Source: Candidatus Omnitrophota bacterium (GTDB lineage Bacteria > Omnitrophota > Gorgyraeia > 2-01-FULL-45-10). From it: a DNA stretch of 64,000 nucleotides. Location of the stretch: positions 512 through 64,511 of the forward strand of contig PLNN01000017.1 of the NCBI GenBank assembly GCA_003142795.1. Reading direction: 5' to 3'. Made by a program: the position numbers and the translations under genes. The notes under the pieces are model-generated. The model saw only the letters and a list, made by a program, of their open reading frames with translations, made no database searches and was not told where the DNA came from. Positions 1 to 64,000 of the stretch are shown here, in pieces (position 1 is the stretch's first letter; each line of letters starts with the position of its first letter).

Positions 1-22
1 ATATTGATAGTTCCATATGCCT

Positions 23-1057
23 TCAGCGTATCTTATTAAGTTTCTCCAGTTCCATGATCCTATAAGAGCATTTCGTGCACGCGTCTACCTCGTGAGACCG
101 CCCGGCCTTGTGGATGTCCCTATAGTTATCGAAAGCCTTGCTGTGCCACATTTCATATAATGAAACATCCTTAGCGTTGCCCAACGTCATCGCCTGAGCG
201 TCTTTGACGCCATGGATGAGGCACGGAAAGACTGTACCGTCCCACAGTATCATCATCCTTTGCCACAGAAACGGGCATGCCCAATCGCCTTTTAAGTCCA
301 TGCTCGATCCGTCATGCGCGCAATGATAATCCTTTTTAGACTCATCTCTTGCGTCCAGATAAGAGACTTCATCCACTACCGGCTGCCAGAACTTTACATA
401 GTCGCCGAAGGACTCTTTCAGCTCCGGCAGGAGAACTGTCTGTATGCGGATCGCGGGAATAAGGCTCTTTTGTTTGTCGCGCAATTTACGCAGCATCTTT
501 ATCTTCTTCACGACATCTTCATACCGCGCCCCTACCCGGTACCGTTCATATACATCTTTTTTGGTTCCTTCAAACGATATGGAAATACGGTCAAGTTTTG
601 ATGCAATCAGCCTGTTAACTATATCTTCATTTAGAAGAGTGGCATTCGTATTAAAATAGACGTCGACGATCCCGGCCTTTTTTGCATAATCGACCATTTC
701 TACAAGCTGTTTGTGTAATAGAGGCTCTCCCCTGAGGCTAAGTTTTATAGAGAACAAATTACGGGAAACTCCTTCATTAATAATTTTTTTAAACAGCCCG
801 AAGTCCATGAACCCCTTCTCCTCTGGACCCCACTCGTTGAATGTGGAAGCACAAAAAGGACAACGTAAATTGCATAATGAGGTAGCCTCGATATCGAGGT
901 GGATTGGGAATTCTCCGACTGTAAAATTGGCCGGATAGTCATGCCATCTCTTCCTGTATTCTTCAAATCGTTCGTTCCCCGACTTCACATCGAATACCGA
1001 TGTCCGGGTAGCAGTATGAAAATTCGAATTTGCCTGGATATTGATCTTTTTATTCAT
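23..1057 (-). CDS. radical SAM enzyme with C-terminal SPASM/twitch-type cysteine cluster
   Basis: 344-aa ORF. CNLRCPFC (CxxxCxxC) radical SAM motif near the N-terminus. Cys-rich C-terminal region (CPF..CLIHG..CTKCS). Confidence 0.65.
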   Translation of the reverse strand: MNKKINIQANSNFHTATRTSVFDVKSGNERFEEYRKRWHDYPANFTVGEFPIHLDIEATSLCNLRCPFCASTFNEWGPEEKGFMDFGLFKKIINEGVSRNLFSIKLSLRGEPLLHKQLVEMVDYAKKAGIVDVYFNTNATLLNEDIVNRLIASKLDRISISFEGTKKDVYERYRVGARYEDVVKKIKMLRKLRDKQKSLIPAIRIQTVLLPELKESFGDYVKFWQPVVDEVSYLDARDESKKDYHCAHDGSSMDLKGDWACPFLWQRMMILWDGTVFPCLIHGVKDAQAMTLGNAKDVSLYEMWHSKAFDNYRDIHKAGRSHEVDACTKCSYRIMELEKLNKIR

Positions 1058-1066
1058 ATGCGAATA

Positions 1067-1819
1067 TCACTTATCATGCGACGTAGTTGCTTCGTTAAAA
1101 CCGTACCTTTTCAACCAGTACTCCACCATCGGGACCTGCCACTCGTAATCAACATCACAGCCGCCCTCCTGCTTTAGCGGCAGTATTTTCTTTCCCATCC
1201 ACCTTTGCGGCAATAAGCCGTCTTTCAGAGCTTCAAGACATTTGGGCCTTACTATAGAGACGCTTGTGTCAAAGAACCATACGTCACCCTGAGAATCCCT
1301 GTCGCAATTCAATGTCTTCGGGTTTCCGAATGTTTCAAAAGGGACGAATGGATGCAGCAGCCCGTCAGCCCCTACCTTTCTTGCTCTCAGCGGGCTCCAC
1401 ATGTTATAACGCGAAACCGAGATCGCCGAGTCGGCTTCGGGATGCGCCCTTAGCAAAGTTATACCGCGATCGATCAGATCGGAGGTAACTGTCGGGGCGT
1501 TACAAAATAGGAGCACCAGAAATTCGATATCTTTCTTCAGCTCATCTTTTATATATTGATATCCGTGGACATATGCATCTTCGCCAAGCGCCTCTTTTGT
1601 GCATAAATAAGCCGGCCTTTTTATGATTTCGACTCCGCGGGAGCGTGCCAGTTTCATAAGTTCTTCATCATCCGTCGAGAGATATGACCTATCAACTTCG
1701 GCACAGCCAATTGCCGCTTCCATAGGATATGATGCCATCGGTTTACCCAAAACTTTGAATAGATTTTTGCCGGGGAACCCCTCGCTCCCCTTTCTTCCTA
1801 TCAATACCGCAATTACCAT
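1067..1819 (-). CDS. acylneuraminate cytidylyltransferase-family CMP-sugar synthetase (copy 1 of 3)
   Basis: 250 aa. N-terminal GRKGSEGFPGKN resembles the NeuA/PseF/KdsB nucleotidyltransferase P-loop-like motif. Size is typical of CMP-NulO synthetases. Confidence 0.6.
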   Translation of the reverse strand: MVIAVLIGRKGSEGFPGKNLFKVLGKPMASYPMEAAIGCAEVDRSYLSTDDEELMKLARSRGVEIIKRPAYLCTKEALGEDAYVHGYQYIKDELKKDIEFLVLLFCNAPTVTSDLIDRGITLLRAHPEADSAISVSRYNMWSPLRARKVGADGLLHPFVPFETFGNPKTLNCDRDSQGDVWFFDTSVSIVRPKCLEALKDGLLPQRWMGKKILPLKQEGGCDVDYEWQVPMVEYWLKRYGFNEATTSHDK

Positions 1820-1820
1820 T

Positions 1821-2987
1821 TCACGATCCCTTTCTATAATTTTGAAACATCGTCTTATTTTTGCTAATCATCTTTTTCAGAATATTTTTAATGCCGGGAA
1901 ATTTTTCTGCCAAAACTGACCTCGCTCTTTTCATGATCGACATACGATCGTTTGTATAGGCCAATAAATGATCTATGTTCTCGCAGGTCAAAGGCGAATC
2001 GCCTGGTCGCAGAGAAGCCTTTGCTCTAAGCAAACAGTCTCTGGCCTCCTTACATTCCCTGACAGAGAATATCTCATAATTCTTCCTGAAAGATGCGTCC
2101 TTAGCTAGATTATGAGCGAATTGAAAAAACGGTATAGCGTTCAATTCTCTAGCGAATTTTATAAAGTCTGCCAATTCATTCTCATTTTTTTTGTTGATTG
2201 TAAGCGATATGGATAAATTGCTGCCTTTCTTTTTCATAAGTTCCGAAAAGAACCGGATATGTTCCAGCGTTTCCGGCCATCGTGCGGGATATCTCAGTTC
2301 TTCATACAGATCCCTATTGGTCGAGTCTACAGAGATATCTATCAGCCCTAAATTCAATTTTTCAAGAATCGATTTAATGCTATCGCTTAGTATCGTGCCA
2401 TTAGAAATAAGGAACACTTTTATATATGATTTATTCTGACTCAGGTATTCCATAAGCTTAAGATTCGATATTTCGATAAGCGGTTCGCCGCCGTAAAAAA
2501 ATATTATCTGCGCGCGATGCAAAAGCCTCTTTATGTCTTCAAAAAATTTATCAGGGAGCCTAAGCATCGCTTCCCTGTCGCCTCGCTGAAAACAATGATA
2601 ACATTTTAAGTTGCAAGCATAGCTGGTTGAAAAACGCAGCCATCTTGGTCTCGACGCCAGTTCAGCCCTCCCATCCGCGATCTCTTCTTCGTTCTGAACG
2701 GCGTTTTTATAGATTTCGCTGTCTTTAGGTAACTCTTTATACCAGTCGAGTTTCTCGTAATCTTTCCAACCGTGTAGAACAGGACAGCTTTTATGGCATA
2801 TTTCGAATATCCTGCCTTCCAGAAACTTTCGGCGGATGTCTTTATATGCTGCTCCGTTCCATATCTCTTCGATGTTATTCTTGTTTACATTGCCAAGCAC
2901 CATATTATGATTGCAGCAGAATGTAACATCGCCATTCGGGTTATTGACTTCGAAATGAGTAAATGGATAATCACATAAGATCTTCAT
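1821..2987 (-). CDS. radical SAM/SPASM-domain enzyme
   Basis: 388 aa. CNLKCYHC radical SAM motif. Cys-rich auxiliary-cluster region; tightly packed against the neighbouring cytidylyltransferase. Confidence 0.65.
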   Translation of the reverse strand: MKILCDYPFTHFEVNNPNGDVTFCCNHNMVLGNVNKNNIEEIWNGAAYKDIRRKFLEGRIFEICHKSCPVLHGWKDYEKLDWYKELPKDSEIYKNAVQNEEEIADGRAELASRPRWLRFSTSYACNLKCYHCFQRGDREAMLRLPDKFFEDIKRLLHRAQIIFFYGGEPLIEISNLKLMEYLSQNKSYIKVFLISNGTILSDSIKSILEKLNLGLIDISVDSTNRDLYEELRYPARWPETLEHIRFFSELMKKKGSNLSISLTINKKNENELADFIKFARELNAIPFFQFAHNLAKDASFRKNYEIFSVRECKEARDCLLRAKASLRPGDSPLTCENIDHLLAYTNDRMSIMKRARSVLAEKFPGIKNILKKMISKNKTMFQNYRKGS

Positions 2988-3033
2988 AATTATTTTAAAT
3001 TCCTCACCAGCCTATTTTATTCAGGTTCCAGGG

Positions 3034-3747
3034 CTATCTCTTTATTATATTATCAACGTCTTTGATCCTCTGATATACTTTAAGCACATCCTGCTCGTCT
3101 TTTCTGTTTACCACTAACGGCTTTCCATTTGCAGGTCTTAATAATTTGACAAGCATAAAACCATTCCTGCCAAATTCATATTCCCATAACCGCGGATAGA
3201 GGACCCCAACGCCGTCATCGCCCACCATTATCACGTATTTACGCGACACTGCGCACATGTGTTTTATCACATCAAATGAGGGATGCACGAGAGATATGGT
3301 ACTCCCGCCCGAATAGACAAGATCGAACTGCCGGTTATCGGAAACAAGTTTCGGCAGCACCTCCTCGTAACTACCCGCGATCAACTCAACGTTCGAAAGA
3401 TCGAATTTCTTCTTACCATGCTCTATTGCATTCTTGCAGATATCCACCCCGATCAACTTGCTATACCCCAGTTTCTTCATAGCGCTTAGCATAAAGCCGC
3501 AATTGCATCCCAGATCGAGTATCGAATCGCTCTTAGCGATCCTGGCCTCTATCTCGCCGAACAATGTTGGGGTGTGCTTATTGGTGTCGGCTTCATACTT
3601 ATCGTATCCGTGGGGATCTCTGTTTTTCTGATGTTTCCAATAGTTTTTTTGTAAATTTCTTGAAGGATCCAATTTAAAAACAAATCTAGGACAGAAAGTA
3701 AAAAATGGACTCTGTTTATAACTTTTTTCCCTGAATAATCCGAACAC
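3034..3747 (-). CDS. class I SAM-dependent methyltransferase
   Basis: 237 aa. ILDLGCNCGF glycine-rich SAM-binding motif I. Confidence 0.65.
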   Translation of the reverse strand: MFGLFREKSYKQSPFFTFCPRFVFKLDPSRNLQKNYWKHQKNRDPHGYDKYEADTNKHTPTLFGEIEARIAKSDSILDLGCNCGFMLSAMKKLGYSKLIGVDICKNAIEHGKKKFDLSNVELIAGSYEEVLPKLVSDNRQFDLVYSGGSTISLVHPSFDVIKHMCAVSRKYVIMVGDDGVGVLYPRLWEYEFGRNGFMLVKLLRPANGKPLVVNRKDEQDVLKVYQRIKDVDNIIKR

Positions 3748-3767
3748 TTCGGCACCTCACCTTTTAG

Positions 3768-5585
3768 CTAGATCATGATTTTGTTAGTATTATACATCTC
3801 ATGGTATAACCCTTTTATATCCATCAGCGCCTGATGGCTGCCTTCTTCCAAAATCTTCCCGTCTTTAATCACCAGGATCTTGTCGGCATGCATAATAGTG
3901 GAGATCTTATGCGCGATTATAATAACGGTTCTGCCTCTTGCTGAATTATCTATGGCCCTCTGGACGGCTATCTCGGATATGTTGTCCAGGGAATTTGTGG
4001 CTTCATCTAATATCAATATTTCCGGCTTCCTGAAGATGGCCCGCGCTATGGCTATCCGCTGCCTTTGCCCGCCCGATATCTTAATCCCTCTATCGCCGAT
4101 CACTGTATCATATCCCTGCGGAAATTGACTTATAAAATCGTGAGCATTGGCCTCTGTTGCAGCGCTGATCACTTCTTCCATATCAGCATCTTTGGTGCCG
4201 AGCGCAATATTATCCTTGATCGTTCCATGAAAAACAAAACTATCCTGCGTAACTAAGCCTATCTTGCCGAGCCAAGAAGATATGCGAACATTGTTCAGGT
4301 CTATATCATCTATGAATATGCTTCCTTTTGAGGCAGTTAATAGTCGCAGTATAAGATCTACTATGGTGGACTTACCGGATCCGGAGAACCCTACAATAGC
4401 CACGCTGGTACCTTTCTTTATATCAAAGCTAAGATCATTAAACAACGGATCGCGCCCCGGATACGAGAAAGATACGCTTTTAAATGAGATCTTGTCGCTG
4501 AATTTTTTTATCTCTACCATGCCGTCATGCGGCTTCGGGAAATCGGCCATAATACCATACGCTATCTCCACAACAGGAAGAAGCCCGAAAAAAGAGACCA
4601 CCTGGACGCCGAGAAGATTAAAGCATGGGATGATCCTCTGGATAGCGTACCCGACTATGGCGATAATTGGCAAGCTGCTGATAAAACTATTGGCGTAATA
4701 ATACTTCGATACCATCAGAAGGGCAATGAGTGATGACATCACCAAAAATTCGATTATAGCCGGCGGCAATAATAACCATACCGCTTCTTTAATAGTAATG
4801 CGTGAATATCTAACGACCGACGCCCTGAATCTTTCTACCCAAGCGCCGATCGACATAAATACTTTTATCTGCTTAATACCGGTAAATGCTTCGGCGGCAA
4901 TCTCATTTTGCTGTTCAAGCTCAAGGACCTTCTCCGCGCCTAAGCTATATGATACCTTTTTGCCTATAGCCCTTGTTACAAAATAATAAAAAGCAGTCAA
5001 TACGATAATAAATACCGTAACTTTAGGCGATATGAAAAAAAGCATCGCGATTATGACCAGTATCCTTAAAGCATTTACGGCAATTCGCGGTATATAATCA
5101 AAAAAAGTTGATGCTTCCAGAGGAACAGTTATGGTTCGGTGAATAAGCCAACCGTGTTTATGATTAAAGAAAAAGGTATACTCTGAATTTAAAAATCTAT
5201 TGAAAATAGCGTTATGAAAATCTCTCTTAATTTTATATGAAAAGTAACACCCAAGGAACTGACTAAGAAAAGAGAATAAAGCTTTTACTAAAAAACTTAT
5301 TATTAGCAATACGCAGCTCAGGACAAATATATTTTTTATAGCTACGTGATCCGAAATAAACGATATGATCAATGGAATTTTTGAAGGCGATTGAATCGAG
5401 ACCATTCGTTCCAGGGTCTGATTTAAAACTGTGTAAATCAATGCTATGTTGATGCCTTCCATCACCGCGAATACGACAAGTGAAAAGAATACCATCAAAA
5501 CAAGAAACCTGTATGGCCTCAGTAGAAATAGGATCATTTTATAAGTCTGATTTTTCGTAAAATTAAATTTTGCCGCACTACTCAT
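3768..5585 (-). CDS. ABC exporter, fused permease and ATPase half-transporter (MsbA/lipid-A-flippase-like)
   Basis: 605 aa. Six-TM N-terminal half; Walker A GFSGSGKST; ABC signature LSGGQRQR; Walker B ILILDEATNSLD. The true start may be the internal Met at MILFLL. Confidence 0.8.
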   Translation of the reverse strand: MSSAAKFNFTKNQTYKMILFLLRPYRFLVLMVFFSLVVFAVMEGINIALIYTVLNQTLERMVSIQSPSKIPLIISFISDHVAIKNIFVLSCVLLIISFLVKALFSFLSQFLGCYFSYKIKRDFHNAIFNRFLNSEYTFFFNHKHGWLIHRTITVPLEASTFFDYIPRIAVNALRILVIIAMLFFISPKVTVFIIVLTAFYYFVTRAIGKKVSYSLGAEKVLELEQQNEIAAEAFTGIKQIKVFMSIGAWVERFRASVVRYSRITIKEAVWLLLPPAIIEFLVMSSLIALLMVSKYYYANSFISSLPIIAIVGYAIQRIIPCFNLLGVQVVSFFGLLPVVEIAYGIMADFPKPHDGMVEIKKFSDKISFKSVSFSYPGRDPLFNDLSFDIKKGTSVAIVGFSGSGKSTIVDLILRLLTASKGSIFIDDIDLNNVRISSWLGKIGLVTQDSFVFHGTIKDNIALGTKDADMEEVISAATEANAHDFISQFPQGYDTVIGDRGIKISGGQRQRIAIARAIFRKPEILILDEATNSLDNISEIAVQRAIDNSARGRTVIIIAHKISTIMHADKILVIKDGKILEEGSHQALMDIKGLYHEMYNTNKIMI

Positions 5586-5616
5586 GATGCACTTGTATCC
5601 TTTCTATCATTACCCC

Positions 5617-7029
5617 TTATATCGACCCTTCACTATCTTGCATATTTTTCGGCGAACGGTAGTACTGTGTCTTAACTAGATTTTCTTGCTTAATGCCCAT
5701 ATCCAATATCTCATTGCATCGCTTAAGGCCCTCCAAAACGTTGAATTCGAATTCTTTATCGCTCATCTTTGTCATATTCAAGCGCAAATCCTGACGATCG
5801 CCTAACTGCATCAGGTATTCTTCTTCATCTTTAATAAAACCATGTTGGATAGCGTAAGCATACATCGGCGAACCAGGCTGAGGGAGCAGATACCCTGCGG
5901 AAGGATAAATTCTATTTTTGATACAGCAGTCAAAAGTTTCTTTAATCGTCAGAGGAGTCTCTTCCGGATATCCGAATACCAGGCTTGTCCATACTGGCAA
6001 TCCCGCCTTGTGAAATAAAGACGTTTGTCTTGAAAACTGCTCAGGTGTAATGTATTTACACATTGCCTTAAGGATCTCCCGATCGGCTGACTCCAAGGAA
6101 TATGACATACCTAAACATCCAGCTTCTTTCATCTTGTATATAATTTTCATATCTTCATCGCTGGTAAACAAATTTGCACGACAATTAGCCGTCCAGTAAA
6201 AATGTAAATTTTTATCTACTATTTCCTGCGCCATCTCCAAAGCATGCTCCTTAGAATAAAACGTAAGCTCATCCCAGAAGAAAATATAATTCACTCTGTA
6301 TTTTTCGATGGAATGTTTTATTTCATCTACAATGGATTTTGGGGTACGGGGCCGGTATGGGCTCCCGTAAAAATTATGATAGCAGAAGGTGCACTTTGAA
6401 ATGCAGCCCCGTGCCGTATTAACCGGAAGCGCTCGAATTTCTTCTCTGGCTATCGGCAAAGGATCTTTTACTGAAGTTTTAGAATTCTCAATGTATAGCC
6501 CAACATCAAAGATAGAAAAATCTAATAAAGGCATATCTGATATATTTTTAATATTAGGCCGGGCAGGAGTCCTGACAATCGTGCCATTTTTTGGAAAACA
6601 AATGCCTTGTACTGTTTCAAGCGCCCTGCCTTCGTCAATGGCGCGCAGTAAATCCACGATGGTTTCATCACCTTCTCCCATTACTGCGATATTAACCATC
6701 GTACGCGTTAAAAGAGTGTCCACAATCGAAGTTGCTACGGAATTGCCAACAATAATTTTCGCATGGGGTTGATGTTTCTCAATCAATGCCGCTAATGCTT
6801 TAATAATCTTATAGCCTGTGACAATGCAACCCATGCATACAACGTCATATTTTTTCTTTTTGATACTATTCTCCACGTCGCGCTCTGATAAGCGATGCCC
6901 GTCGATATCTAGAAGATCAAAACTGAATCCGGCGTTCTTTATAGCTGTAGCGATATACCCAAGGCCTACGGGAAATAGCTTAACGGGTGACACGGGCCTT
7001 AAGGAAACATTGATGATCAATATGTTCAT
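5617..7029 (-). CDS. B12-binding-domain radical SAM enzyme (class B radical SAM, candidate C-methyltransferase)
   Basis: 470 aa. N-terminal Rossmann-like cobalamin-binding region followed by a CxxxCxxC-type motif (CISKCTFCYH). Confidence 0.65.
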   Translation of the reverse strand: MNILIINVSLRPVSPVKLFPVGLGYIATAIKNAGFSFDLLDIDGHRLSERDVENSIKKKKYDVVCMGCIVTGYKIIKALAALIEKHQPHAKIIVGNSVATSIVDTLLTRTMVNIAVMGEGDETIVDLLRAIDEGRALETVQGICFPKNGTIVRTPARPNIKNISDMPLLDFSIFDVGLYIENSKTSVKDPLPIAREEIRALPVNTARGCISKCTFCYHNFYGSPYRPRTPKSIVDEIKHSIEKYRVNYIFFWDELTFYSKEHALEMAQEIVDKNLHFYWTANCRANLFTSDEDMKIIYKMKEAGCLGMSYSLESADREILKAMCKYITPEQFSRQTSLFHKAGLPVWTSLVFGYPEETPLTIKETFDCCIKNRIYPSAGYLLPQPGSPMYAYAIQHGFIKDEEEYLMQLGDRQDLRLNMTKMSDKEFEFNVLEGLKRCNEILDMGIKQENLVKTQYYRSPKNMQDSEGSI

Positions 7030-7748
7030 GCTGCTCCTCTTAAAATCTTATACTTCAGTTGCGCCATTTTCCAATCTTCCTCGTTATCCAGATCCTGTGC
7101 TTCGGATTCCGTTATCTCAATAGGAACCGTATTGTCCGTGAATATCTTTCTCGTCTTTAAGAAAGCTGTGGAATCTAGCCAATAAAACTGTCCTGCATCA
7201 TGATAGGCGGGCATCAGGTTTTGGGACCTGGAATCAATGTTTTCGGGCCGTATCATCGACAAACGGCCGCCCTCTATCTTCAGCGCCCTCTGGATAGGGT
7301 AACCGAAACGCACAACGGGGATAACAGAGTCAGCATTTCTTTCCTTGAGCAGATCAAAAGCTTCTTTTAGCCTCCGGGACGTTAAAAAAGGCGCCGTAGG
7401 ATATATGCAGCAGCAATATTCAAAATTATCGCCTCTTTTTTTATATTCTAAAAGCACCTCTTCTATCACATCTGCCGTGGTCGCAAAATCGTCTGAGGTA
7501 TGCTTCGATCTCAAAAAAGGGACTTTTGCGCCAAATGAAATGGAAATATCGCGGATCTCTCTATCATCTGTAGAAACCACGACTTCATCAAAACAATGTG
7601 ATGTCAGCGCGGCATCTATTGAATATTTTAATATGGGCTGCCCCATAAAATCTCTGATATTTTTTCGCGGTATTCGTTTGCTTCCGCCGCGAGCGGTAAT
7701 AATAGCTACGCACTTATCCATTTTCTGCCTCCACGCCGATCTCGTCAT
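7026..7748 (-). CDS. pseF: pseudaminic acid cytidylyltransferase-like (CMP-NulO synthetase, copy 2)
   Basis: 240 aa. VAIITARGGSKRIPRKN motif typical of PseF/NeuA. Sits within the pseB-C-G-I neighbourhood. Confidence 0.65.
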   Translation of the reverse strand: MTRSAWRQKMDKCVAIITARGGSKRIPRKNIRDFMGQPILKYSIDAALTSHCFDEVVVSTDDREIRDISISFGAKVPFLRSKHTSDDFATTADVIEEVLLEYKKRGDNFEYCCCIYPTAPFLTSRRLKEAFDLLKERNADSVIPVVRFGYPIQRALKIEGGRLSMIRPENIDSRSQNLMPAYHDAGQFYWLDSTAFLKTRKIFTDNTVPIEITESEAQDLDNEEDWKMAQLKYKILRGAA

Positions 7749-7790
7749 CGAATGCGATGCATATGTATCGAAAATTTATCATTTTATAAA

Positions 7791-8744
7791 TTAAACAGTT
7801 TCAAGATCGAAGAATGTCTCCCCAATGGTTCTAACCGCGACACCGCTTGTGCATGTTGGTACATATTCAATAACCCGCCCCTCCTTCAAATCTATCCACC
7901 ATTTCACATCTTTAAACCCAAAACAATGACGTACATACACGGTGCTTGAAAATCTTGGATTGATCTCAAACGGCACATAGCCATTCTTGCCTTTTCTCAA
8001 CTGAACATTGATTGATCCTTCAAGCGATGATGCCTTAGCAATTTTTTGCGCAAGCGCTGTAAGTTCTCCATCCTGAACAAGCTGGGCATATTTGGTAAGG
8101 CTCCCATATCCCAAATACCTTTTAAAACCAATGGAATAAGTCTCGCGCCCCGTGGAGAATACTCCCATAGTATATTCCTCATCAGGCCCACCTACAATCT
8201 CCTGGACAAAGGCATCTTTCATTCTTTTTTTATAAAAAGAAAGTTCTTCATTATTTTCTATGCGCAGGACACCTTTTGCGCCCCATCCTCTTCTCTGTTT
8301 TAATAGCACGGGAAATGGCATTTCACTCTGAAACTGATCAATAAGAAAAGTTTTAGGGTGTGGGAGATCATTGTTTTTCAGAAAAAGAAAGGTCTCATAT
8401 TTGTCAAAAAACATTTTGATAAGGGCAGACTTGTTAATAAGAACTGTGGTTTTTTTGCCGAAAAATTCTCTGCGTTCATTATAAAATTCAATTTCGATCT
8501 CCGTAGTAGGAATAATACAGGAAATCGATTCCTTCTCCATTATATTTTTAACAAACTCAAAATAATTTTTGCTATCACTCGCATGCGGGGCTTGGAAAAA
8601 TAAATCAACCGCGTTCCTGCCGGCCGCAAAATTATCTACATCACAGCCGAAAAGCGTGACCTCGCATTCTATTCCTTTCAGGCATTTAAGTATGCTTTGT
8701 CCTATATCTCCGCCGACACCAGTTATTAAAATAGATTTCCGCAC
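7791..8744 (-). CDS. ATP-grasp domain protein (carboxylate-amine ligase)
   Basis: 317 aa. Short-form carbamoyl-phosphate-synthase-like ATP-grasp architecture. Located between PseF-like and the phosphoesterase. Confidence 0.55.
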   Translation of the reverse strand: MRKSILITGVGGDIGQSILKCLKGIECEVTLFGCDVDNFAAGRNAVDLFFQAPHASDSKNYFEFVKNIMEKESISCIIPTTEIEIEFYNERREFFGKKTTVLINKSALIKMFFDKYETFLFLKNNDLPHPKTFLIDQFQSEMPFPVLLKQRRGWGAKGVLRIENNEELSFYKKRMKDAFVQEIVGGPDEEYTMGVFSTGRETYSIGFKRYLGYGSLTKYAQLVQDGELTALAQKIAKASSLEGSINVQLRKGKNGYVPFEINPRFSSTVYVRHCFGFKDVKWWIDLKEGRVIEYVPTCTSGVAVRTIGETFFDLETV

Positions 8745-8746
8745 AA

Positions 8747-9439
8747 CTATCGCTCTTTTCTCTGTAAGATCTTGTAAAGATATGAATTTTTTTCTCTGCG
8801 CTTCATCACATCTCGCACCATCAGCATATTGTCATACTGAACTCTTTTGAACTCTACAAGATCCGAATCAATATCAATTATCGCATACGACGCACTATTA
8901 TAGTCCCGCGGCTGGCCGATCGATCCGGGGTTTATAATTCTTAATCTGCCTATCTTCCTGTCCATTGGATAATGAGTATGCCCCAATATCACAAACCGAT
9001 ATGGCAATCGGCTGAACCTATCAAGGCAGTCTTGAGGATATACGTATTCCTCTAAATAGTTCCAGGGACTCCCATGAAACATCCCTATGTTAAAATCGTC
9101 TAAAACATTCACTTTAGGCAACGCCCTTAAAAAGGATATGTTTTCTTCAGTTATATATTTCTTCAAAAGGCGCGAAGAATTTCCATAAGCTTCACTATAT
9201 TCCTTTTCTAATTTTGGATCATCGAGCATTTTGAGAAATATATCATCATGATTACCCGCTACACAATAAAGATTCTTCTCGTTTTTGAGAATATCGATGA
9301 TCTCATTCTGATAATAATAATATCCGCAAATATCGCCGACAAAACAATACAGATCACACGTTTCGGCGATTAGAGATCTCCACGCTTTCTCGAAAGCGTA
9401 AATATTCCCATGTACATCCCCGAATATACCTATTTTCAT
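8747..9439 (-). CDS. calcineurin-like metallophosphoesterase
   Basis: 230 aa. GDVHGN, GDxxD and GNHD metal-binding motifs. Confidence 0.7.
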   Translation of the reverse strand: MKIGIFGDVHGNIYAFEKAWRSLIAETCDLYCFVGDICGYYYYQNEIIDILKNEKNLYCVAGNHDDIFLKMLDDPKLEKEYSEAYGNSSRLLKKYITEENISFLRALPKVNVLDDFNIGMFHGSPWNYLEEYVYPQDCLDRFSRLPYRFVILGHTHYPMDRKIGRLRIINPGSIGQPRDYNSASYAIIDIDSDLVEFKRVQYDNMLMVRDVMKRREKNSYLYKILQRKER

Positions 9440-9445
9440 ATCTAT

Positions 9446-10300
9446 TCACCGTGGCTGTAGATACAGAACGGTACTCCTGCCTATGCCGCATTGATACAAA
9501 ATAGAATAAAATTTTGAAAGCAAATCCGGTTCATAGCAACGCAGAATGCGCTCCATATTAACAACCTTCTTAAAACTCGCCCTCCCCAGAGACTTGCGTT
9601 TGAGATAATCATCGCCCATCAGAAGAAACATTTCCATAGGAAAAGAACTTTCGCCGCGCAAGATGGTATATCCCGCCTTTTTTACCAAATTGCGGATTCC
9701 TTCTTTATCGAAATAATTAACGTGGTCGGGTAGCGCGATCCAATATGGCGTTAAATTATGTTCCTTTATATAGGCTAATTGGAATGGGTTGAATTCATTC
9801 GGCACCTCAACCATAACTATTCCGTTCTTTGCAATATTACTTTTCAAGCGTTGTAAAAATCCAAGTGCATCCGGAATGTGCTCTAAGATATAGGCGACAT
9901 TTACGACATCCCATCTCTTTTTAGAAAACTTTTGAAAAAATTCTTTTATAGAGATTTGATAGATTGAGATGCCCTTGGACGTCGCGATAGCAGCGGCTTT
10001 TTTGTTTAACTCGGTTCCCGTGCATTTCCACCCTTCTTTCTTGAAGTATTCAAGCTGCGCACCTTCCCAACACCCTATATCGAGTATGCTCCCACACGAT
10101 TTCCATTTTTTTATGCTTCTGACTTTTTCTCTCCATAGGTTGCTCGGCGTGCTTCTTCGATAAACATATTCATAAAATTTTTCCAATTCCTCCTCGCTAT
10201 ACATAGGAGATATGTGAGCATACCCGCATTTCTTACAAAAAATAACTTTACGATCTCTCTTCGTCAGAAGGAGCTCTCCCCGGCATTCTCCTTTCATCAT
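9446..10300 (-). CDS. class I SAM methyltransferase with N-terminal zinc ribbon
   Basis: 284 aa. CKKCGYAH Cys pair at the N-terminus; LDIGCWEG SAM motif. Confidence 0.6.
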   Translation of the reverse strand: MMKGECRGELLLTKRDRKVIFCKKCGYAHISPMYSEEELEKFYEYVYRRSTPSNLWREKVRSIKKWKSCGSILDIGCWEGAQLEYFKKEGWKCTGTELNKKAAAIATSKGISIYQISIKEFFQKFSKKRWDVVNVAYILEHIPDALGFLQRLKSNIAKNGIVMVEVPNEFNPFQLAYIKEHNLTPYWIALPDHVNYFDKEGIRNLVKKAGYTILRGESSFPMEMFLLMGDDYLKRKSLGRASFKKVVNMERILRCYEPDLLSKFYSILYQCGIGRSTVLYLQPR

Positions 10301-11352
10301 ATGTCACCTCGGGTTATTATAGCGCCATTTCTTCTATTTCTTTTCAGCGTTTTACCAATGACGCTATCAATCTCGACCGGATGTATGAAATCACAATGAA
10401 TCCCGATATTGCGCAAGGCTATCAGATCATCGGCATTTACAATCTGCCCCTTAGAAAGATCTTTCTTCGCGTAGAGACAGCGCTTATAAAAATAGAGCTC
10501 TTTTTCACAATCAAAAATCCTTCTCTTGCGAAATATATGTAATGCGCTTTCTGCCTGACGTATGGCCGTCACCATGCAACGAAACTCATCCGGCTCGAGG
10601 GCATAGATATGATCCGGCCCCGGAAGTTTTTTGCTTAATGTGATATGTTTTTCGATGACTCTTGCGCCTAGCGCCACTGATACTGTAGGGGCGATGATCG
10701 GATCAGCGGTATGGTCGGAATATCCAACGTTTATATTATACCGTGCACGAAAATATGGTATAACGCTCAGAAACGTTTCTTTGATCGGCGCAGGATATTT
10801 TGCGATACAATGCATAAGAACCGTTTTTTCTTCATAACCAAGGAGTATCTTGGTTATCATCATATCAATTTCTTCTTCAGTGCTTCCGCCTGTCGAAATA
10901 AAGAGTGGTTTTCCTGTTTTTTTCACTTCTTCTATAAGCTCCGAAAACATAGACTCGTAAGAAGCTATCTTAAACACATTGACATAAGGATTAATTACCT
11001 TTACGGCCTTCACGTCAAAAGGGGTTGCCATAAATTCTATGCCGCTTTTTTTCGCATATCTATAAAGTTCATCGATCCATTCGTAAGGAACCTCGTTTCT
11101 CTCGATTATGCTATAGAGACTATCGTTGATTCCCATATTTTTTAAATATCGTACCTTTATATGCTTATCCGGATACATAGTCTTCGCGCGGAATATCTGG
11201 AATTTTACCGCATCCGCCCCGGCATCGCGGGCAATGTCAATTAATTGCTTCGCCTGTCGCAAGGAGCCGTTATGATTTGAGCCCACCTCGGCTATTATAA
11301 AACACGGGGACTCATCACTTATTATCTTCCTACCAACGCGTATCTTATGCAT
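10297..11352 (-). CDS. pseI: NeuB-family nonulosonic acid synthase (pseudaminic acid synthase-like) with C-terminal SAF domain
   Basis: 351 aa. N-terminal FIIAEVGSNHNGSL..AKQLIDIA..GADAVKFQ is the NeuB/PseI/LegI hallmark. Context with pseB, pseC and pseG supports the call. Confidence 0.75.
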   Translation of the reverse strand: MHKIRVGRKIISDESPCFIIAEVGSNHNGSLRQAKQLIDIARDAGADAVKFQIFRAKTMYPDKHIKVRYLKNMGINDSLYSIIERNEVPYEWIDELYRYAKKSGIEFMATPFDVKAVKVINPYVNVFKIASYESMFSELIEEVKKTGKPLFISTGGSTEEEIDMMITKILLGYEEKTVLMHCIAKYPAPIKETFLSVIPYFRARYNINVGYSDHTADPIIAPTVSVALGARVIEKHITLSKKLPGPDHIYALEPDEFRCMVTAIRQAESALHIFRKRRIFDCEKELYFYKRCLYAKKDLSKGQIVNADDLIALRNIGIHCDFIHPVEIDSVIGKTLKRNRRNGAIITRGDI

Positions 11353-11384
11353 ACCGCATGGTCCTATGCTCGTTTATTCTCATT

Positions 11385-12461
11385 TTAAAATCTCCTTCTA
11401 TATATATATGCTAATATTTTTTTTACAGCCCTATGAACGCCGCGGCCATCGACTATTTTTTTTCCTCTCCGGCACCTCTCCGATCGCAGCTTCTTATCAA
11501 AGATGACAAGATCTAATTTCGCCTTCAACTTTTTCATGATTTTGTCGTTACTGCCTCTATCGCCTTTATAGCACCCCACATGCTCGATAACGCCGGCGCG
11601 CGAGAGAGCCCTGGAATGCCGCATTTGATTCTCTGCAACGGTTATGACTATAGAAGGAACTCCCATTCTGGCAAGCTCGTACAATGTCTGGCCACCTGCC
11701 GAGATCGTAATATCGGACTTGATCATTAGTTCTTTCATGGTATCGGCGTTCGGATCATAGATAAACCTTGTATTCTCGTCTCCACAGTTTTTTAATTTAT
11801 TTGCGTACTTAAAACCCCTGCTTATAACGACATCTTTGTTCAGGCCGGGATACTTATGAGCAAGTAATTTCAAAACTTTCGGCGTCACATTCATTGGATC
11901 GCAACCACCAAAAGTCACAAGCACGGTCTTGACATGTTTACGTATACGCTTCCGGGGAGCATCTAAAAACTCTTTTCTTAAGGGCGCATATCTGCTGCCA
12001 AGCAAATAAAAAACTCCATCTCTTTCTGGATACTCAATCTTTTCTGCGTAAGCAGCGCTATTTATCACGACGCCGGGAGGGTAATTTATACGCATATTAT
12101 CATCTATATAGACCGGCAGCTTCGCTATAATAGATATTTTCTTATAAAAATTAAGGTCAGCGAGATAAGAATCCACAAGGATAATGTCCATTTCTCGCGC
12201 GGTTTTCAATACTTCCGTCCTTGCCTTTAACCAGTTCAGTATCTTATACCGCTTTGATCTTAACATTCCTTTTACGCTGTCATCACCGCACACAATGATA
12301 TCTGGCTTTATACCCTTTTCTTCAAAGGCATGATAAAAAGCAAGGCATCTGGTGATATGCCCATATCCAATACTTTTCCCGCCTTCTGTTAATATCAATG
12401 CTTTCATTTTATCTCTTATTTTTATCGATCTACACAATGTCGGAAGAACCGGCTTCACCAT
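11385..12461 (-). CDS. pseG: PseG-like UDP-sugar hydrolase (GT-B fold, UDP-2,4-diacetamido-trideoxy-altropyranose hydrolase family)
   Basis: The ORF as tracked runs to 12578 and overlaps pseC by 124 nt. Internal Met candidates (MVKPV or MKALILTEGG) give a non-overlapping start. The KALILTEGGKSIGYGHITRCL N-terminus is PseG-like. Confidence 0.5.
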   Translation of the reverse strand: MVKPVLPTLCRSIKIRDKMKALILTEGGKSIGYGHITRCLAFYHAFEEKGIKPDIIVCGDDSVKGMLRSKRYKILNWLKARTEVLKTAREMDIILVDSYLADLNFYKKISIIAKLPVYIDDNMRINYPPGVVINSAAYAEKIEYPERDGVFYLLGSRYAPLRKEFLDAPRKRIRKHVKTVLVTFGGCDPMNVTPKVLKLLAHKYPGLNKDVVISRGFKYANKLKNCGDENTRFIYDPNADTMKELMIKSDITISAGGQTLYELARMGVPSIVITVAENQMRHSRALSRAGVIEHVGCYKGDRGSNDKIMKKLKAKLDLVIFDKKLRSERCRRGKKIVDGRGVHRAVKKILAYIYRRRF

Positions 12462-13615
12462 CCGGCCCCGAAGAAACCGGCTATTTTTTTCACAACATAA
12501 TCTATTTCCCTCTCTCGTATCGCGGGATACATAGGAATGCTGATCTCGCCTCCATAAAATTCTTCCGCTTTCCGGCAAAGCCCTTTAGCATATCCGAGCT
12601 GTTTATAGTATGGCTGGAGATAGACCGGGATGTAATGCACTTGAGCGCCTATACCAGAAGCCCGCAAAATATTAAAAAGAGGGGTCCTGTCCTTCGGATC
12701 CCTCGTTCTTATGCAATAAATATGATATGATGAACTAACATACGACCGCTCGACGGGCAATAGTATATCTTCGATGCCGCATAATTTTTTATTATACGTC
12801 TCGGCGATCTGGCGTCTTCTTATAACAAAAGTATTTAACTTTTTCAGCTGACTTAAGCCCAGCGCGCTCTGGATATCTGTTATACGATAATTAAAGCCTA
12901 AGCACTGCATTTCGTAGTACCAAGAGCCGGTTAAGCGCTGATCCTGGCACACGAAACGCAATCTATCCCTGCTTATCCCGTGGCTCCGCAGCATTAAAAG
13001 CTTTTCGTAAAGATCTTTTTTGTTCGTCAACACAGCCCCGCCCTCGCCCGTAGTGATACTTTTAACGGGATGAAAACTGAATATCGTCATATCGGAATAT
13101 TTGCAGGCGCCTATCTTTGAACCCTTATATTCTGCGCCCACGGCATGTGCGGCATCTTCAATAACGACAAGACCGTTTCGATCAGCTATGGCGCTTATCT
13201 CTTCCATATCGCACGGATGACCGGCAAAATGGACCGGAATGAGCGCTTTTGTCTTCTTGTGTATCTTGGTTTTTATCTCTTTAGGGTCTATGTTGATCGT
13301 GTCATGCTGCACATCGGCAAAAACCGGCCTTCCGCCGCAATATAAAACGCTATTTGCCGAAGCAAGAAACGTTATCGGAGAAGTGATAACTTCATCGCGC
13401 GCTTTTATACCGGCAGCCAAACATGCAATATGCAAAGCGGCCGTTCCGCTCGATACGGCCACGGCATATTTCGCGCCGGTATACCTGCAAAGGGCGTTTT
13501 CGAATACGTCCACATTCGGCCCCTGCGTGATATAATCCGATCTTAAAACTCTGACAACAGCATCAATGTCGTCTTGATCGATATATTGATGGCTATACGG
13601 GATAAATCTATTCAA
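12455..13615 (-). CDS. pseC: UDP-4-keto-6-deoxy-AltNAc aminotransferase (DegT/DnrJ/EryC1 family)
   Basis: 386 aa. FSFHPVKSITTGEGG PLP-lysine motif. QYIDQDDIDAVVRVLRSDYITQG N-terminus is typical of PseC. Confidence 0.8.
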   Translation of the reverse strand: MNRFIPYSHQYIDQDDIDAVVRVLRSDYITQGPNVDVFENALCRYTGAKYAVAVSSGTAALHIACLAAGIKARDEVITSPITFLASANSVLYCGGRPVFADVQHDTINIDPKEIKTKIHKKTKALIPVHFAGHPCDMEEISAIADRNGLVVIEDAAHAVGAEYKGSKIGACKYSDMTIFSFHPVKSITTGEGGAVLTNKKDLYEKLLMLRSHGISRDRLRFVCQDQRLTGSWYYEMQCLGFNYRITDIQSALGLSQLKKLNTFVIRRRQIAETYNKKLCGIEDILLPVERSYVSSSYHIYCIRTRDPKDRTPLFNILRASGIGAQVHYIPVYLQPYYKQLGYAKGLCRKAEEFYGGEISIPMYPAIREREIDYVVKKIAGFFGAGW

Positions 13616-14606
13616 TTCTTGTCCTTTCTATCATCCTTTTAATCTCAGGAACGCTCAACCATTGCTCATTCTTATCGCTACTGTATACGAATCCCTCGGG
13701 CGGGATCTTATATTTGTAATATTTACCATGGACATGCTTGCCCTCAAAGAATTCCGCAAGAATAACATACGCGCCTTTGAACATTCTTGTTTTGCGCGCC
13801 TCATCCTCCGATATTAGGGTTTCGTGCATCTTCTCTCCGGGGCGTATCCCTATTATTTTGAATCTGCACCGCGGCTCAATCGCCCTGGCCAGATCCGTTA
13901 TTTTCATCGACGGTATCTTCGGGATAAAGACCTCTCCGCCCACGGATTCCTTCAGGGCCTTCATGACTAAATTCACCCCCTGCTCCAGAGTTATCCAGAA
14001 ACGCGTCATGCGTTCATCGGTTATAGAAAACTCCAGATTCTTCTGCCTTTTACATTCGAGGAATAGGGGTATGACGCTTCCTCTTGAGCCGACAACGTTC
14101 CCGTATCTTACAGCTGAAAATTTGACACGACCGCCCGCATAAGCGTTTGCGGCTATGAATATCTTTTCGGCAGCTAATTTTGTGGCACCATACAGGTTGA
14201 TGGGACTGACGGCTTTATCGCTCGATAACGCAACTACTTTCTTAACGCCTCTATCTATGGCGGCATCTACTATATTATCCGCTCCAAGGATATTGGTTTT
14301 CACAGCTTCAACTGGATTATATTCGAGGGCTGGTACCTGTTTCAATGCCGCCGCATGGACCACATAATCTACGCTTTCAAATGCCCTGTAGAGACGACTC
14401 TTATCCCGTATGTCTCCCAGGAAATATCGTATCGGATATTTAGATACCGGGAATATCTTCGCCATCTCGTGTTGCTTGAACTCATCGCGGCTTAATATGA
14501 TAACCTTTTTGGGGTGACATCTTTTGAAAACCATCTCTGTAAATTTTTTCCCGAATGAACCCGTTCCGCCAGTTATAAGAATTACTTTATTATTAAGCAT
14601 ATCCAC
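13608..14606 (-). CDS. pseB: UDP-GlcNAc 4,6-dehydratase/5-epimerase (inverting)
   Basis: 332 aa. VILITGGTGSFGKKF Rossmann motif. PseB/FlaA1-like throughout. Confidence 0.8.
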   Translation of the reverse strand: MDMLNNKVILITGGTGSFGKKFTEMVFKRCHPKKVIILSRDEFKQHEMAKIFPVSKYPIRYFLGDIRDKSRLYRAFESVDYVVHAAALKQVPALEYNPVEAVKTNILGADNIVDAAIDRGVKKVVALSSDKAVSPINLYGATKLAAEKIFIAANAYAGGRVKFSAVRYGNVVGSRGSVIPLFLECKRQKNLEFSITDERMTRFWITLEQGVNLVMKALKESVGGEVFIPKIPSMKITDLARAIEPRCRFKIIGIRPGEKMHETLISEDEARKTRMFKGAYVILAEFFEGKHVHGKYYKYKIPPEGFVYSSDKNEQWLSVPEIKRMIERTRIE

Positions 14607-14619
14607 ACGTACCTCCCTT

Positions 14620-16410
14620 TTAATTATGCGGTGCCCCTGATCCGCTTCCTGTCAATACAGCTCGGAGCACGTCAATACCCCGATCGTCCGGATACTCATC
14701 AATCCTTCTTATAAGATCCTTCGGTATTTCACTCAGGACAGACATTTCGCCGTTCGATATGTCCCGTATCATCTTCAGCAGCTTATCACTCTCTTTAAAT
14801 ACCGCCTTATCTTTAAGTATCCTTGAAAAAGGATGATCAAGTTCGGCTTCATCCAGATAAAGCCCCTCGATTCCGCATATAATAGCTATAGTGGCCGAAC
14901 TGGTCATAGACTCTGTAACGACTATATCCGAAACGCCAATACATTCGATAAATGACCACTTTTTTTCGTCAATTATATGAGCGTTGCCTAGTTCTTCTAT
15001 ACGCTTTTTTATCTCAAGGAATCTATCCCTCAACTCGCGCGGAAGCTCGTGATATCGAGAAAGCTCTTTGGACTTCATGATCACGGTCAGCTTCGGCTCT
15101 TTCACAGCAAGCTCAAGCGCAGTTTTCCAAAAATTAACATAATGCTCCGCCTTAAGAACGCTTCCTCCGCCAAAACTTTCGTCAAAAAAAGTTACAACTT
15201 TTCCCACAGAATGTATCCCCATTTCCGAAAGTATATAGCTTCGCCTGAATTTGACGTTATTGATGAAGCGCTTAAAAATATAACCACTATGAATAAAAAT
15301 ATCCGACGCCTCTCTGCCGGTGAGTGCGTTGGCCGCGCCCCATGCAAAATATTTATCACAACCCAAGAAAGAAATACTATACTTTATAGAATCCGAAGAC
15401 ATATCAGACCCGTATGCCAGGTAGTATCTGGTTTTCATGTTTTGACAAACTATAGCTTCCGGAATGTGACGAGAGGAATAAAAACTATATCCTAACTCAG
15501 CCCCTATTTCGTAATTGGAAAATATCTTTTCGTATGGCAATGCATAAGAGATAAAATATCTTGAGATCCTTGAAAATAGGGAGAAGTTGGCAGAGCTTAT
15601 CTCGGCCGATAACGAACCCATCCCGCCCACCAGATAAAGAGGGATCACCCTGAAAAAGAAAGTGGCGAAACTTATTTTTAGAGATGGCAGGTAAAAAGTG
15701 TTAAACCGCAACATTTTTGCTTGCTGGTATGCCTTGTTCCGTTGTTCACATTGTTTAATATCTTTCCGCGAAAATAATAATAGGTCGTCTTTCTTTATGC
15801 TCTTTTCATCAACTAAAAAATCATCATGGAAATAATATCCTCCCGTAGGATAAAAGCCCCAGACCAATTCGCGCATAACCTTATATTTTTTCTTTGCCCT
15901 AAAAATAGCAATACCGCTATTCAGGCTAAAATACAGAACAAACAGGGCTTGAAAGAAAATCACAAAAATACATGATATCGTGTTCCTTCGCCTGACCCAT
16001 TTAATTTTCGGGATAATCTTGAATCTTGAAGAGAATTTTTCGAAAGCATATCTATTGATAGGATTATCATCCAGAACAAGCCGCCCGCTCTTAATTAAGT
16101 CATCTCTCGAAAAGCTATCCATGGCATTCAATAGGTCTATCATGTATTCGCAGATCCATTTTTTTAATAGACTATCAAATCGTTTCGTTTTAAAAACGGA
16201 ATTCATGCCTTTAATAAAAGCGGAGTCGCACAGTCTATTTTCTTGAACGAACGCTTCCACTAGACCTACTATATCAGAGCGGATCCAGTCGAAATGTTCG
16301 CGCCCATTTTGCAAGGGAATATCGATATCTTTCTCGCAATGGAATGTGCGATCGCCTAATAATGCCTGACTTATATAATTTTTTATTAACTTTTTAATTG
16401 ACGTTTTCAT
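14620..16410 (-). CDS. uncharacterised large protein, candidate GT-B-type glycosyl/phosphoglycosyl transferase (capsule-synthesis/TagF-like C-terminal region)
   Basis: 596 aa. Central hydrophobic segment. C-terminal VVTESMTSSATIAIICGIEGLYL resembles the nucleotide-binding SS motif region of TagF/KpsS-type enzymes. Confidence 0.3.
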   Translation of the reverse strand: MKTSIKKLIKNYISQALLGDRTFHCEKDIDIPLQNGREHFDWIRSDIVGLVEAFVQENRLCDSAFIKGMNSVFKTKRFDSLLKKWICEYMIDLLNAMDSFSRDDLIKSGRLVLDDNPINRYAFEKFSSRFKIIPKIKWVRRRNTISCIFVIFFQALFVLYFSLNSGIAIFRAKKKYKVMRELVWGFYPTGGYYFHDDFLVDEKSIKKDDLLLFSRKDIKQCEQRNKAYQQAKMLRFNTFYLPSLKISFATFFFRVIPLYLVGGMGSLSAEISSANFSLFSRISRYFISYALPYEKIFSNYEIGAELGYSFYSSRHIPEAIVCQNMKTRYYLAYGSDMSSDSIKYSISFLGCDKYFAWGAANALTGREASDIFIHSGYIFKRFINNVKFRRSYILSEMGIHSVGKVVTFFDESFGGGSVLKAEHYVNFWKTALELAVKEPKLTVIMKSKELSRYHELPRELRDRFLEIKKRIEELGNAHIIDEKKWSFIECIGVSDIVVTESMTSSATIAIICGIEGLYLDEAELDHPFSRILKDKAVFKESDKLLKMIRDISNGEMSVLSEIPKDLIRRIDEYPDDRGIDVLRAVLTGSGSGAPHN

Positions 16411-17608
16411 ATTGCCTTTTAGTAAGCGCTAAATTCTTGATACGATTTGAAAATATTTGCCAAAAAGGTAATTCTTCCGTATTGTCTTTTTTTATAAAAG
16501 CATTTTTATATGCTCTGTACGCCTTTTCATCTATCGTCATTTCTTTTTTAAAGTCTATTTCGAGCATTTCGTCGACATTTATTACGCCCTTCCCCAGGAA
16601 AGATGCCATTTGCCGTATCCACTCCCCCTGGAGGCTCCTTTGCAAGCTGTCCGTTGTAATGAATATCACCGGTTTTTTCTCTAATACCGCGTAATTGATA
16701 GACGTACTGCAATGGCCTATCACAAAAGACGCCCTTCTGATCAGCTCCATGGTCTTACCTTTAACGACGTGTCTTCCGCCAAAATAATCCGGATGATCTT
16801 CATATCGAGATCGCGGATAAGCAGCTATGGTTATATTCGTTCTATTCGCATCTTCCAAATGATCGAAAAACCTCCTTATAGGCGGATAATATTCCTCCGG
16901 CGTTGAAAACGGCGGCACTTTCATCATTGGATAGTGCGGATGAAAAGGAACATATTCATCTATGAAAACGCCCATCTTATTATCGATTTCTACGGTGTTT
17001 TTTATTTCCTCAAGATAAATGTCATAGTCTAGTGCGTGTATAAACAGCAATTCTGTCTGAGAACCAACCATATCTCTACGATCATTCGCGCGATATGCTC
17101 CTCCAATCAATACGAAACTTGCGGGATTTATGCCTAATATTTTATGGGGCACGCGGCAAAATAACGATTGTTTCAATGCTTCTATATCGCGCGTCTTTCT
17201 TAATATATTCAAAATGGCTTCCATAATAGAACCATTTTTCTTTATACTGAATGGTAACACGCTAGAGATGACACAATACATGATCTGCTTTTTGGAAATT
17301 GCCCGGAATAAAGAATATGAATTCACTCTATACTGTATGAGACATACCACCAGAACATCTTGTGTCAATTTGTAAATTTTTTCAAGCGCATCTTGCATTT
17401 TTTGAAATTCAAAATAGTGCTCATAGTAAACTATGTCGGCACCCTTCACATCCTCCACCACGCCTGGATACAAAAAAGGAGTGCAGTTCCACACCTCAAC
17501 CTCAAACCCGTTACTTCTTAAAACATCGATGCCAAACCTTTTATAATCCCGTTCATAAAATGACGTTTCAGTAATAAAAACTATTTTTTTGATTATACAT
17601 TTGTCCAT
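16394..17608 (-). CDS. uncharacterised protein with HP motif and TagF/sialyltransferase-like C-terminal region (candidate nonulosonic-acid transferase)
   Basis: 404 aa. VPFHPHYP and VIGHCSTSINYAVLEKKPVIF resemble the HP and S-S motifs of CMP-sugar-dependent GT-B transferases. Confidence 0.3.
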   Translation of the reverse strand: MDKCIIKKIVFITETSFYERDYKRFGIDVLRSNGFEVEVWNCTPFLYPGVVEDVKGADIVYYEHYFEFQKMQDALEKIYKLTQDVLVVCLIQYRVNSYSLFRAISKKQIMYCVISSVLPFSIKKNGSIMEAILNILRKTRDIEALKQSLFCRVPHKILGINPASFVLIGGAYRANDRRDMVGSQTELLFIHALDYDIYLEEIKNTVEIDNKMGVFIDEYVPFHPHYPMMKVPPFSTPEEYYPPIRRFFDHLEDANRTNITIAAYPRSRYEDHPDYFGGRHVVKGKTMELIRRASFVIGHCSTSINYAVLEKKPVIFITTDSLQRSLQGEWIRQMASFLGKGVINVDEMLEIDFKKEMTIDEKAYRAYKNAFIKKDNTEELPFWQIFSNRIKNLALTKRQYENVN

Positions 17609-17620
17609 TTTAGAGAGGAC

Positions 17621-18616
17621 CTATCTTTTATACAAACCCAGATATGATAGAATTATCTTTGTCATGCACTTAAGTTTTTCTATTTTAAAACGATTGATCA
17701 TCGTACCATAGTGGCCATCGATCCGGGGGCATGACGATACATCAGAATGTGTAAAAGTTCCGAACATATGGACCTCTTGAGCTGCTCCGATCTTAATAGA
17801 CTTCAATCCAGCCTTTGCACAATAATATTCAAATGTTAACGGGGTAAAATAATAGACATGTGCATTTTGCAATTGACCTATGCCGAAGTTCATGATGTTC
17901 GGGACCCCTATATATAAAAGGCCTGATTTATCCAGGTGGCGGATGATTTTCTTTAATGATTCCACCGGATCGGGGAAATGCTCCAGCGCGTGATTAATGA
18001 TTATAATGTCATACAACCCTTTGATATCGTCGATACTGCCCTGCTTCATATTTAAGCCGTGTCGATTACCCATATTGACAAGGCTTTCGCTGTAATCTAT
18101 CCCGACAACGGCCGCGCCTGCGTTGGCGAATAACACAAGGTTCCACCCTCCGCCGGCGCCTACCTCCAGCACAGACACGGTAGGATCTACGGTCCTGATA
18201 CCGGAGATCTCGTCAAATATATGCCGGCTATGCCGTGGCTCATATCTATCTTCATAGGTTATCAGGTAGTCCTCGCCTTCATAACAGAGTCTGTACATAT
18301 CCGAAGAATAGAACTTAGCATACTCCTTATCAGTCATCCTGGGGTTAGACTGGATAAGTCCGCACCGGACGCACATAATGGTCTTCTGCCGCATTGAATG
18401 CCTGTCTACGCTTGCTATCAGATCGAACTCTAAAGAACCGCATAGACAATTGACCGATTCAAACTCTATAAGGCCCTGCTCGGCCTTACGGTTAAACTCA
18501 ACTACAAGCTCCGACTGTCTCGGTGAAAGTCTCATAAATGAGCTTTCGGGGTTATGAAAATACTTGAAAGGCAGCAAGGTTCGCCGTATCTTTATATTGT
18601 TTTTGCTATTTTTCAT
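17621..18616 (-). CDS. class I SAM methyltransferase with N-terminal Cys4 zinc ribbon
   Basis: 331 aa. CLCGS..CVRCG; VLEVGAGGGWN motif I. Confidence 0.6.
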   Translation of the reverse strand: MKNSKNNIKIRRTLLPFKYFHNPESSFMRLSPRQSELVVEFNRKAEQGLIEFESVNCLCGSLEFDLIASVDRHSMRQKTIMCVRCGLIQSNPRMTDKEYAKFYSSDMYRLCYEGEDYLITYEDRYEPRHSRHIFDEISGIRTVDPTVSVLEVGAGGGWNLVLFANAGAAVVGIDYSESLVNMGNRHGLNMKQGSIDDIKGLYDIIIINHALEHFPDPVESLKKIIRHLDKSGLLYIGVPNIMNFGIGQLQNAHVYYFTPLTFEYYCAKAGLKSIKIGAAQEVHMFGTFTHSDVSSCPRIDGHYGTMINRFKIEKLKCMTKIILSYLGLYKR

Positions 18617-19298
18617 TAATCCCAGTCCCGAGAACCATCAATTCAACAGACCATCTGAAGAATTTGACTTTTGTCATATTGGTAAGCCTCCGCGCATTAG
18701 GCACGGATAACACCATTTGAAGAAAATTTGAGAACATCTTCAAAGACGGATAATGCCATAAAATCGGCATCTGATAAAAAAACTCTGTCTTCACCTCAGA
18801 AAATCCATATATAGTCAATAAATCCGAAAGGGCCCTTATATTATACGGCCTGGAATGCGTAAAATCTTCGTAAAAGACCTTCATCTGACTGACCCAATCC
18901 GGAGTCAGAATAATAACTCTGCCTCCCGGCTTCAAAACTCTGCAGGTTTCTTTCATTAAATGATCCGGGTTGCTAAAATGCTCGAGTACGGATTTGTGGT
19001 AGACTACGTCAAAAGCACTATCATCATACGGAAGCTTATCTTCTGAGATATCCAGGCATACAACATTAAGATGAGGCATATTCTTGGTACAATGGTCACT
19101 CGCATCTACCCCGTAACAGCTAAGGCCCAAGTCATGAAATGCCTCTAGAAAATCTCCTCGCCCGCATCCGATTTCCAGCAGTTTTGAACTCCTGCTCATG
19201 TTAAATCGACTTACCAGGTATGAGGCCAATTTAAAAGGATAGTTGCTTTTTGGCGCTCTATTTCGGTCATATACAACGGATACGTAATCTTTTTTCAT
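18606..19298 (-). CDS. class I SAM methyltransferase
   Basis: 230 aa. LLEIGCGRGDF motif I. Confidence 0.6.
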   Translation of the reverse strand: MKKDYVSVVYDRNRAPKSNYPFKLASYLVSRFNMSRSSKLLEIGCGRGDFLEAFHDLGLSCYGVDASDHCTKNMPHLNVVCLDISEDKLPYDDSAFDVVYHKSVLEHFSNPDHLMKETCRVLKPGGRVIILTPDWVSQMKVFYEDFTHSRPYNIRALSDLLTIYGFSEVKTEFFYQMPILWHYPSLKMFSNFLQMVLSVPNARRLTNMTKVKFFRWSVELMVLGTGINEK

Positions 19299-19729
19299 CT
19301 TCCCTCAGTCACTTCAACGAGTTCTATAAAAACTCCGTCCGGGTCCATGCAAAACGCTATCTTAGCGTATCCATCCGGAGATAACTTCGGCGATGAAACG
19401 AAATCAACGCCTTCCCCCAGAAGCCTCTTATACTCTTTCTCTATATCATCCACGGTAAAAGCTATGTGCGATAGCCCAATGTCATGCAGCTTTTTTTCGA
19501 CTCCCCGATTGGGATGAGAATGAAAATATAAAAGCTCAATAAGATTACCGTTATCCGTGGCCATCTTTACCGTTGTAAGCCTGGAATCCCGTAGACCACA
19601 CACCTTGTCGATATAGCCACTCGATTCGTCTGAACGCTTGGCTATCTTTAAGCCGAGAAGTTCTCCGTAAAAATATACAGCTTTTTCCAGATCCGATACC
19701 ACTATCCCGGCGTGACGCATGGCTTTCAT
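19295..19729 (-). CDS. VOC-family (glyoxalase/bleomycin-resistance/epimerase-like) protein
   Basis: 144 aa. MRHAGIVVSDLEKAVYFY..LGL N-terminus is typical of a VOC beta-alpha-beta-beta-beta module. Confidence 0.6.
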   Translation of the reverse strand: MKAMRHAGIVVSDLEKAVYFYGELLGLKIAKRSDESSGYIDKVCGLRDSRLTTVKMATDNGNLIELLYFHSHPNRGVEKKLHDIGLSHIAFTVDDIEKEYKRLLGEGVDFVSSPKLSPDGYAKIAFCMDPDGVFIELVEVTEGR

Positions 19730-21135
19730 TGGATGGACTCCCTTTCGATCTCAGCGACAGACTCCTCGAGCGCCGTTATGCCGTCGAAGAGCGCAGCGTC
19801 CGGAATGGTTAGGGGGGGGCCGATCTTTATGGATTCTCTGCCCGTATGCACTAACAACAAGCCCTTCTGCATAGCCCTTTCGCATACCATACTTGGAAAG
19901 ATGCAGTCCGGAGATCCGGTTTTCGGATCTTTAAACAACATGGCCGCCAGGAGTCCCTTCCCAAAAACATATGACACTCTATGCGGATATTTTTCTTTTA
20001 TCCTGTTCAGCTCTCTATGCAATATAATCCCTTTTCGCGCGGATTCTTTTACAAGATCCTTCGATTCGATAACCTGCAGGTTTGCAAACGCGGCAGCACA
20101 GCAAAGGGGATTCGCAGAATGAGTACTGCTCATAGAACCCATATCCGGCAGATCCATTATATTCCTGCGCCCTATTATAGCGGACAGCGGTAGCGAACCG
20201 CTTATGCCCTTACCAAGGCATACGAGATCGGGCTCCACCCCGTAATGCTGATACGCGAATAATTTACCGGTCCTGCCAAATCCGCCCTGAATATCATCGA
20301 ACGTAATGAGACAATCGTGCTCTTTCGCGAATACCGCGAGCATTTTTACGTAAGGTACCGGAAAGAATAATGCTCCCCAGCCCATATAAGATTCCAAAAT
20401 AAAACCGGCTATTTTCCTGAAATCGAGGCCCTTTTTCTTTAATGACACCATGTCATCGGCAAAGCGCTTTTCCCATACACCTCTACTTATTCTGCCATTG
20501 GAGCCTGATCCGATAAGCCAGGGATAAGGGAATGGCATATTGAAAATATTCGGGTCTCTATAGCCGATCCACGCGGAAGAATCGGTATCACCTTTAAGCA
20601 TTTCGGCGGCCATGGTTCGGCCATGCATGGACCCTTTGAAAGATATAACCGCGACTTTCGATTTATTGATAGTTTGACCGCGCATTCTCATGAGCTTGAC
20701 GGCACATTCCGTAGCCTCTGTCCCTGCAGACAATAGGAATGCTTTATTAAGATGCTTTGGTGCGATCTCTACCAATTTTTGCAGGAACCTTGCGCGAGGC
20801 TTATTGGCAAATGTGTAAGTATGGAGCAATTCTTTATCCAGCTGCTTACGAAGCGCGGATATGATATCCTCGTTTGCGTGGCCTGTATTGGTAACAAATA
20901 TCGTTGATGTAAAATCTATCCAGCAATTCCCATAAGGATCATAGACTTGAAAATCCTTTGCCCTGTCCCAGACCACGGGCAATTGGCCATGCATCGATCT
21001 TGACTCGTATTTTCCAAGTTTGTCGAATATCCTGGAAGACCCCGGAGGAGGGATCCTTGTCCTTATTTTTCTATATTTGGAATCGATCAACGGGACTCTT
21101 TTCGGTTCCTGACAAAATTTGAATCCTGACATCAC
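19726..21135 (-). CDS. class III (GSA-aminomutase-like) PLP-dependent aminotransferase
   Basis: 469 aa. Fold-type I class III signature regions (VTNTGHANEDI, LSAGTEATECAVKL, DDIQGGFGRTG). Confidence 0.7.
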   Translation of the reverse strand: MMSGFKFCQEPKRVPLIDSKYRKIRTRIPPPGSSRIFDKLGKYESRSMHGQLPVVWDRAKDFQVYDPYGNCWIDFTSTIFVTNTGHANEDIISALRKQLDKELLHTYTFANKPRARFLQKLVEIAPKHLNKAFLLSAGTEATECAVKLMRMRGQTINKSKVAVISFKGSMHGRTMAAEMLKGDTDSSAWIGYRDPNIFNMPFPYPWLIGSGSNGRISRGVWEKRFADDMVSLKKKGLDFRKIAGFILESYMGWGALFFPVPYVKMLAVFAKEHDCLITFDDIQGGFGRTGKLFAYQHYGVEPDLVCLGKGISGSLPLSAIIGRRNIMDLPDMGSMSSTHSANPLCCAAAFANLQVIESKDLVKESARKGIILHRELNRIKEKYPHRVSYVFGKGLLAAMLFKDPKTGSPDCIFPSMVCERAMQKGLLLVHTGRESIKIGPPLTIPDAALFDGITALEESVAEIERESIQ

Positions 21136-21890
21136 TATCTCCCTTTTACTGAACCGGCCATTAGTTCTTTGTAAAGACTGCCGGGCGACCTGCCTATCTG
21201 ATACTCCAGATAGTTAAAATCTTCAATCGTATCCACTTCGGCCACTCTTGGCGTAACAAATCCGAGTATACGCGGGCCATGAAGTCTATTATTTTTTTTC
21301 ACATAATCCGTTCTTATTATATCCACATAACCGTTCGGATGATAGGCTGTGGCAAAAGCCTGCCTCGGAAGGTTATAATATTCAGGGCGTGGGTCATCAG
21401 GAAAGATCCCGGTCAGGTACCCCTGGCTATTTATCCGGAACATCTTTTCCGGAGCTTCAGGCAATTCATGGACCGATCTCAGCGATGTTGCCTCGCCTGA
21501 ATTAAGAATAGCGCTTATGGCATTTTCCATGACCGTGGACTCGCGAAGAGGCGTCGTGGGCCTGATATGTACCAGTAATTCCGGAGAACGCCCTTCGTGC
21601 TCGACAAACCAATTGATCGCATGCAATACAAACTCTATATCCCCCGACAAGTCCCCTGCGAGTTCTTTCGGCCGCATGAAAGGTACCTCGGCGCCGTAAG
21701 TCTTGGAGATCTGCGCTATCTCTTCGGAATCCGTAGATACTACCGTCCTATCTATCTTGCCGCAGATACGGCATGCAATTATTGAATATGCGATGAGCGG
21801 ATGCCCGCCAAGAGTTTTTATATTCTTTCCCAGAACACCTTTTGAGCCGCCTCGCGCCGGTATTATAGCCACGATATTTTGCTTAGACAC
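21135..21890 (-). CDS. NeuA-like acylneuraminate cytidylyltransferase (CMP-sugar synthetase, copy 3)
   Basis: 251 aa. VAIIPARGGSKGVLGKNIK motif. Confidence 0.7.
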   Translation of the reverse strand: MSKQNIVAIIPARGGSKGVLGKNIKTLGGHPLIAYSIIACRICGKIDRTVVSTDSEEIAQISKTYGAEVPFMRPKELAGDLSGDIEFVLHAINWFVEHEGRSPELLVHIRPTTPLRESTVMENAISAILNSGEATSLRSVHELPEAPEKMFRINSQGYLTGIFPDDPRPEYYNLPRQAFATAYHPNGYVDIIRTDYVKKNNRLHGPRILGFVTPRVAEVDTIEDFNYLEYQIGRSPGSLYKELMAGSVKGR

Positions 21891-21905
21891 GTCTTCTCCT
21901 TATTA

Positions 21906-22703
21906 TCAGGGTGAGGTCGGCACTCCCCAGAAATGGCAGTATGAACAGAGAGGGACCATATCCCTTTTACCCTGCTTGTGGTATTCAAGCCACTCCAGGC
22001 GCTTATCGCCGTTCCATATGTCCTCTAGAGACTGCTCATGCAGGTTCCCGATGACGCCCAGCTTCTTCGGGTCAAAACGCACGCATATGGACACATTGCC
22101 TTCCCGGCTTATACACAAATGCCCCAGGAGATCCCAGCATATCCCAACCTCCGGTATAGTAGGGCTTCTCTTGCTATAAGCGAAACTGCCCATCTTGGCA
22201 TGGAGCACGCGCTTTATTATCAGGGCTCCGAGTTTTTCATACTTAGATGGATCCACATCTCCTATTAATCGCAGGCTTGTAAAAGGCTTTTTGTCACCCT
22301 TGATACTTAAAAATTCTTTTATGACCTCAAACTGCTCGGGAGCTTCTTCATCATTTTCAAACACAGAGATTGATATCGTATCAAGGTTGTCAATGATCTC
22401 ATCCGCTTTTTCCACTATTAATTTACCGTTCGTGACGATATTCTTTATCTGATCTTTAAACAAGCTTACGGCTTCACCAAAACGCGGATATAACAAAGCC
22501 TCGCCGTCCTTGTGAAACTGCACGATTATGTTGGGAGGTAATTGACCTGATATCTTGCGAACAAGCTCAAAATCCATATCGCCATAATCCATGGCGAGCT
22601 CGGGATAATCCTTATCCACCTTGCGCCGGCCGCACATCCAGCATTTCTTGTTGCACCTGGAGGTCAGTTCTACATTAACGCACCCCAACCCGTAAAGTTT
22701 CAT
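21906..22703 (-). CDS. radical SAM/SPASM-type enzyme
   Basis: 265 aa. CNKKCWMCGRR radical SAM motif. C-terminal Cys cluster (CVRFD..CSYCHFWG). Confidence 0.6.
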   Translation of the reverse strand: MKLYGLGCVNVELTSRCNKKCWMCGRRKVDKDYPELAMDYGDMDFELVRKISGQLPPNIIVQFHKDGEALLYPRFGEAVSLFKDQIKNIVTNGKLIVEKADEIIDNLDTISISVFENDEEAPEQFEVIKEFLSIKGDKKPFTSLRLIGDVDPSKYEKLGALIIKRVLHAKMGSFAYSKRSPTIPEVGICWDLLGHLCISREGNVSICVRFDPKKLGVIGNLHEQSLEDIWNGDKRLEWLEYHKQGKRDMVPLCSYCHFWGVPTSP

Positions 22704-23584
22704 GCGACTTTAGCTCCTACCCTTCTAAGCTTCTTCATGATAGGGATCTCGCTATCGTATATCTTGATCTGCCCATCACCCTTAGCGGCTTCCCAATTCC
22801 TTATGTCAGCAACTAATCTGTTCAAGCCTTGTGGTTCAACTGACGCAGCCTGATCGCTGCCCCACATGGATCTGTCCAACGTTATATGGCGTTCCACAAT
22901 GCAAGCGCCCAGAACAACAGCCGCATATGTAGTATAAAGACCTACTTCATGACCGGAATACCCTATAGGAATGTCGTACCTCTCCATGAGCGTCTCTATA
23001 CCCTTCAGATTAAGCTCTTCGGTCTTAGATGGGTATGTGCTCGTGCAATGCATGATGATAAGGTTGTCAATCCCTACAACCCCCACTGCGTGATCGATTA
23101 TATTCATATCACTCATGCCGGTAGAAATGATAATAGGCTTCTTCTGCTTTCTGCAATATCTCAACAGGTTATCGTCCGTGATAGACGGTGAGGCGATCTT
23201 ATAGCACGGTGGGTCAAATTGCTTGATAAAATCCAGCGACTTTTCGTCCCAACATGACACAAACCAGGTAATTCCTTTTGATTTACAATAAGCGTCAATC
23301 TCTTTATATTCTTTTAATCCGAATTCCAATCCACGCTTCAAGTCACCATTCGTTGGTCCGAAAGGGTTTTCCCGCGGCTTTGCAAGCTCTTCAGCCGTAT
23401 AGACTACATCGACCGTCCGCTTCTGGAACTTAACGGCATCGCACCCGAATTTTACGGCAACATCGATCAGCTGCTTAGCCATGTCCAATGACCCATTATG
23501 ATTTATCCCTATCTCCGCTACAATATAACAAGGAAAATCATTACCTATTACGCTATTCCCGATCTTTACCGTCTTCCTGGACAT
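22700..23584 (-). CDS. NeuB-like sugar-PEP condensing synthase, short form apparently lacking the SAF domain
   Basis: 294 aa. FPCYIVAEIGINHNGSLDMAKQLIDVAVKFGCDAVKFQ NeuB hallmark. About 55 aa shorter than the pseI-like copy. Confidence 0.65.
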   Translation of the reverse strand: MSRKTVKIGNSVIGNDFPCYIVAEIGINHNGSLDMAKQLIDVAVKFGCDAVKFQKRTVDVVYTAEELAKPRENPFGPTNGDLKRGLEFGLKEYKEIDAYCKSKGITWFVSCWDEKSLDFIKQFDPPCYKIASPSITDDNLLRYCRKQKKPIIISTGMSDMNIIDHAVGVVGIDNLIIMHCTSTYPSKTEELNLKGIETLMERYDIPIGYSGHEVGLYTTYAAVVLGACIVERHITLDRSMWGSDQAASVEPQGLNRLVADIRNWEAAKGDGQIKIYDSEIPIMKKLRRVGAKVA

Positions 23585-23630
23585 GAGATCCTCCCATTTT
23601 TAACTTCTCAATTTCGACCAAAATATAACA

Positions 23631-24125
23631 TTAAAATAATTTCTCCGCCAGGCTCAACGCCTTCGATGCCAGGCTATTCATGTCTTCTATCTTTTTCAAT
23701 TTTTCATGATACGCTTTTACTATCTTTTTATCTTCCTCCGTCATATCGCCTTCTGACGAATGGATCAACTCTTTAAACTCTTCTATCATATCCGATACCT
23801 GCCCGATCCTTTTATGGATCCCGGCCTTAAGCTTATTCGCAGCTACTTTCCTGATGTCCGGATCAGCTTCATAATAATCTTTTCGGGAACCCTTTACCCA
23901 TACATTCTTGACGGCTCCCCATTTCTCTAATTCACGTATATTAAGGCTTATATTGCCTTTACTTGCACGAAGACGCTCTACAAGTTCATCCAGCGATAAT
24001 GGCTTATCACTCAGATAGAGCACAGCATATAACTGAGCTATAAATTGATTGAGGCCAAAGCTTCCAGCTAATTCACCGATACTCGCTATGAACTTATCCT
24101 GAGCCATCTCCAGCTTGTTATGCAT
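23631..24125 (-). CDS. GbsR/MarR-type winged-helix transcriptional regulator
   Basis: 164 aa. N-terminal wHTH followed by a coiled-coil tail; resembles GbsR-family repressors. Confidence 0.5.
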   Translation of the reverse strand: MHNKLEMAQDKFIASIGELAGSFGLNQFIAQLYAVLYLSDKPLSLDELVERLRASKGNISLNIRELEKWGAVKNVWVKGSRKDYYEADPDIRKVAANKLKAGIHKRIGQVSDMIEEFKELIHSSEGDMTEEDKKIVKAYHEKLKKIEDMNSLASKALSLAEKLF

Positions 24126-24222
24126 AAATAATCCTTTTCTATCGTTTAAAACGTTCTAAACGATAATACTCCTCATTAATTAAACTGTCAATCAAAAAAT
24201 GCTCATAAATTATCCGAACTTT

Positions 24223-24987
24223 CTATAAAGAACTGCCATCATCTTTTTCCAATTTGAACGCCCGTTTCGTCTCATAGACAATACGGTGTAGCGGCATCTG
24301 TTTTTCGGCCCGCAAAGTCTGCGGCCGGGAGACCGGTCCCATATTATTAAAAAATTCTTTATACGGCACTCCGTCTATATATATATGATCGATGTCATCT
24401 CCTTTGACTAAAGATGGTTTTTTTAATATATCCTCTACGCTTGCTATCTCGCCATTGTCGGCTATGAAATACCTGGCCCGGTAGGCATCAAAGACACGCC
24501 ACTTACCATTAAGCAACACAAACGATATGGGATAAGTAGTTTTATGTTCCCTATCCCTGATTTTTCTCCAAAAGGCCGGTATCCCGGCATAAGTACAAAG
24601 CGTTGTAAAAACATCTTGAAACTGTTCGGGTACTCCATAACCCCTGACAATGATATAAAGAATATGGTCGTCCATTACAGGCATACCAGGAGGAACATCT
24701 TTTATATTCTGGTGAGTCCATCTCAATAGCGCTAATACTTCCTTCCCGTTATCGTCGTATCCGGCCGTGATCTCTTTTGCCATTCTGCCATATTCATAGT
24801 GTCGCGCTAAAAACTCGGTCCATTTGATATAAAGCGGCATTTTGATCTGCCGGCATTGCCAATCCTTCCCTACCGTTATAGATGTATTTAAATTTAGCAC
24901 TGCTCCAATTATCGTAATGGACAATAAAGATATAAAAATGAACTTAAGTTTCTTTATCTTCACAATGTTTTCTTTCGTTTTTATCAT
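24223..24987 (-). CDS. membrane-anchored transglutaminase-like (Cys-His-Asp) protein
   Basis: 254 aa. N-terminal TM helix. LCTYAGIP then HKTTYPISFVLLNGKWRVFDA matches the transglutaminase-like C..H..W..D spacing. Confidence 0.4.
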   Translation of the reverse strand: MIKTKENIVKIKKLKFIFISLLSITIIGAVLNLNTSITVGKDWQCRQIKMPLYIKWTEFLARHYEYGRMAKEITAGYDDNGKEVLALLRWTHQNIKDVPPGMPVMDDHILYIIVRGYGVPEQFQDVFTTLCTYAGIPAFWRKIRDREHKTTYPISFVLLNGKWRVFDAYRARYFIADNGEIASVEDILKKPSLVKGDDIDHIYIDGVPYKEFFNNMGPVSRPQTLRAEKQMPLHRIVYETKRAFKLEKDDGSSL

Positions 24988-26117
24988 TGTTCATTACGGA
25001 TCTGCCGGAGTATCTCCAAATACTTTGGTGCATTCACCTTAACTGAATAATTTTCCTCAACCGTCTTTCTGGCCGCCAGCCCTATCTTCGCCCTGAGATC
25101 CCGGTTATTGATCAGTAACGATAATTTCTCGATCCACTCTTCATCGGTTCTGGCAAGATAACCATTAATGCCTTCCTTCACTATTTCTTTATTCGTGCCA
25201 AGGCTTGAAACAACACATGGTATTCCTACGCTCATATATTGAATGGTCTTAAAACCCGTTTTACCTAATATCCATTCGTTGTCAGGCAAAGGATAAACGC
25301 CTATATCAAGCGATTGAAACTCGCCTATCTCGTCTTCCAGACGCCAATCTTTATATATGACATTAATGCCGGTTATATCTATGACCTTTGTCGAAGCGCC
25401 GATGATCTTCAGCTCAAATTTATGCTCTAAACTAAGACGATTGAACACGTCTTTTAATTGAGCAAGATATGGCGTAGTGCTGTGGCTGCCTATCCAGCCG
25501 ATAGTTACATTTTTCTTCACGTCACCATCGGTGTGTTTAGGGAAAAACCTCTCTGTGTCTACGGATGTGTGTATCGGGGTAACATTCGCGTTAAACCGTC
25601 TTGCATAATCAGCCAGGTATTTGTTACAAGTTATTATATGATCACTCATTTTTATTATCTTTTCGATCTTGGATGGCATTTTCAGGAATTTTATGAATTG
25701 ATTGGCCGAACTGGTCTTCCCCAGATAGATCGCGTCATCCAGGTCATATATGATCTTTTTCCCCAACCTCTTAAATATCCATTCAAAAACCGCCGGGCCG
25801 AAAGGATATGTTTCCAGATGAATAAAAATTATATCGCACCTTAGCGCGGTGAATATATCAAAGAGTCTCTTAATGCTGCTATTGAGAAAAAATATTGCCT
25901 TCTTAAGATAGAGCCCTTTCTTGTAGATTATTTTATAAAATCCTGAGGAGATAAAAGGCCTCACTATGCATTCCACTCCGCTCCTCTCTAAATAAGGTAT
26001 ATATTGCTCGATCCTATAGCGGCTGCTCGGGCCTTCTGTCGGATATGGTTCGATGAATAACACTCTCATGGTTACTCCAGGATCTTTCCAACGTATTTTT
26101 TCAACGAATCCTCCCAC
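24984..26117 (-). CDS. GT4-family (GT-B) glycosyltransferase
   Basis: 377 aa. C-terminal EGINGYL..E-x7-E-like motif of GT4 retaining transferases. Confidence 0.65.
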   Translation of the reverse strand: MGGFVEKIRWKDPGVTMRVLFIEPYPTEGPSSRYRIEQYIPYLERSGVECIVRPFISSGFYKIIYKKGLYLKKAIFFLNSSIKRLFDIFTALRCDIIFIHLETYPFGPAVFEWIFKRLGKKIIYDLDDAIYLGKTSSANQFIKFLKMPSKIEKIIKMSDHIITCNKYLADYARRFNANVTPIHTSVDTERFFPKHTDGDVKKNVTIGWIGSHSTTPYLAQLKDVFNRLSLEHKFELKIIGASTKVIDITGINVIYKDWRLEDEIGEFQSLDIGVYPLPDNEWILGKTGFKTIQYMSVGIPCVVSSLGTNKEIVKEGINGYLARTDEEWIEKLSLLINNRDLRAKIGLAARKTVEENYSVKVNAPKYLEILRQIRNEQ

Positions 26118-27031
26118 CGGGGCATATGATCCAACCCCAGAAGCTTCAGCTTATAATTCTCCAGGGCTTCCGAATCACCGCGCGGGGCCGGCAATGGGAA
26201 AGCATCTGAAGTAACGGGCTTGACCGTCACTCCTTTTTTCCCGATATATTCCACTATCTTCAACGCAATATCGAATCTAGTGCATACTCCCTGGTTTGCC
26301 ATATGGAATGTCCCATAATGGCCTGTCTTGATCACCCGCAACAAATTTGCAGAGAAATCTTCCGTAAAGGTCGGCGTTCCTTTCTTATCTATAACAGCGG
26401 ATATATCGTTCTTATCTTTCAGGATATTCACTATTTTGCCCACGAATTTTTTGTCCTTCTTGCCTCCGCCTATCATCCATCCCGCCCTGAAGATGAAATA
26501 GTTTGTAAGTGCTTTTTCTATCATCTGTTCCGCTTCTACTTTAGTTTTTCCGTAAAAATTTACCGGGTTAGGCTTATCGGTTTCTCTGAAAATATCTTTG
26601 CTCTTCCCGTCAAATACAGCGCCCGTACTTATAAATACAAGCGGTATGCCCAAGGCCTTGCAGGCTATGGCTATATTCGCCGTGGCTTCGGTATTGGTCA
26701 GAGACGCGTGCTTCCGGTCTATTTCGCATTTATCTACATCGGTTTCGGCAGCCAGATGTATTATTAACGATGGATTTACCTTCTTGATATAATCATTCAC
26801 CTTCTCTTTTTCACGCACATCTAAAGCATCTATTGACTTGCTATCGGGCGCCAAGTCAGTTGGATAGACCTGAAATCCGCCTTTTAATAAGGCCGGGCAC
26901 AGGTCGTTGCCAAGCATTCCGGATGCACCGGTAACCAATGTTCTCGTCATTTTATTAATCCTCGATATATTTTGTAATATTTTTCTACCCCTTTTTCTAC
27001 GGAGAGATATCTCTCCGCCACATCCCTGCAC
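26072..27031 (-). CDS. NAD(P)-dependent sugar epimerase/reductase (RmlD/SDR-like)
   Basis: LVTGASGMLG Rossmann motif. The real start is probably the internal Met (MTRTLVTG) near 26949, overlapping the upstream GT4 stop. Confidence 0.6.
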   Translation of the reverse strand: MQGCGGEISLRRKRGRKILQNISRINKMTRTLVTGASGMLGNDLCPALLKGGFQVYPTDLAPDSKSIDALDVREKEKVNDYIKKVNPSLIIHLAAETDVDKCEIDRKHASLTNTEATANIAIACKALGIPLVFISTGAVFDGKSKDIFRETDKPNPVNFYGKTKVEAEQMIEKALTNYFIFRAGWMIGGGKKDKKFVGKIVNILKDKNDISAVIDKKGTPTFTEDFSANLLRVIKTGHYGTFHMANQGVCTRFDIALKIVEYIGKKGVTVKPVTSDAFPLPAPRGDSEALENYKLKLLGLDHMPRWEDSLKKYVGKILE

Positions 27032-28188
27032 CGCTTCCGCAAGACCTCGCCTTCCTGCTTTAGCGACAATAATCGACGCGCGGCTTCCTCGTAACTGGGA
27101 ACGGTAAAATCCTTGATCACGACGCCGACGTTATTATCCGTCACGATCTCAGCCGTATCCCCGATCCCGGCATTTATTACTACGGGAACTCCCGAAGCAA
27201 GGAATTCTCCCATTTTGATAGGAGATGATCCTATTTTTTCATGCGAATTTATAAAAAATATTCCCGAATCGGCAATCCTATAATATTTTGGCATTTCCTC
27301 AAAGCACGACCCCTCCAACACGCGTATGGCATCACCTGCTATCCCATGCTCACTGGCCTTCTTTAGCACAGATCCTGCGTTTTCAGGGGTCAATATGAAA
27401 AATATGGCATTGCTCATTTCGGAATAAACGGCCTCGAAGAAGTCGAGCATCTGATCCATAAGATAGAACGACCCTATCTTCCCGGGATACATAAATACGA
27501 ATTTACCCGCGAGCCCGAGACTCTTTTTAAAGCCGTCCTCATCTTTCGCGGCATAATTGAACTTTTCCAGATCGACGCAGCAAGGGATAGCTTCCATCGG
27601 GATATTCCTGCATGACAGAAATGGGATCTTTTTGTTATACTCAAGATGCTTGTTGGTAAGGACGGTTACGGCATCCGCTATCTTTAGAAGACTGTCCTCG
27701 GAATTTTTAGCCAGCCTGAAAGGTATGCTATTATAAGTCCATAGCCCGCCGCCTACATACTCCTCGGCCAGACGTCCCCTCATGTCAAATATCAACTTCA
27801 CCCTGAACATCTTGGATAGGAATATCATTATAGAGCCGGGCGTAACGCCTCTCACGTGGACCATCTTTACATTTCTGGTTATTATAAGATAAGAAGAATA
27901 AATCGCCCCCGCAAAGAGATCGAAAAGGGTCGACAGTATTTTCGGATTCTTATGATACCGCATATATTTCCACTCGATGCCCTTAGAAAAAAGATCGGAT
28001 CTCGTCTTAAGGATCTTAGCCTTACCGCTCTTGGCAAGATCGTTCTTTTTTTCGTACGTAAGCAGGACGAATTCAAATCCTCTTCCGTTTAGCCTCTCAA
28101 GATATGGTATGACCTGCGACCCCACGAGCGGCTCGAGAAGACCATTGTAAGACAAAAATAGCACTTTTACCTTATCTGCCTTTTCCAT
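26947..28188 (-). CDS. GT4-family glycosyltransferase
   Basis: 413 aa. GT-B two-domain layout; GT4-like C-terminal motifs. Confidence 0.6.
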   Translation of the reverse strand: MEKADKVKVLFLSYNGLLEPLVGSQVIPYLERLNGRGFEFVLLTYEKKNDLAKSGKAKILKTRSDLFSKGIEWKYMRYHKNPKILSTLFDLFAGAIYSSYLIITRNVKMVHVRGVTPGSIMIFLSKMFRVKLIFDMRGRLAEEYVGGGLWTYNSIPFRLAKNSEDSLLKIADAVTVLTNKHLEYNKKIPFLSCRNIPMEAIPCCVDLEKFNYAAKDEDGFKKSLGLAGKFVFMYPGKIGSFYLMDQMLDFFEAVYSEMSNAIFFILTPENAGSVLKKASEHGIAGDAIRVLEGSCFEEMPKYYRIADSGIFFINSHEKIGSSPIKMGEFLASGVPVVINAGIGDTAEIVTDNNVGVVIKDFTVPSYEEAARRLLSLKQEGEVLRKRCRDVAERYLSVEKGVEKYYKIYRGLIK

Positions 28189-29533
28189 GGGCGGAAATTT
28201 CCTTTTTTAAAAACATATGGTTTAGTCCGGCCATAGCGTATATAAATATGATGAAAGAGAAAATATCTCTATGCCTGAATGCTGATCCCATATTGCTCTC
28301 TACCATGGCGAATATCGAGATGCCTATTAAAAAGAACATAATTATAAAAAAGTTATTTTCTTTCGAAATTTTTAATGCTTTCGTAAATCCAACAACAGAA
28401 AGAAATAGCAAAAGATACCAAAGCACTATCTGCGGATACGCCAATATTTGATTAAGGCTGGATAGTCTCCATGGAAATGGCACCAAAATAAAATAGCCTA
28501 TCGCTTTAAAATAAAATATGACCAAGGAACCTAGATCCAGGATACCGGATCTTAATTGAGCAATCGTATGGGAATCGTATGCGAGATACCCGGCGTTGTC
28601 CACTATATACAAACTAATGCTTCTATCAAGCGTAGACTGGAGAAACTTCACTATGGATCCTTTAATATTGTCATGTTCGCACGCCATAAATAGGATTGAT
28701 AAAATAATGACTGCGATCAAAACGACAAGGAACACCGGCTTGTTCTTCGACCTTAGTATCTTAAAAAAATTATATACCGCGAATAACGCTATTATTAGCA
28801 AAAATGCCGCGAACGCGACTATTTGCAGTTTTTTTAAGAGAACCAGTATAAATAATACTGCGATACTTTTCATGATCCGATACCTGTTTTTCCTAAGCGC
28901 CAATAAAAGATAGAATGTCATAACTGTTAAAAAAATTATTATCGGATCCCTGAGATTCCCGATAGACCACCTTACCATCGATGGATAGAAGCTTGCCAAA
29001 GCAAATGACAGCTTAGCCACTTTTGCGGAAAACATATCCTTTGCTATAAGATAAATCACTAATGGCGCCATGCTTCCTATAAGACAATTTATAAGCTTTG
29101 AGCTGAGATAGTTTGGTTCGAATAAGCGAAAGAAGAGCGCCAATATGTATGTAAATGGATTTAACCCATATCCCGGACTATGGGTGTCACAATTCATATT
29201 ATAGGGCAGATGCTGCCATGATAATGCGATCTTGATGGCCTTGAGCGTATAGAGCCTGTCGTCTCCTGAAATGAAACCTTCAAAACCGGCTTTATAAGAT
29301 TGCCAATGCAGTAAATACATAAGCACGATACGCACAAAAAACGAAATGATAAAAACAATTGCTAAAAATTTTGCGTCTTCTTTGCCAAGCATAAAAATCA
29401 CGGATAAAATAATTAAAAATAATGACAATATGAAACTTGTTCCATCTTTAAAGATCAGGCTTGATGCCAGAAAAACGGATATTAGAAAAAATAATATATT
29501 TTTTTCTTTAGCTTCAGGTATCGGTCTTTTCAT
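28172..29533 (-). CDS. polytopic membrane protein, GT-C-like or O-antigen-polymerase-like (Wzy candidate)
   Basis: 453 aa. More than 10 predicted TM helices. FISGDDRLY acidic motif in the first loop. Adjacent to the flippase. Confidence 0.4.
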   Translation of the reverse strand: MKRPIPEAKEKNILFFLISVFLASSLIFKDGTSFILSLFLIILSVIFMLGKEDAKFLAIVFIISFFVRIVLMYLLHWQSYKAGFEGFISGDDRLYTLKAIKIALSWQHLPYNMNCDTHSPGYGLNPFTYILALFFRLFEPNYLSSKLINCLIGSMAPLVIYLIAKDMFSAKVAKLSFALASFYPSMVRWSIGNLRDPIIIFLTVMTFYLLLALRKNRYRIMKSIAVLFILVLLKKLQIVAFAAFLLIIALFAVYNFFKILRSKNKPVFLVVLIAVIILSILFMACEHDNIKGSIVKFLQSTLDRSISLYIVDNAGYLAYDSHTIAQLRSGILDLGSLVIFYFKAIGYFILVPFPWRLSSLNQILAYPQIVLWYLLLFLSVVGFTKALKISKENNFFIIMFFLIGISIFAMVESNMGSAFRHRDIFSFIIFIYAMAGLNHMFLKKEISAHGKGR

Positions 29534-29539
29534 ATTGGG

Positions 29540-31030
29540 CTACCTTGTGTTACCGCCAAACCGGAATTTCTTCAAAATGATATCAAAAAGCCGGGACTTC
29601 TCCGCGCTCGTTGATAAAAAATAGAGCCACGCCGCTAATAACGCTGTCTTTAGACCGACCATAAAAAAGCCGTCTTTACCAAAAAACAGGATAATTACGC
29701 AAAGGCCTGCCGCAGAGACCAATAATTTTACGTTCTGCATAGTGATCTTCAACCCCATCCATCTTATATGATAATAGACCACTGCTGAAAATGACAACAG
29801 ATTAGCGATAAAGTATGCCGTGGTTACGGCCTTAAGGCCTAATATATTGTGAAGAGACAGGAATAATGCGATAAAGCTTATCGAGGAGAATATCCCGAGG
29901 CCCAGATAGGCTCTCAACCTCGCGCTCGCCAGGAGCGACACGCCCATGACATAAAAAAGCAGGAAGAAGACGTCTCCGAACAATTGGGTCGAGAACAGTT
30001 CCCGGGAATATATGAACTTCCCGGAAAATACAAGTTTTATGATCATATCCTTTGCGAAAAATATCACGGCTATCATAGGCACTACTCCGAAAGTGCAAAA
30101 CCGCAGGGTGCTATTAACCTCGAATGAATAATCATTTCTGTCCTGGATAATGCTCAGCTTGGCGTATGAATAAGACCAGAGGCCGTTGGTAAAAAAAGCT
30201 ATATGGTACGCGGACAAAGAAAAAACTACCTGATAGTAACCGCTCGCGTCGGCGCCGTAATATTTTATAAGGAGGGACCTCAGAAGCACGATGCTGCCCA
30301 TGCTTAACACTCCCGTAACGAACATTACGCCGCCATAGGATAAAAGGCCTCTGCCGGACTGCACCAAGTTCTCTTTGCTGAGAGCGGATTTATCCATGAC
30401 AAATACGGAATTAAAAATATCTTTCGGCACATTTTTATAAAATAGATAATAGTATACGAGAAAAGTTATCACCCCGTTCAGCGCAAGATATATGAAGCCG
30501 CCTTTGACGCCCATCGCGGCAATGAAAATAAAAAGCGGTATGAGCGACAAAATGCTCGAAAGGCTGCGGCCTTTCGCGAATGCTTTGTAATTTCCAAAAC
30601 CCAGCAGGGCCGCTTCGATCGCGCCCCCCAGCACAAAGAATAGGACCCCGAACGATAAAATAATAAGCAAATTTTTATATTCACTGCTCGAGAAAAGGAA
30701 TTTGGATAATCTCCCGGCAAAAATAAAAGTTAATATAATAAACGCGACCGAGGCGATGATCTGCATGATGGAAGCGCTCGATATTACACCTTTTATCTTC
30801 AGCTGGTCATTTTGCGCGTTGTGCTGAGCAACATGTTTCGCTATCCCCAGCCCGATATTCAAAGATGCTATGTTAATGGCAAGCTGCTGAAAATTAAAAG
30901 CCTGAGAAAAGATACCCACACCGGCAGGCCCCAACGTTACGGCGGTGAACTTAGCCCTTATCAAGCCCGTGATTATGGTAGCTATCGTCGCTATTGAGAC
31001 TATTGCCGTTGCTTTTAATAATTTAAGCAT
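29540..31030 (-). CDS. wzx: Wzx-type polysaccharide flippase (MOP superfamily)
   Basis: 496 aa. About 12-14 TM helices. The N-terminus is typical of the polysaccharide biosynthesis protein family. Confidence 0.7.
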   Translation of the reverse strand: MLKLLKATAIVSIATIATIITGLIRAKFTAVTLGPAGVGIFSQAFNFQQLAINIASLNIGLGIAKHVAQHNAQNDQLKIKGVISSASIMQIIASVAFIILTFIFAGRLSKFLFSSSEYKNLLIILSFGVLFFVLGGAIEAALLGFGNYKAFAKGRSLSSILSLIPLFIFIAAMGVKGGFIYLALNGVITFLVYYYLFYKNVPKDIFNSVFVMDKSALSKENLVQSGRGLLSYGGVMFVTGVLSMGSIVLLRSLLIKYYGADASGYYQVVFSLSAYHIAFFTNGLWSYSYAKLSIIQDRNDYSFEVNSTLRFCTFGVVPMIAVIFFAKDMIIKLVFSGKFIYSRELFSTQLFGDVFFLLFYVMGVSLLASARLRAYLGLGIFSSISFIALFLSLHNILGLKAVTTAYFIANLLSFSAVVYYHIRWMGLKITMQNVKLLVSAAGLCVIILFFGKDGFFMVGLKTALLAAWLYFLSTSAEKSRLFDIILKKFRFGGNTR

Positions 31031-31034
31031 GGGT

Positions 31035-31460
31035 TTATTTTTTCTTATTTACACGATCGATAAAATCCCGATAATTTCTTATATAGTCGAACTCTTTATA
31101 AAAATCGGACGCTAAAACGAGTATGACGCAATCCGGAGAAAAATTATGCATCGTATGCCAGACATTGCTGCCCATATACACGCCCATGTGGGGCTTTGCC
31201 AGCAGCACCCTTTCCCTTCTAACCCCGTCGTCCAGCTGAAGCTCGAACGAACCGTTAATACAGAACAAGACCTGCTTCAGTCTCTTATGCGCGTGCTTTC
31301 CTCTCACGGCCTTCCTGGACTTCAGATTATTTATGAAATAAACTCTTTTGATCTGGAACGGCACCTGTTTCGCGCTCTCGGCTATCACCAGGTTCCCATC
31401 TATCCCGTCATCAAAGAATTTCAATTTGATGATCCTGCAGTTCCTGACTTTCATATCCAT
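31035..31460 (-). CDS. fdtA: WxcM/FdtA-like cupin, dTDP-4-keto-6-deoxyglucose 3,4-ketoisomerase
   Basis: 141 aa cupin with a HAHK..Q motif; typical size for FdtA. Confidence 0.6.
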   Translation of the reverse strand: MDMKVRNCRIIKLKFFDDGIDGNLVIAESAKQVPFQIKRVYFINNLKSRKAVRGKHAHKRLKQVLFCINGSFELQLDDGVRRERVLLAKPHMGVYMGSNVWHTMHNFSPDCVILVLASDFYKEFDYIRNYRDFIDRVNKKK

Positions 31461-32626
31461 TATCCTTTTAATAGTTCAGCGTATATAGACTCGATCTTTT
31501 CGACTTGCGCGCCGACATCGAACTCTTTTTTGACATATGCGCTTGCGCGGGAGCCGATCTCATCCCAAAGCGCAGGCCTCTCATAAAGATACAGCATCTT
31601 TTCGTATACTGACGAAGGATCCGGATCACAATATACGCCGGTTTTGCCGTCGATTATAGAGCGCTCTGCCCCGGGGAATCGCGTAGCGATAACCGGCAAT
31701 CCTGCAGCCTGAGCCGCTATCAGCGTCAGGGCGGGCCCGCCTTCATCGTCCCCGTTCTTTGCCGCGATGGAAGGCAGCACGAATATATGGCTTTTCGTGA
31801 GATGGTCCTTATAAATAGCAGAAAAGTCCGGAGCTGTATCGGTCGGAACAATGATTACCTTATCCATCAGTCCAAGGTTCTGGCATAATTTTATAACTTC
31901 ATTCCTGCCGTTGCCATACCCTATTATCGTCAACCTGATATCGCCATGTTCTTTTGCCAATCTCGCGAAGGCATTCAATAATAACGGATATCCTTTCTTT
32001 TCCACAAAGCGCGCTGCTATTATAAAGTTAACCGGGCCCGCCGCGGGCCTTTTAGAATAGGTGTAAAATCCCACATCTTCGAGACAATTCCAGATACGCA
32101 CCTTATCCTCTTTGCAGCCGAGCGAGACGAGCCTGTTCTTCACTTCGTCGCAAAGCACTATCATCCTATCGGCAATATCGAACAATTTTTTAAATCGCGG
32201 GATCCATTGATTGCTCTTTAAGCAAAAGCTGCCGTCAACGCCGTATAGAGTAACGACAAGCGGAAGCTTTAATTGTCTTGCCAAATCCATCACACTGCAG
32301 CCTGCCATGCCGAAGTGGGCATGGATAAGGGACGAGCCTTCCTCTCTCAACATTTTTTTGTAAAATGACTCTATCAATTTCCGGTAAATGGGAGTTTCGG
32401 AAATGACGTTATCCAGCTTATGGAATATGTCGCCCTTAGGTACTTTGTAAAAATAACGGGTCCGCGGAAAAAGCTCCCTGGAGTTCGGGACATAACGTTC
32501 CGCCAGAAGGACGGAACCATACCGGCCCTTTTTCAGCAATTCGTTATGAAGGTCTAACAGCACTCCGGGCGAATATCTGCAATAAGTATGGGCTATCGTC
32601 TTCATATTTTTTGAACGATCATGCAT
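31460..32626 (-). CDS. GT4-family glycosyltransferase
   Basis: 388 aa. GT-B fold; conserved EGGPALTLIAAQAAGLPVIAT region. Confidence 0.65.
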   Translation of the reverse strand: MHDRSKNMKTIAHTYCRYSPGVLLDLHNELLKKGRYGSVLLAERYVPNSRELFPRTRYFYKVPKGDIFHKLDNVISETPIYRKLIESFYKKMLREEGSSLIHAHFGMAGCSVMDLARQLKLPLVVTLYGVDGSFCLKSNQWIPRFKKLFDIADRMIVLCDEVKNRLVSLGCKEDKVRIWNCLEDVGFYTYSKRPAAGPVNFIIAARFVEKKGYPLLLNAFARLAKEHGDIRLTIIGYGNGRNEVIKLCQNLGLMDKVIIVPTDTAPDFSAIYKDHLTKSHIFVLPSIAAKNGDDEGGPALTLIAAQAAGLPVIATRFPGAERSIIDGKTGVYCDPDPSSVYEKMLYLYERPALWDEIGSRASAYVKKEFDVGAQVEKIESIYAELLKG

Positions 32627-33540
32627 AGATTGCTGCCAAGATATTTAAAAGGGTACTTCGCGCCTACCCGGCTATTCCAGGCAACGGTCTTTTCATATAC
32701 CTTAAACGGTAATGCCGGGTTGATCAGGCTAAGCAATTGCCAGGGAATGACTATGGTGCTGAATACCTTCTTTATCCTGAAACCGCTGCCGGTGAAGAGC
32801 CCCAGCCATTTCCCGGGCAGATAGCCCGCAAATTCATGCCCTAAAGTCTTATACGCGCCGTGCGGTTCCGGGAACGGAAAGTTCGGATGCAACGTAAGGA
32901 ATTCTTTTACTGACGAGCTGCCTGCCTTGGACGATGCGCCTCCGTCCCGGGCAGCCGGCGCATCAGGCTTCCTGAAAGGCGCTATTAAGAACCGGCCTAT
33001 CGCCCTCGCCAGCATGTCGCGATAATACACCAACGGATAAAATATCCTGTCTAAAAAACTGGGCACGACTATTATGGCCAGGCCTCCTTTTTTCAGGACC
33101 CTGTTCATTTCCTGAGCCGTCTTCTTCCTGTCCGGTATGTGCTCCAGCGTATTCAGCGAAAAGACGACATCAAAGGTGCCATCCTTAAAAGGAAGTTCTT
33201 CTCCCGAGCAGGATAATATGGAACAATTCGTTATATCCAGAGATTCTAGGAGCTTCTTCGAGTCGAGAAGCGCCTGGGTATGAGTCTTAAAATCTTGTTT
33301 AAAAAGGTCTGTTGCGATGATACGTCTGAATTTATATGATAAAAGGCATGAATTAAAACCGTTGCTGCATCCTATTTCAAGCGCCAGGCCCTGACGCGGT
33401 ATATCAAAAACGGAGAGGATCGCCTCCGCCTCCTTCGCGCGTAAACTGAAATAATTCTCCCATGGTTGAAGATCGGACGCTAAGGAAATGGCTTTTTTTC
33501 TTATATCTTCTATCGGTAAATAAGCGTCTTTTTGCGTCAT
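32602..33540 (-). CDS. class I SAM methyltransferase
   Basis: 312 aa. LEIGCSNGFN motif I. Confidence 0.6.
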   Translation of the reverse strand: MTQKDAYLPIEDIRKKAISLASDLQPWENYFSLRAKEAEAILSVFDIPRQGLALEIGCSNGFNSCLLSYKFRRIIATDLFKQDFKTHTQALLDSKKLLESLDITNCSILSCSGEELPFKDGTFDVVFSLNTLEHIPDRKKTAQEMNRVLKKGGLAIIVVPSFLDRIFYPLVYYRDMLARAIGRFLIAPFRKPDAPAARDGGASSKAGSSSVKEFLTLHPNFPFPEPHGAYKTLGHEFAGYLPGKWLGLFTGSGFRIKKVFSTIVIPWQLLSLINPALPFKVYEKTVAWNSRVGAKYPFKYLGSNLCMIVQKI

Positions 33541-33547
33541 AGGGAAT

Positions 33548-34654
33548 TTACTTCCCGTAAAACTCTCTGATCTTTTCTACTATATAGTTCATCTCTTTTT
33601 TATTAAGCTCCGGATATACCGGAATGGCGCATGTTTCAAGAGAGGCCTTTTCGGATTCTGAGAGATCGCCTTTTTTATACTTCAGCGATCTATAACATTC
33701 CTGGAGATGTAATGGAACAGGGTAATACGTTCTTGTCTCGATCCCGCTCTTGATCAAAAAGCTCATAAATGCCTCCAGGTTAGCATTAGGCCTTATGACG
33801 TACTGATGGTAAGTGTGAACATTATAGGACGGGACGTACGGCACGGTTATCGGCAAACCTTTCAGGTGGTCATTGTAAAACCTGGCCTTCTCTCTTCTTG
33901 CTTCAAGCCAGGAATCGATATGTTTGAGCTTGACCCTCAGCACCGCAGCCTGGATATTATCGAGCCTGGAATTTATCCCGATCATTAAGTGCAGATAGCC
34001 TCCCCGGCTTCCGTGAACACGGAGGATCTTCAGTGTTTCGAATAACTGCTTATCGTTTGTAACGACCATGCCGGCATCGCCGTAAGCGCCTAAATTCTTG
34101 CTTGGATAGAAACTTAAGCCACCCAGATCTCCCATCGATCCGGATTTTTTTCCTTTGTAAGCAGCGCCGATCGATTGAGCGCAATCTTCAACTATCTTAA
34201 GGTTGTGCTTCTTGGCAATAGCGATGATCGGGTCCATATCACAGCACTGTCCATAAAGGTGGACAGGTATGATCGCCTTTGTCCGCTTTGTTATCTTGGA
34301 GGCTATGAGCGCCGGGTCTATAGTATAGGTTTTGGGATCTATATCTACAAAAACAGGCGTTGCTCCTACTAAAGAGACGGCCTCCGCGCTTGCAAAAAAA
34401 GTGAACGGCGTGGTGATAACCTCATCTCCGGGCTTTATGCCCAGGGCCATCAATGATACTACTAACGCATCAGTGCCGGAAGCTACGCCGACCGCGTATT
34501 TAGTATTGCAATATTGAGCTATCTCTTCTTCCAATAGCTGCAGTTCTTTGCCAAGAACGAATTCCTGGCTGTCGATTATCTTCTTTATCGCCTTATTAAC
34601 ATCGGACCTGATTACCTTATATTGCCCTTTTAGATCTAAAATATTTACTTTCAT
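33548..34654 (-). CDS. DegT/DnrJ/EryC1 sugar aminotransferase (FdtB-like dTDP-3-keto-6-deoxyhexose transaminase by context)
   Basis: 368 aa. PLP-dependent fold-type I. A lysine is present in the [15 protein letters not shown] region. Lies next to the FdtA-like gene. Confidence 0.65.
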
Positions 34655-34738
34655 TTATCTCCTTTCTGAGAAATCCACATCATAGTCACAAAAGAATTAT
34701 ATGCTGACGGCTAAATTCTAAAACCCTGCATATTCGAC

Positions 34739-35011
34739 CTACCAATGATACCCGCAAGTGCCCTTCACTCCGATCCTCACCAGATCAAATTCGTCTCTGG
34801 GAAAATCGAAACAGCATAAATAATTCCCCTTTTCATCTTTTTTTCTATAAATATCGCATCCATTTTTTGTTAAATGCTTACAGTCCCCGCAGCATATGCA
34901 GCATTTTTTGCACATCCCTTTTCTAAGGGAGATCGCCTTCTCGTAGTGTTTCGGATTTATTATTAATAAGGTTTTAGCTCTTACCTTTGCTATAAAGCGC
35001 GGAATCTTCAT
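34739..35011 (-). CDS. small cysteine-rich protein (YkgJ-like CxxCCxCCxxC metal-binding motif)
   Basis: CKKCCICCGDCKHL cluster. AGGGGA RBS before the internal MKIP start. First gene after the divergent promoter region. Confidence 0.35.
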   Translation of the reverse strand: MKIPRFIAKVRAKTLLIINPKHYEKAISLRKGMCKKCCICCGDCKHLTKNGCDIYRKKDEKGNYLCCFDFPRDEFDLVRIGVKGTCGYHW

Positions 35012-35284
35012 CTTTCCCCTCATTGCCAGGTATTTAAATTTGAAGACAAATTAGAGATCCTTAAGCTTGTAATATTAACATAACTAAATTCATGCGTCAA
35101 TTAAAAAAATATGTCATTTTTTTATTATTCCTAAGTATTTATAAATAATATACTTACGTAATAATACTAAGCTAAGGCTATAGCGTTTACTTTATTTTAA
35201 ACGATTAAAACACGCCAATCCCTATTTTCCAAAAAATCCATTAAACACCGCCGAAACACCACCGACCGATGCAAAAAACTTTTG

Positions 35285-35314
35285 TTGACGGCTTACAACA
35301 AGAAGTTGTATAAT
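35285..35314 (+). promoter_or_regulatory. sigma70-like promoter for the plus-strand CDP-sugar operon
   Basis: -35 TTGACG (35285-35290), 18-nt spacer, -10 TATAAT (35309-35314). GGAGG RBS at 35335-35339, ATG at 35343. Confidence 0.55.
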
Positions 35315-35342
35315 TTAAAGCATTATTAAACCCGGAGGTTCT

Positions 35343-36125
35343 ATGAAAGTAGTGATCCTGTGCGGAGGTTTGGGAACAAGATTGCGCGAGGAAACAGAAT
35401 TCATCCCGAAGCCTATGATGGAGATAGGCGGCAAGCCGATACTCTGGCATATAATGAAGATTTATGCTCATTACGGATACAAAGAATTCATACTGTGCCT
35501 CGGCTATAAAGGTGAGATGATAAAAGATTATTTCTTGAATTACGAGGCCATGAATAACGATTTTACTATCCGGTTGGGGAGCCCCAGTAAAATAAATTTC
35601 AACAGCAACCACGCCGAAGACGGCTGGAAAGTAACGTTGGCGAATACCGGCGAGAAGGCCATGACGGGCTCAAGGATAAAGCAGGTAGAAAAATATATTA
35701 CCGAAGACGAATTTATGGTAACCTACGGTGACGGCCTTGCCGATATCGACCTGACCCGGCTTTTAAAACTTCATCGAAAACAAAAAAAGATCGGCACTCT
35801 CACCGGGGTACGGCCTCTTTCCCGTTTTGGAGAGGTGATCGAGGATCGCGGGATCGTAAAAGATTTTATCGAGAAACCCCAGGCATCTGAGGGTTATATC
35901 AATGGCGGTTTTTTTGTCTTTAACAGAAAATTTTTCGATTATCTGTCAAAAGAACATGATTGCGTATTGGAAAGGCAGCCCCTGGAGCAATTAACCGGAG
36001 AGAGGCAGCTATCCATATATCCCCACAAAGATTTTTGGCAGTGCATGGATACCTACCGCGATTACAGATATCTAAAAGATATGTGGGAAGCCGGCAACGC
36101 CCCTTGGAAAATTTGGAAAAGATAA
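35343..36125 (+). CDS. rfbF: glucose-1-phosphate cytidylyltransferase
   Basis: 260 aa. MKVVILCGGLGTRLREETEFIPKPM matches RfbF/DdhA very closely. Confidence 0.85.
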   Translation: MKVVILCGGLGTRLREETEFIPKPMMEIGGKPILWHIMKIYAHYGYKEFILCLGYKGEMIKDYFLNYEAMNNDFTIRLGSPSKINFNSNHAEDGWKVTLANTGEKAMTGSRIKQVEKYITEDEFMVTYGDGLADIDLTRLLKLHRKQKKIGTLTGVRPLSRFGEVIEDRGIVKDFIEKPQASEGYINGGFFVFNRKFFDYLSKEHDCVLERQPLEQLTGERQLSIYPHKDFWQCMDTYRDYRYLKDMWEAGNAPWKIWKR

Positions 36126-37105
36126 ATTATAAAAAATTCTGGGCAAATAAAACAGTCCTGGTAACCGGCCACGAAGGTTTCCTTGGCTCCTGCTTGTCAA
36201 AAACCCTCATAGATAGCGGTGCCAGGGTAATAGGCCTGGACAAGGTAAATAACAGGCCCGGCTCCATATTGAACAAAGACCTTAGAAAAAATATCGTGTG
36301 CATCCGCGGAAACGTCGCCAACCTTAAACTGATCAAAAAGCTATTCGATAAATACACGCCCGATATCGTCTTTCATCTGGCAGCCGAAGCCATAGTCAGC
36401 CGCGCGAATAATAAGCCCATCAGGACTTTTAAATCGAATATACAGGGCACGTGGAATATCCTGGAGGGCGCCAGAAATAAGAAATTTATCGGGGCTATTA
36501 TAGTGGCGTCGAGCGATAAAGCTTACGGCTCCCATGACGATCTTCCCTACCGCGAAGATTCCACCCCTCTCAAAGGGAGCCACCCTTATGACGTTTCTAA
36601 AAGTTGCGCGGATCTGATATGCCACACGTATCATAACACTTTTAATGTCCCGGTATGCGTTACCCGTTGCGGGAATATATACGGGCCGGGCGATCATAAT
36701 TTTTCAAGGCTGGTCCCCGACGCAATAAGGTCTGCTCTAAAAAATAGATCTCTCTCCATCCGAAGCGACGGTAAATTCACGCGGGATTACATATATGTAG
36801 GGGATGTCGTATCCGGATACCTGGCGTTAGCGGCAAAGATGAATAATAAGAAGGTGCACGGCGAGGCTTTTAATTTCAGCAACGAAAAGCCCGTTTCAGT
36901 GCTGGAAATAGTAAAACTGATATATAAGCTGTCCGGGAAACAGCCAAACTATAAGATATTAAACCTGGCAAAGCATGAAATAAAAGACCAATATCTTTCG
37001 GCAAAAAAAGCCAGGCGCTCTCTAGGATGGAAGCCTCTCTACGCGCTTGAAGAAGGATTGAAAGAAACGATCGATTATTATAAAAAGCGCTTTTTAAATA
37101 AATGA
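36113..37105 (+). CDS. rfbG: CDP-glucose 4,6-dehydratase
   Basis: (L)EKINYKKFWANKTVLVTGHEGFLGS matches the RfbG/DdhB N-terminus. Probable TTG start overlapping the rfbF stop; the tracked ORF's long N-terminal extension is probably not translated. Confidence 0.75.
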   Translation: MEKINYKKFWANKTVLVTGHEGFLGSCLSKTLIDSGARVIGLDKVNNRPGSILNKDLRKNIVCIRGNVANLKLIKKLFDKYTPDIVFHLAAEAIVSRANNKPIRTFKSNIQGTWNILEGARNKKFIGAIIVASSDKAYGSHDDLPYREDSTPLKGSHPYDVSKSCADLICHTYHNTFNVPVCVTRCGNIYGPGDHNFSRLVPDAIRSALKNRSLSIRSDGKFTRDYIYVGDVVSGYLALAAKMNNKKVHGEAFNFSNEKPVSVLEIVKLIYKLSGKQPNYKILNLAKHEIKDQYLSAKKARRSLGWKPLYALEEGLKETIDYYKKRFLNK

Positions 37106-38076
37106 AATCCTCTAATAAAAAGATCCTGGTCACCGGAGCAACGGGATTTGTAGGGGCGAATATCGCGCGGCATTTCGTCTCGCGCGGAGCCGACGTCGCC
37201 ATTTTTACAAGACATGGCTCCGATAAATGGCGAATAAACGATATTTTAAAGAAGATATCGGATTATCCTGTGGACTTGCTGGATGAGCGCTCGGTGCAAA
37301 AAACTGTGGCGCATATCAAGCCGGCAATAATATTGCATGCCGCCACTTACGGCGGTTATCAGCACCAGAAAGATACGAGAAAAATATTCGATGTAAATTT
37401 CACGGGGACCGTTAACCTGCTTAAGGCCTGCAAAGAAACCGGGTTCGAACTTTTTGTTCACACCGGATCTTCTTCCGAATACGGATTAAAGACAAAACCC
37501 ATTAAAGAGGATAGCTCACTCAAACCCGTTACCGATTACGGCGTCTCCAAGGCCGCCGCAAGTCTATATTGCCAGTCGTGCGCCTTAAGGGATCGCCTGC
37601 CGATCGCAATTCTAAGGTTGTTCTCGCCATACGGGTATTTTGACGATGCATCCCGTCTCATCCCGTATCTGATCGGGGAATGCCTGGCCGACAGAGGCCC
37701 CCGGCTTTCATCTCCTTTCGCGGTGAGAGATTTTATTTTTATAGATGACGTGCTGAATGCATATGTCAAGGTGATCGAGAATAAAAATATTTCCGCCGGC
37801 CATATATTCAACATAGGGTACGGCAAACAAAATCCGGTCGGATACGTGGCCGGGGAAGTGGCGCGGCTGACAGGAAGTCCGGAGGCATCCGTCCGCGCCG
37901 GTAAAATAAATCCAAGGCTGGAACCGGCAATGTGGCAGGCGGATATAGACAAAGCGCGAAAAATGCTCGGCTGGAGGCCGAAAACCGGCATTTCGAAAGG
38001 CTTGCAGAAAACTATCGAATGGTTCAAAACAAACAAAAAACTGTATAAAAACAGGATGACGCAAGATGTCTGTTAA
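37102..38076 (+). CDS. NAD(P)-dependent SDR reductase/epimerase (YerF- or CDP-paratose-synthase-like)
   Basis: 324 aa. ILVTGATGFVGANI Rossmann motif. Catalytic YxxxK in SSSEYG..YGVSK. Confidence 0.6.
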   Translation: MKSSNKKILVTGATGFVGANIARHFVSRGADVAIFTRHGSDKWRINDILKKISDYPVDLLDERSVQKTVAHIKPAIILHAATYGGYQHQKDTRKIFDVNFTGTVNLLKACKETGFELFVHTGSSSEYGLKTKPIKEDSSLKPVTDYGVSKAAASLYCQSCALRDRLPIAILRLFSPYGYFDDASRLIPYLIGECLADRGPRLSSPFAVRDFIFIDDVLNAYVKVIENKNISAGHIFNIGYGKQNPVGYVAGEVARLTGSPEASVRAGKINPRLEPAMWQADIDKARKMLGWRPKTGISKGLQKTIEWFKTNKKLYKNRMTQDVC

Positions 38077-39847
38077 ACTTTCGGACTATGTAATAGATTT
38101 TCTACGGAAAGAAGGGATCGGCTGCGTTTTCGAGGTTTGCGGCGGTTCGATAACCCATCTCCTGGATTCTCTATACGGCAGAAAAGATATACGCGCGATC
38201 TCGATGCATCATGAGCAGGCAGCTGCGTTCGCGGCTGAAGGATATGCCAGGGCAGGCGAAAACTTCGGAGTAGCGATGGCGACGAGCGGGCCCGGAGCGA
38301 CTAATCTCATAACCGGCATAGGAAGCGCATTTTTTGATTCTATCCCCTGCCTATTCCTGACGGGCCAGGTAAATACTTATGAGTTTAAATTTGACCGGCC
38401 GGTAAGACAGGTTGGCTTCCAGGAAACAGATATAGTAAATATCGTAAAACCGATCGTCAAGGAAGCGCATCTCGTGACAGAACCCGACAAGATACGCTAC
38501 TTTTTAGAAAGATCCGTGCATGTTGCAAGATCGGGGCGTCCCGGCCCTGTCCTCCTGGATATACCGATGAATATACAGCGGGCCATGATCAACCCAAAGA
38601 AATTAAAACCGTTCAGTCCGAAACCCGGCCCTGTCCTTTCTTTAGATAAAACGTCTATCCAAAAAATAGTGAAAGCCGTATCTTCTTCTGAGCGCCCGGT
38701 AATACTCGTTGGCGGAGGCATTCGCCTGGCAAAGGCCGAAGGAGAGCTGTTAAAATTCCTGGAACAGACCGGGATGCCTGTCGTATGTTCTCTGATGGGG
38801 CTTGACGCATGCCCGCATGAGCATCCTTCTTTTGTCGGAATGATAGGCACCTATGGTAACCGCTACGCAAATCTGACGGTTGCCAACGCCGATATGATAC
38901 TGGCTTTAGGCACGCGGTTCGATACCAGACAAACCGGGACCAGGCCATACACTTTCGCAAGAGGGGCCAGGATCATTCATGTTGACATAGACCCCCACGA
39001 GATCGGGAACAAAGTAAAGCCTTACGCGTCGGTCTGCGCCGATATAAAAAGTTTCCTGGATATTTTGAATAAAGATATCAAGCACTATGATAGATCCGGA
39101 ATATCGGATTGGAAAAAAACAATACGGCTGTATAAAACAAAATATCCGATGCCTGTAAGATCTTCCAAAAAACATATCGATCCTAACGTGCTGCTGAGCC
39201 GTCTCTCCGATCTTTTACCCGAAGATGCGATCATATGCGTCGACGTCGGACAGCATCAGATGTGGTCGGGCCAATCGTTAAAGATCAAAAGGCATCAACG
39301 CTTTATAACCGAGGGCGGAATGGCTTCGATGGGTTCGTCCCTCTCCATGGCCATAGGCGCGTCGTTCGCAAAACCGGAAAAAGACGTCATAGTCATAAGC
39401 GGGGACGGCGGATTCCAGGTCAACATACAGGAGCTCCAGACGATACGCCATCATAACCTGCCCATAAAAATAGTATTGTTAAATAATAACGGTTATGGCA
39501 TGATAAGGCAATTCCAAAAACAATATTTTGGCGGGCGTTTTCAGTCAACGGTTATCGGTTATAGTCAGCCAAACTTCGGGTCCGTTGTCGCATCGTATAA
39601 ATTGCCTGTCATAAAAGTATCGCGATATAACGAACTGGATAAGGCATTTAAGCGGTTTCTAAGAGAGCGCGGACCTATCTTTTTAGAGATAAAGATCGGA
39701 GAAGACGGTCTCGTTCTTCCGAAACTTTCCGTAAATCGCCCCGTAGAGGATCAGGACCCTCTCCTGCCTCTGGATGAGCTGAAGTCGAACATGCTTGTAG
39801 ATCTATTACCGGAAACGATCGATGACAAAATCAGAAAAAAAACTTAG
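38066..39847 (+). CDS. thiamine-diphosphate-dependent acetolactate-synthase-like enzyme (YerE-like two-carbon branch-forming enzyme)
   Basis: 593 aa. Three-domain ALS-like layout. GDGGF plus NNNGYGMI ThDP-binding motif. Confidence 0.65.
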   Translation: MSVKLSDYVIDFLRKEGIGCVFEVCGGSITHLLDSLYGRKDIRAISMHHEQAAAFAAEGYARAGENFGVAMATSGPGATNLITGIGSAFFDSIPCLFLTGQVNTYEFKFDRPVRQVGFQETDIVNIVKPIVKEAHLVTEPDKIRYFLERSVHVARSGRPGPVLLDIPMNIQRAMINPKKLKPFSPKPGPVLSLDKTSIQKIVKAVSSSERPVILVGGGIRLAKAEGELLKFLEQTGMPVVCSLMGLDACPHEHPSFVGMIGTYGNRYANLTVANADMILALGTRFDTRQTGTRPYTFARGARIIHVDIDPHEIGNKVKPYASVCADIKSFLDILNKDIKHYDRSGISDWKKTIRLYKTKYPMPVRSSKKHIDPNVLLSRLSDLLPEDAIICVDVGQHQMWSGQSLKIKRHQRFITEGGMASMGSSLSMAIGASFAKPEKDVIVISGDGGFQVNIQELQTIRHHNLPIKIVLLNNNGYGMIRQFQKQYFGGRFQSTVIGYSQPNFGSVVASYKLPVIKVSRYNELDKAFKRFLRERGPIFLEIKIGEDGLVLPKLSVNRPVEDQDPLLPLDELKSNMLVDLLPETIDDKIRKKT

Positions 39848-41150
39848 AGAAGAGATATTTAAAAAAATAGTCCGGTTTTACAAAGCCTGTCATGCGCCGA
39901 AAGAATTCATCCCCGGCACGACACCGGTAAAGTACGGAGGAAGGGTCTTTGACGAAAAAGAGCTCGTCAACTTGATCGACGCATCTCTCGATTTCTGGCT
40001 GACATCCGGCCGTTATGCCGCTTCTTTCGAGAAAAAACTGGCCGAATATTTATCTATAAAATATTGCATGCTTACGAATTCCGGCTCCTCCGCAAATCTT
40101 CTCGCCGTTACAGCCCTCACCTCTCCGCAGCTGGGCAAGAGGCGCTTAAAAGCCGGCGATGAGGTCATCACTACTGCCTGCGGCTTCCCGACCACGCTAA
40201 ACCCGATAATACAGAACAACCTTACACCCGTTTTTGTCGATGTTGAATTGGGCACCTATAATATCCGGGCGGATATTATAGAAAAAGCGGTCTCCAAAAA
40301 AACCAAAGCTATTTTTATACCGCATACTCTCGGCAACCCTGCCGCTATCGATCCCATTATAAAGATCGCCAGGAAATATAACTTATGGTTCGTAGAGGAC
40401 AATTGCGATTCGCTTGGATCCGTCTACAGGAATGCCTATACCGGCACCTTCGGAGACATCGCTACATGCAGCTTTTATCCTCCCCATCATATTACGATGG
40501 GCGAAGGCGGCGCGGTATTGACCGATTCTCCCCTGCTAAAAAAGATAATCCTTTCTTTGCGCGACTGGGGCAGGGATTGCTGGTGCGAATCCGGCCACGA
40601 TGATACCTGTCACAAAAGGTTTTCATGGAAATCAGGAAAGCTGCCGAGGGGATACGACCATAAGTATATATATTCCCACGTAGGATATAACCTGAGAGTG
40701 ACGGACATGCAGGCGGCAATAGGGCTTGCGCAATTGGACAAATTAGCGGCATTCACAACTGCGCGGAAGAAAAATTTTCAATACTTATACGATATATTCA
40801 AAAAATACGAGCGGTATATAGTCCTCCCCCGGCATGAAGCGCATGCCGAGCCAAGCTGGTTCGGCTTTCCTATTTTCGTAAAAAATTCCGCCCAGTTCAC
40901 GAGGGACGATATGGTCCGCTATCTCGAGTCTAAACGTATTACGACGAGAATGCTTTTCGGCGGCAATCTGACAAAACAGCCTGCTTATATGGACGCGCGA
41001 TACCGGATAGCGGGAGCGTTAACAAATACGGACGAAGTTATGAACAGGCTGTTCTGGATCGGCGTTTATCCCGGCCTTACCCCGCACATGTTACATTATG
41101 TCGAAGATACTATAAATAATTTTTTTAAGCACGCAATGCGTGCAAGGTGA
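39822..41150 (+). CDS. ddhC: CDP-6-deoxy-D-xylo-4-hexulose 3-dehydrase (E1/DdhC-like, PMP- and Fe-S-dependent)
   Basis: 442 aa DegT-like. SFYPPHHITMGEGG has His at the conserved PLP-lysine position. EDNC-X57-CWC-X7-C cysteine spacing. Confidence 0.7.
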   Translation: MTKSEKKLREEIFKKIVRFYKACHAPKEFIPGTTPVKYGGRVFDEKELVNLIDASLDFWLTSGRYAASFEKKLAEYLSIKYCMLTNSGSSANLLAVTALTSPQLGKRRLKAGDEVITTACGFPTTLNPIIQNNLTPVFVDVELGTYNIRADIIEKAVSKKTKAIFIPHTLGNPAAIDPIIKIARKYNLWFVEDNCDSLGSVYRNAYTGTFGDIATCSFYPPHHITMGEGGAVLTDSPLLKKIILSLRDWGRDCWCESGHDDTCHKRFSWKSGKLPRGYDHKYIYSHVGYNLRVTDMQAAIGLAQLDKLAAFTTARKKNFQYLYDIFKKYERYIVLPRHEAHAEPSWFGFPIFVKNSAQFTRDDMVRYLESKRITTRMLFGGNLTKQPAYMDARYRIAGALTNTDEVMNRLFWIGVYPGLTPHMLHYVEDTINNFFKHAMRAR

Positions 41151-41847
41151 CATCTTGAAACTGAGCATTATAATCACTTGCTTCAATGAAAAAAACACTA
41201 TATTAAAATCTATCGATGAGGCAAAAAAAGTATCGGTCGAAAAAGAGATAATAGTGATCGATAACGCTTCGACGGACGGGTCCCGGGAGCTCTTAAGCGA
41301 TCTGAAAGACAGCGGCATCAAAATAGTCTTCCAACCCAAAAACTTCGGATACGGTCAATCGGTTAAAACGGGAGCGGAGCTGTCGCGGGGAGATTTCATC
41401 TACGTTCATTATTCGGATCTTGAATATGACATAGAATGTGTTTACAGGATGCTGGCGATCGCGGAAAAAGACTCTCTCGATGTTGTATTCGGCTCGCGCC
41501 TTTATGAAAACAAAAAGAGCCCTATCGCGCTGATCAAAGAGAGGCCTTACTATGCGGGGACCATAGCTACAACCTTCATGATAAATCTGTTCTACGGAAA
41601 GCATTTTACGGATATCATAGGGACCCGCCTATACAAGGCGTCAAGTTTTAAAAAACTGGATATCGAATCAACGGGAATGAGCTTTGATTTTGAAGTAGTA
41701 AGCCTGGTATGCAAGAAGGGACTTAAAATGTGCGAAGTCCCTGTCAAGTATAAGCCAAGGTCCACGAGAGAAGGCAAAAAGATCAAGGCCATGGACATCA
41801 TACCGGCGATCCTTACCATATTAAAGTTAAAATTTTTACCTAAATAA
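41140..41847 (+). CDS. GT2-family polyprenyl-phosphate glycosyltransferase (ArnC/GtrB/DPM1-like)
   Basis: 235 aa. LSIIITCFNEK..IVIDNASTDGS. DxD-containing GT-A fold. Confidence 0.65.
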   Translation: MQGDILKLSIIITCFNEKNTILKSIDEAKKVSVEKEIIVIDNASTDGSRELLSDLKDSGIKIVFQPKNFGYGQSVKTGAELSRGDFIYVHYSDLEYDIECVYRMLAIAEKDSLDVVFGSRLYENKKSPIALIKERPYYAGTIATTFMINLFYGKHFTDIIGTRLYKASSFKKLDIESTGMSFDFEVVSLVCKKGLKMCEVPVKYKPRSTREGKKIKAMDIIPAILTILKLKFLPK

Positions 41848-41853
41848 TACGAA

Positions 41854-43179
41854 ATGATCAAAAATCCAAGACGAGTACTGCTTATTATCTTCATTATCTC
41901 GATAGCGCTGGCTTCCTTTTTTGCTGCGTTCTCCCGCCCCGTTGTTCAGGATGATGACCCCGGCCAATACGACACGATCGGATGGAATATAGCTCAAGGT
42001 AATGGCTTTTCTCTCGCACGCTCCGGACCTTTTACGCCGACCATGCTGCGCGAACCTCTATATCCATATTTTCTTGGGGTAATATACAAAATATTCGGGC
42101 ACGATTATCGCATTGCAATAGCGTTCCAGATCGTTCTATTCGCCCTTACATGCCTGCTCGTTTACATGATATCGAAAGAAATATTCGGTGATAAAATAGC
42201 GGCGTATTCCGCGCTCCTGACCGCCCTCTGTCCTACTTTGGCGAATTATACAAGTTACATATTGACGGAAACGACCTTCACCTTTCTTCTGTGCCTATTC
42301 ATCTTCGTCCTGATAAAAGCAATGAGATCGGGAAAGATGGCTTTATTCATAGCATCCGGAGCGATGCTGGGGTTTTGCGCCTTATGCAAAGCCGTAATGC
42401 TGCCGTTCTTTGCCGTTGCCGCCGTGACAATTCTTTTAAAACGCAAGGCGGCGCATGCGAGCTTATTCGTCCTGACATTTTTGCTGATAGTCTCGCCTTG
42501 GCCTTACCGGAATTACACCCTATTCAAGACCTGCCAGATGAGCCTGCGCGGCGGCGCAGTCCTGTGGGAGCGCGCGCAAAAGTCGGATGACACCATAGAG
42601 GATATGAAGCATGCTATTGCATTTAATTTTTCGGAATATCTGGGCAACAAGATGTTCCCGGGGCTTGTCGAAAATCCGAGAGATTTCATACTACAGGGTT
42701 CAAAAAAATCTCACGAAAAAGAGTATGAGTTGTCCGCGCGCGGCCTGACGCCGGTTAAGATCGATAAATTAATGGCAGCAGAGGCAAAAGAAAAAATAAT
42801 GGGCCATCCGATGAAATTCCTGTTTTACATACCGATAGAATTTATAAAAATGACATCCTTTATTTATGTGCCGGTACTGAATGAACCGGATGTGATAAAT
42901 AAATTTTATGGCCTAAAAAATGGGAAGGCGATGCTTTCTTTCCTGAGAAGCGTCTTTCGCCTAAGCGCTTATCCCATCCTTATACTGGCTTTTATGGGGA
43001 TTTTATTTGCAAGGCGGTCGTGGAAGGATTGGATATTAATGGCGGCTATTATGATCTATATAAATCTTATTTACAGCATGTTATTTGCCATGGGGAGATA
43101 CGCGGTTCCGTTAATACCTTTTTATTTAATTTTTGCCACAGTAGGATTCTTTGGATTATTTACGAGACACTCGGCATGA
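41854..43179 (+). CDS. GT-C membrane glycosyltransferase (ArnT/PMT-like, GT83/GT39 family)
   Basis: 441 aa polytopic. VVQDDDPGQYD acidic loop motif after TM1 is typical of ArnT/PMT. Confidence 0.6.
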   Translation: MIKNPRRVLLIIFIISIALASFFAAFSRPVVQDDDPGQYDTIGWNIAQGNGFSLARSGPFTPTMLREPLYPYFLGVIYKIFGHDYRIAIAFQIVLFALTCLLVYMISKEIFGDKIAAYSALLTALCPTLANYTSYILTETTFTFLLCLFIFVLIKAMRSGKMALFIASGAMLGFCALCKAVMLPFFAVAAVTILLKRKAAHASLFVLTFLLIVSPWPYRNYTLFKTCQMSLRGGAVLWERAQKSDDTIEDMKHAIAFNFSEYLGNKMFPGLVENPRDFILQGSKKSHEKEYELSARGLTPVKIDKLMAAEAKEKIMGHPMKFLFYIPIEFIKMTSFIYVPVLNEPDVINKFYGLKNGKAMLSFLRSVFRLSAYPILILAFMGILFARRSWKDWILMAAIMIYINLIYSMLFAMGRYAVPLIPFYLIFATVGFFGLFTRHSA

Positions 43180-43180
43180 A

Positions 43181-44338
43181 TTAAGGCAGTTGTTTCTTGC
43201 GAGGGTTCCACTTTTTGATAGTATTTGTAACATAACTCTGCTCGGGCTCAGATAGGCCGTTAAAAAAAGGAAGCCGGACAAGCCTGCTGCTGATATCCTC
43301 CGTAACCGGGCAATAGCTTATCTTAGAACCCATCCTAAGACCCATCGAAGAAAGGTGAAGGGGCACATAATGGAACGCGCTGGAAATCCCCTTATCCTTA
43401 AGATGCGCTATGAAAGAGTCCCGGGCCTTCAGGGAAGGTAAGATCAAATAAAACATGTGGTATGGTTGATCGCAGTGCGCAGGTATGAACGGAAGGCGCA
43501 CATCGTGCGCTTTAGCCCATTTTCCTAAATTTTCGTAATAACGAGCCCATATCAGGCGGCGCCTTTCCAGTATTTTCTTACTGCTCTCTAATTGCGCATA
43601 TAAAAATGCCGCGAGTATATCGGACGGCAAATAGCTTGACCCGATATCAACCCATGTATACTTATCCACCTCTCCCCGGCAAAAACTGGCGCGGTTGGTG
43701 CCTTTCTCCCGTATTATTTCGGCGCGTTTTATATATTTGGGGCCGTTCACTATGAGCGCCCCTCCCTCTCCGCATGTAAAGTTTTTTGTTTCATGAAAAC
43801 TCAGGGCTGACAGGCATCCGAAACTGCCCAGATCCCGGCCCTTATACTTACCAAAAAGGCCGTGCGCGTTATCTTCCACAACGGCAATATTTTTGCTGTT
43901 GGCTATACGCATGATCTCGTCCATTTCGCATCCTATCCCGCCATAATGCACCGGAACGACTGCCTTTGTTCTATGCGTGATCAAAGATCTTAACCGTCTC
44001 TCGTCCATATTAAGAGTGTCATCGCGAATGTCGATAAAAACAGGTTTTGCGCCGCGTAATACAAACGAATTCACAGTAGAAACAAATGAAAACGAAGGAA
44101 CTATTATTTCGTCCCCCTGCCGCACATCCAATAAAATAGCCGCCATCTCCAGGGCATGCGTACATGAAGTAGTCAGTAAAGCTTTTTTTACGCCCAGCTT
44201 CCGTTCAAGAACTTCCTGGCATTTACCGGTGAAAAAACCATCTCCGGAAATATGACCTTTTTCTATAGCCTTTTTAATGTAAAAAAGCTCATTCCCCGTA
44301 AGATAGGCCTTATTGAAAGGTATGCGATATTTTTTCAT
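43181..44338 (-). CDS. wecE: dTDP-4-keto-6-deoxy-D-glucose 4-aminotransferase
   Basis: 385 aa. [30 protein letters not shown] and IIREKGTNR are all WecE-like. Confidence 0.7.
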
Positions 44339-45267
44339 ATAGATTTAAAATAATCTATCGTTCGCGACAGCCCTTCTTCCAGGCCGACCTTAGGCTGCCA
44401 CTTAAGCATCTTTTTGGCTTTCGCGATATTGGGACGCCTGACTTTTGGATCGTCGACGGGAAGCGCCTTATAGACAATCTTGCTTTTTGAATTTGTGAGC
44501 ATGATTATTGTCCGGGCGAGTTTCAAAAGGGTCATTTCATTTGGATTCCCGATATTTACCGGATCATTTTCTTTAGACATCAAAAGTTTGTATATTCCAT
44601 TTACAAGGTCAGATACGTAACAAAAACTCCTCGTCTGCGAACCGTTGCCATAGACCGTGATCGGTTTATTATCCAGCGCCTGGTTGATGAAATTAGGTAT
44701 TGCCCTGCCGTCATTCTCGCGCATTCTCTCTCCGTAAGTATTGAATATGCGAACGATCTTTGTATTGATCCCATGATAACGATGATAGGCCATCGTGATC
44801 GCTTCGGCAAAACGTTTTGCTTCATCATAAACGCCGCGCGGGCCGATCGGGTTGACGTTCCCCCAGTAACTTTCCGGCTGAGGATTGACCAGCGGGTCAC
44901 CGTATACTTCGCTGGTAGACGCGAGAAAAAATACGCATCTTTTAGCCTTGGCCACTCCTAAGGCATTATGTGTGCCCAGAGCCCCGACTTTTAGCGTCGG
45001 GATAGGATATTTAAGATAATCTATCGGGCTTGCAGGAGAGGCGAAATGCAGAATATAGTCGATCCTGCCTTTTATGTTTATCTTTTCGGAAACATTATGT
45101 TTGACGAACTTGAAATTTTTTCCGGCGAAGAGATGTTCTATATTCTCGATCTTTCCTGTTATAAGATTATCCATGCATATTACATCATAACCTTTGCCCA
45201 GGAATAATTCGCAAAGATGCGAACCTATAAAACCCGCGCCGCCCGTTATTAATACTTTTTTTCTCAT
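44335..45267 (-). CDS. uxs: UDP-glucuronate decarboxylase (UDP-xylose synthase)
   Basis: 310 aa. [14 protein letters not shown]; [10 protein letters not shown]; YDEAKR catalytic motif. Confidence 0.75.
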
Positions 45268-46196
45268 TTATTTTTGAACCATTCTACGGTACGTTTTAGC
45301 CCTTCCGTGAAATGGACTATCTTCTTTATCTTCAAAAGCCGCTTCATCTTGCTTATATCGGCGTAACTTTTCCGCACGTCTCCCGGCCTTTTTGGGCCAT
45401 GCTCCGGCTTGATATCCGTCTTCAGCATCTTATTAAGCGTATTGACTATATCGATAACCGATGTTGTAGTCCCGCAGGCTATGTTAAAAACCTCGCCTGA
45501 TATTCCGGGCGTGAGGGCGGCCTTTAAATTCGCTTCGACGACGTTCGCCACGTATGTAAAATCCCTGGATTGTTTACCGTCCCATTCGACTACCGGCATC
45601 TCTCCCTTCATCAGATTAAAAATGAACATCGGTATGACCGCAGAATATTTTGATTCCGGGTTCTGGCGCGGCCCGAAGACATTAAAATATCTTAAAGATA
45701 CCGTCTCCAGCCCGAACGTTTTCGCGAATGTAACACAGTAATTCTCCGCCGCGAGTTTCGATACGCCGTAAGGCGATATGGGCGAGGCGTGATCCGTCTC
45801 TTTTTGCGGGAATTTTTTTACATCCCCGTACGCGGAACTTGATGACGCGTAAACTACCCTTTTGACCTTATTGTCCCTTGCCGCTACCAGGAGATTCAGC
45901 GTTCCGAAAACATTCACCTCGTTGGACATAAAAGGATCTTCGACCGACTTGGCTACAGAGCGCAGCGCTGCCTGGTGTATCACGAAATCAACGCCCCTCA
46001 TGCTCGAGTCCAGCGCTTTCCTGTCCCTTATATCGCCCTCTATAAGCTCTATCCTGTTCAAAAAAGGCTCTATGTTCTCTTTTTTGCCGGTTATGAAATT
46101 ATCGAGGACACGCACTTTTTCGCCGCGCCGCACCAGCTCCTCGACTATATTCGAGCCTATGAACCCCGCCCCGCCCGTAACAAGATAATTTGCCAT
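45264..46196 (-). CDS. NAD-dependent UDP-sugar 4-epimerase (WbpP/TviC-like)
   Basis: 310 aa. [13 protein letters not shown]; SSSSAYG; YGVSK. Confidence 0.65.
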
Positions 46197-47521
46197 TACA
46201 GCCTCACTATGTTCGATCTTTTGGTTATGCCTTTCAGCACGTTCCTGGTGTCAACCACCAGGTCGGAATTATCCGCGATAAATTTATAATCTACGTTGGT
46301 ATGGTCGGTGACGATCACTACGCAGTCGGAATCTTTAAACGAATCTTTATTGAACGGAACGCCTTTCAGATTTATATCGTGTATCTTTAGATACGGCAGG
46401 TATGGGTCGTAATAAGAAACGATCGCGCCTTTTTCCATCAGGAGATCTATTACCTCCAATGACGGGGATTCGCGCAGATCCTTTACGTCTTTTTTGTACG
46501 CAACTCCGACCACCAGCACCTTCGAACATCTTAGCGGCTTGCGCTGATCGTTCAGCCCCTCGATAACTTTATCAACGACGTAATGCGGCATCTCTGAATT
46601 GACCTGCGACGCAAGATCTATGAACCGTGCCTCAAAACCGTGCATGCGCGCCTTCCATGAAAGGTATATGGGATCCACGGGAATGCAATGGCCGCCGACG
46701 CCCGGGCCCGGATAGAACGGCATGAACCCATACGGCTTGGTCTTGGCCGCGTCTATCACTTCCCAGACGTCTATGCCGAGCCTGTCGCACATGAGCATCA
46801 GCTCGTTGACCATGGCTATATTGACTATGCGGAACGTGTTCTCCAGGAGCTTTACCATCTCTGCAACCTTGCTCGATGAGACGGGGATAACCGTATCGAT
46901 GGCCTGCTCGTATAACGTTTTAGCGATATCCGTGGAATTCCGGGAAATGCCGCCGATGATCTTAGGGGTATTTTTAGTAGCATACTTCTCGTTGCCCGGG
47001 TCTATTCTTTCGGGGGAGAAGGCGAGATAAAAATCCTTCCCTTCTTTCAAGCCGTCCGATTCAAGTATAGGCAGCATCACTTCTTCGGTCGTGCCGGGAT
47101 AGGTAGTCGACTCAAGAACTATTATCTGGCCCCGCTTCATGTATTTCTTTATGTTATTCACGGCCGAGACTATGTATGAGACATCCGGTTCTTTTGTCTT
47201 ATATAACGGCGTCGGCACGCAGATGATAACGGCGTCACATTCTTTTATACGCCCGAAGTCGGCGGTAACGGCAAATCTTTTTTTAGCCATCGCATCTTTT
47301 ATATCCGCGGACGATACATCCAGGATATAAGATTTATGGCTATTGAGCCTCTTTATCCTGTCTTTGTCAATGTCGATGCCGTAAACCCTGAATCCCTTTT
47401 TCGCAAAACTAAGCGCCAGCGGCAAGCCGACATAGCCCAGCCCTATTATCCCTATCCGCGCTTTTATGTTCAATATCTTCTCTTTCAATAATTTCAACAT
47501 GTTCCTCTCCTTATTGATCAC
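46196..47521 (-). CDS. UDP-N-acetylhexosamine 6-dehydrogenase (WbpA/TviB-like nucleotide-sugar dehydrogenase)
   Basis: 441 aa. IGIIGLGYVGLPLA Rossmann motif. Catalytic Cys region GPGVGGHCIPVDP. Confidence 0.7.
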   Translation of the reverse strand: MINKERNMLKLLKEKILNIKARIGIIGLGYVGLPLALSFAKKGFRVYGIDIDKDRIKRLNSHKSYILDVSSADIKDAMAKKRFAVTADFGRIKECDAVIICVPTPLYKTKEPDVSYIVSAVNNIKKYMKRGQIIVLESTTYPGTTEEVMLPILESDGLKEGKDFYLAFSPERIDPGNEKYATKNTPKIIGGISRNSTDIAKTLYEQAIDTVIPVSSSKVAEMVKLLENTFRIVNIAMVNELMLMCDRLGIDVWEVIDAAKTKPYGFMPFYPGPGVGGHCIPVDPIYLSWKARMHGFEARFIDLASQVNSEMPHYVVDKVIEGLNDQRKPLRCSKVLVVGVAYKKDVKDLRESPSLEVIDLLMEKGAIVSYYDPYLPYLKIHDINLKGVPFNKDSFKDSDCVVIVTDHTNVDYKFIADNSDLVVDTRNVLKGITKRSNIVRL

Positions 47522-48416
47522 CTGGTAGATACTCTTTTAATGCGTCTTTCCAATCACGCAATTTATAGCCGGTAAATCCTGCAAATTTTGAATTATCTAA
47601 TATCGACATCGCCGGCCGTTCTGCAGGCCTGTCCAGCTCCTTCGACGAAATAGCGATAACTTCCGTTTTAGAGCCGCTCAATCTTAATATCTCTTTCGCG
47701 TATCCATACCACGATACGCTTCCCGAATTCGACACATGGTACGTTCCGTAACCCGTAACTTTATCTAACAATGTATGTATCGCTTTCGCCAAGTCAACCG
47801 TATACGTCGGCGAACCGACCTGACCATCAACGACTTTTAATACTTTTTCGGTTTTTGCTTTAGCGATTATCGTATCGACAAAATTTTTGCCGTGTTTTCC
47901 ATATAGCCAGCTCGTGCGAAGTATGAAATATTCTTCTGCCTCTTTTTTTATCGCTTCTTCGCCTTTTAATTTTGAATCGCCGTATACGCTCAAGGGGCTG
48001 GGCTTATCTTCTTCCGTATAAGGAGCTCTCTTTTTTCCATCAAAGATAAAATCCGTGCTGATATGTATCAATACCGCGCCGGCGCTCCTGCATGCCCCAG
48101 CCACGTTCCCCGCGCCTTCGGCATTTATTTTATATGCTTTTTCACCGGCCGACTCGCATCCGTCGACATCCGTCATCGCCGCAGTGTGTATGACAACATC
48201 GGGCTTTACCAGTGCTATTATTTTTGCGATCGCTTCTCTGTTGGTTATGTCACTCTTGAAGAAACTCGTGACTCGTGACGTGTGACTTGTAAGCAAATCG
48301 GTTCCGATTATCTCACAGTCTTCCGCCAGCTCCTGACAAAGATCGATCCCAAGCATGCCGCTTGAGCCCGTTATTAGTATTTTATTTCTTTCCGGCATTT
48401 GATCAGTTTCTTCCAC
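47511..48416 (-). CDS. rmlD: dTDP-4-dehydrorhamnose reductase
   Basis: 301 aa. ILITGSSGMLG; YGDSK. Position follows rmlB. Confidence 0.75.
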   Translation of the reverse strand: MEETDQMPERNKILITGSSGMLGIDLCQELAEDCEIIGTDLLTSHTSRVTSFFKSDITNREAIAKIIALVKPDVVIHTAAMTDVDGCESAGEKAYKINAEGAGNVAGACRSAGAVLIHISTDFIFDGKKRAPYTEEDKPSPLSVYGDSKLKGEEAIKKEAEEYFILRTSWLYGKHGKNFVDTIIAKAKTEKVLKVVDGQVGSPTYTVDLAKAIHTLLDKVTGYGTYHVSNSGSVSWYGYAKEILRLSGSKTEVIAISSKELDRPAERPAMSILDNSKFAGFTGYKLRDWKDALKEYLPGDQ

Positions 48417-49354
48417 CAGGGCTCGTTTCGTTCATACCATTCTACGGTCAGCTCTAACGCCGACCTGAAATCATGCCTTGGTTGCCATCCGAGTTTTTTC
48501 AGCTTTGCTATGTCAAGAGAGTATCTCTTGTCATGCCCGGGCCTGTCTTTAACAAATTCTATGAGAGAGCGCGACTTACCGAGAATACCCAATACTGTAT
48601 GCGTCAGTTCAAGATTCGTTATTTCGCTGCCCGCGCCTATATTATAGACCTCTCCCGGCGTTCCTTTCCGGATAACGGCATCGATGGCTTCGCAATTATC
48701 TTCGACGAACAGCCAATCCCGGACATTCATCCCGTCCGCGTAGAGAGGTAACTTTTTATTCCGGAGGGCATTCGTTATAAAGAACGGTATCACTTTTTCC
48801 GGATATTGGTAAGGCCCGAAATTGTTCGAGCTTCTCGTTATTATGACGGGCAATTTATATGTTATGTAATAGGACCTGGCCAAGAGATCCGCGCCGGCCT
48901 TTGTCGCTGAATACGGGCTGTTCGGCTTAAGAGGATCGCCTTCCTTGAACGAACCCTCGATTATACTCCCGTAGACCTCATCGGTAGATATCTGGATGAA
49001 TAATCCGGTACCGTGCTTTTTAGCCGCTTCAAGCAGGGTATGGGTGCCGAAGACATTCGTCCTGACAAAAGAAGCGGGATCGCTTATCGACCGGTCGACA
49101 TGCGTCTCTGCGGCGAAATTTACTACGATATCGCTCTTTGCGACAAGGCTATTGACCACTTTTGAGTCTGTAATGTCGCCCTTTACGAATTTATATCTTT
49201 TATTCCCGGCGCAATCTTTCAGGTTATCGAGATTGCCGCAGTAAGTGAGTTTATCGAGATTGGTAACGAAATAATCATCATGCTTACCAAGGACCTGCCG
49301 AATAAAATTGGAGCCTATGAAACCGGCTCCGCCCGTGACAAGTAGCTTTTTCAT
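48374..49354 (-). CDS. rmlB: dTDP-glucose 4,6-dehydratase
   Basis: [17 protein letters not shown]. The start was chosen at the internal Met that forms an ATGA overlap with the rmlA stop. The tracked ORF extends to 49438. Confidence 0.8.
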   Translation of the reverse strand: MKKLLVTGGAGFIGSNFIRQVLGKHDDYFVTNLDKLTYCGNLDNLKDCAGNKRYKFVKGDITDSKVVNSLVAKSDIVVNFAAETHVDRSISDPASFVRTNVFGTHTLLEAAKKHGTGLFIQISTDEVYGSIIEGSFKEGDPLKPNSPYSATKAGADLLARSYYITYKLPVIITRSSNNFGPYQYPEKVIPFFITNALRNKKLPLYADGMNVRDWLFVEDNCEAIDAVIRKGTPGEVYNIGAGSEITNLELTHTVLGILGKSRSLIEFVKDRPGHDKRYSLDIAKLKKLGWQPRHDFRSALELTVEWYERNEPWWKKLIKCRKEIKY

Positions 49355-50091
49355 TTGCATCCTGACCTTTGTTCCATTTTTGCTACAAGATTGTTCGCCC
49401 GCAATAACGAATCGAACGTCCCCGAATCGGTCCACCATCCGTTGAGTATGCTGTATGTAAGCTCGCCCCTTTTAAGATACGCATTATTTACATCCGTTAT
49501 CTCGAGCTCGCCCCTTCCGGACGGCCTCAATGTCTTTATTATATCGAATACCTGGTTGTCATACATATATATGCCGGTCACGGCATAATTGGATCTCGGC
49601 TTTCTTGGTTTTTCCACGATCGATATGATCTTTTTATCTTTCAATTCCGCGACGCCGAACCTCTCCGGATCTTCCACTTCTTTCAATAGTATCCGCGCGC
49701 CTCTCGGCTGGTCCCTGAATTCATCCACGGATTTTTTTATGCTCTTTTCGATTATATTGTCGCCGAGGATAACAACGATCTTATCCTTATCGACAAAATG
49801 CCTGGCAAGCTTCAACGCATCCGCTATGCCGCCCTCGCCTTCCTGATACGTATAATTTATGTGTTTGAGCCCGAACTGCGCGCCGTTACCGAGAAGCCTT
49901 AAGAATTCTCCGGCATGCATACCGCCCGTTACGATAAGTATGTCCTGTATGCCTGCGTCCACCAGTGTCTGTATGGGATAATAGATCATCGGCTTGCAAT
50001 AGATCGGCAATAAGTGCTTGTTCGTTATTTTAGTCAACGGATAAAGCCTTTTGCCCAAGCCGCCCGCCAGTATAACGCCCTTCAGTCCCAT
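49351..50091 (-). CDS. rmlA: glucose-1-phosphate thymidylyltransferase (short form)
   Basis: 246 aa. GVILAGGLGKRLYPLT nucleotidyltransferase motif. Confidence 0.7.
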   Translation of the reverse strand: MGLKGVILAGGLGKRLYPLTKITNKHLLPIYCKPMIYYPIQTLVDAGIQDILIVTGGMHAGEFLRLLGNGAQFGLKHINYTYQEGEGGIADALKLARHFVDKDKIVVILGDNIIEKSIKKSVDEFRDQPRGARILLKEVEDPERFGVAELKDKKIISIVEKPRKPRSNYAVTGIYMYDNQVFDIIKTLRPSGRGELEITDVNNAYLKRGELTYSILNGWWTDSGTFDSLLRANNLVAKMEQRSGCK

Positions 50092-50094
50092 ATT

Positions 50095-50541
50095 TTATTT
50101 TCTCCAATCGTATGGTATGTCATTATCATATTCATCAAGCCTGAACTCGTCGGGCTCTTTGTAATTATACGGTAAGGTCACCGTATTTATAACGACCGCT
50201 TCGCAGTCGCTGATACATTTGAAACCGTGATAAACCAGTTTCGGTATGGTGACCACCATGGGGTCTTCGAGGCTTATAATAAAATCATTCACCTCTTTGT
50301 ATGTGGGAGACTTCGGCCGCGCGTCATAAAGGGCAAGCCTCATCTTCCCGCTGATGCATGTAAAATTGTCGTCCTGTTTTTTATGATAGTGCCAGGCTTT
50401 TACCACCCCGGGATAAGCGGTGGTCATGTAGACCTGGCCGAATTTTTTGAAAGCCTCATCGTCAGACCTCAATATCTCCATGAGCCTGCCGCGCTCATCG
50501 GGGATGATCTTTAGTTTTTTGACTTTCACGCCCTCTATCAT
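50095..50541 (-). CDS. rmlC: dTDP-4-dehydrorhamnose 3,5-epimerase (short cupin form)
   Basis: 148 aa cupin with ERGRLME and HYHKKQ motifs. Sits in the rml operon. Confidence 0.7.
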   Translation of the reverse strand: MIEGVKVKKLKIIPDERGRLMEILRSDDEAFKKFGQVYMTTAYPGVVKAWHYHKKQDDNFTCISGKMRLALYDARPKSPTYKEVNDFIISLEDPMVVTIPKLVYHGFKCISDCEAVVINTVTLPYNYKEPDEFRLDEYDNDIPYDWRK

Positions 50542-50543
50542 CT

Positions 50544-51848
50544 TTACCGCCTTCCCATCCCGGCATACCTGAAACCCAGCTTCTTCATCTCCGCGGGATC
50601 ATAGATATTCCGGCCGTCGACTATGACCGGCTGCTTCATGAGTTTCTTTATCTTTTTGAAATCCAGCTCCTTGAACTCGTTCCATTCGGTAACTGCTACC
50701 AGGCAGTCGCTGTGCCTGGCTACGCTATATGCATCTTTACAAAATTCTATATCCTTGCCGAGCGCGGACAACGCGGCCTTTGCCTTATCCATGGCAGCCG
50801 GATCATAAACTTTTATCCTGGCGCCCTCCCTGTGCAGCATCTCGATTATGCCAAGCGCCGGCGCCTCTCTTATATCGTCCGTATCGGGCTTGAAGGCCAG
50901 CCCCAGGATGCCGATCGTCTTATTCGGAAGGTTCCAGAGAAGCTCCTCTATTTTCTTTACCAGGATCTTTTTCTGATGATCATTTATCTTCTGGACCTCT
51001 TTCAATAAACCAAAATCATACCCTATCTTATCCGCTATCCTCACGAATGCCGACAGGTCTTTCGGAAAGCACGACCCGCCGAATCCGATGCCGGCGTTGA
51101 GGAACTCTTTCCCTATCCTTCTATCAAGGCCTATGCCCCTGGAAACCTCGGTGATGTCGGCGCCTACCTTATCGCAAATATCTGACACCGCATTTATGAA
51201 AGATATTTTAGTGGCGAGGAACGAATTTGAAGCATGTTTTATTATCTCGGCCGATTTTATATCCGTAACCACTATCGGCGCGTTAAGCGGCTTGTAAAGT
51301 TCTTTTAATATGTCAGCGGCCTTTTTCGATTTGACGCCCACGACTATCCTGTCCGGGTTCATAAAATCTTTTATGGCTGACCCTTCCCGCAGGAATTCCG
51401 GATTGGACGCGACATCGAACTTTATATTGCGTTTATTGAAAACTTTTATGGTGTGCTCCACCCATTCGCCGGTGTTAACGGGGACGGTGGATTTTTCAAC
51501 GATAAGGCGGTATGACGACATAGAAAGCGCTATTTCGCGCGAAACATGCTCGACGAAGGTGAGGTCTGCTTCTCCATTATCCCGGGAGGGTGTCCCGACA
51601 GCAATGAATATAACCTCGCACTTTCGGATCGCGCTTCCTATCTTCGTATCGAAAGAGAGCCGCTTCTCTTTCATATTTCGCCTGACAAGCTCTTCCAGAC
51701 CGGGTTCGTATATAGGTATCACCCCGGATTTAAGCTTCTTGATCTTGGCGGCGTCTTTATCGACACATATGACATTATTCCCAAGGCTGGCAAAGCAAGC
51801 GCCGCTTACCAGGCCTACATATCCGGAACCTATTATGCATATATTCAT
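50544..51848 (-). CDS. ugd: UDP-glucose 6-dehydrogenase
   Basis: 434 aa. ICIIGSGYVGLVSG; GFGGSCFPKD catalytic Cys. Confidence 0.8.
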   Translation of the reverse strand: MNICIIGSGYVGLVSGACFASLGNNVICVDKDAAKIKKLKSGVIPIYEPGLEELVRRNMKEKRLSFDTKIGSAIRKCEVIFIAVGTPSRDNGEADLTFVEHVSREIALSMSSYRLIVEKSTVPVNTGEWVEHTIKVFNKRNIKFDVASNPEFLREGSAIKDFMNPDRIVVGVKSKKAADILKELYKPLNAPIVVTDIKSAEIIKHASNSFLATKISFINAVSDICDKVGADITEVSRGIGLDRRIGKEFLNAGIGFGGSCFPKDLSAFVRIADKIGYDFGLLKEVQKINDHQKKILVKKIEELLWNLPNKTIGILGLAFKPDTDDIREAPALGIIEMLHREGARIKVYDPAAMDKAKAALSALGKDIEFCKDAYSVARHSDCLVAVTEWNEFKELDFKKIKKLMKQPVIVDGRNIYDPAEMKKLGFRYAGMGRR

Positions 51849-51872
51849 CCGTAACCCCTTCTAATTCATAAA

Positions 51873-51902
51873 ATTATATCATAATATTACTATTAAGGAC
51901 AA
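51873..51902 (-). promoter_or_regulatory. sigma70-like promoter for the ugd-rml-UDP-sugar operon
   Basis: Minus strand: -35 TTGTCC (51897-51902), 18-nt spacer, -10 TATAAT (51873-51878). GAAGGGG RBS, then ATG at 51848. Confidence 0.4.
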
Positions 51903-51923
51903 GAGAAAAAAGGAGCTTAAAAA

Positions 51924-51980
51924 TAGGGACACATCCCATTTTTTCTAAATCTCTCTGGTAAAAAATGGGATGTGTCCCTA
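51924..51980. terminator. bidirectional rho-independent terminator (perfect 20-bp inverted repeat)
   Basis: TAGGGACACATCCCATTTTT (51924-51943) and its exact reverse complement (51961-51980), with a 17-nt loop. T-runs follow the stem on both strands. Lies 10 nt after the lptD stop. Confidence 0.6.
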
Positions 51981-51990
51981 TTTTCATGGT

Positions 51991-54186
51991 TTAATAGGCC
52001 TGGCGATCGCTCGTTGAGCCGAAACGCGGCCGTGAATATGTCTGTTTCAAGCCTATAGGATACTCCGGGAAGGCTTTTAACCGCAGCATGAACCATACGG
52101 ACTGGTTCAAGGACTGCTCCCCTGCAGTATCTTTTATATTATAAGTGAATTCGGCGATCCAGCAGTGAAGATCCCTATAGATCGTATATTCCTGTTCTTC
52201 GACGATCTTTGTTTCCGCATTCAATCTTTCATAAGCGCGTATCCGCCACTTATTATTTATCTTATACATGCCGTCCAGCGTAAAAAGCTTCGTGCTGCCG
52301 GTAGTAGTGTTCTCATACCTCTGGCCGATAGCTACCTGCCATTTATCGCCTCCGTTCGCCACCAGGTCCGTCCCGAGGCTCGCCATCGTGTTTTTCTGGG
52401 TATTGACTGTCATATTAGAAAGAAGATACATCCAGGGATATGGGATCAGCTCCAATTGGACCAGTATATCGTCCAGGTGGTTAGTTCTCGTATCCAAGTT
52501 ATCTCTATTAAGCTTGAAAAGATAATCTGTGCTTATAAGCAAAGTGGCCAGGTCTACGGACTGTTCCTGATTGCCTGTCTTGCGCTTGGTCTGCAGCCTG
52601 TTCTCCAGCGAAATGTTCACGCCGTCCCTGGAATTAACTGCGTCTATCGTGTCGAATTGCATCAGACGGTCTGGCGAGATCGACGGCCGGTATGTATAAA
52701 AATAACCTACCGTCGGAGTGATTATATGCCTCAGCTTATTTATATCAAGTCCGAGAAAATTTGTTTGGACATCATATACGCGGTAAAACTTTATAGAATT
52801 ATCGACGCCGGCATTAAAGACCGTTCTTACGAAGTTGGTGTCGCCGTCTTTGGACCTGGAATAGTATGTATCCTCCGTGCCGACGAACGGCGTAACGTTC
52901 AAGGCGCGAAAGAATCTCATGGCGTAAGAAAGCTGGTTATAAACGTCAACCCTGGCAACGGACAAGTCTTTTTGGAATTGAGTGGTATTGTCAAAAGTCT
53001 CGTTCAGATAGACGGCGCTGGCGTTGGCTTTATAATAAAGGGGCACCTTTTCAAAAAACCGGTAATTGGGAATATCTATACTGTATTCGGGCAGGCGCTC
53101 TACTACGGTCAGAAAAGGATTGGGATTTGCCCTGATGAGGAGCTCGGTAGTATAATCTCTTTTTTGTGTCAGAAAAGATACATAAGTATCGGGGTTGGCG
53201 CCGATCTCTTCGTATTCATTGTAGAAATAATCTTTTATGACATCCCTATCCTTGAGTTTATTAAATTCCGCTATCGCAAGCGTATCCTCATCCACCTGCC
53301 ATTTGTGCCGCCATTGATAGCGATATCTTGTCTGCTCCGTGCCGGTCTTTTCGTATGCCAGCTCATTATTCTCTCTCGTATAGTATACTTTAAAAGCGCC
53401 CTCACCCAGCTCCGGTATTTTATAATAATGGTTTACCCCCGCTGCCAGGCCTTTCTTCGACCTGTAATCCAAAAGTACATCGCCGCGGTTATTATCATCA
53501 ATATTATATCTGTAAGACATTAACGAATAGTACCCCCAATCCGAGCTGTGCCCGGGCATGATGGTTATGTGCGCTTTTTGGTCTTTAAGAGGTTGGATAT
53601 AATAGGGCCAGTAAAATACCGGGGTATTGCCAATGAAAAGCACCATATGTTTAGCCACCACTTTGTCGCCCAGATAGATGCGCACCTCACGCGCCTGTAA
53701 ACGATAGTGCGGCTTATCGAGATCACATGTCGTGATATAGCCTTTTTCGAGATTGAACTGTTCCTTAGTCGCGATCTTGTCGACCTCTTCGGCCTTTCCG
53801 TAGAACGGCTTCGCATTAATATACCCTTGCAGGACAGTCCCTTTTTTCGTGTCAAAATTATAATTTATCCGCTCTCCCGTGAAATACGCGCCCTTCTGGG
53901 TGACCTTTACATTTCCTTCGGCGATCGCCTCGCGCGTATCCAGGTAGACCTTTATCCTGTCGCATGTCAGTACTACGTCTTTATATATAATAGAGATATT
54001 CCCGGTGCCGATAACCTGTCTTTGTTCATGGAAATATTCGACTTTATCCCCGTTGACAACGATCGGTTCTTTAGAAGGAAGCTCGGTAGGTAGCTGCTCC
54101 TGGGCGCAGGAAAACTGGGAAAACAATATCATCAAGCTGAAGGCTGAAAGCTGAAGACTGAAAGCTATTTTACTTTTTAGGGACAT
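51991..54186 (-). CDS. lptD: LPS-assembly outer-membrane protein LptD
   Basis: 731 aa. Signal peptide; N-terminal OstA/LptA-like beta-jellyroll (GDKVEY..GNVKVTQ); large C-terminal beta-barrel. Confidence 0.7.
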   Translation of the reverse strand: MSLKSKIAFSLQLSAFSLMILFSQFSCAQEQLPTELPSKEPIVVNGDKVEYFHEQRQVIGTGNISIIYKDVVLTCDRIKVYLDTREAIAEGNVKVTQKGAYFTGERINYNFDTKKGTVLQGYINAKPFYGKAEEVDKIATKEQFNLEKGYITTCDLDKPHYRLQAREVRIYLGDKVVAKHMVLFIGNTPVFYWPYYIQPLKDQKAHITIMPGHSSDWGYYSLMSYRYNIDDNNRGDVLLDYRSKKGLAAGVNHYYKIPELGEGAFKVYYTRENNELAYEKTGTEQTRYRYQWRHKWQVDEDTLAIAEFNKLKDRDVIKDYFYNEYEEIGANPDTYVSFLTQKRDYTTELLIRANPNPFLTVVERLPEYSIDIPNYRFFEKVPLYYKANASAVYLNETFDNTTQFQKDLSVARVDVYNQLSYAMRFFRALNVTPFVGTEDTYYSRSKDGDTNFVRTVFNAGVDNSIKFYRVYDVQTNFLGLDINKLRHIITPTVGYFYTYRPSISPDRLMQFDTIDAVNSRDGVNISLENRLQTKRKTGNQEQSVDLATLLISTDYLFKLNRDNLDTRTNHLDDILVQLELIPYPWMYLLSNMTVNTQKNTMASLGTDLVANGGDKWQVAIGQRYENTTTGSTKLFTLDGMYKINNKWRIRAYERLNAETKIVEEQEYTIYRDLHCWIAEFTYNIKDTAGEQSLNQSVWFMLRLKAFPEYPIGLKQTYSRPRFGSTSDRQAY

Positions 54187-54231
54187 TCTGCCGATCTTTC
54201 TCTATGAATAATTTCATTAGGCGATATTATA

Positions 54232-55620
54232 CTACTTCTCGTATTCACATACAACATTTTTACCCGATTTTTTCGCCATATATAGCGCCCTGTCCGCCTT
54301 CTCCACCAGGTCTTTCATCTTATCCCCGTCTCCGGGATATACCGAGATGCCGATACTTATAGTGATCCGCACCTTCTCGTCGTACGCCCTGAAGACATTA
54401 TCTTCTATTCTCTTCCTTATTCTTTCCGCAACAAGATTCGCGCCGTCAATGCCCGTCTCAGGCAGCATCAGCGCGAACTCTTCGCCCCCGTATCTTGACA
54501 CCAGGTCTATCTCACGGACGCTCTCTTTCATCATCCGGCCGATATCACGCAGGATCACGTCGCCTACGAGGTGGCCGTAAGTATCATTGCATTGTTTGAA
54601 ATTGTCTATATCGGCCATCAGGAAGGCGAATTTGAATTTATACCTTTTCGACCTCTGCGCTTCTTCATTCAGCCTTTCGAAAAAGTAGCGGCGCGCGTAA
54701 AGCCCGGTGAGAGAATCGGTTATTGCCAGTTTTTCCACCGTTTCATACAAGAATATCTTTTTTGTCTCAAGAGCGAATTGCATCGCCAGTATCCTGAATT
54801 TTTCGATGTCCGCGTCGGGCAGATTTTCGATAACCAGGACAGCCACAAGTTTTTTTTCATTCAAAAGCGGTATCGCTATAAGCGATACGATGTCGGGGTC
54901 TTTAATGCCGAACCCCTCAAAGCCGCCCCCTGCCGTATCTCGCGAAATATACAACTCCCCGGGGTCGTTCAGTAAGCGCCGGACAAGATTATCATAACTA
55001 TAGCTGACTGCGGATTCTTCTATTATGCCTTCCTGCAGCACGCTGTAGACGCTGGCTATCTTCTGTTCCTCTTCTTCCCGGTTCAATATTACGAAATCGC
55101 ATCTCTTAAATATAAAATTCTCTTTCAGGAAGGAGCTGAAGACCTTAAAGATATCGCTGAACGTAAGGCTGACCGACATCTTTTTGGTAATAAGATAAAG
55201 ATTGACTGTGGCGAGCTCTCTGTCTCTTGTATCAGTTTCGATCTTTCTCAAATTCTCCGATTCGGCCAGGAGGCTTCTTGCCTTCTCTTCCTCTTTTCTT
55301 ACATCCAGGGCGCGGACGCCCATTTCTTTATCTATTATTTTCTTATAAGCAAAAAAACCGAATAAGAGACAGTTAAAAATAAATACCGGAAGGAATGAAT
55401 TCAGCATGCCGATCTTGTACGTGAATATACCGAGCGGGAATATAACAACCCATGAGAACATGGCCATCAGATACACGGGGCGTCCGGGGTAAATATAACC
55501 GAGCGGCGAGATGAGAAGCAAAAAGACGTTTATGTACCCGTAAAAAAAATGATACCGGAGACAAAGAAGGTTGAACAGGAAAAAAGCCGCCACGCTCAAG
55601 GTAGCATATAGTCTTTTCAT
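54232..55620 (-). CDS. membrane-anchored GGDEF diguanylate cyclase (GGEEF active site)
   Basis: 462 aa. 4-5 N-terminal TM helices; GAF-like linker; RYGGEEF. RxxD I-site not checked. Confidence 0.7.
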   Translation of the reverse strand: MKRLYATLSVAAFFLFNLLCLRYHFFYGYINVFLLLISPLGYIYPGRPVYLMAMFSWVVIFPLGIFTYKIGMLNSFLPVFIFNCLLFGFFAYKKIIDKEMGVRALDVRKEEEKARSLLAESENLRKIETDTRDRELATVNLYLITKKMSVSLTFSDIFKVFSSFLKENFIFKRCDFVILNREEEEQKIASVYSVLQEGIIEESAVSYSYDNLVRRLLNDPGELYISRDTAGGGFEGFGIKDPDIVSLIAIPLLNEKKLVAVLVIENLPDADIEKFRILAMQFALETKKIFLYETVEKLAITDSLTGLYARRYFFERLNEEAQRSKRYKFKFAFLMADIDNFKQCNDTYGHLVGDVILRDIGRMMKESVREIDLVSRYGGEEFALMLPETGIDGANLVAERIRKRIEDNVFRAYDEKVRITISIGISVYPGDGDKMKDLVEKADRALYMAKKSGKNVVCEYEK

Positions 55621-57044
55621 GACGAACAGACCCTGTCCCTTCCGCCCTTTTTAGCCTTGTAGAGCCTCTTATCCGCCAGCTTCATCAATTCTTCCTCGAG
55701 AACGCCGTCCTCGGGATAACCGGCAAGGCCTATCGATATCGTAATATTCGCGACGTGCCTTCTGAAGCTGAGAGGCTTCTCTTTTATCGTCTTCCTGAAT
55801 TCTTCGGCCTCGCTCGCGGCATCTTTTTTATTCCGGCCGACGAGCAGGATTATCAGCTCCTCGCCGCCGTATCGCGCCACCATATCGCCTCCGCGCACCA
55901 GGCCGTTCAAGGTTCTTGACAGATACCTGAGGACCAGGTCCCCGGCCGCATGGCCGTATTCATCATTATAATTTTTAAAGTTATCGATATCCAGTATGAG
56001 AAGGGCCAGCTCCCCTTTCTTCATGGCCGCCCTCTGCACTTCTTCGTGAAAGCGCTCGGAAAAATATCTGCGGACAAAAAGGCCCGTAAGGGAATCTTTT
56101 ATCGCGAGCTCCTGTGTCTTCGAATAAAGGATGGCATTCTCTACAGCCGCGGCGCCAAGATCGGCTAATATATCGAGAAGCCTCAGGTCGTCCTGGCTGT
56201 AAGCGTCTTCCCGGAGAGAGTCCATCCTGAGTATGCCGATAACCTTGTTTTCGGAAAGAAGCGGCGCCGCTATCAAAGTCCTGAAGGCCTTTTCCGCCTT
56301 TTTCAAACCGCCGGTAGGAAATCTGAAATCTTTCGCGATGTCCTCCACCATTAACGATTGGCGGTGCCTCAATATCCAGTGGTCGAATATGTCACCCGTC
56401 TTCGTCATGACCTTCAGGTCGCCGTAAGAGGCGGAAAGTTTCAGCTCCTGTCTTTCGGTATCGACCAAAAATAGCATGACCCTGCCCGGCCTGCCGAGGA
56501 TCTTCGATGTTTCCTCTATCATAAGCCTGTTTATCTCGTCCAGAGAAAGGTGCGTGCTCACAAGCCCGACAACCTCTTTCAGGGTCGAATATCGTTTCAG
56601 CTTTTCTTCAAGGGAATCGATCCCCGCCTTCCTGGATTTTATATCATTGGACAGGATGTTCACCTTCTCGTTCAGTTTTTCCGATCTGAGATTATACCAA
56701 TATTCGACGCGGTTCCCGGCCTTGCGGGACCAGAATCCCATAAAAATTGTCATGAAAAAAGGCAGGATGAATAAGGAATATCCGTGAGCGCCCGATCTGA
56801 GATCGAGCCATAGAACTATGAGGATGCAGGCGATACTTATCGGGATGCTCCATAAGATATCGAACGCCATCCAGGCGAAAAGTATGGCTATGTTAAAACC
56901 GGATACTATTGCGGGTATTATGGTCAGGTAAAACTGGGGGTTTGATTCTATGCGAAACGAGAACTTCGCTAAAAAATACGATGAGACCGCTAAGGTTAAT
57001 ACAGAAGCGGCGCCTAGAACAGATCTGTTAGGAGGAGATCTCAT
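55617..57044 (-). CDS. membrane-anchored GAF-GGDEF protein with variant GGEEL motif
   Basis: 475 aa. 5 TM helices; RYGGEELIILL in place of the canonical GG(D/E)EF. 4-nt overlap with the downstream DGC. Confidence 0.65.
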   Translation of the reverse strand: MRSPPNRSVLGAASVLTLAVSSYFLAKFSFRIESNPQFYLTIIPAIVSGFNIAILFAWMAFDILWSIPISIACILIVLWLDLRSGAHGYSLFILPFFMTIFMGFWSRKAGNRVEYWYNLRSEKLNEKVNILSNDIKSRKAGIDSLEEKLKRYSTLKEVVGLVSTHLSLDEINRLMIEETSKILGRPGRVMLFLVDTERQELKLSASYGDLKVMTKTGDIFDHWILRHRQSLMVEDIAKDFRFPTGGLKKAEKAFRTLIAAPLLSENKVIGILRMDSLREDAYSQDDLRLLDILADLGAAAVENAILYSKTQELAIKDSLTGLFVRRYFSERFHEEVQRAAMKKGELALLILDIDNFKNYNDEYGHAAGDLVLRYLSRTLNGLVRGGDMVARYGGEELIILLVGRNKKDAASEAEEFRKTIKEKPLSFRRHVANITISIGLAGYPEDGVLEEELMKLADKRLYKAKKGGRDRVCSS

Positions 57045-57050
57045 TCACAA

Positions 57051-58154
57051 TTAAATTATTGTGTTGTCTGTCTCTTTGTCAAAAAAATGGATCTTCGACA
57101 TATCGAAGACCAGGTCCATATCCTGATTGATCGTCGGCTTGTTGTGGCCGCCGACTTTAGCGACTAACGGGTTCTTGCCGGTATTGAGATACAGGAACGC
57201 CTCGGAGCCCATCGGCTCTATTACCTCACAGGTCGCCTTTATCGTATTCTCGGGCGGGGCATCGGACACAAAAAGCTTATCGTACATATCTTCCGGCCTT
57301 ATCCCGAATATGACCTCTTTATCGACGTACGGCAGCATGGGCTTCACCATAGCATCGATGAGTTTGACCTGGAATTTTCCTTCGTTAAAATACATCTTCC
57401 CATTCTTCTTTACGACCGTGCCATTCACGAAATTCATCGGGGGTGAGCCTATGAAGCCGGCCACGAATTTGTTGACGGGTTTGTCATAAAGCGTGATGGG
57501 GTCCGCTATCTGGTGGATGTGCCCGTCTTTCATGACTACGATCCTGTCGCCCATAGTCATGGCCTCTGTCTGGTCGTGCGTAACGTATATCATCGTCGTC
57601 TGGAGCCTTATGTGCAGCTTCTTTATCTCTGTCCTCATCTGCACTCTCATCTTGGCGTCCAGGTTCGACAACGGCTCGTCGAATAGAAAGACGAGCGGTT
57701 TTCTCACGATCGCCCTTCCTACGGCGACGCGCTGCCTCTGGCCGCCTGAAAGTTCCCTGGGCTTGCGATGCAGAAGCTTCTCTATCCCGAGGATGGTGGC
57801 CGCGTCTTTGACGCGCGTATCTATCTCTTGCTTGGGATATTTCCTTAAACGAAGGCCGAATGCCATATTGTCATAAACGGTCATGTGAGGATAGAGGGCG
57901 TAATTCTGGAATACCATGGCGATATTCCTGTCCTTTGGAGGGACGTCATTGACCATCTGGTCGCCTATATAGACATCGCCCGAAGTGGCCTCTTCGAGGC
58001 CGGCGATTATGCGCAGTGTAGTGGATTTGCCGCAGCCGGACGGCCCGACAAATACGATGAACTCTTTATTCTCGATCCCCAGGGTTATGTCGCGTATTGC
58101 CCAGACATTGCCTGGGAAGGCCTTTGATACATTCTTTAGACTTACTTGTGCCAT
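57051..58154 (-). CDS. ABC transporter ATP-binding protein, MalK/UgpC/MsmK-type sugar importer ATPase
   Basis: 367 aa. GPSGCGKST; LSGGQRQR; C-terminal TOBE/MalK regulatory domain. Confidence 0.8.
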   Translation of the reverse strand: MAQVSLKNVSKAFPGNVWAIRDITLGIENKEFIVFVGPSGCGKSTTLRIIAGLEEATSGDVYIGDQMVNDVPPKDRNIAMVFQNYALYPHMTVYDNMAFGLRLRKYPKQEIDTRVKDAATILGIEKLLHRKPRELSGGQRQRVAVGRAIVRKPLVFLFDEPLSNLDAKMRVQMRTEIKKLHIRLQTTMIYVTHDQTEAMTMGDRIVVMKDGHIHQIADPITLYDKPVNKFVAGFIGSPPMNFVNGTVVKKNGKMYFNEGKFQVKLIDAMVKPMLPYVDKEVIFGIRPEDMYDKLFVSDAPPENTIKATCEVIEPMGSEAFLYLNTGKNPLVAKVGGHNKPTINQDMDLVFDMSKIHFFDKETDNTII

Positions 58155-58192
58155 TAAGGTGGGATTATATCATATTGTTATAGTAGATGCAA

Positions 58193-59035
58193 TTAGAAAT
58201 AAGCTATAAGCTTGGAAAGTGTCTCTTTCATGTTCTTGCGGTGCACTATCATATCTATAAGGCCGTGGTTCAGCAGGAATTCGGCCCTCTGGAAACCGTG
58301 GGGAAGCTTCTGCCTTATTGTCTGCTCTATTACGCGCGGGCCGGTAAATCCGATCAGCGCCTTCGGTTCTGCTATTATAAGGTCTCCCAGCGAAGCGAAA
58401 CTCGCCATGATCCCGGCCATTGTCGGGTTCGTCAGTACCGATATGAACAGGCCGCCGGCCCTGTTATGCCTGCTCAGAGCCGCCGATGTCTTGGCCATCT
58501 GCATGAGCGAATACATTCCCTCGTACATCCTCGCGCCGCCGCCTGAACCTGACACTATTATTAGAGGCAATTTCTCTTTGGTGGAGCGCTCGATGGCCCT
58601 CGTCAATCTCTCTCCCACCACCGAGCCCATGGAGCCCATTATGAACCTGGCGTCCGTAACGCCTAATATGACGGGGCTGGAATTTAAAACGCCTTTGCCC
58701 GTTATGACCGCGTCTTTAAGCTTTGTGAGCTCCTGGTCTTTCTTCAGCTTCTCTTTATATGTCTTTGGCCCTTCAAAGTTAAGCGGATCGAGCGATTCCA
58801 TCCCCGCGTCCATCTCTTCGAAAGTGCCTTCGTCTATCAGGAGCTTCACGCGCTCATGCGCGCCGATATTGAAATGATAATTGCATTTATGGCATACGCG
58901 CATGTTCTCGTCGAGCTTTTTGTTATATATGAGCTCGTTACAATCTTCGCACCTCGTCCAGAGGTCCTCAGGGATGTCCCTTTTCTTGGCGACCTTGACT
59001 ATCGTGTATTTCGGTTTTCTCGGGAAAAGCGGCAT
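58193..59035 (-). CDS. accD: acetyl-CoA carboxylase carboxyltransferase beta subunit
   Basis: 280 aa. N-terminal CxxC..CxxC zinc finger (CEDC..CHKC); carboxyltransferase domain. Confidence 0.85.
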   Translation of the reverse strand: MPLFPRKPKYTIVKVAKKRDIPEDLWTRCEDCNELIYNKKLDENMRVCHKCNYHFNIGAHERVKLLIDEGTFEEMDAGMESLDPLNFEGPKTYKEKLKKDQELTKLKDAVITGKGVLNSSPVILGVTDARFIMGSMGSVVGERLTRAIERSTKEKLPLIIVSGSGGGARMYEGMYSLMQMAKTSAALSRHNRAGGLFISVLTNPTMAGIMASFASLGDLIIAEPKALIGFTGPRVIEQTIRQKLPHGFQRAEFLLNHGLIDMIVHRKNMKETLSKLIAYF

Positions 59036-59036
59036 G

Positions 59037-59678
59037 TTACCTCTTCAGCATTTCCTTCGCCTTGTCGACTGCGGTAGCGGCGTCTTTGGCATAAGCGTCC
59101 GCGCCGATCGAATTTGCAAAATCCTGGGTCACGGGAGCGCCGCCGACCATTATCTTCACTTTATCGCGGATGCCGGACCTCTCCAGCGCCTTTATCGTCT
59201 CTTTCATGGAGTTCATCGATGTTGTAAGGAGGGATGACATGGCAATAACGTCGATGCCGCCTTTTTTGGCGGCGTCCACGAATTTCTCGACAGGCACGTC
59301 TATCCCGAGGTCCGCGACTTCAAAGCACGCGCCTTTGAACATCATGCTCACTATATTCTTGCCTATATCGTGGAGATCGCCTTTTACCGTCCCTATAACG
59401 ACTTTCCCGGCCGGTTTTATCCCGCAGCTGATGAATTGGGGCTCTAAGATCGCCATGCCCGCGTGCATTGCCTTGGCAGATATCAGGACTTCCGGGATGA
59501 ATATCTCGTTACACTTGAATTTATTGCCTATTATCTCCATGCCGGCGATGAGGCCTTTATCGAGGATATCTTTTACCGCCATCCCCTGTTCAAGCGCGCA
59601 TTTGGTAAATGCCACGACGCCCGCCCTGTCGCCCTTCATCAGGGCATCTTTAATGTCTTTCAGTACAGTCTCACCCAT
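59037..59678 (-). CDS. corrinoid (cobalamin)-binding protein, methyltransferase-cognate type (MtbC/MtaC-like)
   Basis: B12-binding_2 helical cap plus Rossmann B12 domain with GDLHDIGK (DxHxxG). Start set at MGETVLKD, which has an AAGAGG RBS. The tracked ORF has an unlikely 42-aa N-terminal extension. Confidence 0.65.
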   Translation of the reverse strand: MGETVLKDIKDALMKGDRAGVVAFTKCALEQGMAVKDILDKGLIAGMEIIGNKFKCNEIFIPEVLISAKAMHAGMAILEPQFISCGIKPAGKVVIGTVKGDLHDIGKNIVSMMFKGACFEVADLGIDVPVEKFVDAAKKGGIDVIAMSSLLTTSMNSMKETIKALERSGIRDKVKIMVGGAPVTQDFANSIGADAYAKDAATAVDKAKEMLKR

Positions 59679-59717
59679 CTTTAGCCTCTTTCCGTAAAAT
59701 TTTTCATTACTCGCATG

Positions 59718-59857
59718 TTGGCAGATACCGGCAGGGTGCCCTTGAGGCGTTAAATTTTGTGAGCGAGCGTCGCAATTGAATGATACAAATCTTGTACATA
59801 CCAATTGCAGCGAGCCACAAAATTAGCCGAAAGGGCCCCTGCCGGTCAATCTGCCCT
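59718..59857. repeat. about 140-bp imperfect palindrome (long hairpin-forming inverted repeat)
   Basis: GGCAGATACCGGCAGGGTGCCC (59718-) pairs with GGGCCCCTGCCGGTCAATCTGCC (-59857). Inner arms (GTGAGCGAGCGTCGCAATTG vs CAATTGCAGCGAGCCACAA) are also complementary. Centre is near 59790. Confidence 0.5.
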
Positions 59858-59874
59858 ATCGGGTTAGGAAAATC

Positions 59875-61761
59875 TTACATCCACTTATCATACCACATCT
59901 CAAACATGAATAGCGACCAGATTTCTTTCCGGGTATCGTTCTCATTCGCCGCGAATTCGTCTTTCAGCTTATTTACATAATTATAATCGAATATGCCTTC
60001 TCTTTCAATCTTCTTCCTGTCAAAAGCCTCATCCAGCATGGGCCTCAGGTCCTCTTTGAGCCATTTCGCTACCGGGACTGCAAAGCCCTTTTTCGACTTT
60101 TTGAGCGTCTCTTCGGGAAGCTTGCCTTTCAGGGCGTCTTTCAGTATCCATTTTGTGTTAAAATTTTTGAGCTTCTGGGAAACCGGTATGGAACACGCGA
60201 ACCGGGCAAAGTCAGCGTCCAGGAACGGCGCCCTCACCTCGAGAGAATTCGCCATGCTCGCCCGGTCGACCTTGGTTAGAATATCATCGGTCATGTAGGT
60301 CTTCACGTAAATATATATGGCTTTGTCGAGAGGCGCAAGTTTAGCTGTATTATCGAAAGCTCTTTTCGTCGGCGCGTATATCTTGGACTGGCCGAGATCG
60401 AGTCCTAAACCCGGCAAAAACAGATTTTTTTGTTCCCGGGGCGTAAACGAACCTATCCACGCCTGGTGGCGGACATCCCCGGAAAAGTCCAGGCCCCTTA
60501 AAAATCTCTTTGCCTTGAAATTGGCGCTCATGTAATCGGTCGACGCCGCTGTGATCCTTGCCAGGACCTGTAACGGTATCTTTTTAAGCGCGCCGGGTAT
60601 CATAGACAGGTATTCATCGATCTTATGCGCGAGGAATGAAGGGTATCCCAGAAAGAGCTCGTCGCCCCCGTCGCCGCCTAACGCCACAGTTACGTGCTGT
60701 CTGGTAAATTTCGAGACCAGATACGTCGGGATTATAGAAGAGTCGGCGAACGGTTCGTCCAATAGATCTAATATTTTCGGGAAGATGCCGAGCATGGCGC
60801 CCGGGTCCAAGATCTCCTCGCGATGGTCCGTGCCGAAATATTCTGCTACGCGCCTTGCATCGCTCGATTCATCGAATGACTTTTCCTTGAATCCTATGGA
60901 GAATGTCTTTATCGACTTCGGGTCCATCAATTCGGCCATCATGGCAACAACGGCCGACGAATCGATCCCGCCGGATAAAAATACGCCGAGAGGCACATCG
61001 CTTATGAGGCGTTTCCTGACGGACTCTTTCAATAGCTCGAGGAGCCGCTTTTCAGCCTCTTTTAGATCGAATTTAGCGCCTCGCTCAAATTCCAGGTCCC
61101 AATACTCTTTTATCTCCGTCTTGCCGTTCTTAAGGACGAGATATGAGGCCGGCTCGAGTTTATATATATTTTTGAATATCGAATATGGCGTCGGCACGTA
61201 TTCATAGGCCAGGTATTTGGAAACGGCATCGGTATTGATCTCTTTTCTTGCGGACGGGTGTTTCAGGAGGGCTTTTAATTCCGAGCCAAATATGAACTGG
61301 TTGTCGAATGTGCCGTAATAGAGCGGTTTCTTGCCGAACCTATCGCGCGCAACGAAAAGAAGGTCTTTGCGGGAGTCCCATATGGCGAACGCGAACATCC
61401 CGTTAAAAAGTTTGAGGCAATCGACGCCGTACTCTTCATACGCCTGGATCACCACTTCCGTATCGGAATGCGTTTTAAAACTGCGGCCTTTCTTTATCAG
61501 CTCGTCCTTGATCTCCGGGAAATTATAGACCTCGCCGTTATATACGATGGCGATAGAGCCGTCAACGTTCGTCATCGGCTGATGGCCGGAGGCAAGGTCT
61601 ATGATCGAGAGCCTTCTGTGGCCAAGGGCAACATTATTTTTCAGGAAGACGCCGGCATCGTCCGGCCCTCTCAGCTTAAGCGTATCCATCATCGACTTCA
61701 GGATAGCTTCGGACGGGCGTTTGGACTTATCCAGATGTATGTAGCCGCAGATCCCGCACAT
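59875..61761 (-). CDS. asnB: asparagine synthase (glutamine-hydrolysing)
   Basis: 628 aa. MCGICG Ntn-amidotransferase start; SGGIDSS PP-loop. Confidence 0.85.
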   Translation of the reverse strand: MCGICGYIHLDKSKRPSEAILKSMMDTLKLRGPDDAGVFLKNNVALGHRRLSIIDLASGHQPMTNVDGSIAIVYNGEVYNFPEIKDELIKKGRSFKTHSDTEVVIQAYEEYGVDCLKLFNGMFAFAIWDSRKDLLFVARDRFGKKPLYYGTFDNQFIFGSELKALLKHPSARKEINTDAVSKYLAYEYVPTPYSIFKNIYKLEPASYLVLKNGKTEIKEYWDLEFERGAKFDLKEAEKRLLELLKESVRKRLISDVPLGVFLSGGIDSSAVVAMMAELMDPKSIKTFSIGFKEKSFDESSDARRVAEYFGTDHREEILDPGAMLGIFPKILDLLDEPFADSSIIPTYLVSKFTRQHVTVALGGDGGDELFLGYPSFLAHKIDEYLSMIPGALKKIPLQVLARITAASTDYMSANFKAKRFLRGLDFSGDVRHQAWIGSFTPREQKNLFLPGLGLDLGQSKIYAPTKRAFDNTAKLAPLDKAIYIYVKTYMTDDILTKVDRASMANSLEVRAPFLDADFARFACSIPVSQKLKNFNTKWILKDALKGKLPEETLKKSKKGFAVPVAKWLKEDLRPMLDEAFDRKKIEREGIFDYNYVNKLKDEFAANENDTRKEIWSLFMFEMWYDKWM

Positions 61762-61778
61762 AAGTCAGTCTAACCCTC

Positions 61779-63056
61779 CTAAAGCTTATTGATCACCAGC
61801 CCTGACAATGGTTTCGGATAGAAATAAGTGGCTTTTCGCGGCATCCTCTCGCCGAGCGACGCTATTCTTTTCACGTCGCCGGGCTTGGTGGGGTTCAGGA
61901 AGAACGCCGCGCCGTATTTGCCTTCTTTCATCAATTTAACAACATCTTTCGGGTCTTTGACGAATTCTATGTTGTCGTCGCCATCGCAGATGCCCAATAT
62001 ATGCTGAAATATGAATAAGTGCAGTATTGAAACGTCCAGCCGCTTCCATGCTTTTGGTTTATCTTTTATGGCCTTGTCAGATATTGCGGGGTCTTTTAAT
62101 TTCAGAAGATAAAACTCTTTTTTGCCAAGATACATTCCGAAACAATGGAGTCCTCCTTTATCCAATTTCGACATAAGGGCTTTAAGGTTCGGCGCTTTTT
62201 TTATGCTGAAATATTTTTCGAGCCGTTTCTTTATGTCGCCGGGTTTGAGCTCTCCTAAGTCCCTGACAAGCCTGTGCGCGGGCAGAACGGAGAGCATCTT
62301 TTCGTCGGATTCCACGAAATATACCATTAAATATTTTGAGCTTTCTTTGAGATGCTGAGGGACGTCCTTATTCTCTATCTCCGTGGCGTACATGCGCGCC
62401 ACCTCATACCGGTGATGGCCGTCTGCAATGAAGATGTTCTTATCGGCCATGAATTTTTCTATTTCCTCGATCAACGCTTCATCATCGAGCTTCCATATCC
62501 TGTTCCTTACGTTCTGGAACATGACATCGGAGGCAGGAGCGACCTTCGAACAGAACTTCTTCATCATGCTGACGATCTTATGATCCCTGTCGTCATAGAG
62601 AACGAATATCGGACTAAGATTAGCCCGGACCTCGCGCATGAGGTTAAGCCTGTCGGTCTTAGGCGCGGCCAGCGTATTTTCATGGGGCAATACTTTATTG
62701 CCGGCCATATCGATCTCCATAAGGCCTACAAAGCCCATCTGCTCTTTCGACTTACCATTATATGTGTAGATCTGGGAATAAACGTAAAAAGACTTGCCGT
62801 TGTCCTGGACGAGGATGTTATCTTTAAGCCAGCTATCAAAAAACTCTCCTGCGCGCGTGTAACGATTATACTTGGCAGTATCCACATCTTCGATCTTATT
62901 CAGTATCAGGCGCACAATATTATTGGGATGCGTCCTGTAAAGCTCATCCTGTAGGCTGTCGGATATTATATCGTAAGGAGGCGCTACAACAGCCCTCAGG
63001 TCATCCACGACTGCGGCATTATATCTCAAGCCTTTAAACGGAATTATCTTAGGCAT
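61779..63056 (-). CDS. DUF1015-family conserved protein
   Basis: 425 aa. Layout resembles the widespread DUF1015 proteins. No catalytic motif recognised. Confidence 0.45.
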   Translation of the reverse strand: MPKIIPFKGLRYNAAVVDDLRAVVAPPYDIISDSLQDELYRTHPNNIVRLILNKIEDVDTAKYNRYTRAGEFFDSWLKDNILVQDNGKSFYVYSQIYTYNGKSKEQMGFVGLMEIDMAGNKVLPHENTLAAPKTDRLNLMREVRANLSPIFVLYDDRDHKIVSMMKKFCSKVAPASDVMFQNVRNRIWKLDDEALIEEIEKFMADKNIFIADGHHRYEVARMYATEIENKDVPQHLKESSKYLMVYFVESDEKMLSVLPAHRLVRDLGELKPGDIKKRLEKYFSIKKAPNLKALMSKLDKGGLHCFGMYLGKKEFYLLKLKDPAISDKAIKDKPKAWKRLDVSILHLFIFQHILGICDGDDNIEFVKDPKDVVKLMKEGKYGAAFFLNPTKPGDVKRIASLGERMPRKATYFYPKPLSGLVINKL

Positions 63057-63058
63057 CT

Positions 63059-63328
63059 TTAATCTTTACCTTTATTCATGGAGCAGCCTTTGCAGCCGTC
63101 CGATTTCCCGCCCGAGCAGCCCTTGTCGCTATCGCTCTTCGATCCTCTTTTTTTCTTATAATCGTTCTCGTAGAATCCGCTTCCTTTGAATATTATTCCG
63201 CCGCCTGATCCTATCAGGCGATGGATTTTTCCGCCGCATTTGGGACATTTCTTTATAGGCTCATCGCTCATCTTCTGGAACTTCTCAAAAGTCCCGCATT
63301 TAGCGCATTCGTAATCGTAAGTCGGCAT
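63059..63328 (-). CDS. FmdB-family zinc-ribbon protein
   Basis: MPTYDYECAKCG..CPKCGG. Gly-rich tail ending in additional Cys residues. Confidence 0.65.
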   Translation of the reverse strand: MPTYDYECAKCGTFEKFQKMSDEPIKKCPKCGGKIHRLIGSGGGIIFKGSGFYENDYKKKRGSKSDSDKGCSGGKSDGCKGCSMNKGKD

Positions 63329-63342
63329 TTTCTCTCCCTTTA

Positions 63343-64000
63343 TTACCTGAATATTCTCCGCATCTTTTCTAAGAACGACCTGGCCAATGGCCCGCCGCCC
63401 TCTCCTGACACTCTCGCAAGTTCTTTGAGCGCCTTTTTCTGGTCTTGCGTCACTTCAGTCGGCACGTCGATCAGGACCTTGACGAGCTGGTCGCCTCTTC
63501 CGCGGTCGTGAAGATGGGCAACGCCCCTTCCTCTCAACCTGAATACCCTGTCGCCCTGTGTCCCGGGCGGTATCTTCATCATTATCTTGCCTTCGATCGT
63601 CGGCACTTCGACTTCCCCGCCGAGAACGGCTGTAACATAGCTTATCGGTACCTCGCATACTATATCGGAATCGTGCCGCTCGAACATCTCATGCTGCCGG
63701 ACATATATAAGAAGATAAAGGTCGCCGCGAGGCCCGCCTTTTTCTCCGGCCTCGCCTTCCCCGTGCATTCTAAGGCGCGAACCCGAATCTACGCCGGCCG
63801 GTATCTTGACCTTTATATTTCTCTGGGCTTTGATCCTTCCCGCTCCGCCGCATTCAGGGCATGGCGTCTTTATTATAGAACCCGTTCCACCGCACCTGGG
63901 ACAGGTCCTGACAATATTAAAAAATCCGCCCGATGAACTTACCCGCCCCTGTCCGCCGCAATCCGGACAGGTCTGAGGTTTCGTTCCGGGCTTTGCGCCG
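63343..64000 (-). CDS. dnaJ: molecular chaperone DnaJ, C-terminal part (gene 5'-truncated by window edge)
   Basis: Manual translation upstream of the tracked Met shows three CxxCxGxG zinc-finger repeats (CPDCGGQG, CPRCGGTG, CPECGGAG) with no stop to position 64000, followed by the DnaJ C-terminal domains. Confidence 0.8.
   Translation of the reverse strand, partial: GAKPGTKPQTCPDCGGQGRVSSSGGFFNIVRTCPRCGGTGSIIKTPCPECGGAGRIKAQRNIKVKIPAGVDSGSRLRMHGEGEAGEKGGPRGDLYLLIYVRQHEMFERHDSDIVCEVPISYVTAVLGGEVEVPTIEGKIMMKIPPGTQGDRVFRLRGRGVAHLHDRGRGDQLVKVLIDVPTEVTQDQKKALKELARVSGEGGGPLARSFLEKMRRIFR

What the first reader, a model, noticed from the sequence alone, without database searches (positions are those of the whole stretch)
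39822..41150. E1-type dehydrase hallmark residues visible directly in sequence
In the DegT-family alignment position where PseC has SFHPVKSITTGEGG, this protein has SFYPPHHITMGEGG. The Schiff-base lysine is replaced by histidine, as in PMP-dependent E1/ColD 3-dehydrases. It also has Cys residues spaced EDNC-(57 aa)-CWC-(7 aa)-C. This matches the unusual C-X57-C-X1-C-X7-C [2Fe-2S] motif reported for E1 of the ascarylose pathway.
Basis: seen in the sequence. Interest (0 to 1): 0.55.

Follow-up and report, generated by a model that had tools for sequence, protein, structure and literature searches.

The report
Ordinary E1 (RfbH) sugar 3-dehydrase gene

Summary
ORF 39822..41150 (+) encodes 442 aa containing SFYPPHHITMGEGG, and cysteines 195, 253, 255 and 263 are spaced exactly C-X57-C-X1-C-X7-C.

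The protein scores 709.8 bits on NCBIfam's RfbH equivalog model (cut-off 423). It aligns without gaps, at 56% identity, to the crystallised Yersinia E1 (3bcx, E 1e-165). His222 falls on E1 His220 and the four cysteines fall on E1 Cys193/251/253/261. Three DegT paralogues in the same window keep lysine at that position. In 120 homologues plus 3bcx, the His and the last three Cys are invariant, and the first Cys is present in 116 of 121.

The family is very large and is already named RfbH in public annotation.

The gene lies in a tightly packed seven-gene + strand operon: glucose-1-P cytidylyltransferase, a CDP-glucose 4,6-dehydratase-like SDR, a second SDR, an acetolactate-synthase-like ThDP enzyme (YerE-like), E1, a DPM1/ArnC-like GT2, and a PMT_2 GT-C. 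This suggests a yersiniose-type C4-branched 3,6-dideoxyhexose.

No E3 reductase gene occurs in the window, nor next to E1 in 80 other genomes.

Verdict: a new member of a known kind, of low interest.

The parts
35285..35314 (+). Promoter-like site (TTGACG-18-TATAAT, 11 of 12 matches), 29 nt upstream of the first operon gene
   Evidence: This is a consensus match only. The region as a whole is only modestly above its shuffles (24 sites against 17.9 +/- 3.9).
35343..36125 (+). Glucose-1-phosphate cytidylyltransferase (RfbF/DdhA type), which makes CDP-glucose
   Evidence: TIGR02623, 332.7 bits against a cut-off of 300.25. 47% identical to Salmonella RfbF.
36104..37105 (+). CDP-glucose 4,6-dehydratase-like extended SDR (RfbG/DdhB type). 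The longest ORF starts at 35960 (TTG); the gene call in the Logan copy corresponds to a start at 36104.
   Evidence: The best NCBIfam hit is TIGR02622 at 225.8 bits, below the cut-off of 278.45. The best PDB hits are CDP-glucose 4,6-dehydratases 1wvg and 1rkx, at E 4e-40. 30-34% identical to RfbG. Gene call.
37102..38076 (+). Extended SDR, 324 aa. Candidate ketoreductase of the pathway (YerF-like side-chain reduction or C4 reduction); function inferred.
   Evidence: Pfam Epimerase, 164 bits. No NCBIfam equivalog model is passed. 34% identical to the SDR that sits between rfbG and rfbH in the Methylovirgula branched-sugar cluster L083.
38066..39847 (+). ThDP-dependent acetolactate-synthase-like enzyme, 593 aa. 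Proposed YerE-like C4 branching enzyme.
   Evidence: Has the three TPP_enzyme domains. TIGR00118 scores 514.6, below the cut-off of 538.35. The best PDB hit is 5ahk at E 1e-113, and JanthE (8rph) scores 1e-101. A homologue lies near E1 in 39 of 81 loci, on the same strand in 37.
39822..41150 (+). E1 / RfbH / DdhC / AscC orthologue: CDP-4-keto-6-deoxy-D-glucose 3-dehydrase (the finding itself)
   Evidence: NF011936, 709.8 bits against a cut-off of 423. 3bcx at E 1e-165, ungapped. 56% identity to 3bcx.
40470..40511 (+). SFYPPHHITMGEGG. His222 (codon 40485-40487) replaces the Schiff-base lysine.
   Evidence: His is 121/121.
40404..40610 (+). C-X57-C-X1-C-X7-C span: Cys195 (40404-40406), Cys253 (40578-40580), Cys255 (40584-40586), Cys263 (40608-40610). 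Proposed [2Fe-2S] ligands.
41140..41847 (+). Small GT2 glycosyltransferase, 235 aa, of the polyprenyl-phosphate sugar synthase type (DPM1/ArnC/GtrB/PpgS-like)
   Evidence: Pfam Glycos_transf_2, 99.7 bits. The NCBIfam best hits, AglJ, PpgS and dolichyl-P hexose transferase, are all below their cut-offs. The closest solved structures are dolichol-P-mannose synthase 5mlz (8e-8), ArnC and GtrB.
41854..43179 (+). GT-C-type membrane glycosyltransferase, 441 aa (PMT_2 / ArnT-like family)
   Evidence: Pfam PMT_2, 59.2 bits. No sequence match in the PDB.

Best explanation
ORF 39822..41150 encodes a true orthologue of E1 (RfbH/DdhC/AscC), the PMP- and [2Fe-2S]-dependent CDP-4-keto-6-deoxy-D-glucose 3-dehydrase.

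Mechanism, taken from the characterised Yersinia enzyme and inferred here: PMP forms a Schiff base with the C4 keto group of the CDP-sugar. His222, which sits where aminotransferases have the cofactor-binding lysine, abstracts the C4' proton so that the 3-OH leaves. The resulting PMP-glucoseen intermediate is then reduced by two single electrons delivered through a [2Fe-2S] cluster held by Cys195/253/255/263. The product is CDP-4-keto-3,6-dideoxy-D-glucose.

In this operon the substrate is made by the first two genes (glucose-1-P cytidylyltransferase and a CDP-glucose 4,6-dehydratase-like SDR). The product is most likely branched at C4 by the upstream YerE-like ThDP enzyme, with a 2-keto acid donor (pyruvate by default), and then reduced by the 324-aa SDR. 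That would give a yersiniose-type branched 3,6-dideoxyhexose.

The downstream DPM1/ArnC-like GT2 and the GT-C suggest delivery through a polyprenyl-phosphate carrier to an extracytoplasmic acceptor.

No dedicated E3 reductase is encoded nearby. The electrons therefore come either from an unlinked E3 or from a general ferredoxin or flavodoxin system, as shown in vitro for SpnQ.

Shown here: orthology, residue identities and gene order. Inferred: cofactors, substrate, the branching step, the carrier route and the electron donor.
For: Orthology. RfbH equivalog model NF011936 scores 709.8 bits against a cut-off of 423, over residues 3-437 of 442. 3bcx (Yersinia E1) matches at E 1e-165, ungapped over residues 4-435, with 56% identity. 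Salmonella RfbH is 54% identical.

Catalytic residues. His222 aligns with His220, and Cys195/253/255/263 align with Cys193/251/253/261. Asp196, Tyr219 and Phe347 align with E1 Asp194, Tyr217 and Phe345. All are conserved in 116-121 of 121 sequences. Three in-window DegT paralogues have Lys at the His222 column and lack the Cys-bearing insertion. The review PMC8987622 states that E1 and SpnQ carry a four-cysteine [2Fe-2S] motif, that His replaces the catalytic Lys, and that ColD lacks the cluster.

Context. The cytidylyltransferase passes TIGR02623. The dehydratase-like SDR is closest to CDP-glucose 4,6-dehydratases. Six of the seven genes overlap their neighbour.

Branching enzyme. The ThDP enzyme fails the AHAS equivalog cut-off, and no other ThDP or ACT-type gene accompanies it in the operon. 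Homologues sit near E1 in 39 of 81 loci. YerE acts on exactly the E1 product (PMC9306805; PMC12247030).

Glycosyltransferase. The GT2's nearest solved structures are all polyprenyl-phosphate glycosyltransferases.

Reductase. No E3 homologue was found by Pfam scans of all 57 window ORFs examined, by a ferredoxin-motif scan, or by tblastn with Salmonella E3 (E > 1 everywhere except the positive control). SpnQ works with general ferredoxin or flavodoxin reductase pairs.
Against: Nothing speaks against E1 orthology.

The weaker links are these:
- The dehydratase-like SDR scores below the CDP-glucose 4,6-dehydratase cut-off (225.8 against 278.45).
- The ThDP enzyme scores nearly as well against plant AHAS (E 1e-110) as against 5ahk (1e-113). 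Sequence alone therefore does not separate YerE-like from AHAS.
- The ThDP gene is directly adjacent to E1 (gap under 300 nt) in only 7 of the 39 loci that have it.
- The GT2 and GT-C assignments rest on hits below their cut-offs, and this pair is not conserved next to E1 elsewhere: the GT-C was found only in the window and its own copy L001.
- Transfer of a CDP-activated sugar to a polyprenyl phosphate is inferred, not documented here.
- Absence of E3 from 64 kb does not show absence from the genome.
Confidence: 0.93

Rival explanations
1. The gene is E1, but the operon makes a plain unbranched 3,6-dideoxyhexose of the abequose, paratose, tyvelose or ascarylose type. On this reading the 324-aa SDR is the C4 reductase, and the ThDP enzyme is an ordinary acetolactate synthase or has some unrelated role.
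For: The ThDP enzyme's top NCBIfam hits are all acetolactate synthase models, and plant AHAS structures score almost as high as 5ahk. The Salmonella cluster needs only one SDR after RfbH, the abequose synthase.
Against: The ThDP enzyme falls below every acetolactate synthase model cut-off. It is translationally coupled, overlapping both the SDR and E1. Homologues recur on the E1 strand in 37 other loci from many phyla. The SDR is only 24% identical to abequose synthase, but 34% identical to the SDR of a transketolase-type branched-sugar cluster.
Confidence: 0.12
2. The protein is a SpnQ-like dTDP-sugar 3-dehydrase. It would act on dTDP-4-keto-2,6-dideoxyglucose made from the dTDP-sugar genes elsewhere in the window.
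For: The window also holds rmlA/B/C/D-like genes at 47511..50541 (-). SpnQ shares the His and the Cys motif and has no dedicated E3.
Against: The protein passes the CDP-specific RfbH equivalog model. It sits in one operon with a glucose-1-P cytidylyltransferase that passes its own equivalog cut-off. No Nudix-type 2,3-dehydratase, which a 2,6-dideoxy route needs, turned up in any Pfam scan of the window.
Confidence: 0.03
3. The protein is a ColD-type Fe-S-free dehydratase, or a conventional DegT aminotransferase.
For: It belongs to the DegT family. ColD also has His at the lysine position.
Against: ColD matches far more weakly (E 3e-55 against 1e-165) and aligns with gaps across the Cys region. 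ColD has no Fe-S cluster, whereas all four Cys are present here. There is no Schiff-base lysine. No GDP-mannose genes lie in the operon.
Confidence: 0.01

Closest known systems
E1 (AscC/DdhC/RfbH), CDP-6-deoxy-L-threo-D-glycero-4-hexulose 3-dehydrase of Yersinia pseudotuberculosis (PDB 3bcx) and Salmonella RfbH
   Same: The two proteins have almost the same length (442 against 437 aa) and align without gaps at 56% and 54% identity. The catalytic His, the four Cys with identical spacing, and Asp, Tyr and Phe at the positions of E1 Asp194, Tyr217 and Phe345 all match. Both sit in a CDP-glucose operon.
   Different: No E3 (RfbI/AscD/DdhD) gene lies next to it, whereas in Salmonella E3 sits immediately upstream of rfbF. 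E1 Cys192 and Cys257 are Asn194 and His259 here. The host is an uncultured Omnitrophota bacterium. The downstream chemistry is probably branching rather than simple C4 reduction.
Yersiniose and erwiniose pathways (YerE/YerF, ErwE/ErwF)
   Same: A single ALS-like ThDP enzyme and an NAD(P)H-type reductase are encoded alongside the genes for CDP-4-keto-3,6-dideoxyglucose.
   Different: Identity to YpYerE itself could not be measured because no sequence was available. No aldolase or aldehyde dehydrogenase genes of the ErwI/ErwJ type lie in the operon, so a simple pyruvate donor is the default guess. The sugar product is unknown.
SpnQ (spinosyn dTDP-4-keto-2,6-dideoxyglucose 3-dehydrase)
   Same: It is an E1-type His plus [2Fe-2S] dehydrase that has no dedicated E3 and can use general ferredoxin or flavodoxin reductase pairs. 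That is the likely working mode here if no E3 exists in the genome.
   Different: SpnQ uses a dTDP 2,6-dideoxy substrate in a secondary-metabolite context. Here the context is CDP-glucose.
ColD (GDP-4-keto-6-deoxymannose 3-dehydratase, PDB 2gms/3b8x)
   Same: Same fold family, with His in place of Lys.
   Different: ColD has no Fe-S cluster, uses hydrolysis plus glutamate-driven PMP regeneration, and acts on a GDP sugar. It matches only at E 3e-55, with gaps in the Cys region.

Membership tests
E1 / RfbH / DdhC / AscC (CDP-4-keto-6-deoxyglucose 3-dehydrase) | Full-length match to the curated equivalog model above its cut-off | tested here: met
   NF011936 scores 709.8 bits against a cut-off of 423, covering residues 3-437 and model positions 4-438 of 440.
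E1 / RfbH / DdhC / AscC (CDP-4-keto-6-deoxyglucose 3-dehydrase) | Histidine at the position of the aminotransferase Schiff-base lysine (E1 His220) | tested here: met
   His222 aligns with His220 of 3bcx, and with the Lys found at that column in 3bb8, whose sequence differs from 3bcx there. Three in-window DegT paralogues have Lys there. His is present in 121 of 121 sequences.
E1 / RfbH / DdhC / AscC (CDP-4-keto-6-deoxyglucose 3-dehydrase) | Four cysteines spaced C-X57-C-X1-C-X7-C (E1 Cys193/251/253/261). The motif is as reported by Agnihotri et al. 2004; I recalled it, could not read the paper, and found no paper with the string. | tested here: met
   Cys195/253/255/263 have this exact spacing and align column for column with the E1 cysteines. 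Conservation is 116-121 of 121. A four-Cys motif in E1 is confirmed by the review PMC8987622.
E1 / RfbH / DdhC / AscC (CDP-4-keto-6-deoxyglucose 3-dehydrase) | Residues reported to distinguish dehydrase from aminotransferase (E1 Asp194, Tyr217, Phe345). Their significance is recalled from Smith et al. 2008, which I could not read. | tested here: met
   Asp196, Tyr219 and Phe347 align with them. They are conserved in 121, 117 and 121 of 121 sequences.
E1 / RfbH / DdhC / AscC (CDP-4-keto-6-deoxyglucose 3-dehydrase) | Bound PMP and a [2Fe-2S] cluster, and 3-deoxygenation activity on the CDP-sugar | not testable with these tools
   Needs purified protein: UV-vis, EPR and an activity assay.
E1 / RfbH / DdhC / AscC (CDP-4-keto-6-deoxyglucose 3-dehydrase) | Genes that make the CDP-4-keto-6-deoxyglucose substrate in the same cluster | tested here: met
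   The cytidylyltransferase passes TIGR02623 (332.7 against 300.25). The dehydratase-like SDR is closest to CDP-glucose 4,6-dehydratases but scores below the cut-off (225.8 against 278.45).
E1/E3 two-component system (as in Yersinia and Salmonella) | A dedicated E3 reductase (plant-type [2Fe-2S] ferredoxin domain plus an FNR-like FAD/NAD module) encoded with E1 | tested here: not met
   No Fer2, FAD_binding_6 or NAD_binding_1 hit in any of the 57 window ORFs scanned. The ferredoxin-motif scan found none. tblastn and phmmer with Salmonella E3 gave E > 1 for the window and for 81 other loci, while the positive control L082 was found. The rest of the genome was not available.
YerE-like ThDP sugar-branching enzymes (for ORF 38066..39847) | ALS-like three-domain ThDP enzyme with a GDG...NN ThDP motif | tested here: met
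   TPP_enzyme_N, _M and _C are all present. GDGGFQVNIQELQTIRHHNLPIKIVLLNNNG is visible in the translation.
YerE-like ThDP sugar-branching enzymes (for ORF 38066..39847) | Encoded within a CDP-3,6-dideoxy-4-ketohexose gene cluster rather than an ilv operon | tested here: met
   It overlaps the SDR upstream and E1 downstream. It falls below the AHAS equivalog cut-off. Homologues lie near E1 in 39 of 81 loci.
YerE-like ThDP sugar-branching enzymes (for ORF 38066..39847) | Closer in sequence to characterised YerE-like enzymes than to true AHAS | tested here: inconclusive
   5ahk scores 384 bits (as I recall, this is PpYerE; one search found no paper to confirm it). Plant AHAS scores 371 bits, and JanthE 8rph scores 344 bits.
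YerE-like ThDP sugar-branching enzymes (for ORF 38066..39847) | Carboligation of a 2-keto acid onto the C4 ketone of the CDP-sugar | not testable with these tools
   Needs an enzyme assay.
ColD (Fe-S-free GDP-sugar 3-dehydratase) | No cysteine cluster motif, and a GDP-mannose pathway context | tested here: not met
   All four Cys are present. The context is CDP-glucose. The ColD match is weak and gapped.

The most novel reading that the evidence does not exclude
In this Omnitrophota bacterium, and in many other uncultured lineages, E1 works without a dedicated E3 and draws electrons from a housekeeping ferredoxin or flavodoxin. The operon then turns glucose-1-phosphate into a CDP-activated C4-branched 3,6-dideoxyhexose. 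A DPM1/ArnC-like GT2 loads that sugar onto a polyprenyl phosphate, and a GT-C enzyme transfers it outside the cytoplasmic membrane. I know of no characterised example of that delivery route for a CDP-activated dideoxy sugar.
Probability: 0.25. Interest if true: 0.4.

Novelty: new member of a known kind. Interest (0 to 1): 0.15.

Why it matters
As a finding about the protein it matters little. It is a correct reading of textbook hallmark residues in a gene that standard annotation models already name RfbH.

The context has modest value:
- It places a complete E1 plus YerE-like operon in Omnitrophota.
- E1-type genes in a broad sample of environmental genomes were never clustered with E3. This bears on how the one-electron PMP chemistry is powered outside Enterobacteria.
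- ThDP-based sugar branching, of both the ALS-like and the split-transketolase type, accompanies E1 in about half of the sampled loci. That agrees with a reported in-silico survey of more than 200 YerE-like clusters (PMC12247030).

Tried and rejected
1. Primary E1 and SpnQ papers (PMC2782820, PMC2515268, PMC2515278) are not held. A full-text search for the motif string found nothing. The exact wording 'C-X57-C-X1-C-X7-C', and the significance of Asp194, Tyr217 and Phe345, therefore rest on my recollection. The review read and the direct alignment to 3bcx support them.

2. The search for E3 used three independent methods plus a positive control, and all were negative.

3. Structure prediction was not run. 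At 56% ungapped identity to a crystal structure it would add nothing, and model coordinates are not returned, so Cys-Cys distances could not be measured.

4. The identification of 5ahk as PpYerE could not be confirmed in the library. 8rph was confirmed as JanthE.

5. The exact source genome was not among the species representatives: the best E1 locus was 68% identical. The organism was instead inferred from AccD hits.

6. The SpnQ-like, ColD-like and aminotransferase readings were considered and rejected, as set out under the rival explanations.

Full report
**Observation.** The window holds an ATG-initiated ORF at 39822..41150 on the + strand, coding 442 aa. Its translation contains SFYPPHHITMGEGG at residues 217-230, bases 40470-40511. 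It has cysteines at 195 (EDNC), 253 and 255 (CWC) and 263, so the spacing is exactly C-X57-C-X1-C-X7-C. Four further cysteines (23, 82, 120, 216) lie outside the motif.

**What the protein is.** It scores 709.8 bits on the NCBIfam equivalog model for RfbH (NF011936, cut-off 423) over essentially its whole length. The next best model, PseC, reaches only 187.9 bits against a cut-off of 423.5. Pfam places it in DegT_DnrJ_EryC1.

Against all PDB sequences the best match is 3bcx, the Yersinia pseudotuberculosis CDP-6-deoxy-L-threo-D-glycero-4-hexulose-3-dehydrase (E1). The E-value is 1e-165, and the alignment is ungapped from residue 4 to 435 with a constant offset of +2. Identity is 56%. ColD structures follow at E 3e-55, with gaps exactly in the cysteine-bearing region.

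Because the alignment is ungapped, the residue correspondences are unambiguous:
- His222 corresponds to E1 His220. 3bb8, whose sequence has Lys in place of that His, aligns at the same column (as I recall, it is the H220K mutant).
- Cys195/253/255/263 correspond to E1 Cys193/251/253/261.
- Asp196, Tyr219 and Phe347 correspond to E1 Asp194, Tyr217 and Phe345.

**Internal control.** The window itself carries three ordinary DegT aminotransferase paralogues, at 12455..13615, 33548..34654 and 43181..44338, all on the - strand. When aligned with E1, all three have lysine in the His222 column. All three lack the insertion that carries Cys253/255/263.

**Conservation.** The named hits are called RfbH, CDP-6-deoxy-D-xylo-4-hexulose-3-dehydrase or 'E1'. 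The nearest non-identical relative is 73% identical.

In an alignment of the 120 best hits plus 3bcx, His222, Cys253, Cys255 and Cys263 are invariant (121/121). Cys195 is present in 116 of 121, and the other five have Ser. The review PMC8987622 confirms three points: E1 and SpnQ carry a four-cysteine [2Fe-2S] motif around PMP, His replaces the catalytic Lys and acts as the general base, and ColD lacks the cluster.

**Source organism.** The identical protein exists in NCBI, ENA and Logan assemblies, on contigs up to 148 kb, without a name. The window's AccD (58193..59035, -) has best named relatives at 82-87% identity, and all are from Candidatus Omnitrophota. The window therefore comes from an uncultured Omnitrophota genome.

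**Surroundings.** E1 is the fifth gene of a compact + strand operon running from 35343 to 43179. Six of its seven genes overlap their neighbour, and a 6-nt gap separates the last two. A promoter-like site lies 29 nt upstream of the first gene, though this is a consensus match only. The genes, in order, are:
1. Glucose-1-phosphate cytidylyltransferase, which passes TIGR02623.
2. A CDP-glucose 4,6-dehydratase-like SDR. Its best hits are TIGR02622 and PDB 1wvg/1rkx, but it scores below the model cut-off.
3. A 324-aa extended SDR.
4. A 593-aa ALS-like ThDP enzyme.
5. E1.
6. A 235-aa GT2.
7. A 441-aa PMT_2 GT-C.

The first two genes supply E1's substrate.

The ThDP enzyme falls below the cut-offs of all acetolactate synthase models. 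Its best PDB hit is 5ahk, and JanthE (8rph), a characterised YerE-like enzyme, also matches strongly. Plant AHAS scores are similar, so sequence alone is inconclusive.

Context decides the matter. YerE is the ThDP flavoenzyme that adds a two-carbon branch to CDP-4-keto-3,6-dideoxyglucose, which is the E1 product. YerF then reduces the branch (PMC9306805; PMC12247030). Among 80 genome loci fetched through E1, an ALS-like ThDP gene lies within 10 kb in 38, or 39 of 81 when the window is counted. It is on the same strand in 37. In about 7-10 further loci a split transketolase takes its place. The most likely product is therefore a yersiniose-type C4-branched 3,6-dideoxyhexose.

The GT2's nearest solved structures are all polyprenyl-phosphate glycosyltransferases: dolichol-P-mannose synthase, ArnC and GtrB. 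Together with the GT-C, this suggests a lipid-carrier route to an extracytoplasmic acceptor. That step is inference only, and the pair is not conserved next to E1 elsewhere.

**The missing partner.** In Yersinia and Salmonella, E1 receives electrons from E3, a ferredoxin-FNR fusion encoded in the same cluster. The Salmonella locus L082 shows E3 immediately upstream of rfbF.

Here, Pfam scans of 57 window ORFs found no Fer2, FAD_binding_6 or NAD_binding_1 domain. A six-frame scan for the plant-type ferredoxin motif found nothing credible in the window or in any locus. tblastn and phmmer with the Salmonella E3 gave no hit below E = 1 in the window, in the 80 genome loci or in the Methylovirgula plasmid locus. 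The same motif scan and tblastn recovered the positive control.

The electron donor is thus either an unlinked E3 or a general ferredoxin or flavodoxin system. The latter is the arrangement shown for SpnQ. The rest of the genome could not be searched.

**Comparison and novelty.** The protein meets every sequence-testable defining feature of E1/RfbH. It is not ColD-like, because the Cys motif is present and the context is CDP, and it is not an aminotransferase, because it has no Lys. The family is large, crystallised and mechanistically characterised, and it is named automatically by curated models. Clusters combining E1 with YerE-like enzymes have already been surveyed in silico, with more than 200 reported. 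The finding is therefore a correct but ordinary annotation: a new member of a known kind.

The only mildly unusual points are the consistent absence of E3 next to E1 in this environmental sample, the possible polyprenyl-phosphate delivery route, and a small Omnitrophota subgroup with Ser in place of the first cluster cysteine.

**Limits.** Cofactor content, substrate, product and electron donor are all inferred. The loci compared were chosen for similarity to this E1, so the co-occurrence frequencies are not an unbiased census. The motif wording, and the roles of Asp194, Tyr217 and Phe345, are recalled from Agnihotri et al. 2004 and Smith et al. 2008, which could not be read here.

Noticed in passing
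window 1..64000; loci L002-L081 and L083: No E3 (RfbI/AscD) reductase gene lies in the window, or within 10 kb of E1 in any of 80 genome loci from many phyla, or on the Methylovirgula plasmid. The Salmonella control locus L082 has E3 adjacent to the CDP-sugar genes. E1 without a clustered E3 seems to be the rule in this sample.
   Followed up: yes
L011:1542-2495, L081:13143-13964, L083:9373-11126 and about 7 further loci: In loci that lack the ALS-like ThDP gene, a split transketolase (Transketolase_N plus Transket_pyr/Transketolase_C) sits next to E1. This suggests an alternative ThDP-dependent route to branching the same sugar.
   Followed up: partly
proteins P0067, P0080, P0085, P0087, P0119 (homologues of window 39822..41150): Five E1 homologues have Ser instead of the first motif cysteine (the Cys195 column) while keeping the other three Cys and the His. 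The two that carry an organism name (P0067, P0085) are Omnitrophota. Whether Ser ligates the cluster or another Cys substitutes is unknown.
   Followed up: partly
window 23..24125 (- strand): This is a large glycan-modification island. It holds two NeuB-family synthases (10297..11352, 22700..23584), three CMP-sugar-type cytidylyltransferases (1067, 7026, 21135), a PseB/PseC-like pair (12455..14606), three radical-SAM/SPASM proteins and one B12-binding radical-SAM protein. It also holds several methyltransferases, an ATP-grasp protein and an ABC exporter. It looks like nonulosonic-acid biosynthesis with unusual tailoring.
   Followed up: partly
window 14620..16410, 16394..17608, 51991..54186 (all - strand): Three long ORFs (596, 404 and 731 aa) inside or beside the glycan island have no Pfam hit at E <= 1e-5.
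   Followed up: no
window 50095..50541 (-): This 148-aa ORF hits both dTDP_sugar_isom (RmlC cupin, 61.7 bits) and Polysacc_synt_C (50.4 bits) over the same residues. That combination is odd and was not resolved.
   Followed up: no
window 28172..29533 (-) and 41854..43179 (+): The window holds two separate PMT_2-type GT-C glycosyltransferases. The first sits beside a Wzx-like flippase (29540..31030) and an FdtA-like isomerase (31035..31460).
   Followed up: no
window 54232..57044 (-): Two adjacent GGDEF diguanylate cyclase genes, one with GAF domains, lie just downstream of the sugar island.
   Followed up: no
L083 (Methylovirgula sp. HY1 plasmid pHY1) 5151-12526: An annotated rfbF-rfbG-SDR-rfbH-transketolase cluster sits next to a GT2 and a GtrA-family protein. 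This is another case where an E1 pathway is paired with Gtr-like, polyprenyl-phosphate-type transfer genes.
   Followed up: partly
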